This document shows, piece by piece, positions 1 through 64,000 of a DNA stretch of 64,000 nucleotides. Made by a program: the position numbers and the translations under genes. Numbering within the stretch: position 1 is the first letter of the stretch; the number at the start of each line of letters is the position of its first letter. The notes under the pieces are model-generated. The model saw only the letters and a list, made by a program, of their open reading frames with translations, was not told the origin of the DNA and did not search any database. Source of the stretch: Trypanosoma brucei (lineage: Eukaryota); NCBI GenBank assembly GCA_000002445.1, contig CH464491.1, positions 992,001-1,056,000 of the forward strand, written 5' to 3'.

Positions 1-597
1 TCATTGTCTGCTTTCCGGAAGGAGCCAGCTCAAGTCTTGCGGGCGCATCAGCTGCCAAAACTTCCATTACTAACTCTGTTACTGCCCTGCTAGTAATTGC
101 TTTGGACCCAGCAAGTCTTCCGGTTAGACGGGTGATGTCGTGCACACGCAGCGCCGTCGAAGCCCTTGTGGCGGTTGTACGGACGCTTCCAGCATCATCG
201 GCGGTCCGAAAGCACGTCAAGCCGCTGTTGGTACTTCTCACTTTCAACCGATTTTACGGTGAGTAGTCTCTGCTGTAGATTTCTTGTTTGTGTAGACAGG
301 CGGGTTACTGTGCCGATATAACTCTTGCCGTCACAGAGCCCTTATCCCGGCGCAAAGCGTTCCCGGGCAGCGGCAACTGTGCGTATCCCGCACTGGTGGG
401 AAGATACAAACGATATTACTGCAATAAATTTCTTTGTGTTTGAATTTGCCGGTAGTTGTTGCACTCGCCAATTCGTTGGTGATTGTTACTTCATCACTTC
501 CCTGTCTTCTCCTCACATCTATTATTCCCCTCCAAGTGTGCTCCGTCCGCGCGCAACCCAATTGAGGCCAAGGAGTGCGCTCAAGTACTGTCCAGTC

Positions 598-2250
598 ATG
601 GTGCATAACACCTCCACTGCGCCTGATCCAGGGAATAAGGAAGATGACAACGAGGACTTCCTCGCAGTGGAAGAGGGGGAAATGATGGAAGAGGAGGGTG
701 AAGAAGAAATGAGTGAAGAAGAGGTGGGTGGCTTAAGCTGCGTCGGCGCCCTTGTCAGCAGTTGTGGGAATGAAACTGTGCTTTTACGCAATGACGTGTC
801 AGAGTTTACCCCTGCAGAACTAGAGGAGCTGGGACGCATGGAATTTGCTGATGACGATTATTACGGGAACATCCAAATGAATCGGGAGGTTGACGCAAAA
901 GGGGGTGATGGCTCTAGTGACGACGATGACAGTCCACAAGTTGGCAGTCATATCCACGGTACCCGTAGTCTCGTCAGCAGCAGTGGAAGGGTGTCCGCGA
1001 TGCACAGTGCTCTTCGCCCCAAAACAGAGGCTGGGGGCTGTGCTTACAAGCAATGTACGTTGACGCAGCTTCTCCCTGCCCGGGGGCGTGTGGGTGGAAC
1101 TGATGCCATAGTAGATGCAGTGTTGCAGCAGCAGCAGTTGCAAGTGGCCGATCGCGGTCTACGTGACACGTTACCCATTGAATGTTTCCTCAATCTCACG
1201 CATCTGTACATGCAGCACAACGAGGTTGAGTCACTCGAAGGTCTTGTGCTACTTGTTCAGTTGCGTGTTCTCGTCGCTCACCACAACGCTGTCACGTCAT
1301 TACGTCCCATCGCTGTGCTTCCTGCTTTGAGCTTCATTGATGCCCGAAGCAACAAAATCGAGGATGTAAACCCCATGGAAGATTTACCTTGTGACTCACT
1401 GAAGTACTTGGCCTTACTCGACAACCCATGCTGTAATGGGGATCGCTCGGTAGATCGCGAGCAGATTATGAAGGCTTGCCCGAAGTTGGCAATGCTTGAT
1501 GACGTGCCACGGGACCCGTCGGCCGAAAAGGTGACTGGCAGCGAAGAGGAAGAGAATAGCGATGAAGAAGATGGGTGCAAAAGATGGCACGCAGTCAGTG
1601 AGACTCCAACCGGCTGCAGCAAGGGCGTTTCCTCGCGCATCCACTTATATCGGTCTCTGAAGATGTGTGAACCGCTGCCCGTGTCAGTGCCGTCCCTGGA
1701 ACCCATACCAGTCACCTCACAAGACATCGACACAAACAGAGTGACAACTACCACAGACCGACTCTGTGAGCAACTTAGGCATCGCTCTAGCGCCATACGC
1801 CGCATGGCGGGACACCATGCATTAGGTCAGACAGAGGTCAGCGACCCTGTGTGGGATTTTGGGAATCATGTTGAAAATGACGGTGATTCCGAACACCGCA
1901 GTAACGGGAGGAGGAGACTAGATTCACCAGAATCCACCCTGTCATTAACGTTGCCGCCAGAGTTGGAACAGGAGCGGGCGACAAAGGCTCGTCTTTATGA
2001 TGATATTCGCTTTGCTCTGCAGGCGGATGACAGGCGGCTCCGGCAGCTCGCGGGGGTTGTTTGGGACGACGTGGACAAAGTGTTGTCAACAAGGCAGGCA
2101 CTGGTGGGCCACCGACGCCATCGAATGCACACGGCGCATCAGCAGCCATCCGATGCGTATGCAAAGAGCCTTGAGATACTCAAGCACGAAAATCGTGTAG
2201 CCAACTTGGACAAGTATAGGAAGCAAGAGAATGCCAATGCACCGCAGTAG
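598..2250 (+). CDS. Leucine-rich repeat protein (ORF 325..2250; Met at 598 is the more likely start)
   Basis: 641-aa ORF. It has SDS22-like LRR units (LNLTHLYMQHNEVESLEGLVLLVQLRVLVAHHNAVTSL...ARSNKIEDVNP...LKYLALLDNPC) and acidic stretches. The N-terminal 90 aa of the ORF look like read-through of the 5' UTR. Confidence 0.55.
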   Translation: MVHNTSTAPDPGNKEDDNEDFLAVEEGEMMEEEGEEEMSEEEVGGLSCVGALVSSCGNETVLLRNDVSEFTPAELEELGRMEFADDDYYGNIQMNREVDAKGGDGSSDDDDSPQVGSHIHGTRSLVSSSGRVSAMHSALRPKTEAGGCAYKQCTLTQLLPARGRVGGTDAIVDAVLQQQQLQVADRGLRDTLPIECFLNLTHLYMQHNEVESLEGLVLLVQLRVLVAHHNAVTSLRPIAVLPALSFIDARSNKIEDVNPMEDLPCDSLKYLALLDNPCCNGDRSVDREQIMKACPKLAMLDDVPRDPSAEKVTGSEEEENSDEEDGCKRWHAVSETPTGCSKGVSSRIHLYRSLKMCEPLPVSVPSLEPIPVTSQDIDTNRVTTTTDRLCEQLRHRSSAIRRMAGHHALGQTEVSDPVWDFGNHVENDGDSEHRSNGRRRLDSPESTLSLTLPPELEQERATKARLYDDIRFALQADDRRLRQLAGVVWDDVDKVLSTRQALVGHRRHRMHTAHQQPSDAYAKSLEILKHENRVANLDKYRKQENANAPQ

Positions 2251-2795
2251 TTGATTACCACTCGTTCAGTCTCCCGATTCCTTCCATTCCATAGAAGCAA
2301 GTGTATATTTGTTACTCGGCATATGCGATATATATGTACATGTATCCGCACTGGCCGTACCCTGTTGTGCAACTAAATATACTTGAAGCCTCTCATTGGG
2401 GTGGTTTCCAGTACTGTTTTTCTCACTCTTACTAATATTGCCATTATTTGCATCGACTTGATAATCCTTGATTTTCTTTGTGGGCATCGGTATCTGTTTC
2501 CTGTGGTTCTTTGTGTGTGTGTGTGTGCTTTACCCTTAGCTTCCCTCATCTGTTTACTTGAATTTCATTTTTCTTTTCTTTTGCTGTTGAAAACGTTCCG
2601 GTTTGACTCTCAATGTGCTGAAACAGTACGAAGTGTGACTTGAGTCGATTCCCCACGCGCGAGAACCCGTCTCCACATAAGATTTTGACGTATTGCAAGC
2701 GCGCTGCGGTTGGTCCGGAACCTCCAACAGCACTGCGGGGACTTGGTGTAAAAAAAAACGAAGGGAGGGTGAAACATACCCTCGTACTCAAGTAA

Positions 2796-3413
2796 ATGAA
2801 ACCGGAAGGTGCAAAAGGAGCGGTGGTTAGTGACGACGTGGGCGGTGACTCCGCCAACTTGGCCTACTGTTCTGATCGCATCACACTCTTAAGCCGAGCG
2901 GACATTGAAGCTTTCACTTGTTGTAGTAACGGTGCAGGTGGTGGTGGCGCGTCTAATTCAGAGAATCATAACGGTGGTTGTGGGGGACTTGCGTCAGAGG
3001 CTCAATCAGTGGATCCCTGCAGCACTTTAGACACATGCATAGCGGCACTTCCAATGTTCTTGCAATCGGAGGCGCTGGTGCTACGACGACATGAACAGCA
3101 ATTCAGGCATCACATGAAGGAGCTGGTAGAATTGACTGAATGTATAACGTTGCTGTGTGATGGGTCGCTACGGCAACACGCGGCCGCTGTTGCGGGGCAA
3201 CCTGCAGAGCAGTCGGCAGATGCGCAAAGGGCGGAAAGTGCTGCGTTGCACCGTATGTTGCACCGGGCGGAGGAATTGGAACGCTACGTGCGCGCCGCAG
3301 CTGTGGAGCGGTTGCGCAGTGCGCAACGGATGGTGCTAGCGGCTAGCACCACGAAGCGGAGGGAGAAGGTTGGGCGAAAGTCGGCAGTACGACCCCCGAA
3401 AGCAACGAAGTAG
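2796..3413 (+). CDS. Hypothetical Gly/Ala-rich small protein
   Basis: 205-aa + strand ORF in an otherwise gene-bearing orientation. No recognisable domain, and low complexity (GAGGGGASN). Confidence 0.3.
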   Translation: MKPEGAKGAVVSDDVGGDSANLAYCSDRITLLSRADIEAFTCCSNGAGGGGASNSENHNGGCGGLASEAQSVDPCSTLDTCIAALPMFLQSEALVLRRHEQQFRHHMKELVELTECITLLCDGSLRQHAAAVAGQPAEQSADAQRAESAALHRMLHRAEELERYVRAAAVERLRSAQRMVLAASTTKRREKVGRKSAVRPPKATK

Positions 3414-4238
3414 TACTGCACAAGCCCAAGACAGTGAAATATATCCACGCATCGAGATGTGAAGTGGTAGTCGTAGCAGTGCAGCACGGGGTTTTCGTGT
3501 CGCGTGCTCCTTGGTATTCACTTACGAAATTGCGGAGTGTACATGTGTATTTGCTGTGGATGCGGAGTGGTACGTTTCCAAAGGCCCTTTTCTCTGTTGA
3601 TGCTCTAGTTACGTTAAAAGGGGAGCGTGTACGCCTTCACCGGTACACCAGGAGTGCTAGTCCCTCAATTTTCTACTTCATTTCTTCCCCACACCCCTGT
3701 GACCATTCTCTTTGCCAGTGTTATTGTTTAGTCCTTCACCCTCAGTAGGTTCCGTTATACAGGGTTAAGGGTAAGACTAACTTTCGTTCGCATTGTGGTT
3801 TATTGAGACAAGGGGGAATATACAGCGAACACACGTGCCAGTTTCGTTGCTGTGTCTTATTGTTTTCATTTTTCTCCACTATATTCTTCCTTGCTTATTG
3901 GCTCCGGTTTGTACTTCTAACGAGTGGAGAAAGAAAAGGGGGGGAGGTTACCAGGAAGGTGGCTTCGTTGTTTTTTCCCTTCGTTAAGTTTCTGTTGGGG
4001 GAAGGGCTGCACACCTCATCCGTTCATGTGGGAGGGGGAAAGAAGGTTGTGAGGTGGGAAGGTAAAATGCTTGAACCCTTAACGAAAAAAGAAGGGAAAT
4101 ACGCTGGCGTGCACCTCTCTCCACCTTATTTCATCTTTTTCCATCCAATCATTTCCTAGGACCAACTCGAATTGAAAGCATCCGAGGACAGATAGAAAAG
4201 AGGAAGGAGGCAAAAGAATTCGTGGCTTAGTTTGAAAT

Positions 4239-5831
4239 ATGGTGTATGAGTTTGTGCTTGAGCACCAACCCGAAGCTGTGGGTACGGCGGTTCTTAACGT
4301 AATTCCGAAGGTGCGCCAGCCGCCCAAGAAGTCAGATGGTGACGTGCAGGAATATGCCCTTGCGCGCACCCAAGTGCCAAACCAATGCGCTGATGGCGGG
4401 GCTCAGTGGACAGGGGTAGAACCGGGTCCTTCTATCACTTTTCTGCCACAGCATATTCCGAACATACATTTCCAAGAGCGGCAACAGCAGAAGCAGCCAT
4501 CGTTGCGCGTTGGTGGCGTCGCTGTCTGCGCTGACGTGGGCCAGGAAGGGCTTGGCAGCAACGCGAACCCAGTCATGCACGGCAACTTCGGCACAAAATC
4601 GCCGATTGGAGGCCCGCCGAAAACCACTACTCTCCGGAAGACACGGACGAATAAGCCATACACCAGCCTTGTTCCGTTCTCCCCTGAGGAGGAGGAGCAA
4701 GAGGGGAAATACCGGAGGGATTTTGGACACGTTCGACCTAGTGAACAGGAGCTGATGAAGGGGCAACAGCAGTGCTTTTTGGGTCTTTATCAACGCCAAA
4801 AGGAACAAAGAGGTTCGCCAAATTGGAACCAGCAGGTCCAAGTGCTTAGTAGTGTGAAACAAGCACCTCAGTCGGATTACAAAATACAGGTGGGCAGTAA
4901 CAGTTGTTCCAACCTTACCGCTCTGTCTTCGGTACCAAGTGAGTGCTCTCCTGTACCGAAACCGCAAGTGCTGCAACAACAGATGAGTCCACCTCCGTAT
5001 TTTGGTCCACAGGAGGACCTGCATGGTTGGCTTCCTGGAGATGGTATGCGGAGTAACCACAGCAGCCACATACCAAGTGGGTCCATGCAAATGAAGTCAC
5101 GGTGTCGTGGTGGTGTGAACGTTGTAGGCAACGCTTTGAACCCTCAGGAGTACGGCAGGAGCATGTCCACAAACTCTGGTCCGCAGCCGCTGGTAGGGGT
5201 GGTGCCCAATCAACGACAAGAACAACAACAGTTGCAGTGGTGTGAGTGGCAAGGGGCACCCGGACCGCATGCAATGGTTCCTTCTGAGTCAGTGATGCCA
5301 CCGCAGGCAACCAACTCCGCGATGCCACAACATGTACCCGCCTATTATCCTCCACCAGGTGACGGCGGTTTCTCCGCTTTCCCCCAGGGCAATCGGACGC
5401 CTCAACACAGCGACCCGTCGTGTATGTCCATGAGTCCCACACCAGCGTGCGGGCCGTTTCTACAAGACCGCTGGGCCCATCCACGAGTCGTGAACGAACC
5501 ACAAGTGCAGTGGCACCCTGCACCCATGCCCTACCCTCTTCCGCCGTCATACAACAGTGAGGGTAGTCGGCCATCAAGCCTCTCTGTCTCGGTGGAGCCG
5601 TCTGCATACAACATGGAATACCATGACAACCAAAGACATATTATGCATCATCCAAACTCACAATGGGGTGGGGGTTGTGACGGGCCGAGGTTAACAGCAG
5701 CAACGCCCGGCTATCCATCACGTCGTGGGGGGCATGACGTGATGCGATGCCCTCAGTTTGTGCCACCACGTGGACCTGTCGCCCAATGGGCGATGGAAAG
5801 GACTATCGGACAGGACATGCATCCGTCTTAG
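4239..5831 (+). CDS. Hypothetical Q/P-rich protein
   Basis: 530-aa uninterrupted + strand ORF with low-complexity Gln/Pro-rich composition and no identifiable catalytic motif. Its length argues against chance. Confidence 0.5.
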   Translation: MVYEFVLEHQPEAVGTAVLNVIPKVRQPPKKSDGDVQEYALARTQVPNQCADGGAQWTGVEPGPSITFLPQHIPNIHFQERQQQKQPSLRVGGVAVCADVGQEGLGSNANPVMHGNFGTKSPIGGPPKTTTLRKTRTNKPYTSLVPFSPEEEEQEGKYRRDFGHVRPSEQELMKGQQQCFLGLYQRQKEQRGSPNWNQQVQVLSSVKQAPQSDYKIQVGSNSCSNLTALSSVPSECSPVPKPQVLQQQMSPPPYFGPQEDLHGWLPGDGMRSNHSSHIPSGSMQMKSRCRGGVNVVGNALNPQEYGRSMSTNSGPQPLVGVVPNQRQEQQQLQWCEWQGAPGPHAMVPSESVMPPQATNSAMPQHVPAYYPPPGDGGFSAFPQGNRTPQHSDPSCMSMSPTPACGPFLQDRWAHPRVVNEPQVQWHPAPMPYPLPPSYNSEGSRPSSLSVSVEPSAYNMEYHDNQRHIMHHPNSQWGGGCDGPRLTAATPGYPSRRGGHDVMRCPQFVPPRGPVAQWAMERTIGQDMHPS

Positions 5832-6734
5832 ATCCCACAGCTACACCAGCGGCTCCGACGCTGAAGGGACATCTGAAAGGGTGTGGTGTCGAAACACGTC
5901 GCGGGATCTTTTCAGACGACCCATTGAGTGAGGGGAAAGGGGGGAAAAGAATGGAAGAAGGTTAGCAGATGGAATGAACGAATGGGTCGTGTCAGGCATA
6001 GTGTGGGCGATGGAGTTGTCATGCTTTTATCGGTCGTTGGTGGTTAATATAGCAAATGTTATGGTGCGGCCAATTGCTAGAAGGGAAATCGAACAGGCAA
6101 CAAGTATTGTCTGTGCTCCGTTTAGCCCACTTGTGGACAGCAGTAGCAGGCTTATATTTACCATGCAGGGCTCTGCATATTTCGCGTTGCCAGTATGGAA
6201 AAAAAAAAGTGATGAGTAAACGGAAGGTGGAGGAACTTCCTTAACGAACCGAAGGGGAACGGTAGTTGCTAGACATCACGTGAACCAGAGATTTGTTCTC
6301 GCCGTACACTAAACAAGGCGTTATGTAGAAATGAAAAAAAAAATATAAGCGAAGCCCATGGGAGAGGAAACCTGGGAAGGGGGAGTTGATAAAGTCGGAA
6401 AGCGAAGGGGCCTCATATCTTTCTAGTGGCGCGTTTCCACATCGCATGGAGTTGTCCTTTTATCTCCATTTAACTTGCTCTCTTTTTGTTTCTTTCTTCT
6501 CGGTTTTATTGGCCCTCTTCATTTCGCTTTGCACTTCTTTATCTTCTGCTTCCCGTTACTTTTCCCTCCTCCTTACTACCGGGTGCAACGATTCCTCTCT
6601 CTCTCCGCTCGTTTTTTTCTCTTTTTATACGTTGTTATTTTTCGAACCTCGTTTGTTATTCCTTTTGTTTTTTTTGTTTCTTTATCTTTGGATGCGTGCG
6701 TGAGTTTGCTGTCCGTTAATTTGTTTACTTCCAG

Positions 6735-6758
6735 TATATATATATATATATATATATA
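6735..6758. repeat. (TA)12 microsatellite
   Basis: Direct reading. Confidence 0.9.
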
Positions 6759-9097
6759 CGTATGAAGGTTACTGCGTTTTATTTTAAAAGAAAGTTGTTA
6801 TTCGGCCCTTTTCGTTTTTACGCTCTTATGTCTTGTGTGCTTATGCTGTCGTTTGTTGTTGATTTTCTTTTTATTGCAATGAGCCTGCTGATATCAATTT
6901 TTGACATCATATTCGTGTTGCCAATAAAAATGAAGAGATGAGATGAAAGTAAGGAAGAGCACAGAGAGGCGACAAAACACTTCAGTTTGGATGAGTCAAG
7001 CGAAATTACTCGATGTTATTGAGAGAAATAGAAAGTAGAAAGGGAAAAGGACACGGAAGAGGTTCTTTAGTGTTGCTTTTGCTCTACAATTAGTTTCAAC
7101 CTATTTGTTTCACTCGTTTATCTATTTATTTGTGGTGAAGGGTTGAACAGTGATGACGAGAGGAATATATATATATATATACATATTTTCAAAAAAGGAA
7201 AGGAAAGGAGGTGTGATTTAAAAAAAAAAAAAGGAAAGCCGATCACAAAAAGGTGCAGTGTCGTTTCTTTCATGTTCCGTTTGTTTGTTTTTCGATGAAA
7301 ATTATAACGAAAAAAGAATAATAGTAATAGCGTTGTTTGTCTTTTACTTTTATTTCAACTTCGTTGGTTTGGTTTTGTTTTCGTTTCAGTGTTTTTTTTT
7401 TCTTCTGTGCGTGCGTATGCTCAGTTTTTGTTTTTTGTGCATGGGGGTAAAAGAGTGATCAAAGACACGTGAGTTTTTGTTTCCATTTTGTTTTGTTTGT
7501 TAAATAAAGAAAAAGAGGGAGAAAACCGGAATGTGGAGTATAACTTAAGTGCGGTCATATGTGTGTGCGTGTATGACTGTATTTAAATAAATAACAAAAT
7601 GAAAATGAAACAACAACAAGGCGCAAACATGTGAGTATTCTCCCGGAGACGAAATGAAATAAGGAAGATCCAAAACAATACAGAACTCGCTGGTAGCAAG
7701 AGGTGCAAGAAAAATAAACACACAAATGCTTACAAGGAGAGGGTCCAGTTTCGCTATATGTATTAGTTGTGTCAATGTTATATTGTGGTTTCGTGTTATT
7801 TTTATATATATTAATATATTTTCATGTATTTACTTTTATATATTTTTATTTATCCATATTTTCATACTTTACTTGTATTATATTATATTATCTTATATAT
7901 ACATTTATATATGCGTGTACGTTTGGATATATGTATACATGCTTTACTCGTTCTGTCTGTGTGTGTCTTTCTTTTTGTGTTTACTTTGGTTTCTTGCTGG
8001 TTCATGACTCTGCGGTCTTCACCACAGAAATGTGCCTGCGGTGGGGGGAAATTTATACATATTTTTGTTACTTTGATAAAAACAACAACAAACAACAGCA
8101 ACACAAAAGAAGAAAGGACAAAAGGAGTATATTTAAAAAAAAAGAAACCGGGGAAAGCAACCGCGCTGTATGTATGATTGGGCTAAAAGCAAGAAAAGAT
8201 AATGGTAGTTTGTATTATTTTAGCCCCTTTATTTTCTTCGACAGGTCGATTCGGTTTTGCGGCGAGTGAAGGCCGAAGGTTTTGGCATCCAGTTGATTGT
8301 TTATCTTTTTATCAGGCGTGCACTTTGCCGACACTGTCTGACGCTCATTTTTTTTTTGTTTTTTGTCTTCTTTTACTTGTGTATTTTCCCAACCTCGCAT
8401 TTGATTCGTATTGTTCTTCTGTATTTCACTTATGTGGCACGACTTGGAAAAATATGAAAAAAAAAGGAAACAAAAGGGGAATTGTGAGCCGCAGAGAAAA
8501 TTTACATGTTACTGTTGTTGACGTTGTTTGTTTGGCTCTTGGTGACTTTTTTTGTGTGTGTGTTTGTCACCTCTTTCATCACCGTGACGAGTCTCCCTTC
8601 TTTGATGTTTAAAGAGAAGAAAAGGGGAAGGGGAAAAAAATGAAAAAGGAAGAGAAAAAGTAACTTGAAGGAAAAGGGATGCTCTCACGGTTCTTTGCGT
8701 TCGTTTATTAGTTGTGTTGAGGTTTACTGGTGTTTGCTTTTTGTCATTCCCCACTCATTCCTTCCTTCTTTTGTTGTCTCGGCCATGTTTCTTTTTTTTA
8801 AAAAAAAAAAACTTCGTTGTGTGCATTTTTAACACTCGTTACCGTTACCGTCCCTAACATTTTGTTTACCGTTACCCATCACCAGAGCGGGGTTTTCACG
8901 AACCATAAATACAATAGCTCCTTCCCCACCATGTCAAAAAAAATGACGGGCAATAAGGAAAGAAAAATGAAAATACAGCGTCGCATCAGTTTACAGGAAT
9001 CGTAACTGGAAGCAAGGGAATTGAGTATTGTGGAAGAGAAATGGCTGTATTCATGAGACAAACACGTGGTCTCGTACGTGTATGATATGTAAGTGCA

Positions 9098-9099
<2 letters not shown>

Positions 9100-9135
<36 letters not shown>
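9100..9135. repeat. (AT)18 microsatellite
   Basis: Direct reading. Confidence 0.9.
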
Positions 9136-9136
<1 letters not shown>

Positions 9137-9470
9137 GTGATCTGTGAGCGTGTGGGTGGAGGTTGCTCATTGCGTTTATGTGTAAGATTGGAAAATGAGG
9201 GTACTTGAAGTTCTTATCACTCACAAAAAGGGATTTGGATAGCGCTTCGCGTGGTGAAATAAAAAACGATGTATTCATCCCGTGTTCATTGGCATTAAAT
9301 TCTGCACGAACACGCAGAGCGGCTCTGTCGAGTCAACATTAAGCGTGACATGCGAATGGGGAAATGTGATATCGCTATTGAAAAATGAATATGCTACCAA
9401 CGCGTTCGGATGTTGCAATGCAAGTTTTATATTACCCTTTTCCTGCATATCATTTGTAGCCGTCGCCATG

Positions 9471-9514
9471 TCCCTTCTGTTATCCTTTGTTTTTTTTTTT
9501 TACTTTTGTCATTC
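9471..9514 (+). promoter_or_regulatory. Polypyrimidine tract with downstream AG (9524-9525): probable trans-splice acceptor region for the 9530 CDS
   Basis: The tract tcccttctgttatcctttgttttttttttttacttttgtcattc is followed by an AG 5 nt upstream of the ATG at 9530. Confidence 0.45.
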
Positions 9515-9529
9515 GGCTATAAAAGATGC

Positions 9530-11599
9530 ATGTGGACCAGGCGTAATGTGTTTCCACTGATGTCTCTACGGGACGCAGCGCGTGCCCCTGTTGTTATCTC
9601 ACCACAGGCAAAAAACGGCGGACCATCGCCCCTCAGTCCGACCGCCAAAGAGGAATGCAAAAAGAGCGATTCAATTGTCTCAATGAATTACACATTGATT
9701 CCCGGTATTATGCCTGAAGAAGCTGTAATGATTCTCTCCTGGGCACTGTGCATTGACGACCCTATGGCCGTGTTTGGTAAGGAAGGCATTGAGGCGTTCA
9801 GGCAAGTGGAATATTTTTTCGCTGGCACAAGCGGCGGCCGGTTATTTGTTTACCCGCTGGTACCACCGGCAATGCGGCCTTTCCTCCCAAGTGATAACTG
9901 GGAGTGGTTGCAGGGTGAAGGGGTGAAGCAGAAACTGTCAGTGCCTTGGAACGCCGGACCACGGCGTTTGTTCCATCAACATCGGTACGATGAGCCGGTA
10001 ACAGCCATCGCTATTTTGGGGCGGCTGGTTGTATCCTGCAGCACGGACATGTATGTGCACATGAGTCTCTTTCACCCAACACCACATCACATTCTCACTA
10101 TTCGACATCCCTCCCCGCTGCGGTGTGTATTACTGTGGGAAGGTGCCGTGTTTGCCTCACGGTTGTTAGATTCACAACGAAGAGCACAAGTGGCTTCTGC
10201 TGAGTGTTGTGTTGTTTACCTCATCACCGGAGACGATGGCGGTATGGCCCGGATTTGGCGGTCCAACGTGGAAGCAGGTGAATATTTTCTAGTGGCTGTG
10301 TTAGCTGTTGTTACCAGTACATGCTACGTGGGCTTCGCTACACCTTTGCATTACATCGCGCGTGAGGATGCCGATGCCGAACACAGCAACCGCAGACCGA
10401 CGGCGGAGACAACGCGACAAACGAAAGCAATTTATTCACTTGCCGTCGATGACGACAGAAGGCTCATCGCCGGCGTGGAAGGCGGTGTTGTTGTGTGGTC
10501 TCTTGCTGATCTGCCGTACAAACAAAAGGAAAAGGATCATCTGCTGTGCTGGGACGAGAAGCGGATGGTGATGGAACCTCAAGCGACGTCGACGTTGCGT
10601 ATTCGTGGTCAACGACTGATGAACATGACAGTGTGGGTGAAAAGTGCAGCGTTTACTGAGGAATGCCTTTCTTCCTGCCGTATCGACCAGCGGGGCAGCA
10701 GCAGCTACGAGAGAGGGGAAAGCACAAATAACCATGCGGGAGAAAGTGTCATGAGGGATGCGGACGGGTCTCGAAAACCTCCTTTCCATACAGATGCTCG
10801 GTGGAGCAGTTGGAAGCCCAAGTACGGGACGCACGTTGCAGGTGGCCTCGATGTAGGCGTGGTAAGTAATGTTGTTTGTATGCCGTCCCTTAACGGTGAC
10901 AACCTCGATGAGAGGGGCTCTGCAGAATCGCTGCTCCGTGCAGCGTGTGCGCCTATAATATTTCCTTCACTGAAAAACATTGTGCACTTTCCTTTGTGGG
11001 TAGTGGAACCTGTATTTGCCCCAATGCGTATTTTATCCCTAACTGGAAGCATCTGCACAGCACTCCTCGTTCTTGTGCCTAGCGGCCGTGTTGTTACCGG
11101 TGGTTCGGACGGTGTGGTAACGTTGTGGTTGTGGGATGTCGCAGAAGCAACGTACGTACGGGCCATAGTTTCGGAGAGACCTCAATCCCACAGCGGTTTG
11201 TGCCGATGTCTGACGGCTCTACGCGAACCAGATATTTTTACCTCTTGTGGTTATGAAGACGGTATAATAAAGGAGTGGCACGTGTATGACGAACCGGAGC
11301 TGCTTATTCGCCTCGAGCGCAGTTTTGCTCTGCAGTCTGAAAGCTCCGGTAAATCTTCAACTTGGCCTGCCGAGCAGAAGCAGCAGTCATTTGGTGTGGG
11401 TGTGTCATGTGCTGTCTCCTTTCCGGCTTTTTGTGCCTTGTTTGTTGTCGGTGTTGATGAATGCCACATTAACACATTTGGACTGTTGGAAGTACTGGGG
11501 TGTAAGCCGCCCCCCGACTACATCTTCGACGGATACAAAACGGTGCGAGTCGTGCCGTCAAGCCATGATACCCACGGTATTGACAAGTGGGGAAAGTGA
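9530..11599 (+). CDS. Hypothetical protein with WD-repeat-like segments (ORF 9410..11599; start probably at 9530 or 9560)
   Basis: Long + ORF with WD-like signatures (GSDGVVTLWLWD, SCSTDMYVHM). The first 40 codons of the ORF are pyrimidine-tract read-through. Confidence 0.55.
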   Translation: MWTRRNVFPLMSLRDAARAPVVISPQAKNGGPSPLSPTAKEECKKSDSIVSMNYTLIPGIMPEEAVMILSWALCIDDPMAVFGKEGIEAFRQVEYFFAGTSGGRLFVYPLVPPAMRPFLPSDNWEWLQGEGVKQKLSVPWNAGPRRLFHQHRYDEPVTAIAILGRLVVSCSTDMYVHMSLFHPTPHHILTIRHPSPLRCVLLWEGAVFASRLLDSQRRAQVASAECCVVYLITGDDGGMARIWRSNVEAGEYFLVAVLAVVTSTCYVGFATPLHYIAREDADAEHSNRRPTAETTRQTKAIYSLAVDDDRRLIAGVEGGVVVWSLADLPYKQKEKDHLLCWDEKRMVMEPQATSTLRIRGQRLMNMTVWVKSAAFTEECLSSCRIDQRGSSSYERGESTNNHAGESVMRDADGSRKPPFHTDARWSSWKPKYGTHVAGGLDVGVVSNVVCMPSLNGDNLDERGSAESLLRAACAPIIFPSLKNIVHFPLWVVEPVFAPMRILSLTGSICTALLVLVPSGRVVTGGSDGVVTLWLWDVAEATYVRAIVSERPQSHSGLCRCLTALREPDIFTSCGYEDGIIKEWHVYDEPELLIRLERSFALQSESSGKSSTWPAEQKQQSFGVGVSCAVSFPAFCALFVVGVDECHINTFGLLEVLGCKPPPDYIFDGYKTVRVVPSSHDTHGIDKWGK

Positions 11600-12281
11600 G
11601 TTGATAGATGGAACCAGAAGGGCTCATGGGGTGCCGACAACAGCGAAGACTGTTAGGCGCGCGTGGGTGCACAGTTCGTGATGGTATGAGGAGGTTTTCG
11701 CTAATACTTTGTCACACACCGCTAGTCTACTTATGAATCACTTGGCGCGGTGCCCAGATTCAAAATTACCACGAGGCTCTAATAATAAGGATAATATTGG
11801 AAGGTGGGTGTTCCAGCGGCTCCGAGGCCCACCAAATTGCTTTGAGTTTGTTTGTTTTGTTTCGGTGGTAAACTCTATTTACCCTCTTTGGTGTTTGGTT
11901 TTGTTTTATTTGTGGTCGTTCTTCCAGCTTTCTTTAGGGAATTCTCCCCGTTTCACATATGCACATAGTGGTATGCATGGCACGCCATCATGATTGTTCG
12001 TGAAAACACCGGCCATTTTTGTGTTCTCTCATTCCTTCTCCTTAAGAGGGGTCACCCTACTTTCTGCACGCGTGCTCTCCTTTCGTTTTGATGCTATTAT
12101 GGGTTCTTGTCTTTCGTATTCCTTGATTTTTTTCTTTTTGATTTAATGTTTGTGGATTTACCATAGCGCTTAGGTGGGCGAACAAACTCACACACCTGTA
12201 AGGGAAAATATCTCTTCTCCCTTCCCCGTTGGTCTGGTGATATCACCCGCCATTCTCGTTCATATAAGCATATAGGCAGGG

Positions 12282-13178
12282 ATGCTGTCAGGTGCAGAGG
12301 AACTGATCTCTGACCTTTTCCGCCGTACTTCTACCACATCCAACGCAGTCGAATTTATTCTCAGTAGCAACAGTGCGGCGTACCATGATGTTATGCAGCG
12401 AATCTGCAACAGTAACCAACCCCAATTAGTTAAAGGTATTCTACGCACTGCACAGTCGCTGCTTCCAACAGAACTCTTCCAAGTATTTGGGAAGTCGGTA
12501 GTACCTGTCTTATTGCTCTTTGCTCCTGCCGTACTACGCAGAGTTGGTGAACTTCTGGCGGCACCAAAAGAAACTCCACTTTCAACATGCGGTGAGTGGG
12601 ATGCCTTTACTTCTTTTATTACCGGAATTCACTGCAAGCTGCTCGCTTCACCTGAATGTCGCGCCACCAACGTTAGGTCCCTCCCTCCACCACCCGTAGC
12701 CGCTCGGCATACACCATCATGGTCGAAAGTGTTCCATGGCGAAGAAAATGTGTCCGAAGGCGTGCCGCCACCTCAACCTTCTACTGACTGTGAGGTTAAT
12801 GTTACTGCGATTGGAACCGATAATTACGGTTCATTGTTGTGCACGATTGTCTGTGGACTTTCACACCTTCTGGCTTGCGTTGCAACTCCACCGTGTGTCA
12901 TCGGTGGTCCTGGTTTGACCACATTGTGTAACGAGGTTATGCGGCTGCTATCGTCGACACCGGTTTTTTGCTACGCTTCAAAAGACGCAAACCTGCAAAT
13001 TGCATGTGTCTCCCTATTGTTGTCTGTGCTGAATTTGGGGAAGGCAGTGCAGGGGTGTGTGGCATCATCATTCATGCCAACTATGCGACGGTGGTTTGAT
13101 CTGACATTATATTCAGCTAACGCCGTCTGCATCCAGTTGCTGTTTCCTTATATACTGCACGCGAGGGCGCATCGTTAA
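12282..13178 (+). CDS. Hypothetical protein
   Basis: 298-aa + strand ORF with no recognisable motif. Confidence 0.4.
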   Translation: MLSGAEELISDLFRRTSTTSNAVEFILSSNSAAYHDVMQRICNSNQPQLVKGILRTAQSLLPTELFQVFGKSVVPVLLLFAPAVLRRVGELLAAPKETPLSTCGEWDAFTSFITGIHCKLLASPECRATNVRSLPPPPVAARHTPSWSKVFHGEENVSEGVPPPQPSTDCEVNVTAIGTDNYGSLLCTIVCGLSHLLACVATPPCVIGGPGLTTLCNEVMRLLSSTPVFCYASKDANLQIACVSLLLSVLNLGKAVQGCVASSFMPTMRRWFDLTLYSANAVCIQLLFPYILHARAHR

Positions 13179-14022
13179 TTTTTTTTTTTTGCAGGGGGGA
13201 GCACAACACGGTTGGTAGAGGGCGGGACAAGGAAGAAAGAGGGGGAAACTGCAGATGCTCATTAAATCTTTTTGGATTATCCCCCGACCCGCTTATTGAC
13301 GCGTGGGATGTAGTGCAGTGTAGTACAAATGCACGCAGCAAAACATTGCTGCAGGCCGACTTACTTCCTGCTGGGACTTGATCTGCTGGCAATTGCACCA
13401 ATGAATTCACACCAGTGCGCATATTACTGCTGTTGGGCACCACCAGTCATTGTCACTGATTTACTGTCCATCCTAAACGTCACATCAAAGTAGTGTAGTG
13501 TTCTTGGTTACTCCTTGTATAGTGGTGATTAACTTCAATTGGTGCATACGCACACATAAACACACGCAGGGGCGTGTTACGGCTCTGCACGCGTTGTTTA
13601 TTTCCTTCTTAAGAAAAAAACCTACCTTGGGATCGGCATTAGTTGGCATGCACCAGTTCTTACCGCATCCGTTATGTTCTACGCGCATCATCTTGCTTTG
13701 ATTTGTTTTCTTGATTCAGTTAGACTTTACGTCAATTTAACCATACTTCTTACCTCTTAATTGTCTGCGCTAATGCGTACAGAGCGACTGCGGTGTAGAG
13801 TGTTTTCTTTTTTTTTTTTCTTTGCTTGTTTTCTTCCTCATTCAGAGGAAGCAAAGTGCGGTTACCGTTAGGTGGCTTTGGGAGGGGGAAGAGAATAATT
13901 AGGAATCAGCAGGGGTGACTTAACGTTTATACCCCGCTAAACTAATTCAGTAAAAAAGGGGGGAAACACGAAACACAAAACGTTAGATCCACAACAGCAA
14001 TTTTCCTTCGGCACCAAGCAGC

Positions 14023-15846
14023 ATGGGCAAGCAGGGAAATGTTGGGAACATACGTCCCGCAAGTAATAATGTGCGGACATCACTACCGCTGTTATTAGCT
14101 GTATTGCTTCCCATATGCCTTGTGCGTGCGGGTGAGGATACAAACACCTATAAAGCTGATGAGCGGGTGCGAGTGTACGCCGGTCAAATTGGGCCACTTC
14201 ATAACACATTTGAGACGTATAGCTTCTTCCGCACGCCAGGGTGTCCTCCAGCGTCGTGGAGTCGGAGGTCTTCCACACTCGGTCAAGCACTTACCGGGCG
14301 GCAGCTACAGGAAATGGGGGTTAATGTACGGTTTGGTAAAAATGTGACAGGCGGTGTTATGTGCACCTTCACACCGAAACAAGCAGACATCAAGCGTTGG
14401 CGCAAAATGATTCAAAAGAAATACGTCTATGAGCTATACGTGGATGAGTTGCCCATATGGGTGCTGCTTGGTGAGGTGACTCCGGCGGGCCCTGTGATTT
14501 ATCTTCATCGTAGGTTTCATATTGAGACTAACAAGAATCAGATCGTTCACGTTACGCTGGAGGCAGAGCAAGGGACAGTGTTAACGCAGGGGCGCGACTA
14601 CACTTTCACATATTCTGTCATCTTTACGGAATCCCAACTATCGTTTGAGGATCGCTTCAAGAAATATGTGGACCAGAAACTATTCGAACCGCGGTTTAGG
14701 TGGATTTCGGTTATAAACTCGGTGATCCTCGCTTTGCTACTTTCCATAATTAACATATTTATCGTCTCACGCGCCATCCACGCTGACTTGAAGGGCGACG
14801 AGGATGAGCTGGGCATTGATAGTAGCTATGGCCTCGTAGAGGGTTCCGGTTGGAAACAACTCAGCGCTGACGTGTATCGCGTGCCGCCGTATCCGATGGC
14901 TCTCTGTGCACTCCTCGGCACAGGAGCCCAACTTCTCTTAGTTTTCGTGGCTATGATTATGTCAGCAGCCTTTTACAATTCGCGGCACAAACCCACGTAT
15001 GGGGCGGTGACGGTGGTGACGGAGGCGTATGCCCTCACAGGGTTCGTTGCAGGATACGTTTCAGCTTCAAAGTTCGTCAGCTACACTGTATACAAACCGG
15101 CATTAGCAAGCCGGTGGATGCACTGCATGTATCTTACCATCGCCGCATTCCCTGCTGCCATTCTCTTCTGCGGTGTTTCAACCAATGCCATCGCATACCT
15201 GTACGGATCAGCTCGCGCACTTCACGTGGGCGGGGTGGCGTATGTAGCGCTTATATTGGTGTTTCTGTTTTGTCCCACGGTAGTTGTCGGCACCCTAACT
15301 GGAAGGTATATTTTCTGGCGTCGGTTTAACGCTGTGAGCAATCGCAACAGTTTGCCACACGTAAACCAGATCCCCCGCCTGGTGCCGAGGCCGCCCTATA
15401 GATTGTTATCACGACCGTATCTCATTCTTCTTACAGGTGCGCTGCCCTTTAGCTCTGTGGTCCTCGAGCTCTTCTTAGTGTTTAGTTGTATTTGGATGAA
15501 CAAACTCTATTATTTGTATTACTTTTTACTAATCGGTTTTACCATTTTTCTTGTCATCGCATGTTTTACATCGGTCGCCGCCACGTATTTACTGTTGAAT
15601 ATGGAGGATCATCGTTGGCAATGGATGGCATTTGGGTTTGGGGCATCAACGGGGATTTTTATTTTCATACATGCCACATACTTTTACTTTTTTCAGACGT
15701 CGATGAGCGGGATGTTCATGTTGGTGTTTTATTTCGCCTACTCGGCCCTATTTTCCCTCGCTATGAGTCTGGCGGGGGGCTGCGTTACATTCCTCGCCGG
15801 CTCGCAGTTTGTCCAGAAGATATACACTTCGGTGAAGCTTGATTAA
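14023..15846 (+). CDS. Transmembrane 9 superfamily (nonaspanin/EMP70) protein
   Basis: 607 aa. It has an N-terminal signal peptide, a large lumenal domain and 9 C-terminal TM helices. The characteristic segment is GWKQLSADVYRVP (compare TM9SF GWKLVHGDVFRPP), and the C-terminus is Gly/Phe-rich. Confidence 0.85.
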   Translation: MGKQGNVGNIRPASNNVRTSLPLLLAVLLPICLVRAGEDTNTYKADERVRVYAGQIGPLHNTFETYSFFRTPGCPPASWSRRSSTLGQALTGRQLQEMGVNVRFGKNVTGGVMCTFTPKQADIKRWRKMIQKKYVYELYVDELPIWVLLGEVTPAGPVIYLHRRFHIETNKNQIVHVTLEAEQGTVLTQGRDYTFTYSVIFTESQLSFEDRFKKYVDQKLFEPRFRWISVINSVILALLLSIINIFIVSRAIHADLKGDEDELGIDSSYGLVEGSGWKQLSADVYRVPPYPMALCALLGTGAQLLLVFVAMIMSAAFYNSRHKPTYGAVTVVTEAYALTGFVAGYVSASKFVSYTVYKPALASRWMHCMYLTIAAFPAAILFCGVSTNAIAYLYGSARALHVGGVAYVALILVFLFCPTVVVGTLTGRYIFWRRFNAVSNRNSLPHVNQIPRLVPRPPYRLLSRPYLILLTGALPFSSVVLELFLVFSCIWMNKLYYLYYFLLIGFTIFLVIACFTSVAATYLLLNMEDHRWQWMAFGFGASTGIFIFIHATYFYFFQTSMSGMFMLVFYFAYSALFSLAMSLAGGCVTFLAGSQFVQKIYTSVKLD

Positions 15847-16769
15847 AACAGTGCGCAGGGTCCAGTAGAAAAACCTGAAGGGCATGTGGAACATGAGACT
15901 AAAAGTGGGGCAACAAATGTTTGTTTTGACCACTTCTTATTTTTTCCTTTTCCCTCCTCATTACCGAAAGGGGAGGGGAGAAGGAATGCACTGCAGGGGT
16001 TTGCATATGTGGAACTGTGTGTGCAAACTTAGTGCGGGGTGTCAGAGGTGGGAATCCCCCAAATGAGAGAGGTGGAACACATATCCCACCGTGTGAAATG
16101 AAGAGGGGAGTATCATCTTGTGGGGACTGTAGGTTCAGACGGAATGCGATTTTGAGACGTGTGTGTGCGTGTGACCCGTCGTAGCCCTCGCATTTACTTG
16201 TTGTTGTGGCTTTTAATTTAACTTGCCGTCGTGATGTTTTTGCTGCTGTTGTCGTTGCAGTTATATGAAGTGGGGCAGTGGCCAAGCCCCCATTTTAACC
16301 TTTCTTGCATTTTGTTTCTTAACCGAAATGGGTACAGAGCCGCGGTGGTTTAATTTACGGAGGGGGGCAGGATTTCACAAGTCCGTAGCCCATTCAACTT
16401 CGTTATTGATGTTGTTAATTTTCGTTGTTGTTGTTGTTGCTTCCCTGTGCGTACCTTTCACAGTGTCTAGTGCTGCGCAGAAGGTAAAGAGAAAAAACGA
16501 AACGGAGATTTGGAAGCCTCCCTCAACGGTGGCTGCGGTGCTGGCCCTCGACAGGTGGCTGAAAAGCGTAAAGTATCGAGCATAGTAATACACTCCCCAG
16601 TGACAGAAGTGCAAGATATAATGTGTACATTAATAGTCTTCACAAAATTCTGTTTCCAACAGCACTTCTCTCTTGTTTGTTTTTTCCTATTACTATTGTT
16701 TTCCTGCATCTGTCACGAAAATGTGAAGGGACAGAGAGCGTGTCTGCATAAAAATCTCTACCTTACGGA

Positions 16770-18905
16770 ATGCAGCAGACCGAAAAGCGTGTGGGTGGTA
16801 ACTGTGACGATGATGAGGTAATAGCTACTTATAACGTGTACGCTTCCTCTTTTGCACAGCAGCAGCAGCAGTTACACATATTTCAATTCCCCTTAAGGTG
16901 CAGAGCTCGTCCCTATGAGGCTAACGAAGTGCGGCTCTTTGCAACGGAGGGTCTTATTCACAGCGACGAGGACTCAATTGCCAATAGTGGCTCGAGAGTG
17001 GGAGGAACTACGGCCTCCACACCGCGGCAAGAGACCTTCGGAGCTGTGGCTCCCGTCATCCATCATTCGTCACGACTGACAATGCACTGTCATATCGATA
17101 CGTTTGGCTCTAGTTCCTTCACTGAGCCGCAGCAGGATCATCGACTAGACGAGGACACCCAACGTGCGGAAGAGAGATCTAAGCACTCATACAACTACGC
17201 TCTACAGTCGCATCCTTTCAACCCTCACTGTGACTACATGGTGGGACTTATCGTGGACGGCGTCGTGCATATCACTCCGGTGACGAGCATCCAGCAATTT
17301 ACCCCCATTGTGAAGCCGCCTGATGCGAGCTCGATGCACCGAGTAGGTGATGGGTTTCTCAGCGTGCCTTCGGTGCCGATAGTTCCCGGTCTTGCCGTTT
17401 CGGACCGCATAACCAGGGAAATGCTGCGACAGCGGAGTGTAATGCTAAACAACGATGCGGACACTGCAAAAGAGCTGCAGTACTTCCCTATACAATCCGT
17501 AGAAAGCATGGCAATGCGGCGACGATTGTGGGACCGCACGGGCGCGTCGCACTGTTTCGCAGGACCCGCGGGTTGCGTTGGGAGTAACCCTTTTGGTGAC
17601 AGCAAAGACGGCCATAACAACGGGCCGTACGTCGGGCCGCGCACGGAAGACTGTTTTTTCCCACCGGAACTTCTTGTATCCGGTGGGATTACAGGTGGCG
17701 AGCACGTCGTTAGTGGTGACAAAATGCTCCGGCGCTACGCCAACAGGCGTAGTCTTGTTGACCAGGTGCATATCTACTTACGTCGCTGTCAGGTGCTGAC
17801 GCTTGATAAGCTGCGAGAGATGGTTGTTCCCCCTGACGGGGCCTTCTCTGGTGGTGCTTCTTCAACAAACCAATCAAAGGTACAGGAGAGTGTGACAGAT
17901 GGACAGCTGCTCGCCGCTTTGCGTGATGGTGCCATATGGATGCACGGTGTATGGGTGTCCAAAGTTGATCCAAACATGCGGGGTAACGCAGCTGCCCTAC
18001 GCGAAGTTGTTTTGCTACACTTCTGCGAGAGCCCCAGTGGTGCCTTGTCCCGTGCACGGCTTAACGCCCTCGTAAGCAGCAACACGTTAAAACGTACTGT
18101 GAAGGAAATACTGGAAAGTATTGCTACGTTGAATAGCGGGGAGAAAGACCCAGCACTGCGCGTGTGGCGGCTGCGGCACGTACCAGCCGATCCAATGGAA
18201 CGAGCCGCATTGCTGGAGGTTGCGCAAAATGCGTACAGACAGGAAATAGAATTCCAGACCATGCAGTGCAAAAGGCTTCACTCAAGCATAATGTCCCACC
18301 TTGAGGTGATCAACACCGGTAGGTTAGTGACACGTCTTCACTTTGTCAGTCGGGGAGGGGACAGAGGTGCAGAGGGCCCGACGGGGGCAGTAAACACAGC
18401 GGTCAGTACTGCAGCGGCGGCAGCAGCCACCACAGTGGCAACAAGTTTTACCGATAATGAACTTGCCCCCATCATCGCATTTATCCGACGATTGTTCCTT
18501 GAGCACGGAGTGGTGAACAAGCAGCGTGCGAAGGAGTTAGTATTGAAGGCAAAACAACAGAACTATCCCCATGCGACGAATGCAATGCTCAGCGCGGCGC
18601 TCCAGAGATGTGTTCAGCCCTTCACGGACGCAACGTGGGTATTGAAGACACTGGAGGAGCCCGATGTGGATCGTCACCGCCCATTGATACTCGAAACCGC
18701 GCTGGAGTTGGTCAACTTCGGGATCAGGCCGTTTAATGCTTTATTAGCGCAAAAGCAACAACAGCAGCAGCCGGATGGAGAAACAGCTGGTGCCCGGAAG
18801 GAGGACATGCAGAAAGTTGTTTCACGTGTGTTAGCTGAAATCGCGGTGTATCAATCGCACGAGAGGCTGTGGCACCTCAAGAGTGGCAATGTCATTGGAC
18901 AGTGA
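16770..18905 (+). CDS. Hypothetical protein
   Basis: 711-aa + strand ORF with Ala/Thr-rich and poly-Q patches and no recognised domain. Confidence 0.5.
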   Translation: MQQTEKRVGGNCDDDEVIATYNVYASSFAQQQQQLHIFQFPLRCRARPYEANEVRLFATEGLIHSDEDSIANSGSRVGGTTASTPRQETFGAVAPVIHHSSRLTMHCHIDTFGSSSFTEPQQDHRLDEDTQRAEERSKHSYNYALQSHPFNPHCDYMVGLIVDGVVHITPVTSIQQFTPIVKPPDASSMHRVGDGFLSVPSVPIVPGLAVSDRITREMLRQRSVMLNNDADTAKELQYFPIQSVESMAMRRRLWDRTGASHCFAGPAGCVGSNPFGDSKDGHNNGPYVGPRTEDCFFPPELLVSGGITGGEHVVSGDKMLRRYANRRSLVDQVHIYLRRCQVLTLDKLREMVVPPDGAFSGGASSTNQSKVQESVTDGQLLAALRDGAIWMHGVWVSKVDPNMRGNAAALREVVLLHFCESPSGALSRARLNALVSSNTLKRTVKEILESIATLNSGEKDPALRVWRLRHVPADPMERAALLEVAQNAYRQEIEFQTMQCKRLHSSIMSHLEVINTGRLVTRLHFVSRGGDRGAEGPTGAVNTAVSTAAAAAATTVATSFTDNELAPIIAFIRRLFLEHGVVNKQRAKELVLKAKQQNYPHATNAMLSAALQRCVQPFTDATWVLKTLEEPDVDRHRPLILETALELVNFGIRPFNALLAQKQQQQQPDGETAGARKEDMQKVVSRVLAEIAVYQSHERLWHLKSGNVIGQ

Positions 18906-19626
18906 GAGCATCACTTCGTTTCTACGGAGAGTGGGTAAGAAGAAAGGGAAGGCGTTATCAGCACAGGGAACCGCGATCGATCACGGTCAGTATTGGCATG
19001 GTTAAATGAAAAGGAAACAACTAAAGGGGAGGTGAAAGTGGTTATAACGGTCTGCGGCTCCTGAACAAGAGGTAATAAGAGGGTATTCGTGTCCGTGATG
19101 TTGCTCGTTCATCTTGGTCTATAACTTCTCTCCTCTACTTCCCAGCCCTTTTGTGGGATGCGTTTAAGCAATGTTGTGCATTTCGGTGCATCTCTTCTCG
19201 TTTATATGCGTGTGTGTGTGGGGGGGGTGAAGATTGTTGTTCTCCCTCTATGGAACACTATGTGTTGAATTCGAGGTATATTTCTTCTTAATGAGTACAT
19301 CCCCCCTGAAGCCCCCCCCAAAAAAAAAAATGGTTTTGTTCCTGCTGTATTACCTCTCTTTTTTCCTTTGTTACACCTCGTCACAGTGCGAAAGCGAAGA
19401 GTTGAAGAGGGAAAAGAGAAGGACAGACAATAAGCAGGGGGAAAGAATATCCGTATTTAACCGAAAGGGGAATAGCAAGGGGGAGTTAGTGAATACTGGC
19501 TGCGCGTTGCCACAGTTGCGGACACGCACACGCCCATTTGTACGGATATTTCTACATCCTTTTGCTTAGTTGGGCACTTTCTCGAGTAAAACAAGAGGGG
19601 GGTGGCTGGCGTAAAAAGGACCTCTG

Positions 19627-22062
19627 TTGATATCCATCGCGCCTACACATAGGTTTCGAGTGACCATGGACACCCTTACGTACGTGTGCAGGGAGTGCGA
19701 AGCCAGCGCGTTGCGCATTGAGGTGCCGTTAATTTCAGTTAAGGCAACCGCTTTTAACGATGACGTACCCGCGCTGATTTCATCCCACCGCCGGCTGCTC
19801 TGCATGAACATGAAGCAATCTAACCGCCTTCGTGTTCTCACACACCGGGGAAGTTACGCGGAGGTGGAAGTGGGCGCTACAGTACTCCGCAACCTCGTCT
19901 CCTCTGAGGGGTTACTGGAACACTGCTATTTTTTCGCAGCCGGTGGTAATGTGGTAGCGCGACTGGCCCCCATCAGGCAGGCGAACGGGGATGTAAAGAT
20001 CGAGAAACGTGAGGTGCGTCTGCCCGAAGAAGTATACGGTGTAACTGTGGGTTACGGAGATATCGTGTATGTACTAGGGAGGTCTTGTGCTTTTGAGGTG
20101 CATATGGAGTCATCAAAAACGTCACCAATTGGACTGGCACCCCGCACTTTTGTAAAACATTCGGTAATTGGATATCATCAACAGGCGAAATTACTGTTAG
20201 CGCCGGCAAAGGCGAACTGCCTCGACCTCGTATCAGCAACAGCCGGCACGAGCGTCTTACCGAAAGTCTGGGAACCGCACGCCAACTCGATGCCAACTGC
20301 CGCATTTTTCTTCCAGAGACGCAGTTTTTCGAATGAAAATTCGGATAACTTGTTCATTGTTACTGCGTCTCATGGCAACAGGGAACTCCGATTGTGGTCC
20401 TACAGCCAACGGACGAAGACATTTACTCTCAAACAGGACATATCCATCACTATGGAGGACGATGGAGTGGTGGATGGGGACGAAAATGCTTTTCTTATTA
20501 GCTGCACACCCACAGAAGAGTATATAACGCTTTGCTCAAAACAGCGTCCTCTTGCTGTGGTGCTGGAGCTCAACCGCAGTAGTTTCAAGGTCGATCGTGT
20601 TACTTCGTGGAGACTTAATGGCCCCGTACTGGGAAGTGTGGCAGCTGTTAGCAAGATGACAGAATCGGCGAGCAGCACATCTGTCGAGTACCAGGTGATT
20701 TTAACCGTCCGCACGGCGACCGGTTTTTATGGAGAAGTGCTGGACGTAGAAAAGCCTGCGGAAGCATCCAACACACCTTCACTGAGGACAAACTCCGCCT
20801 CCTCGTGGTTTCCGAAAAACGAGGCGGCACACATCGGTGGGACAGAGATTGCTCTGCCCACAGCACTGACATCGGTCTCTTCGTCCGTCTTGGGTGACAA
20901 AACGACAAACGCCGTGCCACAGGGAGTTGCATCTAACATTGTCCGTCAACAAGCCTCTCAGTTCTGTGAAACGCTGCGAAGCATTGATGAACGAGTTGTC
21001 AATTTGCAAAAGCATGCATCGGAAGCGATGCGCCTCCTTCAAGAGGCATGGGAGCGAGAAAAAGCACAGACAATCGGGCGCGAATTTGCCATTCGTAACA
21101 AAGGCAGGTTGGAGCAGCAACAACAAGTAGCAGGACAATCTACCGATAACCTCACCCCCAGGCAGCAGGAACTACTGGAGGAAATCCGTTCTATTGTGGA
21201 AAAGTCAGAGCAGCTGGCCGTAGATACTGCCACCGAGGTAGTGAAGGCACAACTTTCCCGGCGCCTGAAGGACGCCGTAGCGAAGGGTGCAAAGGAGGCA
21301 GATCAGGTTGAGTTGAGCTCCGGAACCCCCATTGTTCGTTCCACGGACAGCATGCGCCTGTTCAGCAACGGCGTGGACGCTGCCGTACGCACACTCGTTC
21401 GCGCAGTAAAAGGATACCACAAAACGATGAAAACTGTCGTGGATTCCTCATCAGCTGCGACAGCTAGTTGTGTTGCTAAAGCCAGGGAGTTCACGGCGTC
21501 CCTGAACCGTGAGAAGCAGTTACTTGCATCGGAATTGATGGCCACAATGGAGGTTGTGAGGCACGGCGGAGCACCGACCCAGCCGGTGGATCCAGACGCT
21601 CTTGTGGCGCGGGCAATCGCGCTAGCAGAAGCAAACGATTGGGTCACCTCCTTTACGACCGTGTTGGGGGCATCTGATATCACTGTCTTGTTGCACTTCC
21701 TCGAGAGTGAGGTGTGCGTGAATAACGTGACAGCTATGGTGAATCCGCAGTCGATTACCTTGCCTATATTTCTTAGCCTCTGTCTCCAGTTATCCTTTGA
21801 GCTGAATAACTTGCAGGGGCTCATTCCATCGCGTGTCAAGGCCCTTCACGCCTTCTTTGTTGAGTGGGATGATACACTGAAGGATATGAAGAGCAGGGCA
21901 GCAGATGGTAATAGCAAACACAAGCCGATGTTTGAGCTGACAAAACGCGAGTTGCGGAATGTATTGGAACAGTTGGAGATTGTCGACGATAAAGCAGTTG
22001 ACCGATGCAGTCGAAACAATCTCCGGCTGCTGAAGAAACTCATTCACTTCCTGGTGACATGA
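19627..22062 (+). CDS. Hypothetical coiled-coil protein (alternative start at Met 19666)
   Basis: 811-aa + ORF. The C-terminal half is predicted coiled-coil, with heptad-like charged/Leu patterning. Confidence 0.55.
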   Translation: MISIAPTHRFRVTMDTLTYVCRECEASALRIEVPLISVKATAFNDDVPALISSHRRLLCMNMKQSNRLRVLTHRGSYAEVEVGATVLRNLVSSEGLLEHCYFFAAGGNVVARLAPIRQANGDVKIEKREVRLPEEVYGVTVGYGDIVYVLGRSCAFEVHMESSKTSPIGLAPRTFVKHSVIGYHQQAKLLLAPAKANCLDLVSATAGTSVLPKVWEPHANSMPTAAFFFQRRSFSNENSDNLFIVTASHGNRELRLWSYSQRTKTFTLKQDISITMEDDGVVDGDENAFLISCTPTEEYITLCSKQRPLAVVLELNRSSFKVDRVTSWRLNGPVLGSVAAVSKMTESASSTSVEYQVILTVRTATGFYGEVLDVEKPAEASNTPSLRTNSASSWFPKNEAAHIGGTEIALPTALTSVSSSVLGDKTTNAVPQGVASNIVRQQASQFCETLRSIDERVVNLQKHASEAMRLLQEAWEREKAQTIGREFAIRNKGRLEQQQQVAGQSTDNLTPRQQELLEEIRSIVEKSEQLAVDTATEVVKAQLSRRLKDAVAKGAKEADQVELSSGTPIVRSTDSMRLFSNGVDAAVRTLVRAVKGYHKTMKTVVDSSSAATASCVAKAREFTASLNREKQLLASELMATMEVVRHGGAPTQPVDPDALVARAIALAEANDWVTSFTTVLGASDITVLLHFLESEVCVNNVTAMVNPQSITLPIFLSLCLQLSFELNNLQGLIPSRVKALHAFFVEWDDTLKDMKSRAADGNSKHKPMFELTKRELRNVLEQLEIVDDKAVDRCSRNNLRLLKKLIHFLVT

Positions 22063-22800
22063 CATCAGCGAAGGGAAAGGGTCGGAGAGGTTGGAGACTA
22101 GTAGGGAAAAAACGAAGAACGGATTGTGGATGAAAATGAAAACAAATACAAGGGGGGAAAGAGAAGAAGCAAGGTAAAAAGCAAATATTGTGAAGTTTAT
22201 AATTGTGGAATGCGCCGCCGCTACCCTTAACCAGCTAGCAAAAGGTACTTGGGCTGAGGAGCTAGTTTTCATTGAAACAGCAAATCGTGATGATGTGTAA
22301 AAAGTAAGTGGCACCGCTGCGAGTCGTGATGGTTTGGGCATGAGTTCGACGGTGTACGGTTTGCGCGGAAGGGGTGGACTGCATGAGCAAGAGGCTGAAA
22401 GTAAGATGATACAAATTAAGGTAAATAAACGTGGTGACTAGGCGTTTGATCAGTGTGTGTATGATCTAATGCCAAACAGGAGGACGGTTCGCGCACGCAA
22501 ACACATACACGCATGTGCGTATGCAAGTGTATACATCACACGCGTTTGTGTACTAGGGTAAAGAAGGGTGGGACAAGAAGCGATTGGTCACTTGATTTAC
22601 CTTCCGACTCTTAATCAATTCATCACCATTATTCTCTCCCTTTAAAGCGCGAGTGTGTTGACTTGGGTCGTCGGTAATGAGGTAACTTTCCTCTTTGAAC
22701 ATTTCCGACAAGTCCGGATATCTTGTTGTTTTAAGCATCTTCCCATCTTTTCTTTTCACTCGTTCCTTGTGCGTGCGGTACGTTCACCTAATCCTGACGG

Positions 22801-22822
22801 TGTTGTTTATTTTTTTTTTTTG
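22801..22822 (+). promoter_or_regulatory. Poly(T)-rich pyrimidine tract followed by CAG: probable trans-splice acceptor upstream of the AK7-like gene
   Basis: tgttgtttatttttttttttttgcag lies about 160 nt upstream of the ATG at 22984. Confidence 0.4.
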
Positions 22823-22983
22823 CAGTTAGAGTCCCTAAAAGGTGAGGAGGAGAACCATTAATAACGGGAAGATAAACAGAACAAAAAGAATATAAATTAG
22901 ATAGAAGTTTAGGACACATAAAGGATCAGGCAGCTCAACGAAGCAAGGAGCAGTGAAAGAGGAGAGATCGCTGTAAATAACAA

Positions 22984-25900
22984 ATGAGCGTAGAAGAAGT
23001 GTCATGTCTTTCGGAGGACTTCGCTAGCCGCACAACAACCAGCGTTCTCATCCTCTACGCTGACACGTACTTTGGTCGGAGGATGTTTCAGCAGTTTTAC
23101 GGCCGCAAGAGTAAGACGGGTACGTGCTACAGGATTAATGCGTGCATGTGGAGTGAGAGCAGCGTGGAAAACTTTATTGATTACTGTGACACGCTACCGT
23201 TCCAAATGGGTCACAGTTTCCGGTCCCGTCAGTCACTGCCAACCGTAATCGACCTCGGAACCCAGGCCGAAAAAGCCAATCTTGGTTCCACTATCGACGG
23301 TGGCGCCACACAGGGCCCAGATAATGCGGACGGGACGAGCCATCAGCTCAATGTCTTCTGGCGCCGAAATGGACCCAAGTTGCACCAGGCCGTGCTGGCA
23401 TCAGACCTGATAGTAGTTGAGTTGCGCAGTGCACAGGATGTATTTGACATTGTGCACCTTCTCACAACAAAGATTTTGCGAAAAACAAAGCGCCTTATTC
23501 TCGTCTCGTCACTACTAACGTGGTACGCCACGCCGCCCCTACAGAGGGAGTCGGTGGAGGAAGTGAACGGCGAAACAGACTCTGTTGAGAATGAAGAGGA
23601 GGGAGAACACCATGAGGAGGAACAGGAGGAGGTGCAGCAGCCCATGAAACCAGATGAAGTGGAGGCTTTGTTGGGACCTCTGGAGGTGGCCGAAGATGAT
23701 TATGAAAACTCTCCCTTGGAGGGGGAGGCAGAAGGTGAGTTGGAACTCCTAACAGAAGATCAATACAACCGTCGCATCCCGCATGCCAAGTATTTCAACT
23801 GGCGCGAGGCGGAACGAGTTGTGGCTTCAGCGAACAGCGATGATCGCCATTTGCAGACCTGCGTTGTGTTTGCGGGTCTCACATACGGTGAGGGGGAAGA
23901 TGTGATGGAGTCCTTCTTTCGCCAGGTGTGGAGCCGGGAGGAACATGGATTGCCCATATATGGTAGTGGCTCGCAGATTGTGCCATGTGTGCATATTCGC
24001 GACCTCGTGACGTTTGCGCAGCGGCTTTTGGAGGCGGCTGCACCGCCAACAAGCCGCTACGTGTTCGCTACAGATAACAGTAATGTTTCATGGCGGCGGA
24101 TGGTTCTCGCACTAAACCGGGCGTTCGGTGGGGAGAAAACATTCCATGTACCGCCTTCGGAGTACCTGCTTCACAAAAACGTAGAGCTCTTTACGATGAA
24201 CCTTCGTGTGGAGAATTCCACGATGAATGAAATGATGGACGAAAGTGATTGGGCGGCACGGGGCGGTTTCGTGGATTCCATTGATAAGGTTGCCCATGAG
24301 TTCATTGAGTCACATAACTTGCAACCGATACGCATCCTGATTCTCGGGCCACCTCTGTCCGGGAAAACTGCCCTGTCCGGGGCTGTGGCGAAGCGGCACT
24401 ATCATGTGCCTACTTTCACGATAGAGCAAGTGCGGGAAGAGTACAAGGAGCACATCGAGATCCTGAAATCTAGACTTGCAAAGTTCCGTCAGTGCCTACA
24501 TGAACGGGAAAAGACGCGTCGTGAAGAAGCGAAGAAGCGGGCATTCTTGCGACCGCGCAATAAGCCAGAGGTTAAGGAAGAAGAGGAAGATGACCAAAAT
24601 GCCATGGGTGAGACACAGCAGCAACCAACAGCGTCCCCCGACAGCGGCCGGCAGGGAAATATGGAAAGCACCAGGCTAGTGGATTGTTCAACTACCGTTG
24701 CTGAGGATGATGTCGATGGTAAGGCGGTTGACTTTTCGCTGAACGAGGAGGAAATGCAAAACGTGGAGGCACTCGTCGACGATTGGTACCAGGGCAACGA
24801 ACGTGCTATACAAATACGTGATACTATTGCGTCAATGGAGCGTGTACTCTCAATGCGGATAAGAGTACAGCCCCCAAGCTCAAATGACCCGTTGGGTTCC
24901 AGTAACCCAAAGAAGCGTAAAGAGGGAACGAAGCAGAAGCGTGTAGCAAAAGTTGTAAACAAGAAGCCAGTCGCTGAAGAAGAAGAACACAATCCTGTAC
25001 AACAGGAAAGTGCTCCATTTCAGGACAAGGCACTTGCATGCATGGTGCGGTGGCGGCTGTCCCGTCCGGATTGCCGTAACCAAGGATACGTGCTTGACGG
25101 CTTTCCAGAGACCGTGGAGCAGGCTCGCCTTGTCTTTGGCCAGACCCCACTGGAGCTTCCCGAAAACAATGAAGACACAGTAATTTCGTTGCCCTCCGCA
25201 CCAGCCGGTAGTGGAGGGTATGCAAGGACGGCGGTTGTGCGTCACTCGGCGTCACTCTCGGCGAATGCTCCACCCGAGAGCACGGAGTTGTGTGACGAAG
25301 ATCGGTTGCCTGATTTTGTCTTCGTCCTTACTGCTCCGGATAATTACCTCCTTGATCGTCTGACCGCTGTTTCCAAGATATCAGGCGAGACGGGAAGTAC
25401 TGAGGAAAAGTGTCTGAGGCGGTTCGAGGCAGCGATGGCAAACTACCAACAACAGTACACGAACGCAGAATACACCCTTCCAAACTTCTTCGAAACTGCC
25501 AGCACCGTCGCCAAAGTGCTTACGCCAGGAGGCCGCACCCCCACCGTGTTGGCGGTTGATGTGAGTGGTCAGCCCCTACTGCCTCCGCCACCACCGGAGT
25601 CCGATTTCGCCGTGCCCGAACCAGGTCAGCTGGAGAAACTTCTCTGCGCATACGTCGGACCCTCCCACACGTTGGGGCTTTCTCCAAAGCAACTCTTCGA
25701 TGAAGAAATACGAGCTCGTAATTTAGAAATGGAAGAAAGAAAGAAGGAGATGCGTGCCATCACCGAGCAGTACGAACGCGAGTTGCGTGAGTGCATGATG
25801 GAGAGCGAGCAGCGGTCCGTCGTAGAAGATGCTCGGCGCGCCATCGACCTCGCGGACCGGGAGGCCCTAGAAGAACGCAAAAGACCGCTGCGGATGTATC

Positions 25901-26037
25901 TTAACCATAACATCATACCGTTGCTGAGCAAGGGACTAGTAGAGGTGTGTAAAAGGCGACCCGTTGACCCTGTAGACTTCCTCGCCGAGTGGCTTATGCT
26001 CCACAACCCTCACGATGATTCGTGTTTTGAACTGTAA
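22984..26037 (+). CDS. AK7-like adenylate kinase domain protein with C-terminal DPY-30/RIIa-like dimerisation motif
   Basis: P-loop ILILGPPLSGKTALSGAVAKR and NMP-binding motif GYVLDGFPETVEQARLVF are present. The C-terminal ...LVEVCKRRPVDPVDFLAEWLMLHNP matches the DPY-30 motif. The N-terminal ~430 aa precede the kinase core, as in AK7. Confidence 0.75.
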   Translation: MSVEEVSCLSEDFASRTTTSVLILYADTYFGRRMFQQFYGRKSKTGTCYRINACMWSESSVENFIDYCDTLPFQMGHSFRSRQSLPTVIDLGTQAEKANLGSTIDGGATQGPDNADGTSHQLNVFWRRNGPKLHQAVLASDLIVVELRSAQDVFDIVHLLTTKILRKTKRLILVSSLLTWYATPPLQRESVEEVNGETDSVENEEEGEHHEEEQEEVQQPMKPDEVEALLGPLEVAEDDYENSPLEGEAEGELELLTEDQYNRRIPHAKYFNWREAERVVASANSDDRHLQTCVVFAGLTYGEGEDVMESFFRQVWSREEHGLPIYGSGSQIVPCVHIRDLVTFAQRLLEAAAPPTSRYVFATDNSNVSWRRMVLALNRAFGGEKTFHVPPSEYLLHKNVELFTMNLRVENSTMNEMMDESDWAARGGFVDSIDKVAHEFIESHNLQPIRILILGPPLSGKTALSGAVAKRHYHVPTFTIEQVREEYKEHIEILKSRLAKFRQCLHEREKTRREEAKKRAFLRPRNKPEVKEEEEDDQNAMGETQQQPTASPDSGRQGNMESTRLVDCSTTVAEDDVDGKAVDFSLNEEEMQNVEALVDDWYQGNERAIQIRDTIASMERVLSMRIRVQPPSSNDPLGSSNPKKRKEGTKQKRVAKVVNKKPVAEEEEHNPVQQESAPFQDKALACMVRWRLSRPDCRNQGYVLDGFPETVEQARLVFGQTPLELPENNEDTVISLPSAPAGSGGYARTAVVRHSASLSANAPPESTELCDEDRLPDFVFVLTAPDNYLLDRLTAVSKISGETGSTEEKCLRRFEAAMANYQQQYTNAEYTLPNFFETASTVAKVLTPGGRTPTVLAVDVSGQPLLPPPPPESDFAVPEPGQLEKLLCAYVGPSHTLGLSPKQLFDEEIRARNLEMEERKKEMRAITEQYERELRECMMESEQRSVVEDARRAIDLADREALEERKRPLRMYLNHNIIPLLSKGLVEVCKRRPVDPVDFLAEWLMLHNPHDDSCFEL

Positions 26038-26747
26038 GTGACCTGTTGTCTTTTCGTTTCTTACTTCGTCGGGTTGGGTTGTGAAGAGGGCCACACAGAG
26101 ACTTAGAGTGCATTGGAACTCGTACAGCGTAGCCGCTATTGTCTATAACACCCCTCCCTCCTATTTGACCCAGTAATAGGGGAAGTTTTGTTTATGTATG
26201 TTGTGAGTGTGCGCTATGCATATGCATATATATATATATGGATAATACCCCTTTCCATGTATATTTCATTCCTCAAGTCCACTCCTCTCGCCCCTTTCCT
26301 CTGCATGTTTCGGTACTTAGGTTGTTGTGTTGTGTCTGTGCTCGGCGAAAGGCCTCGGTGCTGTAGGAATGGAGGGAAGATTATCTTTCACGTTGCTCCT
26401 CAGCCTGTGTTGAGAAGGGATCTCTCGCCTGGCGTAAACATGTCATCTACTCGGCGGAATAACATATGCTTTTGTGTGCCAAGGGCGAGACGCCAAATAA
26501 GAGTGGTAGGAGGGGATGAAGAGGATTCAAATATCATCATTTTGTGGTCGGTCTGCATGAAAGAAAGGTTTTGCGTGGGAAGCACGCTTTTGAATTACGC
26601 CACAGCCTGATCTGTCCACTGTTTTCGCCCATTATTTCTTTCCCATGGTTTCCCCTCCTTTGTATGTGTTCGTGTAGTTTACAATTTAGGTTACTTCTGT
26701 CAGAAGTTGAGGAGGTGTAGCCGTGGCCCCGGCTGTGTGTCGCGTGT

Positions 26748-29330
26748 TTGGGGGTGTGCCTGTGTGTTTTACCCCAAATGTTTGGTGGTTTGGATTCGTC
26801 GGGTGACGAAGGTGAAGGATTGGCTAATCAGGGTCCATCTGGAAATAGAAACACACGACAAGTAGCGAGCAGAGGTATGAGGTCGATGTTTGCAGAAGAT
26901 GATATGCAGTCAAGGCAAGGCGTTACATCCCTGCGTTACGAAGATAAGGGGACTGACAAAGCGGTAGCACGTTCGGTGATGGGTAGTGGAGGCGCCACTG
27001 GGCAACAGTCAAATGCTTCGTCGCCACTGCAAACAGCAGTACAGGCCGTGGTGGTCGCATACAAAGGAGAGGAGGTGATTGGGTCATGCGTTGTGGCCGC
27101 ATGTGTGCCTCGTACAAGCGCCACGGCTCCTCCCCTCATTGCAATTATTGACCGGGACAAGCGACCGCAGTGTCGGGTGCGCATGGACGAAAATCTGCAA
27201 CTCATTCAGAGTGAAGGGGAGCCGCAGTACGCCTCGCTGTTCGATCCAAGTTTTGGAGGTCATTGGTCACTGATGTTCAAGGGGCGCCGGGAGTGCACAG
27301 AGTTTGTTGCTTCAGTACTTACTGCCCTCAACTCTTCGCGTCTGCAAGACAGTGGAGTGACGCCTCCAATTGTTGAGTGGGGAAGCGGCGCGTCGCCATA
27401 CGAAGAGCTGGGCGCAGCCGCACGCACGGTAACGCGTGGAGACACGGTAACGATTTCCTTCACGTCTTGGCTGCTACAACGGGTGCCGGGAACGTCCTTT
27501 TTTTCGTTAGGGAAAGTGATTGAGGAGGTGCCACCAGAGGCACCGCGTGAGGTAAGTGTGGGCTCCGGTACAATGATGATTGGTGTAGAAAACGCCCTGA
27601 CTGGCATGAGGGAAGGTGGTTTCTCACGACTGGTGTTTGTGACGCCGCGGTTGACGAAAGTGAACCGCGGCTTGGGGAATCCGGAGGTTCAGCCGTCTGA
27701 TACGGTCGTTACACACATCACTTGCCACGAGATTCTGCGGGCCGTGGGAAGAAACAAAGCTTCAAGGCCCGCACACCAAGTGGGGACGGTAGAAGCAGAC
27801 AATGTTAACTCCGCTTTTGATAACACAACGGCGGCATTGGGAGCGCCAGCGGTAATAAGTGACCGTAGGGAGTGCCCACCAGGGTCGGTGGAAACTGGAG
27901 CCGCGCAAACAGGGTCGTCAGACGTGAATTCGCTCATGCAAGTCCTTCTGCTACAGACGCTACAACAGCAGCAGCAACAGAAGCAGAGCGTCAGTGCCCC
28001 AGTTGCCGAGGGAGGGCAGTTGAGCTCAATTGAGCGAAGCGTGGAGCGACTTCACCTTCAGATTGCAACCCTTTATGAGAAGGTTGATCGCCTTGGCATT
28101 GACGAGAAGATAGAGAAAAACAACGCAGCGATTGAGCGGATCGTCAAAAAAGTTGTAGGGAAGGTGCCGATGGGTGAGGTAGATTTGGAAGATGCGGTAA
28201 AAGACCGTGATGGGCTTCTTGCGACTATTGAAAGGCTGAAAGGACGGCTCGAAGAGGAGACGAGTAATTACCATCGGGCCCTGGAGGCAATGAGTCGGCA
28301 CAAGGATGAGGTGCTCCAGTTACAGAAGGACCTGCAGCTGCAACAGGAAACTCACGGAGCGCGCGTGCAGCAACTTGAAGAAGATAGGCGCCTGCGGCTC
28401 GTGGAGGCCCATGTTCAGCAGCAACAGGCCGTAGAACGTGTAGGGGAGGAAAAGTTCCGCGAAGGCTACGAAGCCGGCGTCCGAGCAACTGAGCAAAAGC
28501 ATAAGGAACAGCGGGCCCTAGACCCCGCCGCAACCGATGGCTGCACAACACAGGAGTGGAAGGATCGTCTATTTGCCAGTGAACAGCGTGCAGTGCAGCT
28601 GGAAACGGCGCTTCAGCAAGCTGAAGGACGTCACATAGCAGAGAGGCGCCAACTGCAGGAGCATGTCGATGCGCTTACAAGGATGACGACGATGCTGCAG
28701 GAACGGGCAGAGGCCAAAGCATCAGCTGTAGAAATATTGGATGGCCAGCAGACGGCTGAACAGCAAAGTGCTTTCCTCCGCCGAACGATGAATTCGGTCT
28801 ATGTGAACTTGGAGACCCAACTACGTGCCATGGGGAGCGATACGGTTTCCGTGCTAGATGTGTTGCACCTGCTGAGTTCTGTTACTGCCGCCGAGGTCAG
28901 CGCGTTCAGCGATGATGCTTCCAAGGAGGCACTGCTACAGTGGAATCCAGCAGTGAGTGCTAACTCTGATCCGGTGGAACTGCACTCGACACACGTTGCA
29001 AACTACTTGCAAGACGCGAGCGAAATGCGAGCTGGAGGCACCGAGGGCACGTCGGACACACTCGGGTCTGTGGGTTATGCACATATCTCTGGCATTGACC
29101 AGCCGCCAGTTGTGCATGACGAGACAGGCCAGCTTGGTGTGCCACCGCCACCTGAGGGCGAGTCTCTATTTGCTTTCAACTCTGATGTCGATGGGTTCCC
29201 CGAGCCGCCCAACCTCCTGATCGATGCTGAGGATGGCAACGATGCCGCAGGCGGTGGAATTGATAACGTGAGGAACCTCGGGGAAATCTTTTTGGAAGGG
29301 GCACCAAGAGTAACGGACGGAGATGATTGA
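26748..29330 (+). CDS. FKBP-like domain protein with long coiled-coil region
   Basis: The segment GDTVTISFTSWLL...GKVIEEVPPE...VGSGTMMIGVENALTGMREGGFSRLVFVTP resembles an FKBP PPIase fold. It is followed by ~350 aa of heptad-patterned coiled coil and an acidic tail. Confidence 0.5.
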   Translation: MGVCLCVLPQMFGGLDSSGDEGEGLANQGPSGNRNTRQVASRGMRSMFAEDDMQSRQGVTSLRYEDKGTDKAVARSVMGSGGATGQQSNASSPLQTAVQAVVVAYKGEEVIGSCVVAACVPRTSATAPPLIAIIDRDKRPQCRVRMDENLQLIQSEGEPQYASLFDPSFGGHWSLMFKGRRECTEFVASVLTALNSSRLQDSGVTPPIVEWGSGASPYEELGAAARTVTRGDTVTISFTSWLLQRVPGTSFFSLGKVIEEVPPEAPREVSVGSGTMMIGVENALTGMREGGFSRLVFVTPRLTKVNRGLGNPEVQPSDTVVTHITCHEILRAVGRNKASRPAHQVGTVEADNVNSAFDNTTAALGAPAVISDRRECPPGSVETGAAQTGSSDVNSLMQVLLLQTLQQQQQQKQSVSAPVAEGGQLSSIERSVERLHLQIATLYEKVDRLGIDEKIEKNNAAIERIVKKVVGKVPMGEVDLEDAVKDRDGLLATIERLKGRLEEETSNYHRALEAMSRHKDEVLQLQKDLQLQQETHGARVQQLEEDRRLRLVEAHVQQQQAVERVGEEKFREGYEAGVRATEQKHKEQRALDPAATDGCTTQEWKDRLFASEQRAVQLETALQQAEGRHIAERRQLQEHVDALTRMTTMLQERAEAKASAVEILDGQQTAEQQSAFLRRTMNSVYVNLETQLRAMGSDTVSVLDVLHLLSSVTAAEVSAFSDDASKEALLQWNPAVSANSDPVELHSTHVANYLQDASEMRAGGTEGTSDTLGSVGYAHISGIDQPPVVHDETGQLGVPPPPEGESLFAFNSDVDGFPEPPNLLIDAEDGNDAAGGGIDNVRNLGEIFLEGAPRVTDGDD

Positions 29331-30330
29331 TGAACGTTGTTCGTAGGAAAAATATCTGGTACCTGCTTGATCACACGAAGTTGATTTCTACCCTTTTCCT
29401 CCCCATGCACGTTCTGTGAGGTCTGGTTGAGGGGCCAGGAAGGGTGGGGGGGGGAGGGGTACGTCGAGTGGAAAAGAGGGGGCAAATTTGGTGTGAAAAA
29501 AAGCCAAACAATGACAACGCAACTCCAAACACAAAAGTTTCCCCACCCATTTGAGGAAACATGTGCGCTGTACACAACTTTTCGTCGCAGTTGCTTGACG
29601 GATTTCGCTTATTTTTATTCTTTTCTTTTTTCTTCTTCTAATCTGTCTCCTCATTTCGCTTGCTCTGTCATAACTCGTTGTTATTATTTTCCACGGTATA
29701 CGTGTTTATACCATACTTTGCGGCACTGTGTAGGCTTGTATGAACCCCCGTAGGTACGCAACTGTTTCACCGGCCCTCCTTCCTCTAGTGCCATAACATA
29801 TTCAAACCTTCCTGTCAGGGAAAACAAGGTGTACCAATAAAAAATAGGTTACGGGGTGCTGCACGCAGTTTTCTTAATTTGCTGTGGCGCTTAATGTGGG
29901 GGCCAACAACTGCTGGATGACTCCGTTGGCAACTGTGTCTTTCTTGATGTTGTTGTCGCCCCTGTGAAACGGAATGGAAAAGGTGGGAGATGTCTATGCG
30001 AGGCTGAACCCTCGGTGTTTGCTGTTCGTTTTTTTGAAAAAAAACAAGAGAGAGATGGAAAAGTTGAGTGTGGGTGAAAGAGGAAAGTGATCACCACTTT
30101 GGAAAGTGTTGCGAAATGTTTTTAATAGGGAAAAGAGAACCCCCTGATTTTTGACCTCTCGTGATCAGCGAATTACGATAAAGATGCCTTCTATCCCTTC
30201 ACACAATTTGTCCCCCAATTTTCTTCCATACGAAACACAAAATTGTATAACGTTGCGCGTATATAAATCGGGGGTAAAACAGCGCTTCCCACTGCACGGT
30301 GCAGGGTGCCAATAAATAGGCAGAGCACAT

Positions 30331-31056
30331 ATGAAGGGGAATAAAGGTGCGAACATCGCCTATCCCGACAAGTACCACAAAGTAACGGAATTTTTTGATC
30401 GTGAATATGGTGACCTAGAGACGTGCACGAAGCTCAACGACTGTCAAAAGCTACTTTTTTACGCACTCAGACAGCAGGTGGAGCACGGCCCGTGCACCAG
30501 TGGCGCTCCTTTTATATGGCAGGTTCGGGAGCGTGCCAAACACGATGCTTGGAAACAACTAGGCGCCATGACGAAGTTTGAGGCGATGGTTCATTTTGTT
30601 ACGCATCTTGAAGAGTGCATTGGCGGGAATGTGGACTGGGGAGAAAAGTTGAGAGACCTCAACGGCATGCGAGACCAGCAGCGCGTCGGGGTGGAAAATG
30701 GGACTGGTGAGTCAAATGCTAACGAACAAACGGAGCGGGGAGTGAGCGAGGCGCATTGGGACGCTGATGTGCAGGCCCACTTGCAGCCTAGCGCGGAGAA
30801 TATAGAATATTTGGCGCGGGAAGTAATGCGGCTGCGCGGCGAGCTCCAACAGGTGCGACCTAACCGGGTGGTGCCCACACCCATCGTCGTTCCGCCACGG
30901 AAACCCATTGATTACGTCAGCACAAAAAATATTGTTCCCCCAGCCCGTACACTTGCTACGGTGGCCACGCGGACGGCGTTGTTGAATGCGCAAACAACCA
31001 ACAATCTTGTGGAGAGGCAACCACAAGGTTGGGGTGAGTGGTTTGGGCTCATCTAA
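30331..31056 (+). CDS. Acyl-CoA-binding protein (ACBP) domain protein
   Basis: N-terminal LLFYALRQQVEHGPCTSGAPFIWQVRERAKHDAWKQLGAMTKFEAMVHFV matches the ACBP signature (LxFYxLYKQAxxGPC...KWDAW...EAM). Confidence 0.7.
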   Translation: MKGNKGANIAYPDKYHKVTEFFDREYGDLETCTKLNDCQKLLFYALRQQVEHGPCTSGAPFIWQVRERAKHDAWKQLGAMTKFEAMVHFVTHLEECIGGNVDWGEKLRDLNGMRDQQRVGVENGTGESNANEQTERGVSEAHWDADVQAHLQPSAENIEYLAREVMRLRGELQQVRPNRVVPTPIVVPPRKPIDYVSTKNIVPPARTLATVATRTALLNAQTTNNLVERQPQGWGEWFGLI

Positions 31057-31910
31057 AGGAGCTCTTCTCTTTTGCGGCCACAGCGAGATGCGCTGTGGTT
31101 GTGGCGCAGTCACTCGTGTAGTCCTCAGAGGGACGTATGCGGCCGCCGGTTGAGGCGATTACCCGCGTTGTTTGAGAAATTCTACTTGGCATGTGTTATT
31201 CGGAATGATGCATCTGGAAGTTGAAAACCATTGCTGGATGTTCCTCTCACTTTCATCTTCAATTGCAGCATGCAATCTGATCCTTGTTCGTTAACGCTGC
31301 AATAACGAGAAGAAATGCAAGTTTTTTTTTTGCTTGCTGTTACCTGCATTCACCCTACACCTTCTTGCACGTTGCTCGTGGCGTGTCTGTGGCGCATGTT
31401 TGTGCAAACATATATATATATGTGTATACCTCATGTGTTTCTCTTGGTCCCATCTCGCTCTTCACTTGAATCCCCTTCTCCCATTCGGTCTGCACACGCG
31501 GCGAAATACGCGCTCACCGAGATTATGGGTCTGCCGTTAGGGTTCATTGCAGGCGCTGTGCCGCTAGCGCCAGCGGTAGAAGAAAACCGAACGAAAGGAT
31601 TAAAGTGCTCACGTGCTCGTGAATGAATCTCACTGCAAACTGGAGGATGTGTGAAGAGGCATGCGCACATAAATTTCCCCCGCTAAAATATGCGTAGCAC
31701 GCATCGCGAAACGCGTGACGTTGCCGCAGGTTTCTTGTCGGAACTGACGGGAAAATGGAAGGGCAAATAACGGGTGTGGATCTCGCGGAGTTGTGTGTAG
31801 CACACCACCCTGTTGTTGTTTGTGCAAGGTGTGGCTGATTCGCGCATACTCCACGCGCGCATGTGAATGATTGTTATGTTCTCCCGCTTTCCACATGTGT
31901 ATCCTATTGA

Positions 31911-32588
31911 ATGCAAATTTCTCCCCCTTTCTGTGGTTGCCTCTCTGAAATGTATGCGCGGTCGCTTGTCAAGCAAGGGGCCTTCAGTTGCTTCCGGTCT
32001 TGTGTACGGGTGGGGTCGGTGGCCATTATCGGCGGGGAGGCTCACATGTTCAAACAACTCTACAAACGTGACGAGAAGTTGCGCCTGTACAGGTCACTCA
32101 TCAAAGGGGCGAGCCGATTCCCGCTGCGTTCCCGCAGGGATATTGTAACGGAAGAAGTACGTAGCAGCTTTCGTCACCCACTAAACGATAGCCTTACAAA
32201 TGAGGAAGTCGACCGCAAGCTCGTGCTGGGGTGGGAACGGGCCGAGGCAATTAAGACATATGCGCAAAACATGTACTGGTTTCACTCGCGTGATGAGGTG
32301 TCGAAGGAAATGATGCATCACTCGTTGGAGCGGGACCGCCAACGAGTACGGGAGATGGAAAGATGCAACACTGTTGGAGCGGCACCACGGAAAACACCTG
32401 AGGTGACTGAGTTCAAGTCGTCGATGTACAACGTACATCCGGACTACTATGAAAAGATTGGGCAGAAACCACTGACGCACACAAGGGACATTTGGAGGGC
32501 TCGAGGGCAGTATGGCTCCGATGTTGGTGGTCCGCGACAGAAATTTTTTGTGCGGCGTTTCAAGGCCCTGTTTCCCCAGGGTTGGTGA
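31911..32588 (+). CDS. LYR-motif (Complex1_LYR-like) protein; start possibly at Met 32046
   Basis: KLRLYRSLIKGASRFPLRSRRDIVTEEVRSSFR fits the L-Y-R...F motif of the LYRM family. Confidence 0.45.
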   Translation: MQISPPFCGCLSEMYARSLVKQGAFSCFRSCVRVGSVAIIGGEAHMFKQLYKRDEKLRLYRSLIKGASRFPLRSRRDIVTEEVRSSFRHPLNDSLTNEEVDRKLVLGWERAEAIKTYAQNMYWFHSRDEVSKEMMHHSLERDRQRVREMERCNTVGAAPRKTPEVTEFKSSMYNVHPDYYEKIGQKPLTHTRDIWRARGQYGSDVGGPRQKFFVRRFKALFPQGW

Positions 32589-33294
32589 AGAAGTGCCGAT
32601 GCTGGGTGGTGCTTTGTGAGCTGTGGCACTCGCTGCCACAGCCGCCATATACATTTTTGCAAAAGAACGCGTATATGTACATGCGTATATTGGCTGAAAA
32701 GGATCGTGTGTTGCCACCCGCTTTAATGGGAGGTTCCATTGGCACCAGCCGCCTCAACAGGGCCCCAGCTTCTAACGAACCCCTGTTATGAGGTGAAGTG
32801 AGGAGCCGGTAACATCTTATATACGGGAAAAGGCTGTCGCATATGCTTTAGACACGGCAGCTTATGGCACATGCGCCAATACCGTTGTTCTATGACTCCG
32901 GCTCGCCCCTCTCGGTTACCAGCCGCGTGTCAGCGGCCTATTAGCATCGTCACGAGGGACAATGTGCTGCCAATTTTTGATACCAAAAGTATGGACCAGG
33001 CTGTACGTCAGTGGCCGATGCGGGGACGTTTCCCACAGGGGCACGGAAAAAGTTTTATCGGTTGTTGTGGGGCGTGCGTTATGGAAAAAAAAAGGTCAAT
33101 TGGATGAGATTGAAGCAACCACATTATCGTTGCAAGCGCTGCGAAATCACTCTCAGTTCGTTCCTTGCTTACGGTCCTCCCCGCCAACCAGTGGGGATGG
33201 CACCGCATACTCAGTCCTTCTTTAACTTACCCGCTTGTAATAGCAACAATAATAGCAAGTATTAGAAACGGTTGACACTCCCCTTGAGAGTTAG

Positions 33295-34290
33295 ATGAGC
33301 GTGCCTCGTTTGCGCGTCCCCGACCAGAACGACGAACAGTCATCCGCAAAACATTTTCCTGCAGATGACTGTCCAGCGAAGTCGTCAAGTGTAAGGACTA
33401 CGGCTGCTAACGGACAAAGTACAGCTCAATCAATCAATGTGAGTGCGCGCTTTTTGCCTTATGATGATATTTGCGGAATCGGACCAACACTTCATAGCAG
33501 CCCGACGGAGGAGAACGAGATGAACTGGTCTCACGAGCACGGCGCCAATAGGTTCCTATCGGATAGGGAAACGCATGGAACGCGCCGCCTTTGCTTCACA
33601 GGCGGCAGCAGTGGCGGTGGTACGCTCAGCGAGTCCCAAGAGACGACGGCGTCGGAGTTTGTGATGGAACTACGGGACGCCCTTAAGCAAACGATGGCGG
33701 AAGGCAACTCACCGACGGACTTGGAGGTTGACGGGAGTGCGGGCCCTGCCATTTGGATGCGCTTGTTTGAGAGGTGGCCCCTGGAGTTGGCCGCCTCGGG
33801 GTATGCGGAGTGGTGGTTGCGACACCCCAAGTGCGGTGAGGACGCTTCCCAGCTGTTCCAAATGTTCATCGATGGAATTGCGAGAGAGGAGTGCCGGCGT
33901 AACCCCCTTGACGGGGAAAAGGATGGAGAGGAACTGCGTGACGGTGTTCTTCAAGGTGCGCTTGTTATGCTTCAAGCTCTCTACGCTGACCCACCGCAGT
34001 CGCTTAGGGCGGCCTTCGGGACACCACTGTACCACCAACAGTTGTTCTTCCGTACCTGTCGCCTTGGTGCTCTCGGGGATGGACGGGAGTTGGCCCTCTG
34101 TCTTTCTCTTGCCGCTGCCATTGCGCAACGCATCGCAGGGAACAAACTGGCGATGCGCCACGACTTGAGCCGCTTCATTGGGAGAGTGCGCCGCAACTGG
34201 CAGGCTCTGCGGGAGAAGTGGTCAGACGAGGAAAAACTCGTCTTAGAGGTTGGAAAGGTGGAGGCTCTTCTTGCATTTGCCCTCGACTGA
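33295..34290 (+). CDS. Hypothetical protein
   Basis: 331-aa + strand ORF with no recognised domain. Confidence 0.45.
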   Translation: MSVPRLRVPDQNDEQSSAKHFPADDCPAKSSSVRTTAANGQSTAQSINVSARFLPYDDICGIGPTLHSSPTEENEMNWSHEHGANRFLSDRETHGTRRLCFTGGSSGGGTLSESQETTASEFVMELRDALKQTMAEGNSPTDLEVDGSAGPAIWMRLFERWPLELAASGYAEWWLRHPKCGEDASQLFQMFIDGIAREECRRNPLDGEKDGEELRDGVLQGALVMLQALYADPPQSLRAAFGTPLYHQQLFFRTCRLGALGDGRELALCLSLAAAIAQRIAGNKLAMRHDLSRFIGRVRRNWQALREKWSDEEKLVLEVGKVEALLAFALD

Positions 34291-34547
34291 GGCTTAAGGT
34301 TGCGCTTCGCAAGAAGGTTCGTTTCGTTGCTTCCCACATCACGGCCCTTCCTTACTACATGCGCTCTCATCAGGGTGTCCGGCATTTGGGTGGCATGCTC
34401 AGCGCCATCTTCATTCCCTTCTTGTACTTAAGGTGTTCCGTTCATCCTAACCATTACCGCTTCATTCTGCAATGGAAAAGTGATGTTGAGTCTCCGGAGT
34501 TTTCTATTACCTTCTTTTCATCAGCTTGCTTTTAGATTCTGGCTGCG

Positions 34548-35420
34548 ATGTCGACAAAGCCAAAACCTTTAGTCATTTTGGTTGTGGGAATGGCAGGCAC
34601 CGGCAAGACAACGCTAGTGCACAGGCTGCAACACTACGCCGAGGAGAAAGGTAAAAAGACGTATTTCATAAATTTGGATCCGGCAGTTGCGGATGTTCCT
34701 TACGGCGCCAACATCGACATTCGTGACACAGTCAACTACAAGGAAGTTATAAAACAGTATCGACTGGGACCCAACGGTGCTATCATGACATCGTTGAACC
34801 TGTTTGCAACGAAGTTTCACCAAGTCATTGGTATTCTTGAAAAAAAGGAAGGTCTTGAGTGGATCGTTGTGGATACGCCTGGTCAAATCGAAGTTTTCAC
34901 TTGGTCAGCATCGGGGCAAATAATCGCCGAGTCCCTGGCGGCCACGTGGCCAACAACACTTTTGTTTGTCGCTGATACAGCCCGCTGCGCAAGTACACAG
35001 ACATTCATGAGCACCATGCTATATGCGAGCAGCATCATGCTGAAGCAGCAGCTCCCGCTCGTCCTTCTCTTTAATAAAACGGATGTCGTTTCTTCAGATG
35101 CCGCAGTGACTTGGATGAAGGACCCGAATGCGTTGGCGGAAGCGGTTAACAGCGGTACGGATGGGAGTTACGCAGGGAGTTTAGTCCAATCCCTCTCCCT
35201 TTTCACGCACGGCTTCTACGAAAGCATTCCTTTTGCCAGCGCATCTGCTGCGTCAGGAAAGGGCATAGAGGAATTGGAGGAGGCCCTCGTAGTTGCGAAA
35301 GAACAGTATTTAAGGGACCGCGCGCCGCGAGTCGGCGAAAGAGAAAAGTTGGCGAATGAGGACGCGATTGCCGCGGAAGATATGATTCGCGCGTACCGCG
35401 AGGACCGGAAGAAGGATTAA
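34548..35420 (+). CDS. GPN-loop GTPase (XAB1/GPN1-like ATP/GTP-binding protein)
   Basis: Walker A VVGMAGTGKTT, the GPN-loop YRLGPNGAIMTSLNLF, and VDTPGQIEVF plus NKTD G-motifs. Confidence 0.85.
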   Translation: MSTKPKPLVILVVGMAGTGKTTLVHRLQHYAEEKGKKTYFINLDPAVADVPYGANIDIRDTVNYKEVIKQYRLGPNGAIMTSLNLFATKFHQVIGILEKKEGLEWIVVDTPGQIEVFTWSASGQIIAESLAATWPTTLLFVADTARCASTQTFMSTMLYASSIMLKQQLPLVLLFNKTDVVSSDAAVTWMKDPNALAEAVNSGTDGSYAGSLVQSLSLFTHGFYESIPFASASAASGKGIEELEEALVVAKEQYLRDRAPRVGEREKLANEDAIAAEDMIRAYREDRKKD

Positions 35421-38400
35421 ACTACCCAGCTGCTAAGTCAATGCATGTGAAGTGGGGTATCGTTTAAGGTGTTTTCATACCACATCCCTCCCTTGAGTCT
35501 GTAAAGCTTATGTTCATTTTTTTTTTTAACTCGTTTCACTGCACAATTTTCCTGCGGCACAAGGCACGCCGCCTTTTCTCTTCTTTTTTTTTTCGTTTTG
35601 TCATAGTGCCGTCTCTCTGCAGTGGGAATGAAACATTACGAAGCCCAAAAAAGGTGGGAGCTGGTGACGGGCCTTCACGTCAAAGGCAAAGTGTGTTATT
35701 TCACTGAAGGTATAGAAAATCAAGGAATCGGGGAAAAGCAACCGCTTTTTATGGGAATTGGTTGGCGGGGTCCATTCGAGGTCACCTCAACTGCGGGGCA
35801 ATGCCGGGCGGCTGAAAGAGGACCGGTACATTAAATGGCGCTAGGCTTCGCGTCATGTTGGTCGAGTCTAGGGTCTCGCTATCGAATTCCAACACACCAC
35901 CACAACCCCACTAGGAACCAAACGCAGAAATGATGATTATTATTATTATTAAAAGTTCTTGACAAACATTTGGTCGAGAAAAAAAAAACGAACAACATTT
36001 AAACGTGTAATGCTGTCGAAGTCCCGAGTACGGTCACTACAGGTGAAAGGCGAGTTGCCTGTGATTCACATTGCACTAGCGGTCTCCACACACACACGAA
36101 CACGCAGAAAAAAAAATAGAACGCTGCGCCGCCATGGGCAGAAGCCGGTGTTGTTGTAAGTTTTCTGTAAGCATGCATAATGATAGGGCGTGTGGACATT
36201 TGTATATTCCTTTTTTTCCCCCACGCTTTTGCTGCACAGATAGCGCTGTGGTGGCACAGCTCATTCAAATGGCTTTCAGGAAGGTTAGGTTGGCCACGGT
36301 ACCGTTTCCCCCCTCCAATTTCGCCACCTGTGACATTTAAGCGCGCGGATGGGGGGCTGTCAGTGCTCTTACCGTAAGTAACTGCGGGTCCTCCTCCCCT
36401 CCCTGGCCGTGTGCTCATCTTGGGTGCCTCATCAGCCCTGCTTTTCCGACAATGCGGCACCTGAGTGCATGGCGCTGGTGCATCATCCAACCATCCTTTT
36501 CCACTTCGTTCCTTTCCGCTTGGGGGCTTTGCAATGGCCGCGTTAGCTCCAAGATGAAGTTTCCTGGCGTGCTGCCATAGTCCCGTCTGTGCTCAGCAGG
36601 GCTTTCCACATTAATTCGACATCATATGTTTTTACCGAAAGGCCACTCAGGGGCGTTGCCGTTGCTTCCTCATGTTGTTCTCTTTGCTTCTTTCCTTCTA
36701 CTGTCTCCTCCGCCCTCCCTAAGACCTATTGAGCTGGTCGGTGAATAACCACGCCGCGGCAGCACTCGATCACTGCGGACTCGGTGCTATTTAAAGTGAC
36801 TGATTTTGTAAACTTCCTGCCACACCCCCCTCGATGCGCCCTGAGCCTACCCTTTTCACCCGTGGGGTCGAGCACACTGTTATCCCGTGTCAGGAATATG
36901 GCAACCGTGCTCCATTCGCGGCTCTTCTTCGCAATCGCCACTCTGTAGGTTTCCCTTCAGTCTCTCCCGTGTTGGCGACACCTCATTTATCAGGAGGAGT
37001 TTCCAATCCGCCTGAACTGTTAGTCGTGCTATGAGTCACCGTTTTCAATTTTTCCGCAAGCCCCTTTTCGGGACTCCGGTGCTCATGTCAAATCACTTCC
37101 CTTTCTTTACATAACACGCGGCCGACGGGGCTGTGGCGTCATCGTGTGTCGCTCCGCTTTGCGCCCGGTGTCAAGGAAATGCAGCCGCAGCTGAGGATTC
37201 CGGACGACACAGGAATGCCTTGCAACCCTTCCCTGAGGTGCCATGGGCTTGTGGTCGTATGTTGTTTTGAGAGATCGCCTGCTTTCGCTCGGCCAATTTT
37301 CCAGCTTCATTCCGCACCACTGATACGACCGCCTTGCAAATGGTCATCTTGGTGGTGTTAAACAGCTTCCGGACTTCGTTCTGCCTTTTCCCGCTCACCG
37401 AACCTCGGGAGCGCCCGTGCGCCACATTGAATTACACAAGCCCGAGTACTGACGGGCGGATGCGGCACTGTCCGTGACAGTCATGTTTACAAGGAGGTTT
37501 TGGGCGCCTTTTTGCCCTGTGCCAGCACTGGTGCCCGCACGCGCTTTTCGGCCACATCGTTTGCTGCTGAGTTTCATCCTGACGATAAAAAATGTTTCGG
37601 GGCATATGACCGTGCCTCGGATTCTGGCAGTGCTCCTATTCCGGGGCGGCCGCATTGTGGTTAGTTCGTTGGGAATTATGACGGGCCGGCTGCTCACCAC
37701 TTCTTCCCCTCGACCGCCTCACCGTGTGCACCGGTTTCGGCGCTTATTAGGGGCGATCGCTCTTCGGTATCGCCCAAAATGTTTCGTGGTGCGGGCACGG
37801 AATGATTCAGAGATAGTTTTTCCTGCCCTGCTGAACTTCCCCTTCTTCGGTGCAGGCTTATAGTTACCGCGGTTGCCTCTGCGCGTGCTTGGCCCTAATC
37901 CGGCTTCGAATGTAGCGTGTGCCTCTTTGTGCTTCTGCTTTATGTCTCCCACCAAAATATCAACTTTTATATGTTAGGTGTGTTTTTGTGCAGTTGTTTC
38001 TTCCACTGCAATCTCATCTGCTATTGCACTGTCTTTCCAAACAACGTGGTGGGAGAAATAAGCCGCATAGAAATCACCGCATTCTTTTTACTGATTGTGA
38101 AAATCACCCTTCCATACGCGGCTCGGGATTTCATCCTCCACGCGACTGTCTTTCATTGTTTCCAGTACCGTATTTAGCACCTTTTCAATTGGCACTGCTT
38201 CTGCACGATGGTTGCATGCCCATATTCAGGTGTCCCTTTAATTCTGTATTTTTCCGTGTTGCCGAAGATTATCATTTCTGCAGTGGACTAACTGCCTAAA
38301 CTCACCAGTTCATCTGTTGAAACTTTTCAGTCCTTGTTGTATATCCCTATTTTTTGCGGCGTATGAGCCCTCCTCCATCCGTCTGTTGCGTTTGCTTTTA

Positions 38401-40218
38401 TACCCACCCATGGAGGGCAATTTTGTGCACACTCTGGGACCAGCGTCCAAGGAGCTTTAAGTGTGGAGTACACCTTGATTTTTGGTGTCGGAGCACCATC
38501 CCTCCACTGAATTCAGCCATTCAAGTATTGGATTGTTTCGCGGACATCACCGGCTTACTATGCTTGAAAAGCGCCCTCTTTTAGCGTTTGACATGGGGCG
38601 GTATTCCGTCGTCCTCTTGTTTGCCGGTTTTCAAACAAATATCAGTCGTGCTTTTTTGAGCATGTCTTGTTTGTTCGAGTCCGAGGAAACCACAGCAATG
38701 ATTTGAACTGATTCAGCTTGCGCGCTTTCCGTCTTCCTCCCTTTCAGGTAGAGACATGAGAATCGCCTAAGAGCGACGCCGTAGTTTATCTTTTAGTGGA
38801 CGATTCCGTAGTGGAAGGCTGTAAACGCTTTCTTCCGTGGAGCACCGTTCAGCTAACACTACGGCATTGAGCCTCTCTAAACTTGTTCTTTCTGATTTTG
38901 TCGTTTGGTGAGCATGCTTTTCAATCCTTCTTTCAATGGGTGCAGTGTGGCCCGCGGGCTTTTGGGTCTTTGCATCGTTGGCCATTTTTCCTCGTCAACA
39001 TGAGGCCTTGTGGGTTCCAGATGCCTAATCCAAGTGCTGTGTGCCCCGTCTTTTCCTCCAGCGCTTGCGTATAGCATCTTAGCGGCTGTCGCGCAAACAC
39101 TCTTTCTCCGCTGCGGCGCACCTCCCAGTTTGTTTTCGTCCGAATCCGTCGCTTTGAGGATCGGATTCCTGGTAAATAAACTATCGTTGGGTCCTGGGGT
39201 CTTATTCAGTTCCGTGCTCAACGTTTCCATCGCTCTAAGAAATAGGATGCAGCCTAACGCCGACACCCGAAGAAACCCACGCGTCAATCCCGCGTTCGTC
39301 GAACTCTATAGTCGTTGTCATGATCTTTCTTGTTCAGTGAGGCGGGGAGTTGCTTATCCACCATGTTGGATGTGATATCTACTTTGAACCACCCCATCAC
39401 TCGAGCAACGTAGCTGCGACCCCACTCAATTAAGCCCCATCAAAGAGTTTATAAACACTGCTGCAATTAAGGAACTGTTTTCCTTCGATCCGATAGCACT
39501 CAGAAATTCTAAAACAGAATTAGCGCTGCATATTCATCGTTGGAAACCTGACTATTGTAGCTGAAGCGGCTCTCAGAGGCAGTTTTTTTTTCACTCTACC
39601 AAGTGCCACTCTTCGGATGACACCGACCGCGGTGCCGTCTGGCGCCAGCGGTTGGGATGATTCAACGCCTTTAGCTGATTTGTTCTGCTTAAAGAATGGT
39701 ACTATGGTCCCTCTTGGCTGCTCAGGGAATTTGTTCAACCTTTGGAAGCGGCTGTTAAACTAAGGTAAGAACCACCTTTAACGCTCCCCGGTATGAATTC
39801 CGTTGCATCCAGTCGCCGTCCACACTATATAATTTCCCCGTTACTTTCGATTCGCCACGAAGACGCCATGAATACACAACTGCGCGACTTTAAGGGCATT
39901 AGTGGAACGATTCGTATACTTGTCTGCCAAAGCCCGCAGCCGCCGCCCTTTCGTCGGTGGGTGACTGGTCATTACACTGGAATGGGGGCGGATGGCGGTC
40001 ACAACGCAAATACTGATTTTAGCAGCGCTCAGGTGTTCTTCAGGGTGGATTGTTTCGAGGCGTCCTGCCTCCCTGTCCCTAGAGCTGTTTCGGTTAGCGG
40101 ACTCTTTCTTATTTCGGTGAAGATAGTTCTCTTGGTCGACTTCCTATACTGGTTCATTCTGCTTTCAGGGGTTATCAGTTCTGCTGCTCTATCGAAGGTC
40201 GTTCGGCAGCGGTTGCCG

Positions 40219-40230
40219 TTAGAGTTTCCC
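40219..40230 (+). repeat. Left 12-bp target-site duplication (TTAGAGTTTCCC) of RIME insertion
   Basis: Identical 12-mer recurs at 40736-40747, immediately after the element poly(A). Confidence 0.8.
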
Positions 40231-40735
40231 CCTGGCGATGCCGGCCACCTCAACGTGGTGCCAGGGTCCAGTACCCCGTATCATCGGGGGAAGCCAAGAG
40301 CCAGCAGCGTTCCTTTCATGGGGAACACTGCTGTGCTCCGGCTACGGCATCATACAGCACAGGGATCAACAGCGTCTTGCTGGGACACTGTTTTTCATTT
40401 GTCGGTCCCTGGGCACGTGCCAGCGTGCCATCAGCAGTATCATCCGCGCTAAGATGCTGCTGTCCGGTGATGTGGAACTCCAAAAAAAAGAATTGCCAAT
40501 TGGCATCTTTTGGAGAGTCCGGAGTGGGGGGCTTCTCGCTCCATCTGCTGTATTCCGTTCATGTGCGGAAATACAACAAAAAATTATAGAGGGTGTGTCA
40601 GGATGAATGAAAAAGGGAGACTCTGCCACAGTCGCCAGACCGATAGCATCTCAGGGCTCTACGGTGATGGCTGATGGCCGCGCCAGTGGGGGGAAACTCT
40701 CATGAAGGCACGAAGAAAATTTCAAAAAAAAAAAA
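40231..40735 (+). mobile_element. RIME-type non-autonomous non-LTR retroposon (ingi/RIME family), complete copy with poly(A) tail
   Basis: The 5' end CCTGGCGATGCCGGCCACCTCAACGTGGTGCCAGGGTCCAGTACCCCGTATCATCGGGGGAAGCCAAGAGCCAGCAGC matches the conserved ~79-nt signature of trypanosomatid ingi/RIME/L1Tc elements, recalled from memory. Total length is ~505 bp, ending in A12 at 40724-40735. It is flanked by perfect 12-bp direct repeats. Confidence 0.78.
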
Positions 40736-40747
40736 TTAGAGTTTCCC
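40736..40747 (+). repeat. Right 12-bp target-site duplication (TTAGAGTTTCCC)
   Basis: Direct repeat of 40219-40230 abutting the poly(A). Confidence 0.8.
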
Positions 40748-43700
40748 GACTCTTTCAAATTTACCTCATCGCAATGCTTAAGACATGCGTCCTCTGTGGG
40801 AAGATATTTTAATCTAGCTACTCTTTGCCAGACCGGGGTTTCTTCATTAGCAATTGCTAAGACCAGTTCCATTTGCCAATCCACTATGAGCTCACCGCCC
40901 CTCTGAAGCACAGGACTCTCAGCGGCACGGCGATGGGCCCGTTTCCACTTCGGTGCCTGGTGGGTTTTGATTCCCGCTCGGTTGCTCCTGCTTCTCACTG
41001 ATTACGTTAAGACTCTTGGGGGAAACGCACGGAGGTCACAGCGAGACGTCGGTTGTTTGAAAACACCGGCGCAACGATTGCGCTTTCTAAAAGTCCTGTT
41101 GTCTGCGGACTCCTGAAAACAGTTAATCTATCTCGAGGGAGTGCTGAAAATCCTCCGCCTTCTGTTTTGGGGCGGGCCGCCCCAGTGCGTTGGTAGTGAA
41201 TGAGACTGTGTGCCGTACCCTCCCCAGCTTTCATGGACGCCTCCTGCGCCGGATCGGAACCCGCCGCGCCCACGTGGGCCGCTGTCGGCAAGGGCGGCTG
41301 TTCTCCATCTAACGGTGCTTTCGCGTTCCATTGACTTCGCCGGAGGATGGGGTATTGTGGTTCATGGGAATCCCAGCCACGAAGGGAAGGGGGCTCGAGA
41401 AACAGGGAGCGGCGGAGCTGTGTGTTTGCAGTTCCGGGGGCGGTTGCTTAAAGGGTGGGTCTTTCCTCCACGTTATCCCTTTCCAAAAAGCCGCTGCCTG
41501 GCCGCCGCGGAGGTTACCGGTTCAGGGTCAGCGAGAGGTTGGCTTTTGGCTTCGTTTTCACTAGCCGGCTGCCGGTGCCAGTTCATCGGATGGGTTGCAG
41601 TATCACGTGAAAGGACGTTCTCTCGCGTGCGGGAAATCGTTGTGCGAAAAGGTCGGGGGAATGAACCTTGCCAGTGGTATGCCCTCTACCGCTGCCGTCC
41701 TTGTGGTCTTGCAATGCTTTGACCTGTGGGCACGGTTGTTTTCGTTTGGTTATTGATGACATATGCCCACTTTCATCAATCCGCTTCGAGGTGTGTATGG
41801 TTCGCGCGTGGAACGGCTTTGGCTTCTACATTTTTTTAAAAAGTTTGACACTGTCTTCTCAAGTTACTTGGATTTCGTATTTGGGAAAGACGCTGGTGAT
41901 ATATTGTGGTTGTTGTTATACTGGTTGGAGATCTAATGCTCAAAGTAACTATTAATTATTACAACTCGATAAAAAAAAATGTCCCGAGGGTGCTAAAGGA
42001 TATGTATAAATGATGAAGCTTTCAAACGATTTCCCTCTGACTTTGTTCGGCCGGTTGTTCAGGCGTTTTGTAAGATTTTCATTGTTGCGAACAACTATGC
42101 TTGCTTTCCTATTGGTCTATGAGATGTGAAGCTATGGGGATACCTTTGCTTGGGATTAATAAAAAAGACTACTATTCCGTCGCAAGATTCTATTTTTTTC
42201 CCCCCTCTCTTTTGCGTGTATTTTAGCCCGGTAGGTTGTTTTTCTGGTGGTCATATATGATTTTATCTCATGGTGGTGTCGCAACCGATTTTGCTTAAAT
42301 CATATGGTTCATATTTCTTAGTGAAATATTTCTTTTGTTTAATACAGGAATACAGGCCAGTCCGTGGCATGTAGCGCATGCACTGATGAGGTCGCCGTTG
42401 TTCCGCCTCCGTGATATTGTGGAGGTAAGAGTTTCCCAAAATGTCTTCGAACCCTCAATGTAGTTAATGAATATTTGGGAACGGTGCGTTGTTGCTCCTT
42501 AGGGTGGATAAGGGCCACCTGGCGAATGCTTAGCGGTTTATCTTAAGGGCCTGAGGTTGGGGATGGGGACACACATCTAATTTGTAAGTGTTTTACACAC
42601 TTTTCTGATTTTGCTTTTGAGGGAAAATTGTTTGCGTCCCTCAGTGGGCAAAAAGGCGCTTAAACTCATTAGGCCACCATATTTTAAATATTGTGATCAA
42701 TGATGTTAAATATAGGTAAACTACTGTGCCCTCGCTTGACTCAAGGAGTTCAACCAACGATGATTCCACTGCCAATGACAAATGCATGTTCGAAACAAGA
42801 GGGGATGCGGTCGTTTTTCCGCGGGCGGCGTGCAAAAAAAAAAAAAAGGACGGCGAAGTGCAGTAACAACAAAACACTTTATAAAAATAATGCCACTCTC
42901 AGCGACACGTGCTGCTAATAGAGATGGTGCTACCCCTTGGATAATTATCCGTTAGCATGGCCACTGTGCCCACTTGTTGTCATGACTCTGTTGGGCTGTC
43001 ATCTTAACTGTTTGCCTTACCGATAGGTGCCCGTGAGGCATATCCGTAACAAGCAGTTGCTTATTCCTTTTCGTCTGGGTTACTTTCCAACAAACAAAAT
43101 TTGGTTGTACAATGCGCATCGTGAGGCTTCAGCAGAGGAACGACATCATTTCCTATTGAGGATTGTATGCTTGTACATAAAATATGTGAGTGCGTTTGAT
43201 TTTTTTTAACCTTTAAGGACAAATTAGTAGCATCCGTAGCAAAGGAGTGAATGTACAAGTGTCGGTGTGAATATAATTTCTCGTTATTCACATCGCTTTT
43301 TTGGGATGACTAAACCGCTGCGTGTATTGGCGTATCGGGTTATGCTGATATAGTTTTGATGTAATGCGGTCTAGTTTGTTGGACACATGTTATTGTGTTG
43401 GACTCGAATTTGGTGGTTTACTGTTTCGGTTCTTTGAATATTTTCATTGTGGTCCGTACAAAAGTTTTGGTCAGTTATATGTGGAGGGTTGTTTAAAAAT
43501 ATTTTCTCTTCGTTACTTTTTTGTTTTATTTACAACTGCTATAATCCTATTTCCCCATTTTACCTCTTGATAGAGGTATTTTCAAAGCAATTATTAACGG
43601 CGAATACACGACATCACCATCGATTGTTGACGGGCGAGTGTTTACACTTGGGGTATACTACTAAGTGAGGCCGAGTTTGATTATTTCCCCATGTGCTGTG

Positions 43701-45042
43701 ACGTTTCTATTGTGTTAGTTTTTACACTGGTCATATACTTAAATATTATACATTATATATATATACATATATTAAATTTTGAACCTGCGTCGCATCTTCT
43801 TCAGGAAAAAATTTTCTTACTCCCAATTCTGATAGTTATTTGCATTAATCGACCAGGCGTTTGTTGTGGAGACTGTTCTTTGGTCCTTGTTAATGGATCT
43901 GTGGTCAGGTGTGCGCGTGCATGCTATCTAAAATTTGATGTTTGCATGAATCTTGGGGGTCATATATTGACGAAGATAAAGATTCTGTTCATGGAATTGA
44001 GGTACGTAATTTTTGTGCTTTTCCGATCCGGTTATTACCAAATGACAGAAACACTGTTGTATTGCCACTTCGCGTAGGGGCGTTCAATTTCTAAATTTAT
44101 ATGTTTTTGTATCTGGTCCCGTGCCTAGCCAAAATTATCCGACGCTTCCGCTGATAATGATGTTGACCATTTCCTGTGTGGAATGGAAAGTATTCTCTTA
44201 ATGCTCAGCCGTCCTAGGGCCCCACCGTACTTTTCTAAAAAAAAGAAATGATGGTGACGAGGTGTTGTAGGTTGCGTATGAGGCGAATCGGTTGAGTGCA
44301 AAGACCTGTTGTCACTTGAGGAAGACGGTTTTATGCGTGGCTTTCCTTTAAACTGTTGGGAGGTTTGAGGCAGTCGATGCGATACAGAGCCTTCTGGGTG
44401 CTTGTTTGTTGTGAATATATTTTTTAATTTGTGTTGGATTGACACGATGGGTCGCCACGGTGCCAAGTGATGTTCCTTCTACTTTTGTGTTAGGAAAATA
44501 TCCTCTGTTAACTACATGTCTACCGTTGACTTTATTAATGGTGTGATGCCTAGCGTCGTCCTAATTGTTCTCTGTGGGTGATGGTTGGAAGAGGGTAAAT
44601 ATGTACGCATAGTTTCGTCGTTGAATTTGTTTTCCACTGTACGTGACAACAAGTGTACTGTTTTCTCTGATGCAAGGTGAGCAAACTCGGCTGTGCTTTT
44701 TATATGTTTTAGCTTCTTCAACATATACATATATTTAAGGTAAGTACACCTGGAAGAACGTACAATACTTTGCGTATTTTCTTTTTTAATGACTATTCCG
44801 ATCTTGACATACAACTTGTTTGTCTTTACTTGCTACGTTGTTGCGGCGGAACCATCGGGAATGTGGCATATTCTTTTTTACACCCTTTGTTTAGCTAAAA
44901 GTGTTGTGTCGTTATCCTATGTCTTGTTCTTTTGCCTTCTCTACCTGTTCACGCAGTTTATTAGACGGAAAGGAAAGAGAAGGATCACACATATTTGTTG
45001 GGCACCGCAAGAATAGGAGCATACGCTGAAGAGAAAAGTAAG

Positions 45043-47658
45043 ATGTCCACGATCGAACGGGATACTCTCCCAAGCGATCCAACACCGCACCACTACAAAG
45101 TCAGTATTGTTCCTGACTTCGAAACGTTCAAGTTCACCGGTCATGTTGACATAAAGATAACCGCCGAAAAACCTCAACAGAAAATCACTCTCAACTATAG
45201 TGATTTAACGTTTGTGAAAGTAAGGGTTACGCCAGGGGGGAGTGCATCGGAAACAGAGGAACTTCCCGCGGAATCCATAAGCCTCGACAAAACCGGGATG
45301 AAGGCAACGTTTTCTTTGCACAAGGCATTTCAAGGAGAGGCAACACTCTCGATTGATTACACGGGAATCATAAATGACAAACTGGCAGGATTTTACAGGA
45401 GCAAATACACTGTTAACGGAAAGGAGTCGTATATGGGGACAACACAGTTTGAAGCTGTTGACGCACGCCAGGCAATCCCCTGCTGGGATGAGCCTGCAGT
45501 GAAAGCTGTGTTTGAAATAATTATAACTGCTCCTTCGCACCTAATGGTGCTATCCAACACTCCATCTTACAAGAAGGAGGTGGTTGATGATAAGACACGT
45601 TGGTTCTTTGAGCCCACGCCCAAAATGTCGACTTATCTTCTCGCGTGGACGATAGGTGTGTTCGAGTGTATTGAGAGGCGCATCCAGAAGGTACACAAAG
45701 GAGCAGGTGGTCAAACTGAAGAGACCATTATACGCGTGTTTACTCCTGAAGGTAAAAAGTCAAAAGCTTCTTTTGCTCTGGATGTGGCTTCTAAAGTGTT
45801 GCCATTGTATGAAGAGTTCTTCGGATCAAATTACGTGCTTCCAAAAGTTGACCTTTTGGCAATTCCTGACTTTGCCGCCGGGGCAATGGAAAATTGGGGG
45901 CTTATAACATATCGTGAAACAGCCCTACTATGTGATGCCGAATCAAGTGCGGCTCAGAGGTACTATGTCGCTCTAGTGGTTGCCCATGAACTGGCCCACC
46001 AGTGGTTTGGAAACCTCGTGACCATGCAATGGTGGAAGGAGCTCTGGCTTAACGAATCGTTTGCCACGTACATGGAGTACCGGGCGGTGGATAAGTTGTT
46101 CCCAGAGTGGCGTGTCTTCACGCAGTTCGTCCACGATGAGGTTGCTCGAGCCTTTCAACTGGATTCGATGCGTAGTTCCCATCCCGTTGAAGTGGATGTC
46201 AAATACGCTAAGGAGATCGACGACATTTTTGATGCCATTAGTTACAGCAAGGGTGGGAGCATCATTCGCATGGCAGTTAATTTCATCGGAGAGGAGGCAT
46301 TCCAAAAGGGAATGTCGGAGTATTTGAAGCACTTCGCCTATGGTAATGCAACAACGAAGGATCTGTGGAATTTTCTTGGAAATGCTGCAGGCAAACCCTT
46401 GGCCCCTATACTGGAGTACTGGACGGGGCGGCAAGGTTATCCTTACCTTATTGTTACGTCGTCACCTGACAAAAAGACTTTGAACATAACTCAAAAGCGC
46501 TTTCTAGCTACAGGTGACGTCACCGCCGACGAGGATGAAACAGTGTGGAAGGTACCTTTGCTTATCTCGACTCCGGAAGACGGGGTTCAGCGTTATATTC
46601 TTGAGAAACGGGAAAACCCAATACCGGTAAAGTATAACTCGTGGATAAAGGTAAACAGTGAGCAATCGGCCTTCTGCCGTGTCCACTATCAAGGCAACGG
46701 TTTGCTCGAAGGTTTGCTTCCCGCCATTGCTTCGAAGAACCTCTCTGATATAGACCGATTTTCTATTATTTCCGACTACCACGCCTTTGCTCGTGCCGGT
46801 TACTGCAGCACCGTCGACGTGCTCAAGATTCTTTCTTCTTATGTTGACGAAGACGATTATACTGTGTGGTGCTCCGTCGTTGGCTTTGAGAAAGAGATAC
46901 GGATGCTGGTGTCCAGCCAGGGTCGAAGTGCTGTTGATTCACTGAATGCTTTCTGTCGCAACTTGTACTCGAATGCCATGAAACGACTCGGCTACGCGCA
47001 GAAGCCTGGCGACGATAATCGTTTGACTCAACTGCGCAGCGTTCTCTTCGACAGACTCGTAACATCTGAGGATAAGGAGGCCGTTGCCTATGCTTGCAAG
47101 CTTTATGCGGAACGGCAAAAGGTGCCAATTCCTTCGGACTTGCGGTACACTGTGTACGCTACGCACGTTAAATTAAACGGCGAGCCCGCGTTTCAGGAGG
47201 TGAAGCAACTTGCTGAGGTTACTGTGGACGCGATGGAGCGGACTCATTACCTTCGTGCGCTTGCATCTTCCGAAGTTGATGGTGTGGTGAGTCAGCTCTT
47301 TCAATACTCTCTCTCCGAAAAAGTTCGGAGCCAGGACGTTTTGGCCATTCTTGGCGCACTGGCCAGCAACGCTGCGAGGGTTAAAGCATACGCCGAAGAA
47401 CTGAAGCAGATGTGGCCAAGGTTGGGGAAGGAGCTTCCCGGACTTATACTCGGGAGGGCGCTAAAATATTTGGAAAATGGTGCTGATGCAGCGGTGGCCG
47501 ATGAAATGGAACAGTTCTGGAGCCACCTTGCTGATGAAGCTAAATTCGGGATGACCCGCAGCTTCCAACAGGGTGTGGAGGGACTCCGCAACAACGCAAA
47601 ATGGGCGGCGCGAGACGTGAAGACTGTGGTCGAGTTTCTTTCGGTTGCAGCGTTATAG
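45043..47658 (+). CDS. M1-family metallo-aminopeptidase (puromycin-sensitive aminopeptidase-like); ORF 44995..47658, likely start Met 45043
   Basis: GAMEN exopeptidase motif AAGAMENWGLITYRE and zinc-binding HELAHQWFGNLVTMQWWKELWLNESFATY (HEXXH-18-E). Full ~870-aa M1 architecture. Confidence 0.9.
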   Translation: MSTIERDTLPSDPTPHHYKVSIVPDFETFKFTGHVDIKITAEKPQQKITLNYSDLTFVKVRVTPGGSASETEELPAESISLDKTGMKATFSLHKAFQGEATLSIDYTGIINDKLAGFYRSKYTVNGKESYMGTTQFEAVDARQAIPCWDEPAVKAVFEIIITAPSHLMVLSNTPSYKKEVVDDKTRWFFEPTPKMSTYLLAWTIGVFECIERRIQKVHKGAGGQTEETIIRVFTPEGKKSKASFALDVASKVLPLYEEFFGSNYVLPKVDLLAIPDFAAGAMENWGLITYRETALLCDAESSAAQRYYVALVVAHELAHQWFGNLVTMQWWKELWLNESFATYMEYRAVDKLFPEWRVFTQFVHDEVARAFQLDSMRSSHPVEVDVKYAKEIDDIFDAISYSKGGSIIRMAVNFIGEEAFQKGMSEYLKHFAYGNATTKDLWNFLGNAAGKPLAPILEYWTGRQGYPYLIVTSSPDKKTLNITQKRFLATGDVTADEDETVWKVPLLISTPEDGVQRYILEKRENPIPVKYNSWIKVNSEQSAFCRVHYQGNGLLEGLLPAIASKNLSDIDRFSIISDYHAFARAGYCSTVDVLKILSSYVDEDDYTVWCSVVGFEKEIRMLVSSQGRSAVDSLNAFCRNLYSNAMKRLGYAQKPGDDNRLTQLRSVLFDRLVTSEDKEAVAYACKLYAERQKVPIPSDLRYTVYATHVKLNGEPAFQEVKQLAEVTVDAMERTHYLRALASSEVDGVVSQLFQYSLSEKVRSQDVLAILGALASNAARVKAYAEELKQMWPRLGKELPGLILGRALKYLENGADAAVADEMEQFWSHLADEAKFGMTRSFQQGVEGLRNNAKWAARDVKTVVEFLSVAAL

Positions 47659-48223
47659 CTTTTCTTTCGCCTTCATATACGTTATTACCATTAGAATTGG
47701 CTGTTGCTAAATTAGTGGATGCAGCTGTTGGCTAAAATTAGGTGGGAAAATGAGTAAAAAACTTTAGGGATAGAAGTGAATGTAGTAAAAGGTGGCTCAA
47801 TCATGGGTAGGAAAGTAAAAACGAGTTGGATTTTGATGAAGGGGGAATATCGTCGAGGAATGGTCCATTCTTCCTCGTCGCGATGATTTCGTAGTGGGCA
47901 CGTGCCACAGTGCTTCTGGCGGGAGAGTGGGTTTGTCAGGAGGTGCGGCGATAAAGGAATAGTTGTATTGGGTGTATACACGTATACTTGCACACTTGTT
48001 TCACACCAACGCTTCATCACTTTTAGGTTGTCGACATTTTTTCGCTTTAGGTAAGTATCCATATTACCTTTAGTGTTCTGCTTTACCTGTGATGCTCATC
48101 TACACCTTGCATCCACTTTTCTGTCACTTCAGTGTGTTGGTACTGTGCTGACCTATATTTGTTTTACTTTGCCTCTCTGTTTGCAAACCTGGGGCGCTGG
48201 AGCGAAGAAATAGGGCGGAGGCG

Positions 48224-49537
48224 TTGACCATGACACACAACAGGAGCGGGGCTGTTCGAAGGAAAGTCGTTCAACACGACTTTTATGATTCAGCTGACCA
48301 GGTTGGTGGAGTGGTGTTGCTGAACAACCCTACCAACGGCTCCTGGGAATATGATGAGTACCTTCGGCTGCTCACAACCAAAAGGTACTCTCGTATTCCT
48401 TCGTGGGAAGCACATTCCACTGCGCAGTGCTACTTTGTCTGCGCTGACGGTGTATATCCTAAACTTCAGTCATACGTCAAGGAGCGGCAGGTGAGCCATC
48501 CGCATCTTCGGTTGTTTCAATTTTTTCCTCTATGTGATGCTGTCATCGGTGATATGGACTCTTATGTCACTTCTTACGAAAAGGATGGTTGTGAAAGGCC
48601 TTCATCAACTCCAGAGGGCGGTTACGGCACTGTGGACGATATCCCTGTTGAGGTACTGGACACGATCCATCACAGGTGCCGCTCTGCGGCCGCGCTTTTT
48701 CGGGAGGTGGATGGGAGTGTGCCGGACACGCCACTGAATGGATGGAAAATGTTGCATGAAGAGCATTCCCACCCGTTACTTCGTCCGCTTTGGCTGCATA
48801 TCCAGTGCCAGATTACGACGGACTTCAAAAAGGCGCTGACACTCCTGAAACGGCTGCGCAAGCGGTACCCTGACGAGAACGCTGTCGTGTTACCTCCTGT
48901 TCTGCGTTCACCTGGTGCCGCGCGTATACTGGAAACCGGTGGCGGTGTTGTGGACCAAAGAAACTGCGGGTGCGACAACGACCCGATCCAGGAGCGTGAG
49001 CTGTGCGTTGCGGCCAGCCAGGTTGAAGCATTACTTCTGCCCACCGTTGTCGCTGTCGGTGCCTTCGGTGGTCGCTTTGACCACGAGGTGGGAGCCATCT
49101 CTACGATGCTTTCTGAGAGTCATGATGCACATATAGTGCTTATAAATTTGTTTAATACGGTGTTTGCGTGTCAGGGAGGTGGGTGGACACAGATTGTGCG
49201 GCAACCCGAGTATGAAGACAAGACTTGCGGTCTTGTAAACTACGGAAGAATGACTGAGTGCGAGACGAGTGGTTTGCTCTGGAATGTTGTGAAGGGCAGG
49301 GGGAGGCCAAGTGTTACAAACGATTTCGTTTTCGACTTTGGGGCGTTTATTTCCGTCTGCAACATTGTTCGCCGCGAAGTTATAACGGTTGATTTGCGGT
49401 GCCTTTTAACGAGTGTGGGGGAGTCACCTGCGGATGCGACGACCGCTACAGGCGCTTCTGATTGCGAAGCGCAACGCGGTCGTGGCCCACCTGTAGTGTT
49501 CTCCATACTTCGGCGGCAAAAAAAGGAGGGGGGCTAG
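48224..49537 (+). CDS. Thiamine pyrophosphokinase-like protein
   Basis: VIGDMDSY (compare TPK GDFDS) and VAVGAFGGRFDHEVGAISTM (compare TPK LGGLGGRFDQ). At 437 aa it is longer than canonical TPK. Confidence 0.6.
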   Translation: MTMTHNRSGAVRRKVVQHDFYDSADQVGGVVLLNNPTNGSWEYDEYLRLLTTKRYSRIPSWEAHSTAQCYFVCADGVYPKLQSYVKERQVSHPHLRLFQFFPLCDAVIGDMDSYVTSYEKDGCERPSSTPEGGYGTVDDIPVEVLDTIHHRCRSAAALFREVDGSVPDTPLNGWKMLHEEHSHPLLRPLWLHIQCQITTDFKKALTLLKRLRKRYPDENAVVLPPVLRSPGAARILETGGGVVDQRNCGCDNDPIQERELCVAASQVEALLLPTVVAVGAFGGRFDHEVGAISTMLSESHDAHIVLINLFNTVFACQGGGWTQIVRQPEYEDKTCGLVNYGRMTECETSGLLWNVVKGRGRPSVTNDFVFDFGAFISVCNIVRREVITVDLRCLLTSVGESPADATTATGASDCEAQRGRGPPVVFSILRRQKKEGG

Positions 49538-49967
49538 GTGCGTGTTTTCTTTGAGCTCTATTCGTCCTTGTTTTATTTATTCATCGTTTTCCTTGTGTTT
49601 GGTTACCCTGCTGTACACGAGAGTCCCACCAACATTGTACTGATATTTCCATCTTTTTTAGCGTTTCATTCTTAAACGCACCGTTTCTGGAGTGCGTATC
49701 CACGGCAATATAAGAAAACTTCACGAGTGCTAATGGGTGATCCTATCGATGATTTATTGCACCATTTTTAACGGCCATTTATTCGGGTATTCTGATCTTT
49801 TCTGTAAGTGTGTAATCTACTGCTGTCAACCGTTCTTAGGTGATAACGTCTGCGATTGTCTTACAGTATACCCATGTACATTTACTTTCAACATTCCCTT
49901 GTATATGTGTTACGTGCCTGTGTATGCGACATCCATACCATACATAAAACAGAAAGGAACCTGAAAC

Positions 49968-50789
49968 ATGGCCAAGAAGCACCTAAAGCGCCTGTATGCC
50001 CCCAAGGACTGGATGCTGAGCAAACTCACTGGTGTGTTTGCCCCTCGTCCACGTGCTGGTCCCCACAAACTACGCGAGTGCCTTTCGCTTCTGATTATTA
50101 TTCGCAACCGGCTGAAGTATGCACTAAATGCCCTCGAAGCGCAGATGATCCTTCGTCAGGGACTCGTGTGTGTAGACGGCAAGCCCCGCAAGGATGGTAA
50201 GTACCCAGCCGGTTTCATGGACGTGGTGGAGATTCCCAAGACGGGCGACCGCTTCCGCATCCTATATGACGTGAAAGGACGCTTTGCGCTTGTCCGCGTG
50301 AGCGAGGCTGAGTCGAGCATCAAGATGATGAAGGTTGTCAACGTATACACCGGCACGGGACGCATTCCTGTTGCTGTGACACACGACGGCCACCGGATTC
50401 GCTATCCCGACCCCCGTACGAGCCGTGGAGACACTTTGGTGTATGACGTGAAAGAAAAAAAGGTTTTGGACCTAATCAAGATTGGCAACGGCAAGGTTGT
50501 GATGGTGACAGGTGGTGCCAACCGTGGTCGTATTGGAGAAATTGTGTCCATTGAACGTCACCCTGGCGCCTTCGACATCGCCCGCCTCAAGGATGCGTCT
50601 GGTCACGAATTCGCAACTCGTGCCACAAACATTTTTGTGATTGGCAAGGACATGTCGAGTGTTCCAGTTACGTTACCTAAGCAACAGGGTTTGCGTATCA
50701 ACGTGATTCAGGAGCGTGAGGAAAAACTCATAGCCGCCGAAACACGCAGAACAACTCAGGCGCACAGCAAGCGAAAGACTAAGGTGTAA
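49968..50789 (+). CDS. RPS4: 40S ribosomal protein S4, copy 1
   Basis: 273 aa, MAKKHLKRLYAPKDWMLSKLTGVFAPRPRAGPHKLRE... is a canonical eukaryotic RPS4 N-terminus, with KOW-like and S4 domains. Confidence 0.95.
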   Translation: MAKKHLKRLYAPKDWMLSKLTGVFAPRPRAGPHKLRECLSLLIIIRNRLKYALNALEAQMILRQGLVCVDGKPRKDGKYPAGFMDVVEIPKTGDRFRILYDVKGRFALVRVSEAESSIKMMKVVNVYTGTGRIPVAVTHDGHRIRYPDPRTSRGDTLVYDVKEKKVLDLIKIGNGKVVMVTGGANRGRIGEIVSIERHPGAFDIARLKDASGHEFATRATNIFVIGKDMSSVPVTLPKQQGLRINVIQEREEKLIAAETRRTTQAHSKRKTKV

Positions 50790-51037
50790 GTTGGTCTCTT
50801 TCTGCTGACTTTTTTTTTTACGAAGAAGCAAGGATTTTGGTTCCATTCATACTAATTTATTTTACGTTTTATAATCTATTGATTTATGTTGATCGAGACC
50901 CGTCACTATCACTAACATCAGCAAGGCAAGTGTGCACACTTGCAGTTCCCCCTTGTCGATAGTGTATAAAAGATACGCATTTCCTCCCCCGAAAACAATG
51001 TCTTCCGTTTAAAAAGTGGTTTGTTTAGCCGTCCCCA

Positions 51038-51859
51038 ATGGCCAAGAAGCACCTAAAGCGCCTGTATGCCCCCAAGGACTGGATGCTGAGCAAACTCACT
51101 GGTGTGTTTGCCCCTCGTCCACGTGCTGGTCCCCACAAACTACGCGAGTGCCTTTCGCTTCTGATTATTATTCGCAACCGGCTGAAGTATGCACTAAATG
51201 CCCTCGAAGCGCAGATGATCCTTCGTCAGGGACTCGTGTGTGTAGACGGCAAGCCCCGCAAGGATGGTAAGTACCCAGCCGGTTTCATGGACGTGGTGGA
51301 GATTCCCAAGACTGGCGACCGCTTCCGCATCCTATATGACGTGAAAGGACGCTTTGCGCTTGTCCGCGTGAGCGAGGCTGAGTCGAGCATCAAGATGATG
51401 AAGGTTGTCAACGTATACACCGGCACGGGACGCATTCCTGTTGCTGTGACACACGACGGCCACCGGATTCGCTATCCCGACCCCCGTACGAGCCGTGGAG
51501 ACACTTTGGTGTATGACGTGAAAGAAAAAAAGGTTTTGGACCTAATCAAGATTGGCAACGGCAAGGTTGTGATGGTGACAGGTGGTGCCAACCGTGGTCG
51601 TATTGGAGAAATTGTGTCCATTGAACGTCACCCTGGCGCCTTCGACATCGCCCGCCTCAAGGATGCGTCTGGTCACGAATTCGCAACTCGTGCCACAAAC
51701 ATTTTTGTGATTGGCAAGGACATGTCGAGTGTTCCAGTTACGTTACCTAAGCAACAGGGTTTGCGTATCAACGTGATTCAGGAGCGTGAGGAAAAACTCA
51801 TAGCCGCCGAAACACGAAGAACAACTCAGGCGCACAGCAAGCGAAAGACTAAGGTGTAA
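51038..51859 (+). CDS. RPS4: 40S ribosomal protein S4, copy 2 (identical protein)
   Basis: Encoded protein is 100% identical to copy 1, with 2 synonymous nt differences. The flanks are unrelated. Confidence 0.95.
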   Translation: MAKKHLKRLYAPKDWMLSKLTGVFAPRPRAGPHKLRECLSLLIIIRNRLKYALNALEAQMILRQGLVCVDGKPRKDGKYPAGFMDVVEIPKTGDRFRILYDVKGRFALVRVSEAESSIKMMKVVNVYTGTGRIPVAVTHDGHRIRYPDPRTSRGDTLVYDVKEKKVLDLIKIGNGKVVMVTGGANRGRIGEIVSIERHPGAFDIARLKDASGHEFATRATNIFVIGKDMSSVPVTLPKQQGLRINVIQEREEKLIAAETRRTTQAHSKRKTKV

Positions 51860-51980
51860 CGGCTAAATTCACATACAGTTACTTTCATTCTTTACACACC
51901 ACCTTGATCAACTGCACATATTAAATACTTGCCTGTAAAATGAGCAGTATCATCCCCACTTAAGGAAACTGTAAGCTTAG

Positions 51981-52008
51981 TCACTTCCCTCCTTTCTCTT
52001 TCTTTTTG
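51981..52008 (+). promoter_or_regulatory. Polypyrimidine tract plus downstream AG: probable trans-splice acceptor of transporter gene (repeated in each unit at 54960.. and 57932..)
   Basis: tcacttccctcctttctctttctttttgt followed by an AG (gaAGgttaaAG) lies about 130 nt upstream of the ATG and is conserved in all three units. Confidence 0.45.
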
Positions 52009-52151
52009 TACGAAGGTTAAAGCCACAAGACTCTCTTACTGAACTCAGGCAAGTGAACAACACCGCACTAAACCAGAATCGCATAAGTTACATCCACTAT
52101 CCATCCACTCGGGTTTAACTGAATTGCATCGCTGGATACCTTTCGTGTGCA

Positions 52152-53459
52152 ATGGCTCTTGGATTTTCCTCTGCGGGGGAAGTGTACATGTACGCAACAT
52201 GCATCCTTCTTGGAGTGTCCCTTCTAATGCCCCTTAACGCTCTCGTTTCCGCACCGCGCTTTATGGTGGACTACTACAAGTACGTATCTGGTAAAGAGGA
52301 TGCCGAACCGAACCTTCCCTTTTTCTGGAAGAATATTTTCACGTTCTACAATGTTGTATCGCTTGCGTCGCAGGTGATTGCTGGACCGACCGTTCTAACT
52401 CGTGCAGCCCGTCGACTTTCATTATCTGTGCGCTTTGCCCTTTCCATCACGTTGATGATGTCGGAGGTATTTGTAGTTCTCATGATGCCTGTGATCAAGG
52501 TACCTCAAACAGTTGCCATTGTTCTTCTCTGCCTTGTGACAATATTTGCAGGTATTGGGAAATCATACCATGAGGCGACGTGCTACGTTCTGGTGGCGTC
52601 GATGCCATCTAAGTTCATGTCTGCTGTTATGTTTGGAGTGTCACTATGCGGTGTAATAACGTCCACACTACAGTGCATCATCAAGGCATCGATGGAAGAT
52701 ACCTATGAGTCCGTGCTGACGCAGTCATACATTTATTTTTCACTTGGTCTACTGATAATGGCGGGTACACTTGCGATGGCTCTCTGTCTACGATATAATT
52801 CCTACGCGCAGGAGCACGTTGCTGAGTACCGTATGCTCAAACTACAAGAACAAGGAGTAGATGCTGAGTCTCAAAATGATGAGAATGAACCCGTGGCTGA
52901 AGGTAAAGGTGAAGGTGAAGGTAAGAGTGAGGGTGCCATGACGACAGCAGAGCAACTGACGGCAACTGCTGTTATGCCCGTAGCGAGGATAATCCGTATG
53001 ATGTTAGTGACAGTCTTCTGCGGCTTCTTCCTCACCTTATTTATCTTCCCCAGTCTTATTATTCCCATCGATCGTGACCACAATTGGTTTGCGACAATTG
53101 CCATTCTGCTATACAACTGTGGGGATGCTATTGGACGTTTCTCCACCTCGTTCAAGTGCGTTTGGCCGCCCCGCCGTGCTCTGCTGTACGCCACCTTCGC
53201 CCGCTTCATTTTTGTTCTGCCCTTCATGTTATGCATTTACCAATACATCCCTGGCCATGTCGGTCCGTATATCTTCTCGTTTCTCCTTGGCCTGACCAAC
53301 TGTGTGGGTGCCATGTCGATGGTGTATGGCCCAATAACCCCTGGTCTTGAGACTGCGGGTCAGAAATTGATGGCTGGACAGTTGATGGGGATTTCGCTGC
53401 TTTCTGGAATTGCCGCTGCATCTGTGCTTGCGATGATTGTGGTTGTCTTCCTACCATGA
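52152..53459 (+). CDS. Equilibrative nucleoside/nucleobase transporter (ENT family), copy 1; resembles T. brucei NT8-type purine nucleobase transporters
   Basis: 435 aa with ~11 predicted TM helices and the ENT N-terminal pattern (EVYMYATCILLGVSLLMPLNALVSAPRFMVDYY). There is a charged EG-repeat cytoplasmic loop between TM6 and TM7. Confidence 0.88.
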   Translation: MALGFSSAGEVYMYATCILLGVSLLMPLNALVSAPRFMVDYYKYVSGKEDAEPNLPFFWKNIFTFYNVVSLASQVIAGPTVLTRAARRLSLSVRFALSITLMMSEVFVVLMMPVIKVPQTVAIVLLCLVTIFAGIGKSYHEATCYVLVASMPSKFMSAVMFGVSLCGVITSTLQCIIKASMEDTYESVLTQSYIYFSLGLLIMAGTLAMALCLRYNSYAQEHVAEYRMLKLQEQGVDAESQNDENEPVAEGKGEGEGKSEGAMTTAEQLTATAVMPVARIIRMMLVTVFCGFFLTLFIFPSLIIPIDRDHNWFATIAILLYNCGDAIGRFSTSFKCVWPPRRALLYATFARFIFVLPFMLCIYQYIPGHVGPYIFSFLLGLTNCVGAMSMVYGPITPGLETAGQKLMAGQLMGISLLSGIAAASVLAMIVVVFLP

Positions 53460-53567
53460 GTACGCTTAATGGAGGAGCCGCCTCTCACTAACACCACTTT
53501 GTTAGTACGTGACGTGTTTTAAGTGATGGAGCATCGTTGATGTTTTATCAAAGATACTATCTTAACT

Positions 53568-53568
<1 letters not shown>

Positions 53569-53598
<30 letters not shown>
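53569..53598. repeat. (TA)15 microsatellite in transporter intergenic region (11 repeats in unit 2 at 56549-56570, absent in unit 3)
   Basis: Direct reading of tatatata...; repeat count differs between array units. Confidence 0.9.
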
Positions 53599-53602
<4 letters not shown>

Positions 53603-55130
53603 TAGTTTATATCTTTTTTACATTAACAAGATTATTTTATTTTAATTATTTATTTTTTTTTGATTTTCCTTTAACTGAAGGCATGTGCGGGTAAGGCAGC
53701 ATAAACTATTTTGGACTGCCTCAGTACGCTAGCCCCTTTATAACATACGTTTTTGTTTATTTTTTTTGTCTTAGGACTGCTTCCCCGCTACTGGGTATGT
53801 TGAGGGAAAAAACGTCAGACACTTTCTCTCGGCACCTGGTGCGGTGTGTCCGGCATTTACTTCCCTTCCTTTTTTTTTATGATGCACATTACGTTGCCTG
53901 CTGAAGATATTGTTTGGAGCAATGTGCTTGTGGTGTTTGGGTGTACTGAAATTTGTGGTGAGACGGTGCGACTCTTGTGTGGTTAAGTAAAGGAATGTGA
54001 ACTGATTGTACGATATGCCACTGGTGTCGCTACCATTCACTGTCAACGAGCTTCAACCATTATTAGTGGTGTGATTTTAGTGGATATAAATAAGAAATAA
54101 ATTCCTAGTGTGTGTTTTCTCCCGTTTCCTCCTTCTTTCATGTAGGCCAACTTTAGTGCGTATGTACGGAGGTATAATATTAGTGTTTAGTAATTTCTGC
54201 GTAAATACCTGCGGTTTCCTTGTTTGCAGCAACACGTTACCTTTCAACTATAGACCTCCGTTGCGTGCTACAATCGTTATTTGTGTATTATAATTATCTA
54301 TTTTAAAAAAATTTTCTATATATATATATATATGTTTGTTTGTTGTATAACTTCGGGGAAGCGCTGTTTTGTAAGGCTGTGTTAGGAAATCTATATTACT
54401 GGTAACAGTAGTAATAAATGGGAGATCGTCTAATTTGTGTGCGTCACGGGGTTTAATGATTATTGTGATGTGCGGTTGTATTGCTGTTATTTTCTGCATC
54501 TGATATGCTTTAGGTTTAAGTACTCAATACCTTCTCCATCCATATAGATATTGTTTCCTTCTCTTTCTCCTTTTCTTTCCTTTCTTATATCTTATTCCTA
54601 CTGCCCCATTGCGATAGTGATAGCGTCAAGTTTATGTATGTTGTTGTAGTTGTACTTGCCGCGCTGCTTCGAAGCTGTTGGCTCACCAATGGTTTTACTG
54701 GATATGGTGTTCCGAAGTTTTTGGAGGACCTATTGCATATGTCCATGTTGCTGTACCGTTGTGTTTGCCTTTCGATGAACTCCCGTGGATTTGCGTGCTC
54801 GTGTTTTTGCTTTTTGCTTCTGTTATGTGGTAATGGCGGATGTGTATACGATGGCGATATCCACATATATGTGATAAGGATGGTGCAGAACCGCAACCAC
54901 TAAATACTTGCCTGTAAAATGAGCAGTATCATCCCCACTTAAGGAAACTGTAAGCTTAGTCACTTCCCTCCTTTCTCTTTCTTTTTGTACGAAGGTTAAA
55001 GCCACAAGACTCTCTTACTGAACTCAGGCAAGTGAACAACACCGCACTAAACCAGAATCGCATAAGTTACATCCACTATCCATCCACTCGGGTTTAACTG
55101 AATTGCATCGCTGGATACCTTTCGTGTGCA

Positions 55131-56438
55131 ATGGCTCTTGGATTTTCCTCTGCGGGGGAAGTGTACATGTACGCAACATGCATCCTTCTTGGAGTGTCCC
55201 TTCTAATGCCCCTTAACGCTCTCGTTTCCGCACCGCGCTTTATGGTGGACTACTACAAGTACGTATCTGGTAAAGAGGATGCCGAACCGAACCTTCCCTT
55301 TTTCTGGAAGAATATTTTCACGTTCTACAATGTTGTATCGCTTGCGTCGCAGGTGATTGCTGGACCGACCGTTCTAACTCGTGCAGCCCGTCGACTTTCA
55401 TTATCTGTGCGCTTTGCCCTTTCCATCACGTTGATGATGTCGGAGGTATTTGTAGTTCTCATGATGCCTGTGATCAAGGTACCTCAAACAGTTGCCATTG
55501 TTCTTCTCTGCCTTGTGACAATATTTGCAGGTATTGGGAAATCATACCATGAGGCGACGTGCTACGTTCTGGTGGCGTCGATGCCATCTAAGTTCATGTC
55601 TGCTGTTATGTTTGGAGTGTCACTATGCGGTGTAATAACGTCCACACTACAGTGCATCATCAAGGCATCGATGGAAGATACCTATGAGTCCGTGCTGACG
55701 CAGTCATACATTTATTTTTCACTTGGTCTACTGATAATGGCGGGTACACTTGCGATGGCTCTCTGTCTACGATATAATTCCTACGCGCAGGAGCACGTTG
55801 CTGAGTACCGTATGCTCAAACTACAAGAACAAGGAGTAGATGCTGAGTCTCAAAATGATGAGAAGGAACCCGTGGCTGAAGGTAAAGGTGAAGGTGAAGG
55901 TAAGAGTGAGGGTGCCATGACGACAGCAGAGCAACTGACGGCAACTGCTGTTATGCCCGTAGCGAGGATAATCCGTATGATGTTAGTGACAGTCTTCTGC
56001 GGCTTCTTCCTCACCTTATTTATCTTCCCCAGTCTTATTATTCCCATCGATCGTGACCACAATTGGTTTGCGACAATTGCCATTCTGCTATACAACTGTG
56101 GGGATGCTATTGGACGTTTCTCCACCTCGTTCAAGTGCGTTTGGCCGCCCCGCCGTGCTCTGCTGTACGCCACCTTCGCCCGCTTCATTTTTGTTCTGCC
56201 CTTCATGTTATGCATTTACCAATACATCCCTGGCCATGTCGGTCCGTATATCTTCTCGTTTCTCCTTGGCCTGACCAACTGTGTGGGTGCCATGTCGATG
56301 GTGTATGGCCCAATAACCCCTGGTCTTGAGACTGCGGGTCAGAAATTGATGGCTGGACAGTTGATGGGGATTTCGCTGCTTTCTGGAATTGCCGCTGCAT
56401 CTGTGCTTGCGATGATTGTGGTTGTCTTCCTACCATGA
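55131..56438 (+). CDS. ENT-family transporter, copy 2 (1 aa different from copy 1: N to K in loop)
   Basis: 435 aa. The only difference from copy 1 is QNDENEP versus QNDEKEP. Confidence 0.88.
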   Translation: MALGFSSAGEVYMYATCILLGVSLLMPLNALVSAPRFMVDYYKYVSGKEDAEPNLPFFWKNIFTFYNVVSLASQVIAGPTVLTRAARRLSLSVRFALSITLMMSEVFVVLMMPVIKVPQTVAIVLLCLVTIFAGIGKSYHEATCYVLVASMPSKFMSAVMFGVSLCGVITSTLQCIIKASMEDTYESVLTQSYIYFSLGLLIMAGTLAMALCLRYNSYAQEHVAEYRMLKLQEQGVDAESQNDEKEPVAEGKGEGEGKSEGAMTTAEQLTATAVMPVARIIRMMLVTVFCGFFLTLFIFPSLIIPIDRDHNWFATIAILLYNCGDAIGRFSTSFKCVWPPRRALLYATFARFIFVLPFMLCIYQYIPGHVGPYIFSFLLGLTNCVGAMSMVYGPITPGLETAGQKLMAGQLMGISLLSGIAAASVLAMIVVVFLP

Positions 56439-58101
56439 GTACGCTTAATGGAGGAGCCGCCTCTCACTAACACCACTTTGTTAGTACGTGACGTGTTTTA
56501 AGTGATGGAGCATCGTTGATGTTTTATCAAAGATACTATCTTAACTTGTATATATATATATATATATATATGTATTAGTTTATATCTTTTTTACATTAAC
56601 AAGATTATTTTATTTTAATTATTTATTTTTTTTTGATTTTCCTTTAACTGAAGGCATGTGCGGGTAAGGCAGCATAAACTATTTTGGACTGCCTCAGTAC
56701 GCTAGCCCCTTTATAACATACGTTTTTGTTTATTTTTTTTGTCTTAGGACTGCTTCCCCGCTACTGGGTATGTTGAGGGAAAAAACGTCAGACACTTTCT
56801 CTCGGCACCTGGTGCGGTGTGTCCGGCATTTACTTCCCTTCCTTTTTTTTTATGATGCACATTACGTTGCCTGCTGAAGATATTGTTTGGAGCAATGTGC
56901 TTGTGGTGTTTGGGTGTACTGAAATTTGTGGTGAGACGGTGCGACTCTTGTGTGGTTAAGTAAAGGAATGTGAACTGATTGTACGATATGCCACTGGTGT
57001 CGCTACCATTCACTGTCAACGAGCTTCAACCATTATTAGTGGTGTGATTTTAGTGGATATAAATAAGAAATAAATTCCTAGTGTGTGTTTTCTCCCGTTT
57101 CCTCCTTCTTTCATGTAGGCCAACTTTAGTGCGTATGTACGGAGGGATAATATTAGTGTTTAGTAATTTCTGCGTAAATACCTGCGGTTTCCTTGTTTGC
57201 AGCAACACGTTACCTTTCAACTATAGACCTCCGTTGCGTGCTACAATCGTTATTTGTGTATTATAATTATCTATTTTAAAAAATTTTTCTATATATATAT
57301 ATGTTTGTTTGTTGTATAACTTCGGGGAAGCGCTGTTTTGTAAGGCCGTGTTAGGAAATCTGTATTACTGGTAACAGTAGTAATAAATGGGAGATCGTCT
57401 AATTTGTGTGCGTCACGGGGTTTAATGATTATTGTGATGTGCGGTTGTATTGCTGTTATTTTCTGCATCTGATATGCTTTAGGTTTAAGTACTCAATACC
57501 TTCTCCATCCATATAGATATTGTTTCCTTCTCTTTCTCTTTCTCCTTTTCTTTCTTATATCTTATTCCTACTGCCCCATTGCGATAGTGATAGCGTCAAG
57601 TTTATGTATGTTGTTGTAGTTGTACTTGCCGCGCTGCTTCGAAGCTGTTGGCTCACCAATGGTTTTACTGGATATGGTGTTCCGAAGTTTTTGGAGGACC
57701 TATTGCATATGTCCATGTTGCTGTACCGTTGTGTTTGCCTTTCGATGAACTCCCGTGGATTTGCGTGCTCGTGTTTTTGCTTTTTGCTTCTGTTATGTGG
57801 TAATTGCGGATGTGTATACGATGGCGATATCCACAAAATATGTGATAAGGATGGTGCAGAACCGCAACCACTAAATACTTGCCTGTAAAATGAGCAGTAT
57901 CATCCCCACTTAAGGAAACTGTAAGCTTAGTCACTTCCCTCCTTTCTCTTTCTTTTTGTACGAAGGTTAAAGCCACAAGACTCTCTTACTGAACTCAGGC
58001 AAGTGAACAACACCGCACTAAACCAGAATCGCATAAGTTACATCCACTATCCATCCACTCGGGTTTAACTGAATTGCATCGCTGGATACCTTTCGTGTGC
58101 A

Positions 58102-59424
58102 ATGGCTCTTGGATTTTCCTCTGCGGGGGAAGTGTACATGTACGCAACATGCATCCTTCTTGGGATTTCCCTCCTCATGCCTCTCTGTGTCCTGGTTTCC
58201 GCACCAAGCTTTATGTTGAACTACTACAAGTACGTATCTGGTAAAGAGGATTCCGAACCGAACCTTCCCTTTTTCTGGAAGAATATTTTCACGTTCTACA
58301 ATGTTGTATCGCTTGCGTCGCAGGTGATTGCTGGACCGACCGTTCTAACTCGTGCAGCCCGTCGACTTTCATTATCTGTGCGCTTTGCCCTTTCCATCAC
58401 GTTGATGATGTCGGAGGTATTTGTAGTTCTCATGATGCCTGTGATCAAGGTACCTCAAACAGTTGCCATTGTTCTTCTCTGCCTTGTGACAATATTTGCA
58501 GGTATTGGGAAATCATACCATGAGGCGACGTGCTACGTTCTGGTGGCGTCGATGCCATCTAAGTTCATGTCTGCTGTTATGTTTGGAGTGTCACTATGCG
58601 GTGTAATAACGTCCACACTACAGTGCATCATCAAGGCATCGATGGATGATACCTATGAGTCTGTGCTGAAGCAGTCATACATTTATTTTTCACTTGGGAT
58701 TTTAATAATGTCCGCAACACTTGCGATGGCTCTCTGTCTACGATATAATTCCTACGCGCAGGAGCACGTTGCTGAGTACCGTATGCTCAAACTACAAGAA
58801 CAAGGAGTAGATGCTGAGTCTCAACATGATGAGAATGAACCCACTGCTGAAGGTGAAGGTGAAAGTAAAGGTGAGGGTGGCGAAGGTGATGCTGAAGGTG
58901 GCATGACGACAGCAGAGCAACTGACAGCAACTGCTGTTATGCCTGTCGTGAAGATTATCCGTATGATGTTATTATGTGTCTTCTGCGGCTTCTTCCTCAC
59001 CTTATTTATCTTCCCCAGTCTTATTATTCCCATCGATCGTAAACACAATTGGTTTGCGACAATTGCCATTCTGCTATACAACTGTGGGGATGCTATTGGA
59101 CGTTTCTCCACCTCGTTCAAGTGCGTTTGGCCGCCCCGCCGTGCTCTGCTGTATTTCACTTTTGGTCGCTTTATTTTTATTTTGCCTTTTATTCTGTGTA
59201 TTTACAAACACATCCCTGGTCACGCAGCTCCGTATATCTTCTCGTTTCTCCTTGGCCTGACCAACTGTGTGGGTGCCATGTCGATGGTGTATGGCCCAAT
59301 AACCCCTGGTCTTGAGACTGCGGGTCAGAAATTGATGGCTGGACAGTTGATGGGGATTTCGCTGCTTTCTGGAATTGCCGCTGCATCTGTGCTTGCGATG
59401 ATTGTGGTTATCTTCCTACCATGA
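58102..59424 (+). CDS. ENT-family transporter, copy 3 (440 aa; mosaic divergent paralogue)
   Basis: Long stretches are identical to copies 1 and 2. Divergent patches are the N-terminal TM1 region, TM6, a 5-aa longer EG-repeat loop, TM7 and TM9/10. Confidence 0.88.
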   Translation: MALGFSSAGEVYMYATCILLGISLLMPLCVLVSAPSFMLNYYKYVSGKEDSEPNLPFFWKNIFTFYNVVSLASQVIAGPTVLTRAARRLSLSVRFALSITLMMSEVFVVLMMPVIKVPQTVAIVLLCLVTIFAGIGKSYHEATCYVLVASMPSKFMSAVMFGVSLCGVITSTLQCIIKASMDDTYESVLKQSYIYFSLGILIMSATLAMALCLRYNSYAQEHVAEYRMLKLQEQGVDAESQHDENEPTAEGEGESKGEGGEGDAEGGMTTAEQLTATAVMPVVKIIRMMLLCVFCGFFLTLFIFPSLIIPIDRKHNWFATIAILLYNCGDAIGRFSTSFKCVWPPRRALLYFTFGRFIFILPFILCIYKHIPGHAAPYIFSFLLGLTNCVGAMSMVYGPITPGLETAGQKLMAGQLMGISLLSGIAAASVLAMIVVIFLP

Positions 59425-60371
59425 GTACGCATAATGGAGGGGCCGCCTCTCGCTTAAACATTCTTTTTTATGTATTAATTTTTTGTAATTTCTTTTTTGT
59501 TTTTAATATATGTAAAGTATCTTAACGTAACATTTTTGGTACTTAATTATTTTGTTGTTTTTTGTGATTTTCTTTTAATTGAAGGCAAGTGTGGGTGAGG
59601 CAGCATAAACTATTTTGGACTGCCTCAGTACGCTAGTCGGTTACTAAATTTGAAAATTTTGTCTTAGGACTGCTTCCCCGCTACTGGGTATGTTGAGGGA
59701 AAAAACGTCAGACACTTTCTCTCGGCACCTGGTGCGGTGTGTCCGGCATTTACTTCCCTTCCTTTTTTTTATGATGCACATTACGTTGCCTGCTGAAGAT
59801 ATTGTTTGGAGCAATGTGCTTGTGGTGTTTGGGTGTACTGAAATTTGTGGTGAGATGGTGCGACTCTTGTGTGGTTAAGTAAAGGAATGTGAACTGATTG
59901 TACGATATGCCACTGGTGTCGCTACCATTCACTGTTAATGGCCTCGACCATTTTTTTTTTTGACATTAATGGGGAAATTTTTGTTTTTGTAAAACGGCAT
60001 GAAGAAAGTAATAATACTGGTATCAGTAGTAATAAACGGGGATTCACCTAACTCTCGTGTAGTTTGCGGTTATTCTGCTTGTTGTTGTACCTACTGTGCT
60101 TTAATGCAATGTGGTTGGTGGGTCCTTCATTTCTCTATCTTTCTCTGCTTCTTCTTTAATTTTTTTTCTTATCTCTTAATCTTAATGTTTCACTGCGGCA
60201 GTTATTGCTCCAAGCTTGTGTATGTTGTAGCTGTACTTGGTGAGTTGTTCTTCTTTGTGTTTTACCTTTTTATTTGTTCCTTTATATTGTTTGATTTCCC
60301 ATTTCCCATTTCTTTTCTTCTTTTATTATTTTTTTGTTATTTTGTTTCATATTCATTAGTATTTTTGTGTA

Positions 60372-60929
60372 ATGTTAAAGTGCTCCTTGTGCTATCTAGC
60401 AAGCAAGGTGACTGCGGGTAATGCGAAAAATCAAGCCGGCCACCCAAGGCGGAGGGCTAAACTATTTCATGTTGTTCCTGGTACTCCAGTTACTCCATTT
60501 GAGAAGCTAAAGGAACAGAGGCGGCGGTTTGGTCAGGATCGTCATTCGCGTTTACCTGAATATCGACCAGGGAATAATGTCCGTATGGATCCTAATACAT
60601 ACACGTTGTACGCCACAAAGAAGGGCGTGATGACGATACGTGAGAGCCGCATTAATCCCAAGTATAAATGGCTTGATGTGGAACCTGACATTCAAAAGGT
60701 TTATCGCAGTAGAGAATTGCGACGGGCACTTCAGGAAAGGGAAATGGCCTCTATGGCGGTTGGTGAAAACTCGAACTACCGGGTAGAACTGGACTTGTTG
60801 CTGGAACCGGATTGGCGTGAGCGTGTCATGCATGTGCCGAAGGCTACGGAGCGCTTCAAGGACCCCAATCTCTTTACCCGTGGTGTTGTTAACGAGCTGT
60901 CACCCTTGGATAGGTACAGTTACACATGA
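60372..60929 (+). CDS. Hypothetical protein (start uncertain)
   Basis: 185-aa + strand ORF with mixed charged composition and no recognised domain. Confidence 0.35.
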   Translation: MLKCSLCYLASKVTAGNAKNQAGHPRRRAKLFHVVPGTPVTPFEKLKEQRRRFGQDRHSRLPEYRPGNNVRMDPNTYTLYATKKGVMTIRESRINPKYKWLDVEPDIQKVYRSRELRRALQEREMASMAVGENSNYRVELDLLLEPDWRERVMHVPKATERFKDPNLFTRGVVNELSPLDRYSYT

Positions 60930-63002
60930 AATAGGTAGATGGCAGTAGGTTTTTACCTTGCGTTTGCTCGCTCTCTCACATGCCTCTATGGGTTTGATCT
61001 TTATGTGAGGAAAGCAGGGGACTTAGTCCGTATGGACGGTGTCTGTATGTGCTCTTAAAGTTGCGAGGCGGACCTGCGACAGTTGTGGGAGACACACTTC
61101 GTTTTCCCGTAGTGTTCCACTGTGAGGAGTCAGTAATTAACACAAATCGTGAAATAATAGCAATGACTATACTTATAGTTGATTGCCGACAAATATCGAC
61201 CAGGAGCTAAACATTTTTTTTTGCAAGACTGCACTGTATGCAGAGTTTGCTTCTCTTTCTGTCGTTCTCGTGCATTTGTGCGTATTATTACAGGTTAAAC
61301 ATTGGTGGACTATGGGTTGCCGCAGTTTTTGGTACTGTTTCATATTGAACGCACGTGGTTCGGTCGGGCTGCGCATATGTGTATCGTGTCAGCTAACGTT
61401 GCATTGCTAGTTAATGGGGCTCCTGCGATGGCAGTGGTTAACGCAGGTTATGAAGCAGGAATTGACGACTAACAAAACCATCTGGTCCGGAATGTAAGCC
61501 AAAGTTACTACTGAGTGCATGGGTCGGAAGGGTACGAGCCAAACTGCTTTGTGACTGCGTTGGTGGTTACTTTACCATCTATTCTCTGGAGTGCTGTCCA
61601 TGGTGACGCCGGAAACGCTGCGTTACCAGCGGTTCACCATGGCGCCCTACCACAAATCCGTACCAAAGAAATATATGATACTAACCAACTTAACGGGCTC
61701 CCGTGCTGTGGCACTACACTGAACCATGTGAGTGGCCCACTGAGTTATGTTGGGGGAGTTACAAAATCTAGAGGTCATCGGTGCCGAAGTGTAACCGAAA
61801 GCCTTTGCAATCTTCCTCGTTTGGTGGCAGCGTATCGTAGCGCCACACATCACTGCACCGACCGGCACCAGTGTGAATAAGTAGGGCCTGTACGCGAAAC
61901 CCCGTGTTGTAGCGGAGTGGGTTGTACGCGGTTGGGCGCGTTTGCAGTTGGCTGGACTCGCAGCGATATCTGTTCGCCTCCCATTCCTGTTATTTATCGT
62001 CCCTGTAGCCGCTGTTGTGTCATGTGTATGTGTGAAGTCTCATTTCTGCGCGGACGTTTGGTGATGCTTCCGCCAGAGAAAGGGGTGTTAAGGTACCACA
62101 TTCCTCAAATCATGGAATGTTAGCGTTGCTTGTTGTATAAAAGGCTGTTGCTCTTCATTCCCGTCCTGTAGCGAAATTTAGAACTGATGGCGGCAAACAT
62201 CCCTCGAGCTGTGATACGTGCCCCATGTTGCACCGAAGGCTTTCAGTGAGGTATAACGGATCGGTTGAATGTGGATGAGCTCGACCTGCTTGTCTCTTCG
62301 GGTGAATGAATGGGGTGGTATGGTATTTCTTCGCAGTAGGAATACATTCCAAAATGATCCCCTTTTCACTCAGCCCCTTTCTTTTTGTTGTATCATTTAT
62401 TATTATTGTTATCGGTGCCAGTTTTTCTTGTCGGGGTTGCTGATACGAATTTTAGCTGCCGCCACCTCTGTGTATGTGTACACCAGGTGGGCGTGGTGGC
62501 GTTGCGCTGTTGGTTACTTTTCATGTTGTTTCCCGTCTATTACGTTGGTTCAATCGGCGAAGCGTCACTGCTCCCAAGAAGAAAAAATTTTGTCAAACCA
62601 AACGAACCAAAGAAAAGGGCCGAAAAGGAGGAGGAGGGTTTGGCAGGGAAGTGGGGTCGCGGGTTGGAAACAGGGATGATGAGGAGGAGCGAAGCAAGTT
62701 CAAGAGGAAAAGAAACAGAACGAAGCGTGGAGGGGGAGGGAACCGTATTAAATAACTTAAGAGTGTGGCCGGGAACTCGGAAAGGACGGGGGAACTCATT
62801 TGTAACGAAGAAAGAAGCTCCGCTTTATTTTTTACCCTTCGTTATTCCCAGTTAAGTAAGAGCGTACACACATCCAAGCAAGTAGGTTAGATATAGGAAG
62901 TTAAGAGCTGGTGAAGAAGAAACTGAGACGAAATACAGAGAAGATACCGAAGGAAAGGGATATCATTTGCATCTGCTCTTTACTGCGAGGCTACAGTGAA
63001 AC

Positions 63003-64000
63003 ATGGCCGCGGCTCCAAGTGCGACAGCACCTAAGCATAACTACACACTCGGAACAAATGCTTCGCAACTCGAGCTGTACAAGTACCTCAAGACTGTTCC
63101 TCCCATCCCAGAGCTGCGACAGGCGGTAACAATTAAGAAGTACGAAGAGGCTTCTGTTGATGATACCTTGTACCCGTTGATTGATGAGCACCAGATCATC
63201 ATGGTGGTCGGTGCTTTCTTCGGAGATGAGGGAAAGGGGAAGACAGTGGATGCCGTTGCTCGCCACCCCGCATGCACGTGCGTCGCCCGAGTTAACAGCG
63301 GAGAAAATGCTGGACACACAGTCTTTGATGACATTGGCCGCAAGTATGTGTTTAACCTTGCCCCATCCAGCCTTCTCACGCCCAACACGCGCAACTACGT
63401 GAGCTCGGAGTGTGTTATGGATCCCATTAGCTTCATGGAGAGGGAGATAGGACAATTTATCAAATCAAATATGCCCTACAAGGACAAGCTCTTTGTTGGC
63501 AATGTTTTTGTGGTTACACCCTACCACAAGTTGCTTGATTTGCTTGGATCCGCACCAAACTCCTCAACCTTGAAGGGCATGTCCCCCATCCATGCCTCAA
63601 AGGTGACGAAGCGTGGCATCCGCCTGGACCACATTTTCAATGATGAGGGGGTTCTCCGAGCCCGGCTTGCTAAGGACATGGACACATACTATGGATTGCT
63701 AAAAGTTAAGGGACTAACCGATAAGGATGTGGTCCGCCGCTGTCAAGAGGAGAATGCTGATGGTGTGGAGCGTGTGCCAGGTTATGTGGTAGACTTTGCG
63801 CGGGCGGAGAATAAGATCGACTATTTGGTGAAACTCTACACTGAGCGAGTGAAGAACAACAAGGACTTCCCACGGCGTTGTGACGTGACCCATGAATTAC
63901 GCGCGGCACTTGCCAGGGGTGAGAAATTGCTGTTGGAGGGCCCGCAGTCCTACTGGCTGAGTAACGCCCGTGAGAAATTCTGGGAGAGCACCACCTCCGC
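63003..64000 (+). CDS. ADSS: Adenylosuccinate synthetase, 5' partial (continues beyond window end)
   Basis: Translated by hand from ATG 63003, preceded by an in-frame TGA at 62997. The product is MAAAPSATAPKHNYTLGTNASQLELYKYL...HQIIMVVGAFFGDEGKGKTVDAVARH...ARVNSGENAGHTVFDDIGRKYVFNLAPS. It contains the GDEGKGK P-loop and NAGHT motifs diagnostic of AdSS, with an N-terminal extension as in trypanosomatid enzymes. Confidence 0.85.
   Translation, partial: MAAAPSATAPKHNYTLGTNASQLELYKYLKTVPPIPELRQAVTIKKYEEASVDDTLYPLIDEHQIIMVVGAFFGDEGKGKTVDAVARHPACTCVARVNSGENAGHTVFDDIGRKYVFNLAPSSLLTPNTRNYVSSECVMDPISFMEREIGQFIKSNMPYKDKLFVGNVFVVTPYHKLLDLLGSAPNSSTLKGMSPIHASKVTKRGIRLDHIFNDEGVLRARLAKDMDTYYGLLKVKGLTDKDVVRRCQEENADGVERVPGYVVDFARAENKIDYLVKLYTERVKNNKDFPRRCDVTHELRAALARGEKLLLEGPQSYWLSNAREKFWESTTS

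What the first reader, a model, noticed from the sequence alone, without database searches (positions are those of the whole stretch)
51922..59937. Three-unit tandem array of ENT-family purine transporter genes with 2.97-kb periodicity
Units 1 and 2 (51922-54900 and 54901-57872) are almost base-for-base identical across CDS and ~1.5 kb of intergenic DNA, differing by one codon in the CDS and by microsatellite lengths. This implies very recent duplication or ongoing homogenisation. The encoded 435-aa proteins have the ENT N-terminal motif and 11 TM helices. From memory they resemble the T. brucei NT8.1/8.2/8.3 plus NT9 purine nucleobase transporter cluster on chromosome 11. Near-identical tandem copies are collapse-prone in assemblies, so the true copy number may be higher.
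Basis: partly seen in the sequence, partly recalled or inferred. Interest (0 to 1): 0.55.

Follow-up and report, generated by a model that had tools for sequence, protein, structure and literature searches.

The report
Known trypanosome purine-base transporter gene array
This is the already described tandem array of three NT8 purine nucleobase transporter genes (NT8.1, NT8.2, NT8.3) on chromosome 11 of Trypanosoma brucei, each carrying the published purine-responsive RNA hairpin in its 3' UTR, so the finding is real but ordinary.

Summary
Three head-to-tail units (51922-54900, 54901-57871, 57872-~60312) each carry one ENT-family (PF01733) gene. Units 1 and 2 differ by 10 substitutions and 4 small indels over about 2.97 kb. 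Only one difference is in the CDS (AAT/AAG, N245K).

The three proteins are exact matches to T. brucei brucei TREU927 EAN79330, EAN79331 and EAN79332. These are Tb927.11.3610/3620/3630, the published NT8.1/NT8.2/NT8.3 nucleobase transporter locus.

The "plus NT9" was wrong: TbNT9 is Tb927.6.220, a P1-type adenosine transporter on chromosome 6. The third protein is 440 aa, not 435.

All three 3' UTRs carry an identical 60-nt hairpin. By position, shape and homology to the Leishmania NT3 element, it is the published purine-responsive element bound by PuREBP1/2.

Two points go slightly beyond the reference annotation. First, variant blocks are shared in a mosaic between copies and strains, which indicates gene conversion. 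Second, copy number is unstable: a gap-free T. b. equiperdum assembly has 7 NT8 units and 4 RPS4 genes where this window has 3 and 2.

Novelty: already known. Interest is low.

The parts
51922..54900 (+). Repeat unit 1 (2979 nt). It holds 230 nt upstream of the ATG, the NT8.1 CDS, and 1441 nt of 3' UTR plus spacer.
   Evidence: Homology with unit 2 starts exactly at 51922 (TAAATACTTGCC...).
54901..57871 (+). Repeat unit 2 (2971 nt), carrying NT8.2.
   Evidence: 2959 of 2979 positions are identical to unit 1.
57872..60312 (+). Repeat unit 3, carrying NT8.3. Its upstream region, CDS and proximal 3' UTR are mosaic, with stretches of 100% identity next to patches of 62-72%. Its distal spacer has diverged to about 61% identity and is shortened.
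52152..53459 (+). NT8.1 CDS (Tb927.11.3610), 435 aa, an ENT-family purine nucleobase transporter.
   Evidence: Exact match to EAN79330.1 / UniProt NT81_TRYB2. PF01733 E = 1.9e-26.
55131..56438 (+). NT8.2 CDS (Tb927.11.3620), 435 aa. It differs from NT8.1 only by N245K.
   Evidence: Exact match to EAN79331.1 / XP_828443.1. Difference shown.
58102..59424 (+). NT8.3 CDS (Tb927.11.3630), 440 aa. It differs from NT8.1 at 37 aligned amino-acid positions and 93 nucleotide positions.
   Evidence: Exact match to EAN79332.1 / XP_828444.1. PF01733 E = 1.2e-28. Differences counted.
53785..53844 (+). 60-nt stem-loop in the NT8.1 3' UTR (3' UTR nt 326-385), taken to be the purine-responsive element (PuRE). 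The 35-nt core is 53798-53832, with a GAGGGAAA / UUUCUCUC stem.
   Evidence: MFE -26.1 kcal/mol, z = -4.4. It is cut by the published 365-nt deletion that abolishes regulation, and it has the described purine/pyrimidine stem (PMC4066783). It aligns to the L. infantum NT3 3' UTR 2748 nt after the stop codon; the published LdNT3 element lies about 2.73 kb downstream.
56758..56817 (+). PuRE stem-loop of NT8.2, identical in sequence to the NT8.1 copy.
59678..59737 (+). PuRE stem-loop of NT8.3, identical in sequence. It lies in a block of about 280 nt (59650-59935) that is near-identical to units 1 and 2, although the first ~200 nt of this 3' UTR have diverged.
53570..53602 (.). (TA)16.5 microsatellite in the 3' UTR. 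It is 6 nt shorter in unit 2 (from 56549). A second (TA)n at about 54317 differs by 4 nt.
51984..52015 (+). Polypyrimidine tract followed by the first AG (52014-52015). This is the inferred trans-splice acceptor region of NT8.1. The homologous stretch is 100% identical between units 2 and 3.
   Evidence: Read directly from the sequence and from the identity profile. The function is inferred from the general rules of kinetoplastid trans-splicing and was not tested.

Best explanation
The window is Trypanosoma brucei brucei TREU927 chromosome 11, and the feature is the known NT8 locus. It consists of three tandem genes (NT8.1, NT8.2, NT8.3 = Tb927.11.3610/3620/3630). [quoted passage not shown] Each 3' UTR carries an identical stem-loop, the PuRE. 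The PuREBP1/PuREBP2 complex binds it and represses the mRNA when external purines are plentiful. Repression is lifted under purine starvation.

The array arose by tandem duplication of a single ancestral gene, which is still single-copy in Leishmania as NT3. Unequal crossing-over and patchy gene conversion keep it homogeneous. This explains three things: units 1 and 2 are about 99.3% identical, the edge copy NT8.3 is a mosaic, and copy number differs among T. brucei assemblies.

- Shown here: sequence identity to the annotated genes, array anatomy, position and conservation of the hairpin, the mosaic pattern, and synteny with copy-number differences.
- Taken from the literature: transport substrates, PuRE function and PuREBP binding.
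- Inferred: gene conversion as the homogenising mechanism.
For: - **Identity:** all three ORF products are exact sequence matches to TREU927 proteins with consecutive accessions EAN79330-79332 on a 5,261,801-bp contig. ORF 1 is UniProt NT81_TRYB2. The best hits are all trypanosomatid nucleobase transporters. PF01733 is hit.
- **Literature on the locus:** it is described as three nucleobase transporters in tandem, NT8.1/8.2/8.3, and its knock-out removes guanine uptake in procyclics (PMC8776092; PMC9331716). Substrates G, H, X, A are listed for H4 (NBT1/NT8.1) (PMC10208901; PMC9960827).
- **PuRE literature:** there are three NT8 genes in tandem and all are predicted to carry the stem-loop (PMC4066783). 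PuREBP1/2 bind it and repress NT8 (PMC8053114).
- **Hairpin in the window:** it lies at 53785-53844, 56758-56817 and 59678-59737, is identical in all three units, and folds at -26.1 kcal/mol with z = -4.4. It is homologous to the L. infantum NT3 3' UTR element 2748 nt after the stop codon (compare).
- **Synteny:** the order M1 peptidase, TPK, RPS4 xN, NT8-like xN, 185-aa gene, adenylosuccinate synthetase is conserved. Transporter copy number in the slot is 1 (Leishmania), 2 (T. theileri), 4 (T. vivax), 3 (this window) and 7 (T. b. equiperdum).
- **Concerted evolution:** paralogues are 92-100% identical within a species but about 65% identical between T. brucei and T. vivax.
- **Mosaic:** variant blocks, for example CDS columns 63-106 and about 600-625, are shared between different copies in TREU927, gambiense and equiperdum. 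Tracts of 100% identity alternate with patches of 62-72% between units 2 and 3.
Against: Nothing contradicts the identification. Caveats:
- The published PuRE sequence is not given in the text I could read. My assignment of the hairpin rests on its position, its shape and its homology to Leishmania, not on a letter-by-letter match.
- Gene conversion and repeated recent duplication cannot be fully separated from these data.
- Only NT8.1 has reported transport kinetics in the papers read. The function of NT8.2 and NT8.3 is inferred from 99.8% and about 92% identity.
- A phmmer search of NT8.1 against PDB sequences found nothing at E <= 0.001. The ENT fold is therefore supported only by the Pfam match and by hydropathy.
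Confidence: 0.97

Rival explanations
1. The three-copy count is an under-count. The real TREU927 array, and the RPS4 array beside it, would have more units that were collapsed in the reference assembly. The anatomy seen here would then be right in kind but wrong in number.
For: - A gap-free stretch of T. b. equiperdum CM010682.1 has 7 NT8 units and 4 RPS4 genes at the same slot.
- The T. b. gambiense DAL972 array is broken by a 100-N gap, and a terminal-type unit plus downstream flank appears twice. This shows the locus is hard to assemble.
- A short-read Logan contig (ERR034315) is a single 2914-nt unit, as expected for a collapsed repeat.
Against: - Units 1 and 2 carry 14 distinguishing differences. 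The array is bounded by unique junctions on both sides, which allows a correct assembly.
- Several laboratories treat the locus as three genes, although they rely on the same reference.
- The 7-versus-3 difference may be true strain polymorphism.
- No read-depth data were available here.
Confidence: 0.3
2. The near-identity of units 1 and 2 reflects one very recent duplication only. There would be no ongoing exchange between copies.
For: - Units 1 and 2 differ by only about 0.3% in substitutions.
- Copy number differs between closely related subspecies, which shows that duplication and deletion are frequent.
Against: - The same variant blocks occur in different array positions in different strains. 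The 5' block of 927 NT8.3 is found in equiperdum copies 2, 4 and 7. The block at about column 600 is found in gambiense copy 5 and equiperdum copy 7.
- Units 2 and 3 alternate between 100%-identical tracts of up to 350 nt and patches of 62-72%. A clock-like divergence after a single duplication does not produce this pattern.
Confidence: 0.15
3. One reading: the cluster contains NT9 as a member next to the NT8 genes.
For: None from the tools. It rested on recollection only.
Against: - TbNT9 is Tb927.6.220, annotated as a purine nucleoside transporter (PMC7952579). It is a P1-type carrier with Km 0.068 uM for adenosine (PMC9960827; PMC10208901).
- The third gene here is an exact match to EAN79332 'nucleobase transporter, putative'. 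It is 92% identical to NT8.1 and is called NT8.3 / Tb927.11.3630.
Confidence: 0.01

Closest known systems
T. brucei NT8.1/NT8.2/NT8.3 locus (Tb927.11.3610-3630; TbNBT1 / H4 activity)
   Same: It is the same locus. The three proteins are exact matches. The tandem arrangement of three genes is the same, and the PuRE hairpin is present in each 3' UTR as published.
   Different: Nothing differs in kind. What I add is the exact unit boundaries, the diverged third spacer, the mosaic conversion pattern and the comparison with a 7-unit array in T. b. equiperdum.
Leishmania NT3 purine nucleobase transporter and its 33-nt purine-response stem-loop
   Same: It is the orthologue at the same syntenic slot, RPS4 x2 - NT3 - 185-aa gene. 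Protein identity is about 51%. A homologous 3' UTR element represses expression when purines are abundant.
   Different: It is single-copy. The protein is about 500 aa. The element lies about 2.7 kb into the 3' UTR rather than about 0.33 kb. The L. donovani and T. brucei elements are reported not to be interchangeable, because of three loop bases.
T. vivax and T. congolense NT8-like nucleobase transporter arrays
   Same: T. vivax has a tandem array at the same slot, with four 436-aa genes that are 99-100% identical to one another. T. congolense has 16 putative nucleobase transporter genes of this clade (PMC9960827). Both show the same pattern of within-species homogeneity.
   Different: They are only about 65% identical to the T. 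brucei proteins. According to PMC10208901 they have not been functionally characterised.
TbNT9 (Tb927.6.220; P1-type adenosine transporter)
   Same: It belongs to the same ENT superfamily.
   Different: It is on a different chromosome. It belongs to the nucleoside-transporter (P1) group, not the nucleobase group, and has a different substrate (adenosine, Km 0.068 uM). It is not part of this array.

Membership tests
ENT / SLC29 equilibrative nucleoside transporter family (Pfam PF01733) | Significant match to the Nucleoside_tran profile above the curated cut-off. | tested here: met
   93.7 and 100.8 bits against a cut-off of 29.8, covering profile positions 9-307/308 of 309.
ENT / SLC29 equilibrative nucleoside transporter family (Pfam PF01733) | Eleven transmembrane helices with a large hydrophilic loop between TM6 and TM7. 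| tested here: inconclusive
   a crude Kyte-Doolittle scan gives 9 clear hydrophobic segments. Two weaker ones (about 62-82 and 311-330) were read by eye. There is a hydrophilic loop at about 216-270. No dedicated topology predictor or structure model was run. A PDB sequence search found nothing at E <= 0.001.
T. brucei NT8 nucleobase transporter cluster (Tb927.11.3610/3620/3630) | Protein sequences identical to the annotated TREU927 genes. | tested here: met
   exact-sequence look-up returns EAN79330.1 (NT81_TRYB2), EAN79331.1 / XP_828443.1 and EAN79332.1 / XP_828444.1.
T. brucei NT8 nucleobase transporter cluster (Tb927.11.3610/3620/3630) | Three genes in a head-to-tail tandem array in the conserved chromosomal context. 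| tested here: met
   Searches show the array. Searches show the conserved order: M1 peptidase, TPK, RPS4, transporter(s), 185-aa gene, adenylosuccinate synthetase.
T. brucei NT8 nucleobase transporter cluster (Tb927.11.3610/3620/3630) | PuRE stem-loop in the 3' UTR of every copy. | tested here: met
   an identical 60-nt hairpin in all three units; homology to the Leishmania NT3 element at the published distance. A letter-by-letter comparison with the published PuRE was not possible, because the sequence is only in the papers' figures.
T. brucei NT8 nucleobase transporter cluster (Tb927.11.3610/3620/3630) | High-affinity purine nucleobase transport, and purine-dependent repression through PuREBP1/2. 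| not testable with these tools
   Taken from PMC10208901, PMC9960827, PMC4066783 and PMC8053114.
   Identifier mapping. The third gene is Tb927.11.3630 and is 92% identical to NT8.1. A direct alignment to the NT9 protein was not run, because its sequence was not retrieved.

The most novel reading that the evidence does not exclude
The reference three-gene picture may understate a dynamic locus. T. brucei strains would carry anywhere from 3 to at least 7 NT8 units, with RPS4 copy number varying alongside. Patchy gene conversion would shuffle a small set of variant cassettes (TM1 / first loop, the TM6-7 loop, the TM9 region) between copies. Different strains would then express different mixtures of NT8 variants, which might differ in substrate or drug-analogue specificity.
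Probability: 0.35. Interest if true: 0.25.

Novelty: already known. Interest (0 to 1): 0.1.

Why it matters
Trypanosomes cannot make purines, so these transporters are part of an essential salvage route and a route of entry for purine-analogue drugs. The locus and its 3' UTR hairpin are also the best-worked example of nutrient-responsive post-transcriptional control in trypanosomes. All of this is published.

The practical value of this check is small:
- RNA-seq, knock-out and copy-number work that relies on the three-gene reference should allow for more copies in other strains.
- NT9 should not be associated with this locus.

Tried and rejected
- I searched the main text and held supplements of PMC4066783 and PMC8053114 for the literal PuRE sequence. 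It was not found, because the sequence is only in the figures. I used position, fold and Leishmania homology instead.
- An ungapped search for the 33-nt T. brucei core in the L. infantum locus, allowing up to 9 substitutions, found nothing. A short-word BLAST of the 3' UTRs returned only low-complexity (TA)n and poly-T hits. A gapped local alignment then found the element.
- A second hairpin at 53676-53735 lies wholly inside the published 204-365 interval. I considered it as the PuRE and rejected it. It has no purine/pyrimidine stem, and its best Leishmania alignment is short and weak (score 18 against 36).
- An Rfam scan of the whole window at gathering thresholds gave no hits.
- A phmmer search of NT8.1 against PDB sequences gave no hits at E <= 0.001.
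- I looked for extra genes on either strand inside the units. There are only short ORFs overlapping the CDS or the spacer, and none has support.
- The DAL972 count of five genes was not accepted as a copy number, because of the 100-N gap and the duplicated terminal unit and flank.
Full report
**1. The observation**

The region holds three + strand ORFs at 52152-53459 (435 aa), 55131-56438 (435 aa) and 58102-59424 (440 aa). They sit in direct repeats with start-to-start spacings of 2979 and 2971 nt. Self-BLAST gives 97.5% identity for 51922-56465 against 54901-59451, and 94.2% for 51922-53486 against 57872-59451.

A global alignment of unit 1 (51922-54900) with unit 2 (54901-57871) shows 2959 identical positions, 10 substitutions and 4 indel events.
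- Two indels are (TA)n length changes, at 53570 and 54317. Two are single-base indels.
- The only coding difference is 52886 T/G, AAT to AAG, which gives N245K.
- The remaining nine substitutions cluster in the distal spacer, 54173-54866.

The third protein is 440 aa. Units 1 and 2 also differ by a few intergenic point changes.

**2. Anatomy of the array**

Homology between units begins exactly at 51922, which is 230 nt upstream of the ATG.

Each unit holds the following parts:
- a polypyrimidine tract followed by an AG (51984-52015 in unit 1), which I infer to be the trans-splice acceptor;
- the CDS;
- about 600 nt of proximal 3' UTR;
- an 839-nt distal spacer, 54062-54900.

Unit 3 is a mosaic relative to unit 2.
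- Identity is 100% over 57871-58120, 58266-58615 and 59262-59361.
- Between these tracts lie patches of 62-72% identity (58171-58215, 58866-58915, 59162-59211).
- The first ~200 nt of the 3' UTR are poorly conserved.
- A near-identical block then follows, 59650-59935.

High identity stops near 59952. The sequence downstream of unit 3 (59955-60312) still aligns to the spacer 54335-54743 at 61% identity. The alignment score is 179, against 81 +/- 9.6 for shuffled sequence. Unit 3 is therefore a complete but older or unhomogenised unit, and the array ends at about 60312 rather than at 59937.

No other supported gene lies on either strand inside the units. There is no Rfam family match anywhere in the window.

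**3. Identity**

All three proteins match Pfam PF01733, Nucleoside_tran (E = 1.9e-26 and 1.2e-28). The homology search returns only trypanosomatid nucleobase transporters.

An exact-sequence look-up shows:
- ORF 1 is EAN79330.1, which is UniProt NT81_TRYB2.
- ORF 2 is EAN79331.1 / XP_828443.1.
- ORF 3 is EAN79332.1 / XP_828444.1.
- All are from T. brucei brucei TREU927, on a 5,261,801-bp contig.

The window is therefore TREU927 chromosome 11.

The literature calls these genes Tb927.11.3610/3620/3630, or NT8.1/NT8.2/NT8.3, 'a locus of three nucleobase transporters in tandem repeat'. Deleting the locus gives procyclic cells with no guanine uptake (PMC8776092; PMC9331716; PMC7952579). NT8.1 (NBT1, the H4 activity) carries guanine, hypoxanthine, xanthine and adenine with micromolar or better affinity (PMC10208901; PMC9960827 Table 10).

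**4. The NT9 claim**

TbNT9 is Tb927.6.220, a 'purine nucleoside transporter' (PMC7952579). It is a P1-type carrier with Km 0.068 uM for adenosine, and it is grouped with NT2-7 and NT10. It is not on chromosome 11 and is not in this array. The third gene is NT8.3. The rest (ENT family, purine nucleobase clade, T. brucei chromosome 11) is right.

**5. How it works**

Every ORF of at least 250 aa but one (4332-5090, which overlaps a longer + strand ORF) is on the + strand. This fits a single polycistronic unit. Regulation then has to be post-transcriptional, which is established knowledge for kinetoplastids.

Fernandez-Moya et al. (PMC4066783) reported the following:
- Removing the first 203 nt of the NT8 3' UTR has no effect.
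- Removing the first 365 nt abolishes repression.
- A 60-nt stem-loop, with a purine strand paired to a pyrimidine strand, is necessary and sufficient for purine-dependent repression. A 35-nt core is enough.
- All three genes were predicted to have it.

Rico-Jimenez et al. (PMC8053114) showed that PuREBP1 (Tb927.4.4550) and PuREBP2 (Tb927.3.3060) bind this element and mediate the repression.

In the window, the most stable 60-nt hairpin in each 3' UTR is 53785-53844, 56758-56817 and 59678-59737.
- The three sequences are identical.
- The stem is GAGGGAAA / UUUCUCUC.
- The fold is -26.1 kcal/mol, with z = -4.4 against shuffles.
- It occupies 3' UTR nt 326-385, so the 365-nt deletion cuts it and the 203-nt deletion does not.

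Its core also aligns to the L. infantum NT3 3' UTR 2748 nt after the stop codon. [quoted passage not shown]

I therefore assign these hairpins as the PuREs. This is inference from position, shape and homology. The printed sequence could not be retrieved.

The element in NT8.3 sits in a near-identical island within an otherwise diverged proximal 3' UTR. Either constraint or gene conversion could produce that.

**6. Evolution and copy number**

The gene order is conserved: M1 peptidase, thiamin pyrophosphokinase-like gene, RPS4 genes, transporter(s), a 185-aa gene, then adenylosuccinate synthetase. The number of transporter genes in the slot varies:

| Assembly | Transporter genes | Note |
|---|---|---|
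| L. infantum / L. donovani | 1 | single-copy NT3 |
| T. theileri | 2 | 63% identical to each other |
| T. vivax | 4 | 99-100% identical |
| This window (TREU927) | 3 | with 2 RPS4 genes |
| T. b. equiperdum CM010682.1 | 7 units | stretch without Ns; the first unit has a 1-nt frameshift; 4 RPS4 genes |

The T. b. gambiense DAL972 array cannot be counted reliably. It is interrupted by a 100-N gap, and it contains a terminal-type unit plus 559 nt of downstream flank twice.

A short-read contig from run ERR034315 consists of a single 2914-nt unit. That is what a collapsed repeat looks like.

Paralogues are far more alike within species than between species: 92-100% against about 65%.

The variable sites form blocks that recur in different copies and strains.
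- The 5' block of TREU927 NT8.3 is found in equiperdum copies 2, 4 and 7.
- The block near column 600 is found in gambiense copy 5 and equiperdum copy 7.

This mosaic is the signature of gene conversion between array members, with the 3'-edge copy least homogenised. Whether TREU927 itself has more than three units cannot be decided without reads.

**7. Verdict**

The feature is real, is correctly placed, and is almost correctly interpreted. It is a well-known, annotated and experimentally studied locus.
- Novelty: already known.
- Interest: low (0.1).
- The most novel reading still open is strain-level copy-number and cassette variation with functional consequences. I give it a probability of about 0.35 and modest interest.

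Noticed in passing
window 49968-50789 and 51038-51859: Two tandem 40S ribosomal protein S4 genes lie immediately upstream of the array. They are 273 aa each and identical in protein, with 2 nt differences and a spacing of 1070 nt. The T. b. equiperdum assembly has four copies at this position, so this neighbouring array is also variable in copy number or collapsed.
   Followed up: partly
window 63003-64000 (runs off the window end): Adenylosuccinate synthetase, a purine salvage enzyme, starts two genes downstream of the purine transporters. Its first 332 aa are 99.7% identical to the equiperdum protein. This linkage of transporter and ADSS is conserved in T. vivax and T. theileri.
   Followed up: partly
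window 60372-60929: A 185-aa ORF with no Pfam match is conserved in length and position directly downstream of the transporter gene(s) in Leishmania, T. vivax, T. theileri and T. brucei. Its function is unknown.
   Followed up: no
L003 (T. b. gambiense DAL972 FN554974.1) 12745-19813: A terminal-type NT8 unit plus 559 nt of the downstream flank is followed by a 100-N gap, then by a partial unit and a second terminal unit plus flank. The annotated 256-aa 'fragment' gene abuts the gap. This is probably a scaffolding artefact or two haplotypes joined in series.
   Followed up: partly
window 53676-53735, 56649-56708 and 59584-59643: A second conserved hairpin lies about 110 nt upstream of the PuRE, with an AGGCAG...CUGCCU stem. 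It is more stable in unit 3 (-24.6 kcal/mol) than in units 1 and 2 (-17.4) because of flanking changes. It has no counterpart in the Leishmania 3' UTR. Its significance is unknown.
   Followed up: partly
window 48224-49537: A 437-aa ORF matches the thiamin pyrophosphokinase catalytic domain, barely above the curated cut-off (32.3 vs 30.7 bits, with no stretch passing on its own), and the B1-binding domain (29.9 vs 22 bits). It is conserved upstream of RPS4 in all trypanosomes examined.
   Followed up: no

What the first reader, a model, noticed from the sequence alone, without database searches (positions are those of the whole stretch)
58102..59424. Third transporter copy is a patchwork: blocks of identity alternating with dense-substitution blocks
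Copy 3 is nucleotide-identical to copies 1 and 2 over long runs (for example 58230-58640 versus 52280-52690). Short segments carry clustered changes, many non-synonymous, in predicted helices: TM1 (GVSLLMPLNALVSAPRFMVD to GISLLMPLCVLVSAPSFMLN), TM6, TM7 (VARIIRMMLVTV to VVKIIRMMLLCV) and TM9/10 (LLYATFARFIFVLPFMLCIYQYIPGHVGP to LLYFTFGRFIFILPFILCIYKHIPGHAAP). This mosaic pattern is what segmental gene conversion between diverged paralogues produces. Because the changed blocks lie in helices that line ENT permeation pathways, copy 3 may have a different substrate preference from copies 1 and 2.
Basis: seen in the sequence. Interest (0 to 1): 0.55.

Follow-up and report, generated by a model that had tools for sequence, protein, structure and literature searches.

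The report
Gene-conversion mosaic in trypanosome nucleobase transporter NT8.3
The third copy in the Trypanosoma brucei NT8 nucleobase-transporter tandem array is a real patchwork, in which stretches copied recently from its neighbours alternate with short relics of a much older sister gene; this is an ordinary product of gene conversion in trypanosome gene arrays, and there is only weak evidence that it changes what the transporter carries.

Summary
The window is T. brucei brucei TREU927 chromosome 11. Copy 3 (58102-59424) is the annotated Tb927.11.3630/NT8.3.

Against NT8.1/NT8.2 it has 78 substitutions and a 15-nt insertion. Seventy-four of the substitutions fall in five blocks and four are isolated, with identical runs of up to 394 nt between them (permutation P<5e-5, also at third codon positions).

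- **Identical regions:** 0 synonymous differences in about 232 synonymous sites.
- **Four membrane-helix blocks:** pS=0.54, dS about 1, omega about 0.14. That is nearly as deep as the T. brucei/T. congolense/T. vivax comparisons.

So the blocks are old, purifying-selected relics of a diverged paralogue, and the identical stretches are recent conversion tracts. The last copy of the array in T. b. gambiense and T. b. equiperdum shares copy 3's distinct 3'UTR. Each carries a different subset of the same haplotype blocks (Rm>=7), which shows conversion is ongoing and patchy.

The functional inference is only partly supported:
- The blocks lie in TM1, the TM5-6 loop with TM6, the start of TM7, and TM9 with its loop. 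TM10 proper is not involved.
- TM2-5, TM8, nearly all of TM10 and nearly all of TM11 are identical.
- One change, N29C, aligns with cavity-facing hENT1 N30, but it is absent from the gambiense terminal copy.

This is a new example of a known process, of modest interest.

The parts
58102..59424 (+). Copy 3 CDS. This is T. brucei TREU927 Tb927.11.3630 (NT8.3; XP_828444.1), a 440-aa ENT/SLC29 transporter and the last gene of the NT8 array.
   Evidence: ORF. Exact 100% match to the TREU927 protein on a 5.26-Mb contig. Pfam PF01733 at 100.8 bits. The model has 11 TM helices and matches hENT1. The locus name NT8.1/8.2/8.3 is used in PMC9331716 and PMC8776092.
52152..53459 (+). Copy 1 (TbNT8.1, Tb927.11.3610), a donor-type sequence.
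   Evidence: It is identical to copy 2 except for 1 nt (52886 T versus 55865 G).
55131..56438 (+). Copy 2 (NT8.2, Tb927.11.3620), a donor-type sequence.
57838..58163 (+). Identity tract 1: 264 nt of upstream region/5'UTR plus the first 62 nt of the CDS, 100% identical to copy 2.
58164..58219 (+). Divergent block 1, covering TM1 and the short helix after it. It has 17 substitutions in 56 nt (V22I, N29C, A30V, R36S, V39L, D40N).
   Evidence: (pS 0.61, pN 0.17). C29, V30 and S51 are states not seen in 37 other kinetoplastid homologues. The 5' half of the same nucleotide haplotype is present in T. b. equiperdum copies 1 and 4.
58253..58646 (+). Identity tract 2: 394 nt with no difference, encoding extracellular loop 1 through TM5 (TM2-TM5).
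   Evidence: In the T. b. equiperdum terminal copy, part of this interval still carries divergent patches (alignment columns 268-444 and 540-573), so TREU927 has been overwritten here.
58647..58716 (+). Divergent block 2, covering the TM5-TM6 loop and TM6. It has 12 substitutions in 70 nt (E182D, T190K, L200I, A204S, G205A).
   Evidence: (pS 0.39, pN 0.08). Its 3' part (I200/S204/A205) is the only block piece present in the terminal copy of all three T. brucei genomes.
58825..58901 (+). Divergent block 3 in the large intracellular loop, including a 15-nt insertion (58878-58892) in a GAAGGT-like Gly/Glu repeat.
   Evidence: (omega about 1.4; few sites). The model shows pLDDT below 50 at residues 240-262. 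The block is seen only in TREU927 copy 3.
58926..58977 (+). Divergent block 4, at the cytoplasmic start of TM7. It has 11 substitutions in 52 nt (A283V, R284K, V291L, T292C).
   Evidence: (pS 0.36, pN 0.10). T. b. gambiense copy 5 carries only the 5' half (VK), and T. b. equiperdum copy 4 carries mainly the 3' half (LC).
59041..59043 (+). An isolated two-nucleotide codon change (D314K) in the TM7-TM8 loop, inside an otherwise identical 176-nt stretch.
59154..59228 (+). Divergent block 5, covering TM9, the TM9-TM10 loop and the first two residues of TM10. It has 23 substitutions in 75 nt (A352F, A355G, V360I, M364I, Q369K, Y370H, V375A, G376A).
   Evidence: (pS 0.82, pN 0.15). Copy 3 keeps the family-consensus state at K369, I360 and A376, while NT8.1 is derived there. 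The block is seen only in TREU927 copy 3 among the genomes sampled.
59229..59409 (+). Identity tract: 181 nt encoding most of TM10 and TM11. It is followed by the single V437I change at 59410.
   Evidence: I437 is also present in T. b. gambiense copy 5.
59425..59650 (+). Terminal-type 3'UTR segment. It is diverged from the copy 1/2 UTR, has several deletions and lacks the (TA)n tract, but retains the purine-response stem-loop core at 59598-59625.
   Evidence: The same UTR type follows the terminal copy in T. b. gambiense and T. b. equiperdum. The PuRE element is described in PMC4066783 and PMC8053114.
59651..59940 (+). Identity island in the 3'UTR, ~99% identical to 56741-57020 downstream of copy 2. 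After it the repeat unit ends and unique sequence begins.

Best explanation
Copy 3 is NT8.3, the 3'-terminal gene of the T. brucei chromosome-11 NT8 nucleobase-transporter array. It descends from a paralogue that split from the NT8.1/8.2 type long ago; synonymous divergence in the surviving blocks is about 1 per site. Because it sits in tandem with near-identical units, it is repeatedly repaired or copied from them by short-tract, non-reciprocal recombination (gene conversion), with tracts of about 100-400 nt. Each event overwrites a piece of copy 3 with NT8.1-type sequence and erases every difference there, silent ones included.

Transfers occasionally go the other way too; a non-terminal T. 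b. equiperdum copy carries the TM1 block. The distinct 3'UTR, and the end of the repeat unit just downstream, probably reduce but do not abolish homogenisation of the last copy.

**Shown:** the mosaic, its statistical significance, the bimodal synonymous divergence, the sharing and reshuffling of blocks among subspecies, and the ENT fold with helix positions.

**Inferred:** the direction of most transfers, the age of the paralogue, and the idea that the pattern is largely neutral erosion rather than selected retention.
For: 1. Clustering has P<5e-5, and the same holds at third codon positions.
2. Identical regions have 0 synonymous and 4 non-synonymous differences over 945 nt. The helix blocks have pS 0.54, dS about 0.96, dN 0.136 and omega 0.14.
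3. Between species, pS for the same gene is 0.67-0.88, so the blocks approach species-level depth.
4. The haplotype table of 11 T. brucei copies shows the same nucleotide haplotypes in different combinations, with breakpoints inside the blocks. The equiperdum terminal copy keeps divergent patches where TREU927 copy 3 is NT8.1-like.
5. Rm>=7, with 291 four-gamete-incompatible site pairs.
6. The terminal position and the terminal-type 3'UTR are conserved in TREU927, DAL972 and equiperdum.
7. No other T. brucei protein closer than the T. congolense orthologues (66%) turned up, so no separate donor gene was seen.
8. Both types carry derived states: copy 3 in TM1, NT8.1 in TM7, TM9 and the start of TM10. 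That is expected for two long-separated lineages.
9. The syntenic T. vivax array has four copies that are 99% homogeneous, and the T. congolense array has three copies at 97-98% protein identity. Homogenisation is therefore the default at this locus.
10. Concerted evolution with partial conversion, including in UTRs, is documented for T. brucei tandem arrays in general (PMC1855330).
Against: - The loop block and the TM9 block are seen only in the TREU927 reference, so they are not independently confirmed.
- Block lengths are short (17-18 synonymous sites each), so the age estimates are noisy and partly saturated.
- The direction of transfer cannot be proven from three genomes.
- The reference genomes are haploid consensus assemblies of diploid, heterozygous strains with ~3-kb near-identical repeats. 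Some breakpoints, especially in the gapped DAL972 array, could therefore be assembly or allele chimeras.
- Protein searches cover only annotated proteomes. An unannotated donor pseudogene elsewhere in the genome was not excluded.
Confidence: 0.82

Rival explanations
1. Reverse polarity. Copy 3 began as a recent NT8.1-like duplicate and received several very short (50-75 nt) conversion tracts from a diverged donor that is unsampled or now lost, such as a pseudogene or a subtelomeric NT8-like copy of the kind T. congolense has.
For: T. congolense has dispersed NT8-like genes next to VSG genes, about 80% identical to its chr11 array. Copy 3 resembles that type at a few residues (VVK, MLL, K-H). 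A non-terminal equiperdum copy has acquired the TM1 block, so transfers of divergent blocks do occur.
Against: No such donor was found among T. brucei proteins. The terminal copy also has its own diverged 3'UTR, conserved across subspecies, which is not expected for a recent duplicate. The equiperdum terminal copy carries extra divergent patches in different places, so the union of blocks covers much of the gene, as expected for erosion of one old copy. Six or more independent imports into the same gene is less parsimonious.
Confidence: 0.1
2. No recombination. The blocks are local mutation or positive-selection hot spots in particular helices, and the rest of the gene is simply highly constrained.
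For: About 36 of 40 amino-acid-changing differences fall in the blocks. The intracellular loop block has omega of about 1.4.
Against: Constraint on the protein cannot remove silent changes, yet the identical regions have 0 of ~232 synonymous sites changed, against pS 0.54 in the helix blocks. Omega in those blocks is 0.14. The same multi-nucleotide haplotypes recur in other copies in new combinations. The 5' flank and a 290-nt UTR island are also identical.
Confidence: 0.02
3. Artefact. The mosaic is a chimera produced by assembling or consensus-polishing reads from near-identical 3-kb repeats, or from two heterozygous alleles.
For: The repeats are ~3 kb and >99% identical. The DAL972 array contains a truncated 256-aa gene, and an internal copy there is followed by terminal-type downstream sequence, which suggests assembly problems. 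Two blocks are unique to TREU927.
Against: Three independent assemblies place a divergent copy in the same terminal position with the same UTR type, and they share exact block haplotypes (TM1, TM6, TM7 halves, I437). A chimera still needs a real diverged template, so the old paralogue must exist. The copy-3 ORF is intact, with omega well below 1 in the blocks.
Confidence: 0.05

Closest known systems
TbNT8.1 / TbNBT1 (Tb927.11.3610), the characterised T. brucei purine nucleobase transporter of the ENT (SLC29) family
   Same: 92% protein identity, the same array, the same 11-TM ENT fold and identical TM2-5 and TM8. TM10 differs only in its first two residues and TM11 only at V437I. The 5' flank is identical, and the purine-response stem-loop core in the 3'UTR is identical.
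   Different: 35 aligned residue differences plus a 5-residue insertion, and a distinct proximal 3'UTR. N29C and A30V in TM1 are states not seen in 37 other kinetoplastid homologues. In the literature I could search, NT8.3 is mentioned only as part of the knocked-out locus (PMC8776092, PMC9331716); no separate transport data were found.
Concerted evolution with partial gene conversion in T. brucei tandem arrays (Jackson 2007, PMC1855330; cited there: the PGK-B chimaera and the THT1/THT2 hexose transporters)
   Same: Tandem units are homogenised by conversion. Conversion tracts span CDS/UTR boundaries. A copy at the edge of the array with its own UTR escapes in part. Phylogenetic signal differs between segments.
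   Different: That survey lists this array (Tb122, 'nucleobase transporter') as only two 1308-bp copies, so the third, mosaic copy does not appear to have been analysed there. The relic blocks here are unusually deep (dS about 1) and very short (56-75 nt).
Human ENT1 (PDB 6OB6/6OB7), the structural reference for the fold
   Same: The model superposes with TM-score 0.85-0.89 (normalised to the hENT1 chain) and rmsd 2.4-3.3 A. The TM8 N/D/R residues and the TM1 P-x-N motif are alignable.
   Different: About 16% sequence identity, and a nucleobase rather than nucleoside carrier. The residue equivalences used for the functional reading come from a weak profile alignment (E=4e-6 overall; the N-terminal stretch scores 13.5 bits).

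Membership tests
Equilibrative nucleoside transporter family (ENT / SLC29, Pfam PF01733) | Significant match to the Nucleoside_tran profile | tested here: met
   PF01733 at 100.8 bits against a cut-off of 29.8, E=1.2e-28, residues 135-436. The same family is precomputed for all homologues.
Equilibrative nucleoside transporter family (ENT / SLC29, Pfam PF01733) | Eleven transmembrane helices in a 6+5 arrangement, with a large loop between TM6 and TM7 and a fold like hENT1 | tested here: met
   The AlphaFold model has pLDDT 86.7 and pTM 0.85, with 11 long helices and a disordered loop at 240-262. The best PDB matches are hENT1 6OB6/6OB7/8TZI, with TM-score 0.85-0.89 normalised to the hENT1 chain.
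Equilibrative nucleoside transporter family (ENT / SLC29, Pfam PF01733) | Conserved TM8 polar residues that bind substrate in hENT1 (N338, D341, R345) | tested here: met
   The profile alignment pairs N327, D330 and R334 with them. All lie in an identity tract shared by the three copies.
Kinetoplastid NT8/NT3 nucleobase-transporter clade | Closest relatives are the characterised nucleobase carriers TbNT8.1 and Leishmania NT3, in the syntenic position (RPS4 x2 - NT array - 185-aa ORF - adenylosuccinate synthetase) | tested here: met
   92% identity to TbNT8.1 and 50-55% to L. donovani NT3. The same gene order is found in T. vivax, T. b. gambiense and T. b. equiperdum.
Kinetoplastid NT8/NT3 nucleobase-transporter clade | Demonstrated nucleobase transport by this particular copy | not testable with these tools
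   Only whole-locus knockouts were found (PMC8776092, PMC9331716). No copy-specific uptake data were found in the searchable library.
Gene-conversion mosaic between tandem paralogues | Differences are significantly clustered, including at silent positions | tested here: met
   The permutation tests give P<5e-5 for all sites and for third codon positions.
Gene-conversion mosaic between tandem paralogues | Synonymous divergence is bimodal: about 0 in converted tracts and high elsewhere | tested here: met
   0 of 232 synonymous sites changed in identical regions, against pS 0.36-0.82 in the helix blocks.
Gene-conversion mosaic between tandem paralogues | Segments have conflicting genealogies, shown as four-gamete violations among copies | tested here: met
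   Rm>=7, with 291 incompatible site pairs among 10 full-length T. brucei copies. The haplotype table shows the blocks in different combinations.
Gene-conversion mosaic between tandem paralogues | A plausible donor lies nearby | tested here: met
   Copies 1 and 2 lie 3 and 6 kb upstream on the same strand and are identical to copy 3 over the tracts.
Gene-conversion mosaic between tandem paralogues | A formal GENECONV/RDP analysis with multiple-comparison correction, and phased molecules | not tested
   Those programs were not available. My own permutation test and Hudson-Kaplan Rm were used instead. Phasing needs read data.

The most novel reading that the evidence does not exclude
The relic blocks are not just leftovers. 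On this reading NT8.3 is a functionally distinct nucleobase carrier whose defining residues are kept from homogenisation by selection, above all the cavity-facing N29C/A30V pair in TM1. Those two states occur in none of 37 other kinetoplastid homologues. The two sequence types may also predate the T. brucei/T. congolense split: copy 3 shares VVK, MLL and K-H with the dispersed T. congolense type, and NT8.1 shares R, Y and V-G with the T. congolense chr11 type. If so, the array would hide an old two-isoform system under a veneer of concerted evolution.
Probability: 0.15. Interest if true: 0.5.

Novelty: new member of a known kind. Interest (0 to 1): 0.3.

Why it matters
**For trypanosome biology.** The 'NT8 locus' is not three equivalent genes. 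Its last member keeps pieces of an old sister gene and a different proximal 3'UTR. Copy-specific expression and transport could therefore differ, and reads or probes from the identical tracts cannot tell the copies apart. One ribosome-profiling study lists Tb927.11.3630 among genes with stage-dependent translational efficiency (PMC4210626).

**For purine salvage and drug uptake.** N29C/A30V is a cheap, testable candidate for altered substrate or inhibitor preference.

**For genome evolution.** This is a clean, small-scale illustration of how short-tract conversion erodes a diverged tandem paralogue differently in sister subspecies. The process itself is already well documented in T. brucei.

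Tried and rejected
- **Single-sequence search of the PDB** with copy 3 found nothing. A 14-sequence profile was needed to reach hENT1. The N-terminal part of that alignment is weak (13.5 bits), so residue equivalences in TM1 should be treated as approximate.
- **Locating the copy-3 and NT8.1 block types at silent sites.** I tried to see whether copy 3's blocks are closer than NT8.1's to T. congolense or T. vivax. Synonymous sites are saturated (pS 0.5-1.0) and neither type is consistently closer. DNA for the syntenic T. congolense chr11 genes (TCIL3000_11_3570-3590) is not held in the contig collection, so the trans-species question stays open.
- **First codon-block calculation.** It used coordinates not corrected for the 15-nt indel (lower part). 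It was redone correctly, and only values are used.
- **Jackson 2007 main text** has no mention of nucleobase transporters. The array appears only in a supplementary table, as a two-copy array.
- **Literature searches** for TbNT8.3, Tb927.11.3630 and Tb11.02.1106 returned no paper analysing copy 3 on its own.
- **Positive selection** as an explanation for the blocks was rejected on omega 0.14.
- **Selection retaining specific blocks** was considered and judged weak. Only the TM6 piece (I200/S204/A205) is present in all three terminal copies, and TM6 is, to my recollection of the hENT1 structure paper, peripheral.
Full report
**What the sequence is.** The window carries three same-strand ORFs of the equilibrative nucleoside transporter family at 52152-53459, 55131-56438 and 58102-59424, downstream of two ribosomal protein S4 genes. 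Copy 3 translates to a protein identical to XP_828444.1/EAN79332.1 of Trypanosoma brucei brucei TREU927, on a 5.26-Mb contig. Copies 1 and 2 are the proteins annotated as nucleobase/nucleoside transporter 8.1. The literature calls the locus NT8.1/NT8.2/NT8.3, or Tb927.11.3610/3620/3630 (PMC9331716, PMC8776092). Copy 3 matches Pfam PF01733 at 100.8 bits. An AlphaFold model built on 39 homologues (pLDDT 86.7, pTM 0.85) has eleven long helices and a disordered TM6-TM7 loop. It superposes on human ENT1 (6OB6) with TM-score 0.89, normalised to the hENT1 chain.

**Checking the observation.** Copies 1 and 2 differ by one nucleotide. Copy 3 differs from copy 1 by 78 substitutions and a 15-nt insertion. 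In window coordinates the differences form these groups:

| Interval | Differences |
|---|---|
| 58164-58219 | 17 in 56 nt |
| 58647-58716 | 12 in 70 nt |
| 58825-58977 | loop plus TM7, 37 differing columns including the insertion |
| 59041-59043 | one codon |
| 59154-59228 | 23 in 75 nt |
| 58252, 59410 | singletons |

The longest identical run is 394 nt (58253-58646). In 20,000 permutations of the differences the mean longest run was 79 and the maximum 202. The squared coefficient of variation of the gaps was 10.3 against 0.9. The result holds when only third codon positions are permuted, all with P<5e-5. Its example run, 58230-58640, contains one mismatch at 58252.
- The 264 nt upstream of the ATG are identical to copy 2.
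- The first ~225 nt of the 3'UTR are diverged and carry deletions.
- 59651-59940 is again ~99% identical.
- After that the repeat unit ends.

**What kind of divergence sits in the blocks.** Nei-Gojobori counts give the following:

| Region | Length | Synonymous | Non-synonymous |
|---|---|---|---|
| Identical regions | 945 nt, ~232 synonymous sites | 0 differences | 4 differences |
| Four helix blocks, pooled | 282 nt | pS 0.54, dS about 0.96 | dN 0.136 |

Omega in the pooled helix blocks is 0.14. Only the disordered-loop block has omega near 1. The total absence of silent change between the blocks cannot come from protein constraint, so those stretches share very recent common ancestry. The blocks themselves are old and under purifying selection. 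For scale, the same gene compared between T. brucei and T. congolense or T. vivax has pS 0.67-0.88. The relics therefore approach species-level depth, and block 5 reaches pS 0.82. Each block holds only 16-18 synonymous sites, so these ages are rough.

**Evidence from other genomes.** The 90%-identity cluster of NT8.1 holds ten further T. brucei proteins. Aligning them shows that some carry subsets of copy 3's residues. I fetched the arrays of T. b. gambiense DAL972 (L001) and T. b. equiperdum (L002). In both, as in the window, the array ends with a copy followed by a ~185-190-aa ORF and adenylosuccinate synthetase. The terminal copies share copy 3's distinct proximal 3'UTR. The nucleotide haplotype table is the key result:
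- The gambiense terminal copy has the TM6 block, the 5' half of the TM7 block and I437, but NT8.1-type TM1, loop and TM9.
- The equiperdum terminal copy has the 5' half of the TM1 block, the TM6 block and mainly the 3' half of the TM7 block. It also has additional divergent patches (columns 268-444 and 540-573) where TREU927 copy 3 is identical to NT8.1.
- A non-terminal equiperdum copy has acquired the 5' half of the TM1 block.

Ten full-length copies give 291 four-gamete-incompatible site pairs and a minimum of seven recombination events.

**Most likely mechanism.** The simplest reading is that the terminal gene is an old paralogue being eroded patch by patch. Short non-reciprocal transfers come from the upstream NT8.1-type units, and occasional transfers go the other way. 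Several points support this polarity:
- The donors for the identical tracts are present in cis.
- No other close T. brucei paralogue was found.
- The terminal UTR type is stable across subspecies while the CDS patchwork differs.
- The union of divergent patches across genomes covers much of the gene.
- Both types carry derived residues. Copy 3's C29, V30 and S51 are absent from 37 other kinetoplastid homologues (N 32/37, A 31/37, A 37/37). NT8.1 is the derived one at R284, V360, Q369 and G376.
- Homogenisation is the norm at this locus. The syntenic T. vivax array has four copies differing at 1-10 sites, and the T. congolense chr11 array has three proteins 97-98% identical.

The general process, including conversion tracts that span UTR boundaries and edge copies that escape, was described for T. 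brucei arrays by Jackson (PMC1855330). That survey's supplementary table lists this array as two 1308-bp copies, so copy 3 seems not to have been analysed there.

**Rivals.**
- **Imports from an unsampled donor.** The blocks would be imports into a young duplicate. This is not excluded, but it needs many independent short imports and does not explain the old terminal UTR.
- **Hot spots or positive selection without recombination.** The synonymous-site pattern and omega 0.14 refute this.
- **Assembly or allelic chimera.** This is a real concern for 3-kb near-identical repeats. The DAL972 array contains a truncated gene and an internal copy followed by terminal-type downstream sequence. However, three assemblies agree on a divergent terminal copy with shared exact haplotypes. 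The loop and TM9 blocks are so far seen only in TREU927.

**The functional claim.** On the model, the changes fall as follows:
- TM1 (I22, C29, V30).
- The short helix and loop after TM1 (S36, L39, N40, S51).
- The TM5-6 loop and TM6 (D182, K190, I200, S204, A205).
- The disordered intracellular loop.
- The cytoplasmic start of TM7 (V283, K284, L291, C292).
- The TM7-8 loop (K314).
- TM9 (F352, G355, I360, I364) and the TM9-10 loop (K369, H370).
- The first turn of TM10 (A375, A376).
- The end of TM11 (I437).

A paper I read describes hENT1 TM9 as filling the space that TM9 and TM12 occupy in MFS transporters (PMC9678926). That TM3, TM6 and TM9 are peripheral supports rather than cavity-lining helices is my recollection of Wright and Lee 2019, not re-read here. 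TM2-TM5, TM8, the rest of TM10 and nearly all of TM11 are identical between copies. This includes N327/D330/R334, which the profile alignment pairs with hENT1 N338/D341/R345.

The one striking candidate is N29C. It aligns with hENT1 N30, which faces the central cavity between L26 and M33 (PMC9678926). It is N in 32 of 37 homologues. The gambiense terminal copy has N29, however. The only block piece retained in all three terminal copies is in TM6. A different substrate preference is therefore possible but not indicated by the pattern, and no copy-specific transport data were found.

**Regulatory note.** The purine-response stem-loop of the NT8 3'UTR (PMC4066783, PMC8053114) has an exactly conserved 28-nt core in all three copies, at 53694, 56667 and 59598. 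In copy 3 it sits inside otherwise diverged UTR. An A-to-G change next to the core lengthens the predicted stem: -24.3 kcal/mol with z=-3.6, against -18.0 with z=-0.4, for 66-nt windows that are offset from each other by ~6 nt relative to the core.

**Verdict.** The mosaic is real and highly significant. It is best explained by short-tract gene conversion eroding an old terminal paralogue (confidence about 0.8). It is a new, well-resolved example of a process already known in trypanosome tandem arrays, at a locus that is already annotated and named. The suggested change in substrate preference rests mainly on one TM1 residue and is unproven. Interest is modest (0.3). The most novel reading not excluded is a selectively maintained, functionally distinct NT8.3 of pre-speciation origin, to which I give about 15%.

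Noticed in passing
window 53694-53721, 56667-56694, 59598-59625: The core of the published purine-response stem-loop (PuRE) of the NT8 3'UTR is exactly conserved in all three copies. In copy 3 it lies in an otherwise diverged UTR. A neighbouring A-to-G change (59597) extends the predicted stem, giving a more stable fold than in copy 2.
   Followed up: partly
window 49968-50789 and 51038-51859: Two tandem 40S ribosomal protein S4 genes encode identical 273-aa proteins and differ at only 2 nucleotides (CDS positions 276 and 780). This is another homogenised array directly upstream. The same RPS4 x2 - NT array order is present in T. vivax (L005).
   Followed up: partly
window 58878-58892: The 15-nt insertion of copy 3 lies in a GAAGGT/GAGGGT-like repeat that encodes Gly/Glu in the disordered intracellular loop. 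It looks like repeat slippage and is absent from every other T. brucei copy examined.
   Followed up: partly
window 56549-56580 (and the equivalent position downstream of copy 1): A (TA)n microsatellite and an AT-rich stretch in the 3'UTR of copies 1 and 2 are missing from the terminal-type UTR of copy 3. Copies 1 and 2 themselves differ in TA repeat number.
   Followed up: no
L003 10001-11344 and L004 10001-11326 (T. congolense IL3000 contigs): Some T. congolense NT8-like genes are not in the chr11 array. They sit among VSG_B-domain genes and cathepsin-like peptidase genes, in what looks like subtelomeric or VSG-array context. Another non-array T. congolense type (P0003/P0059, on short contigs whose gene context I did not examine) is about 80% identical in protein to the chr11 array copies.
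   Followed up: partly
L005 5622-6932 versus the three downstream copies (T. vivax): The first of four T. vivax array copies differs from the others mainly by a tight cluster of 5 changes at CDS nt 222-234. This is a miniature version of the same mosaic pattern, but here in the 5'-terminal copy.
   Followed up: no
L001 4996-8335 (T. b. gambiense DAL972): The copy at 4996-6303 is followed by terminal-type downstream sequence and then by a truncated 256-aa gene. This suggests an assembly gap or a partial duplication of the array end in that reference.
   Followed up: no
window 59041-59043, 58252, 59410: In the identical regions, all four differences are amino-acid-changing and none is silent. 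They are the D314K double change in one codon, A51S and V437I. S51 also occurs in the NT8.1 sequences of two other strains (AAO60071, AAM64205), and I437 occurs in the gambiense terminal copy.
   Followed up: partly
window 6001-8000 and 42001-44000: Two 2-kb stretches have markedly low G+C (0.36 and 0.40), against about 0.50 elsewhere in the window. They were not examined.
   Followed up: no
window 60372-60929: A 185-aa ORF sits directly downstream of the array with no Pfam match. It is conserved in position in T. vivax (185 aa) and T. b. equiperdum (191 aa), between the NT array and adenylosuccinate synthetase.
   Followed up: partly
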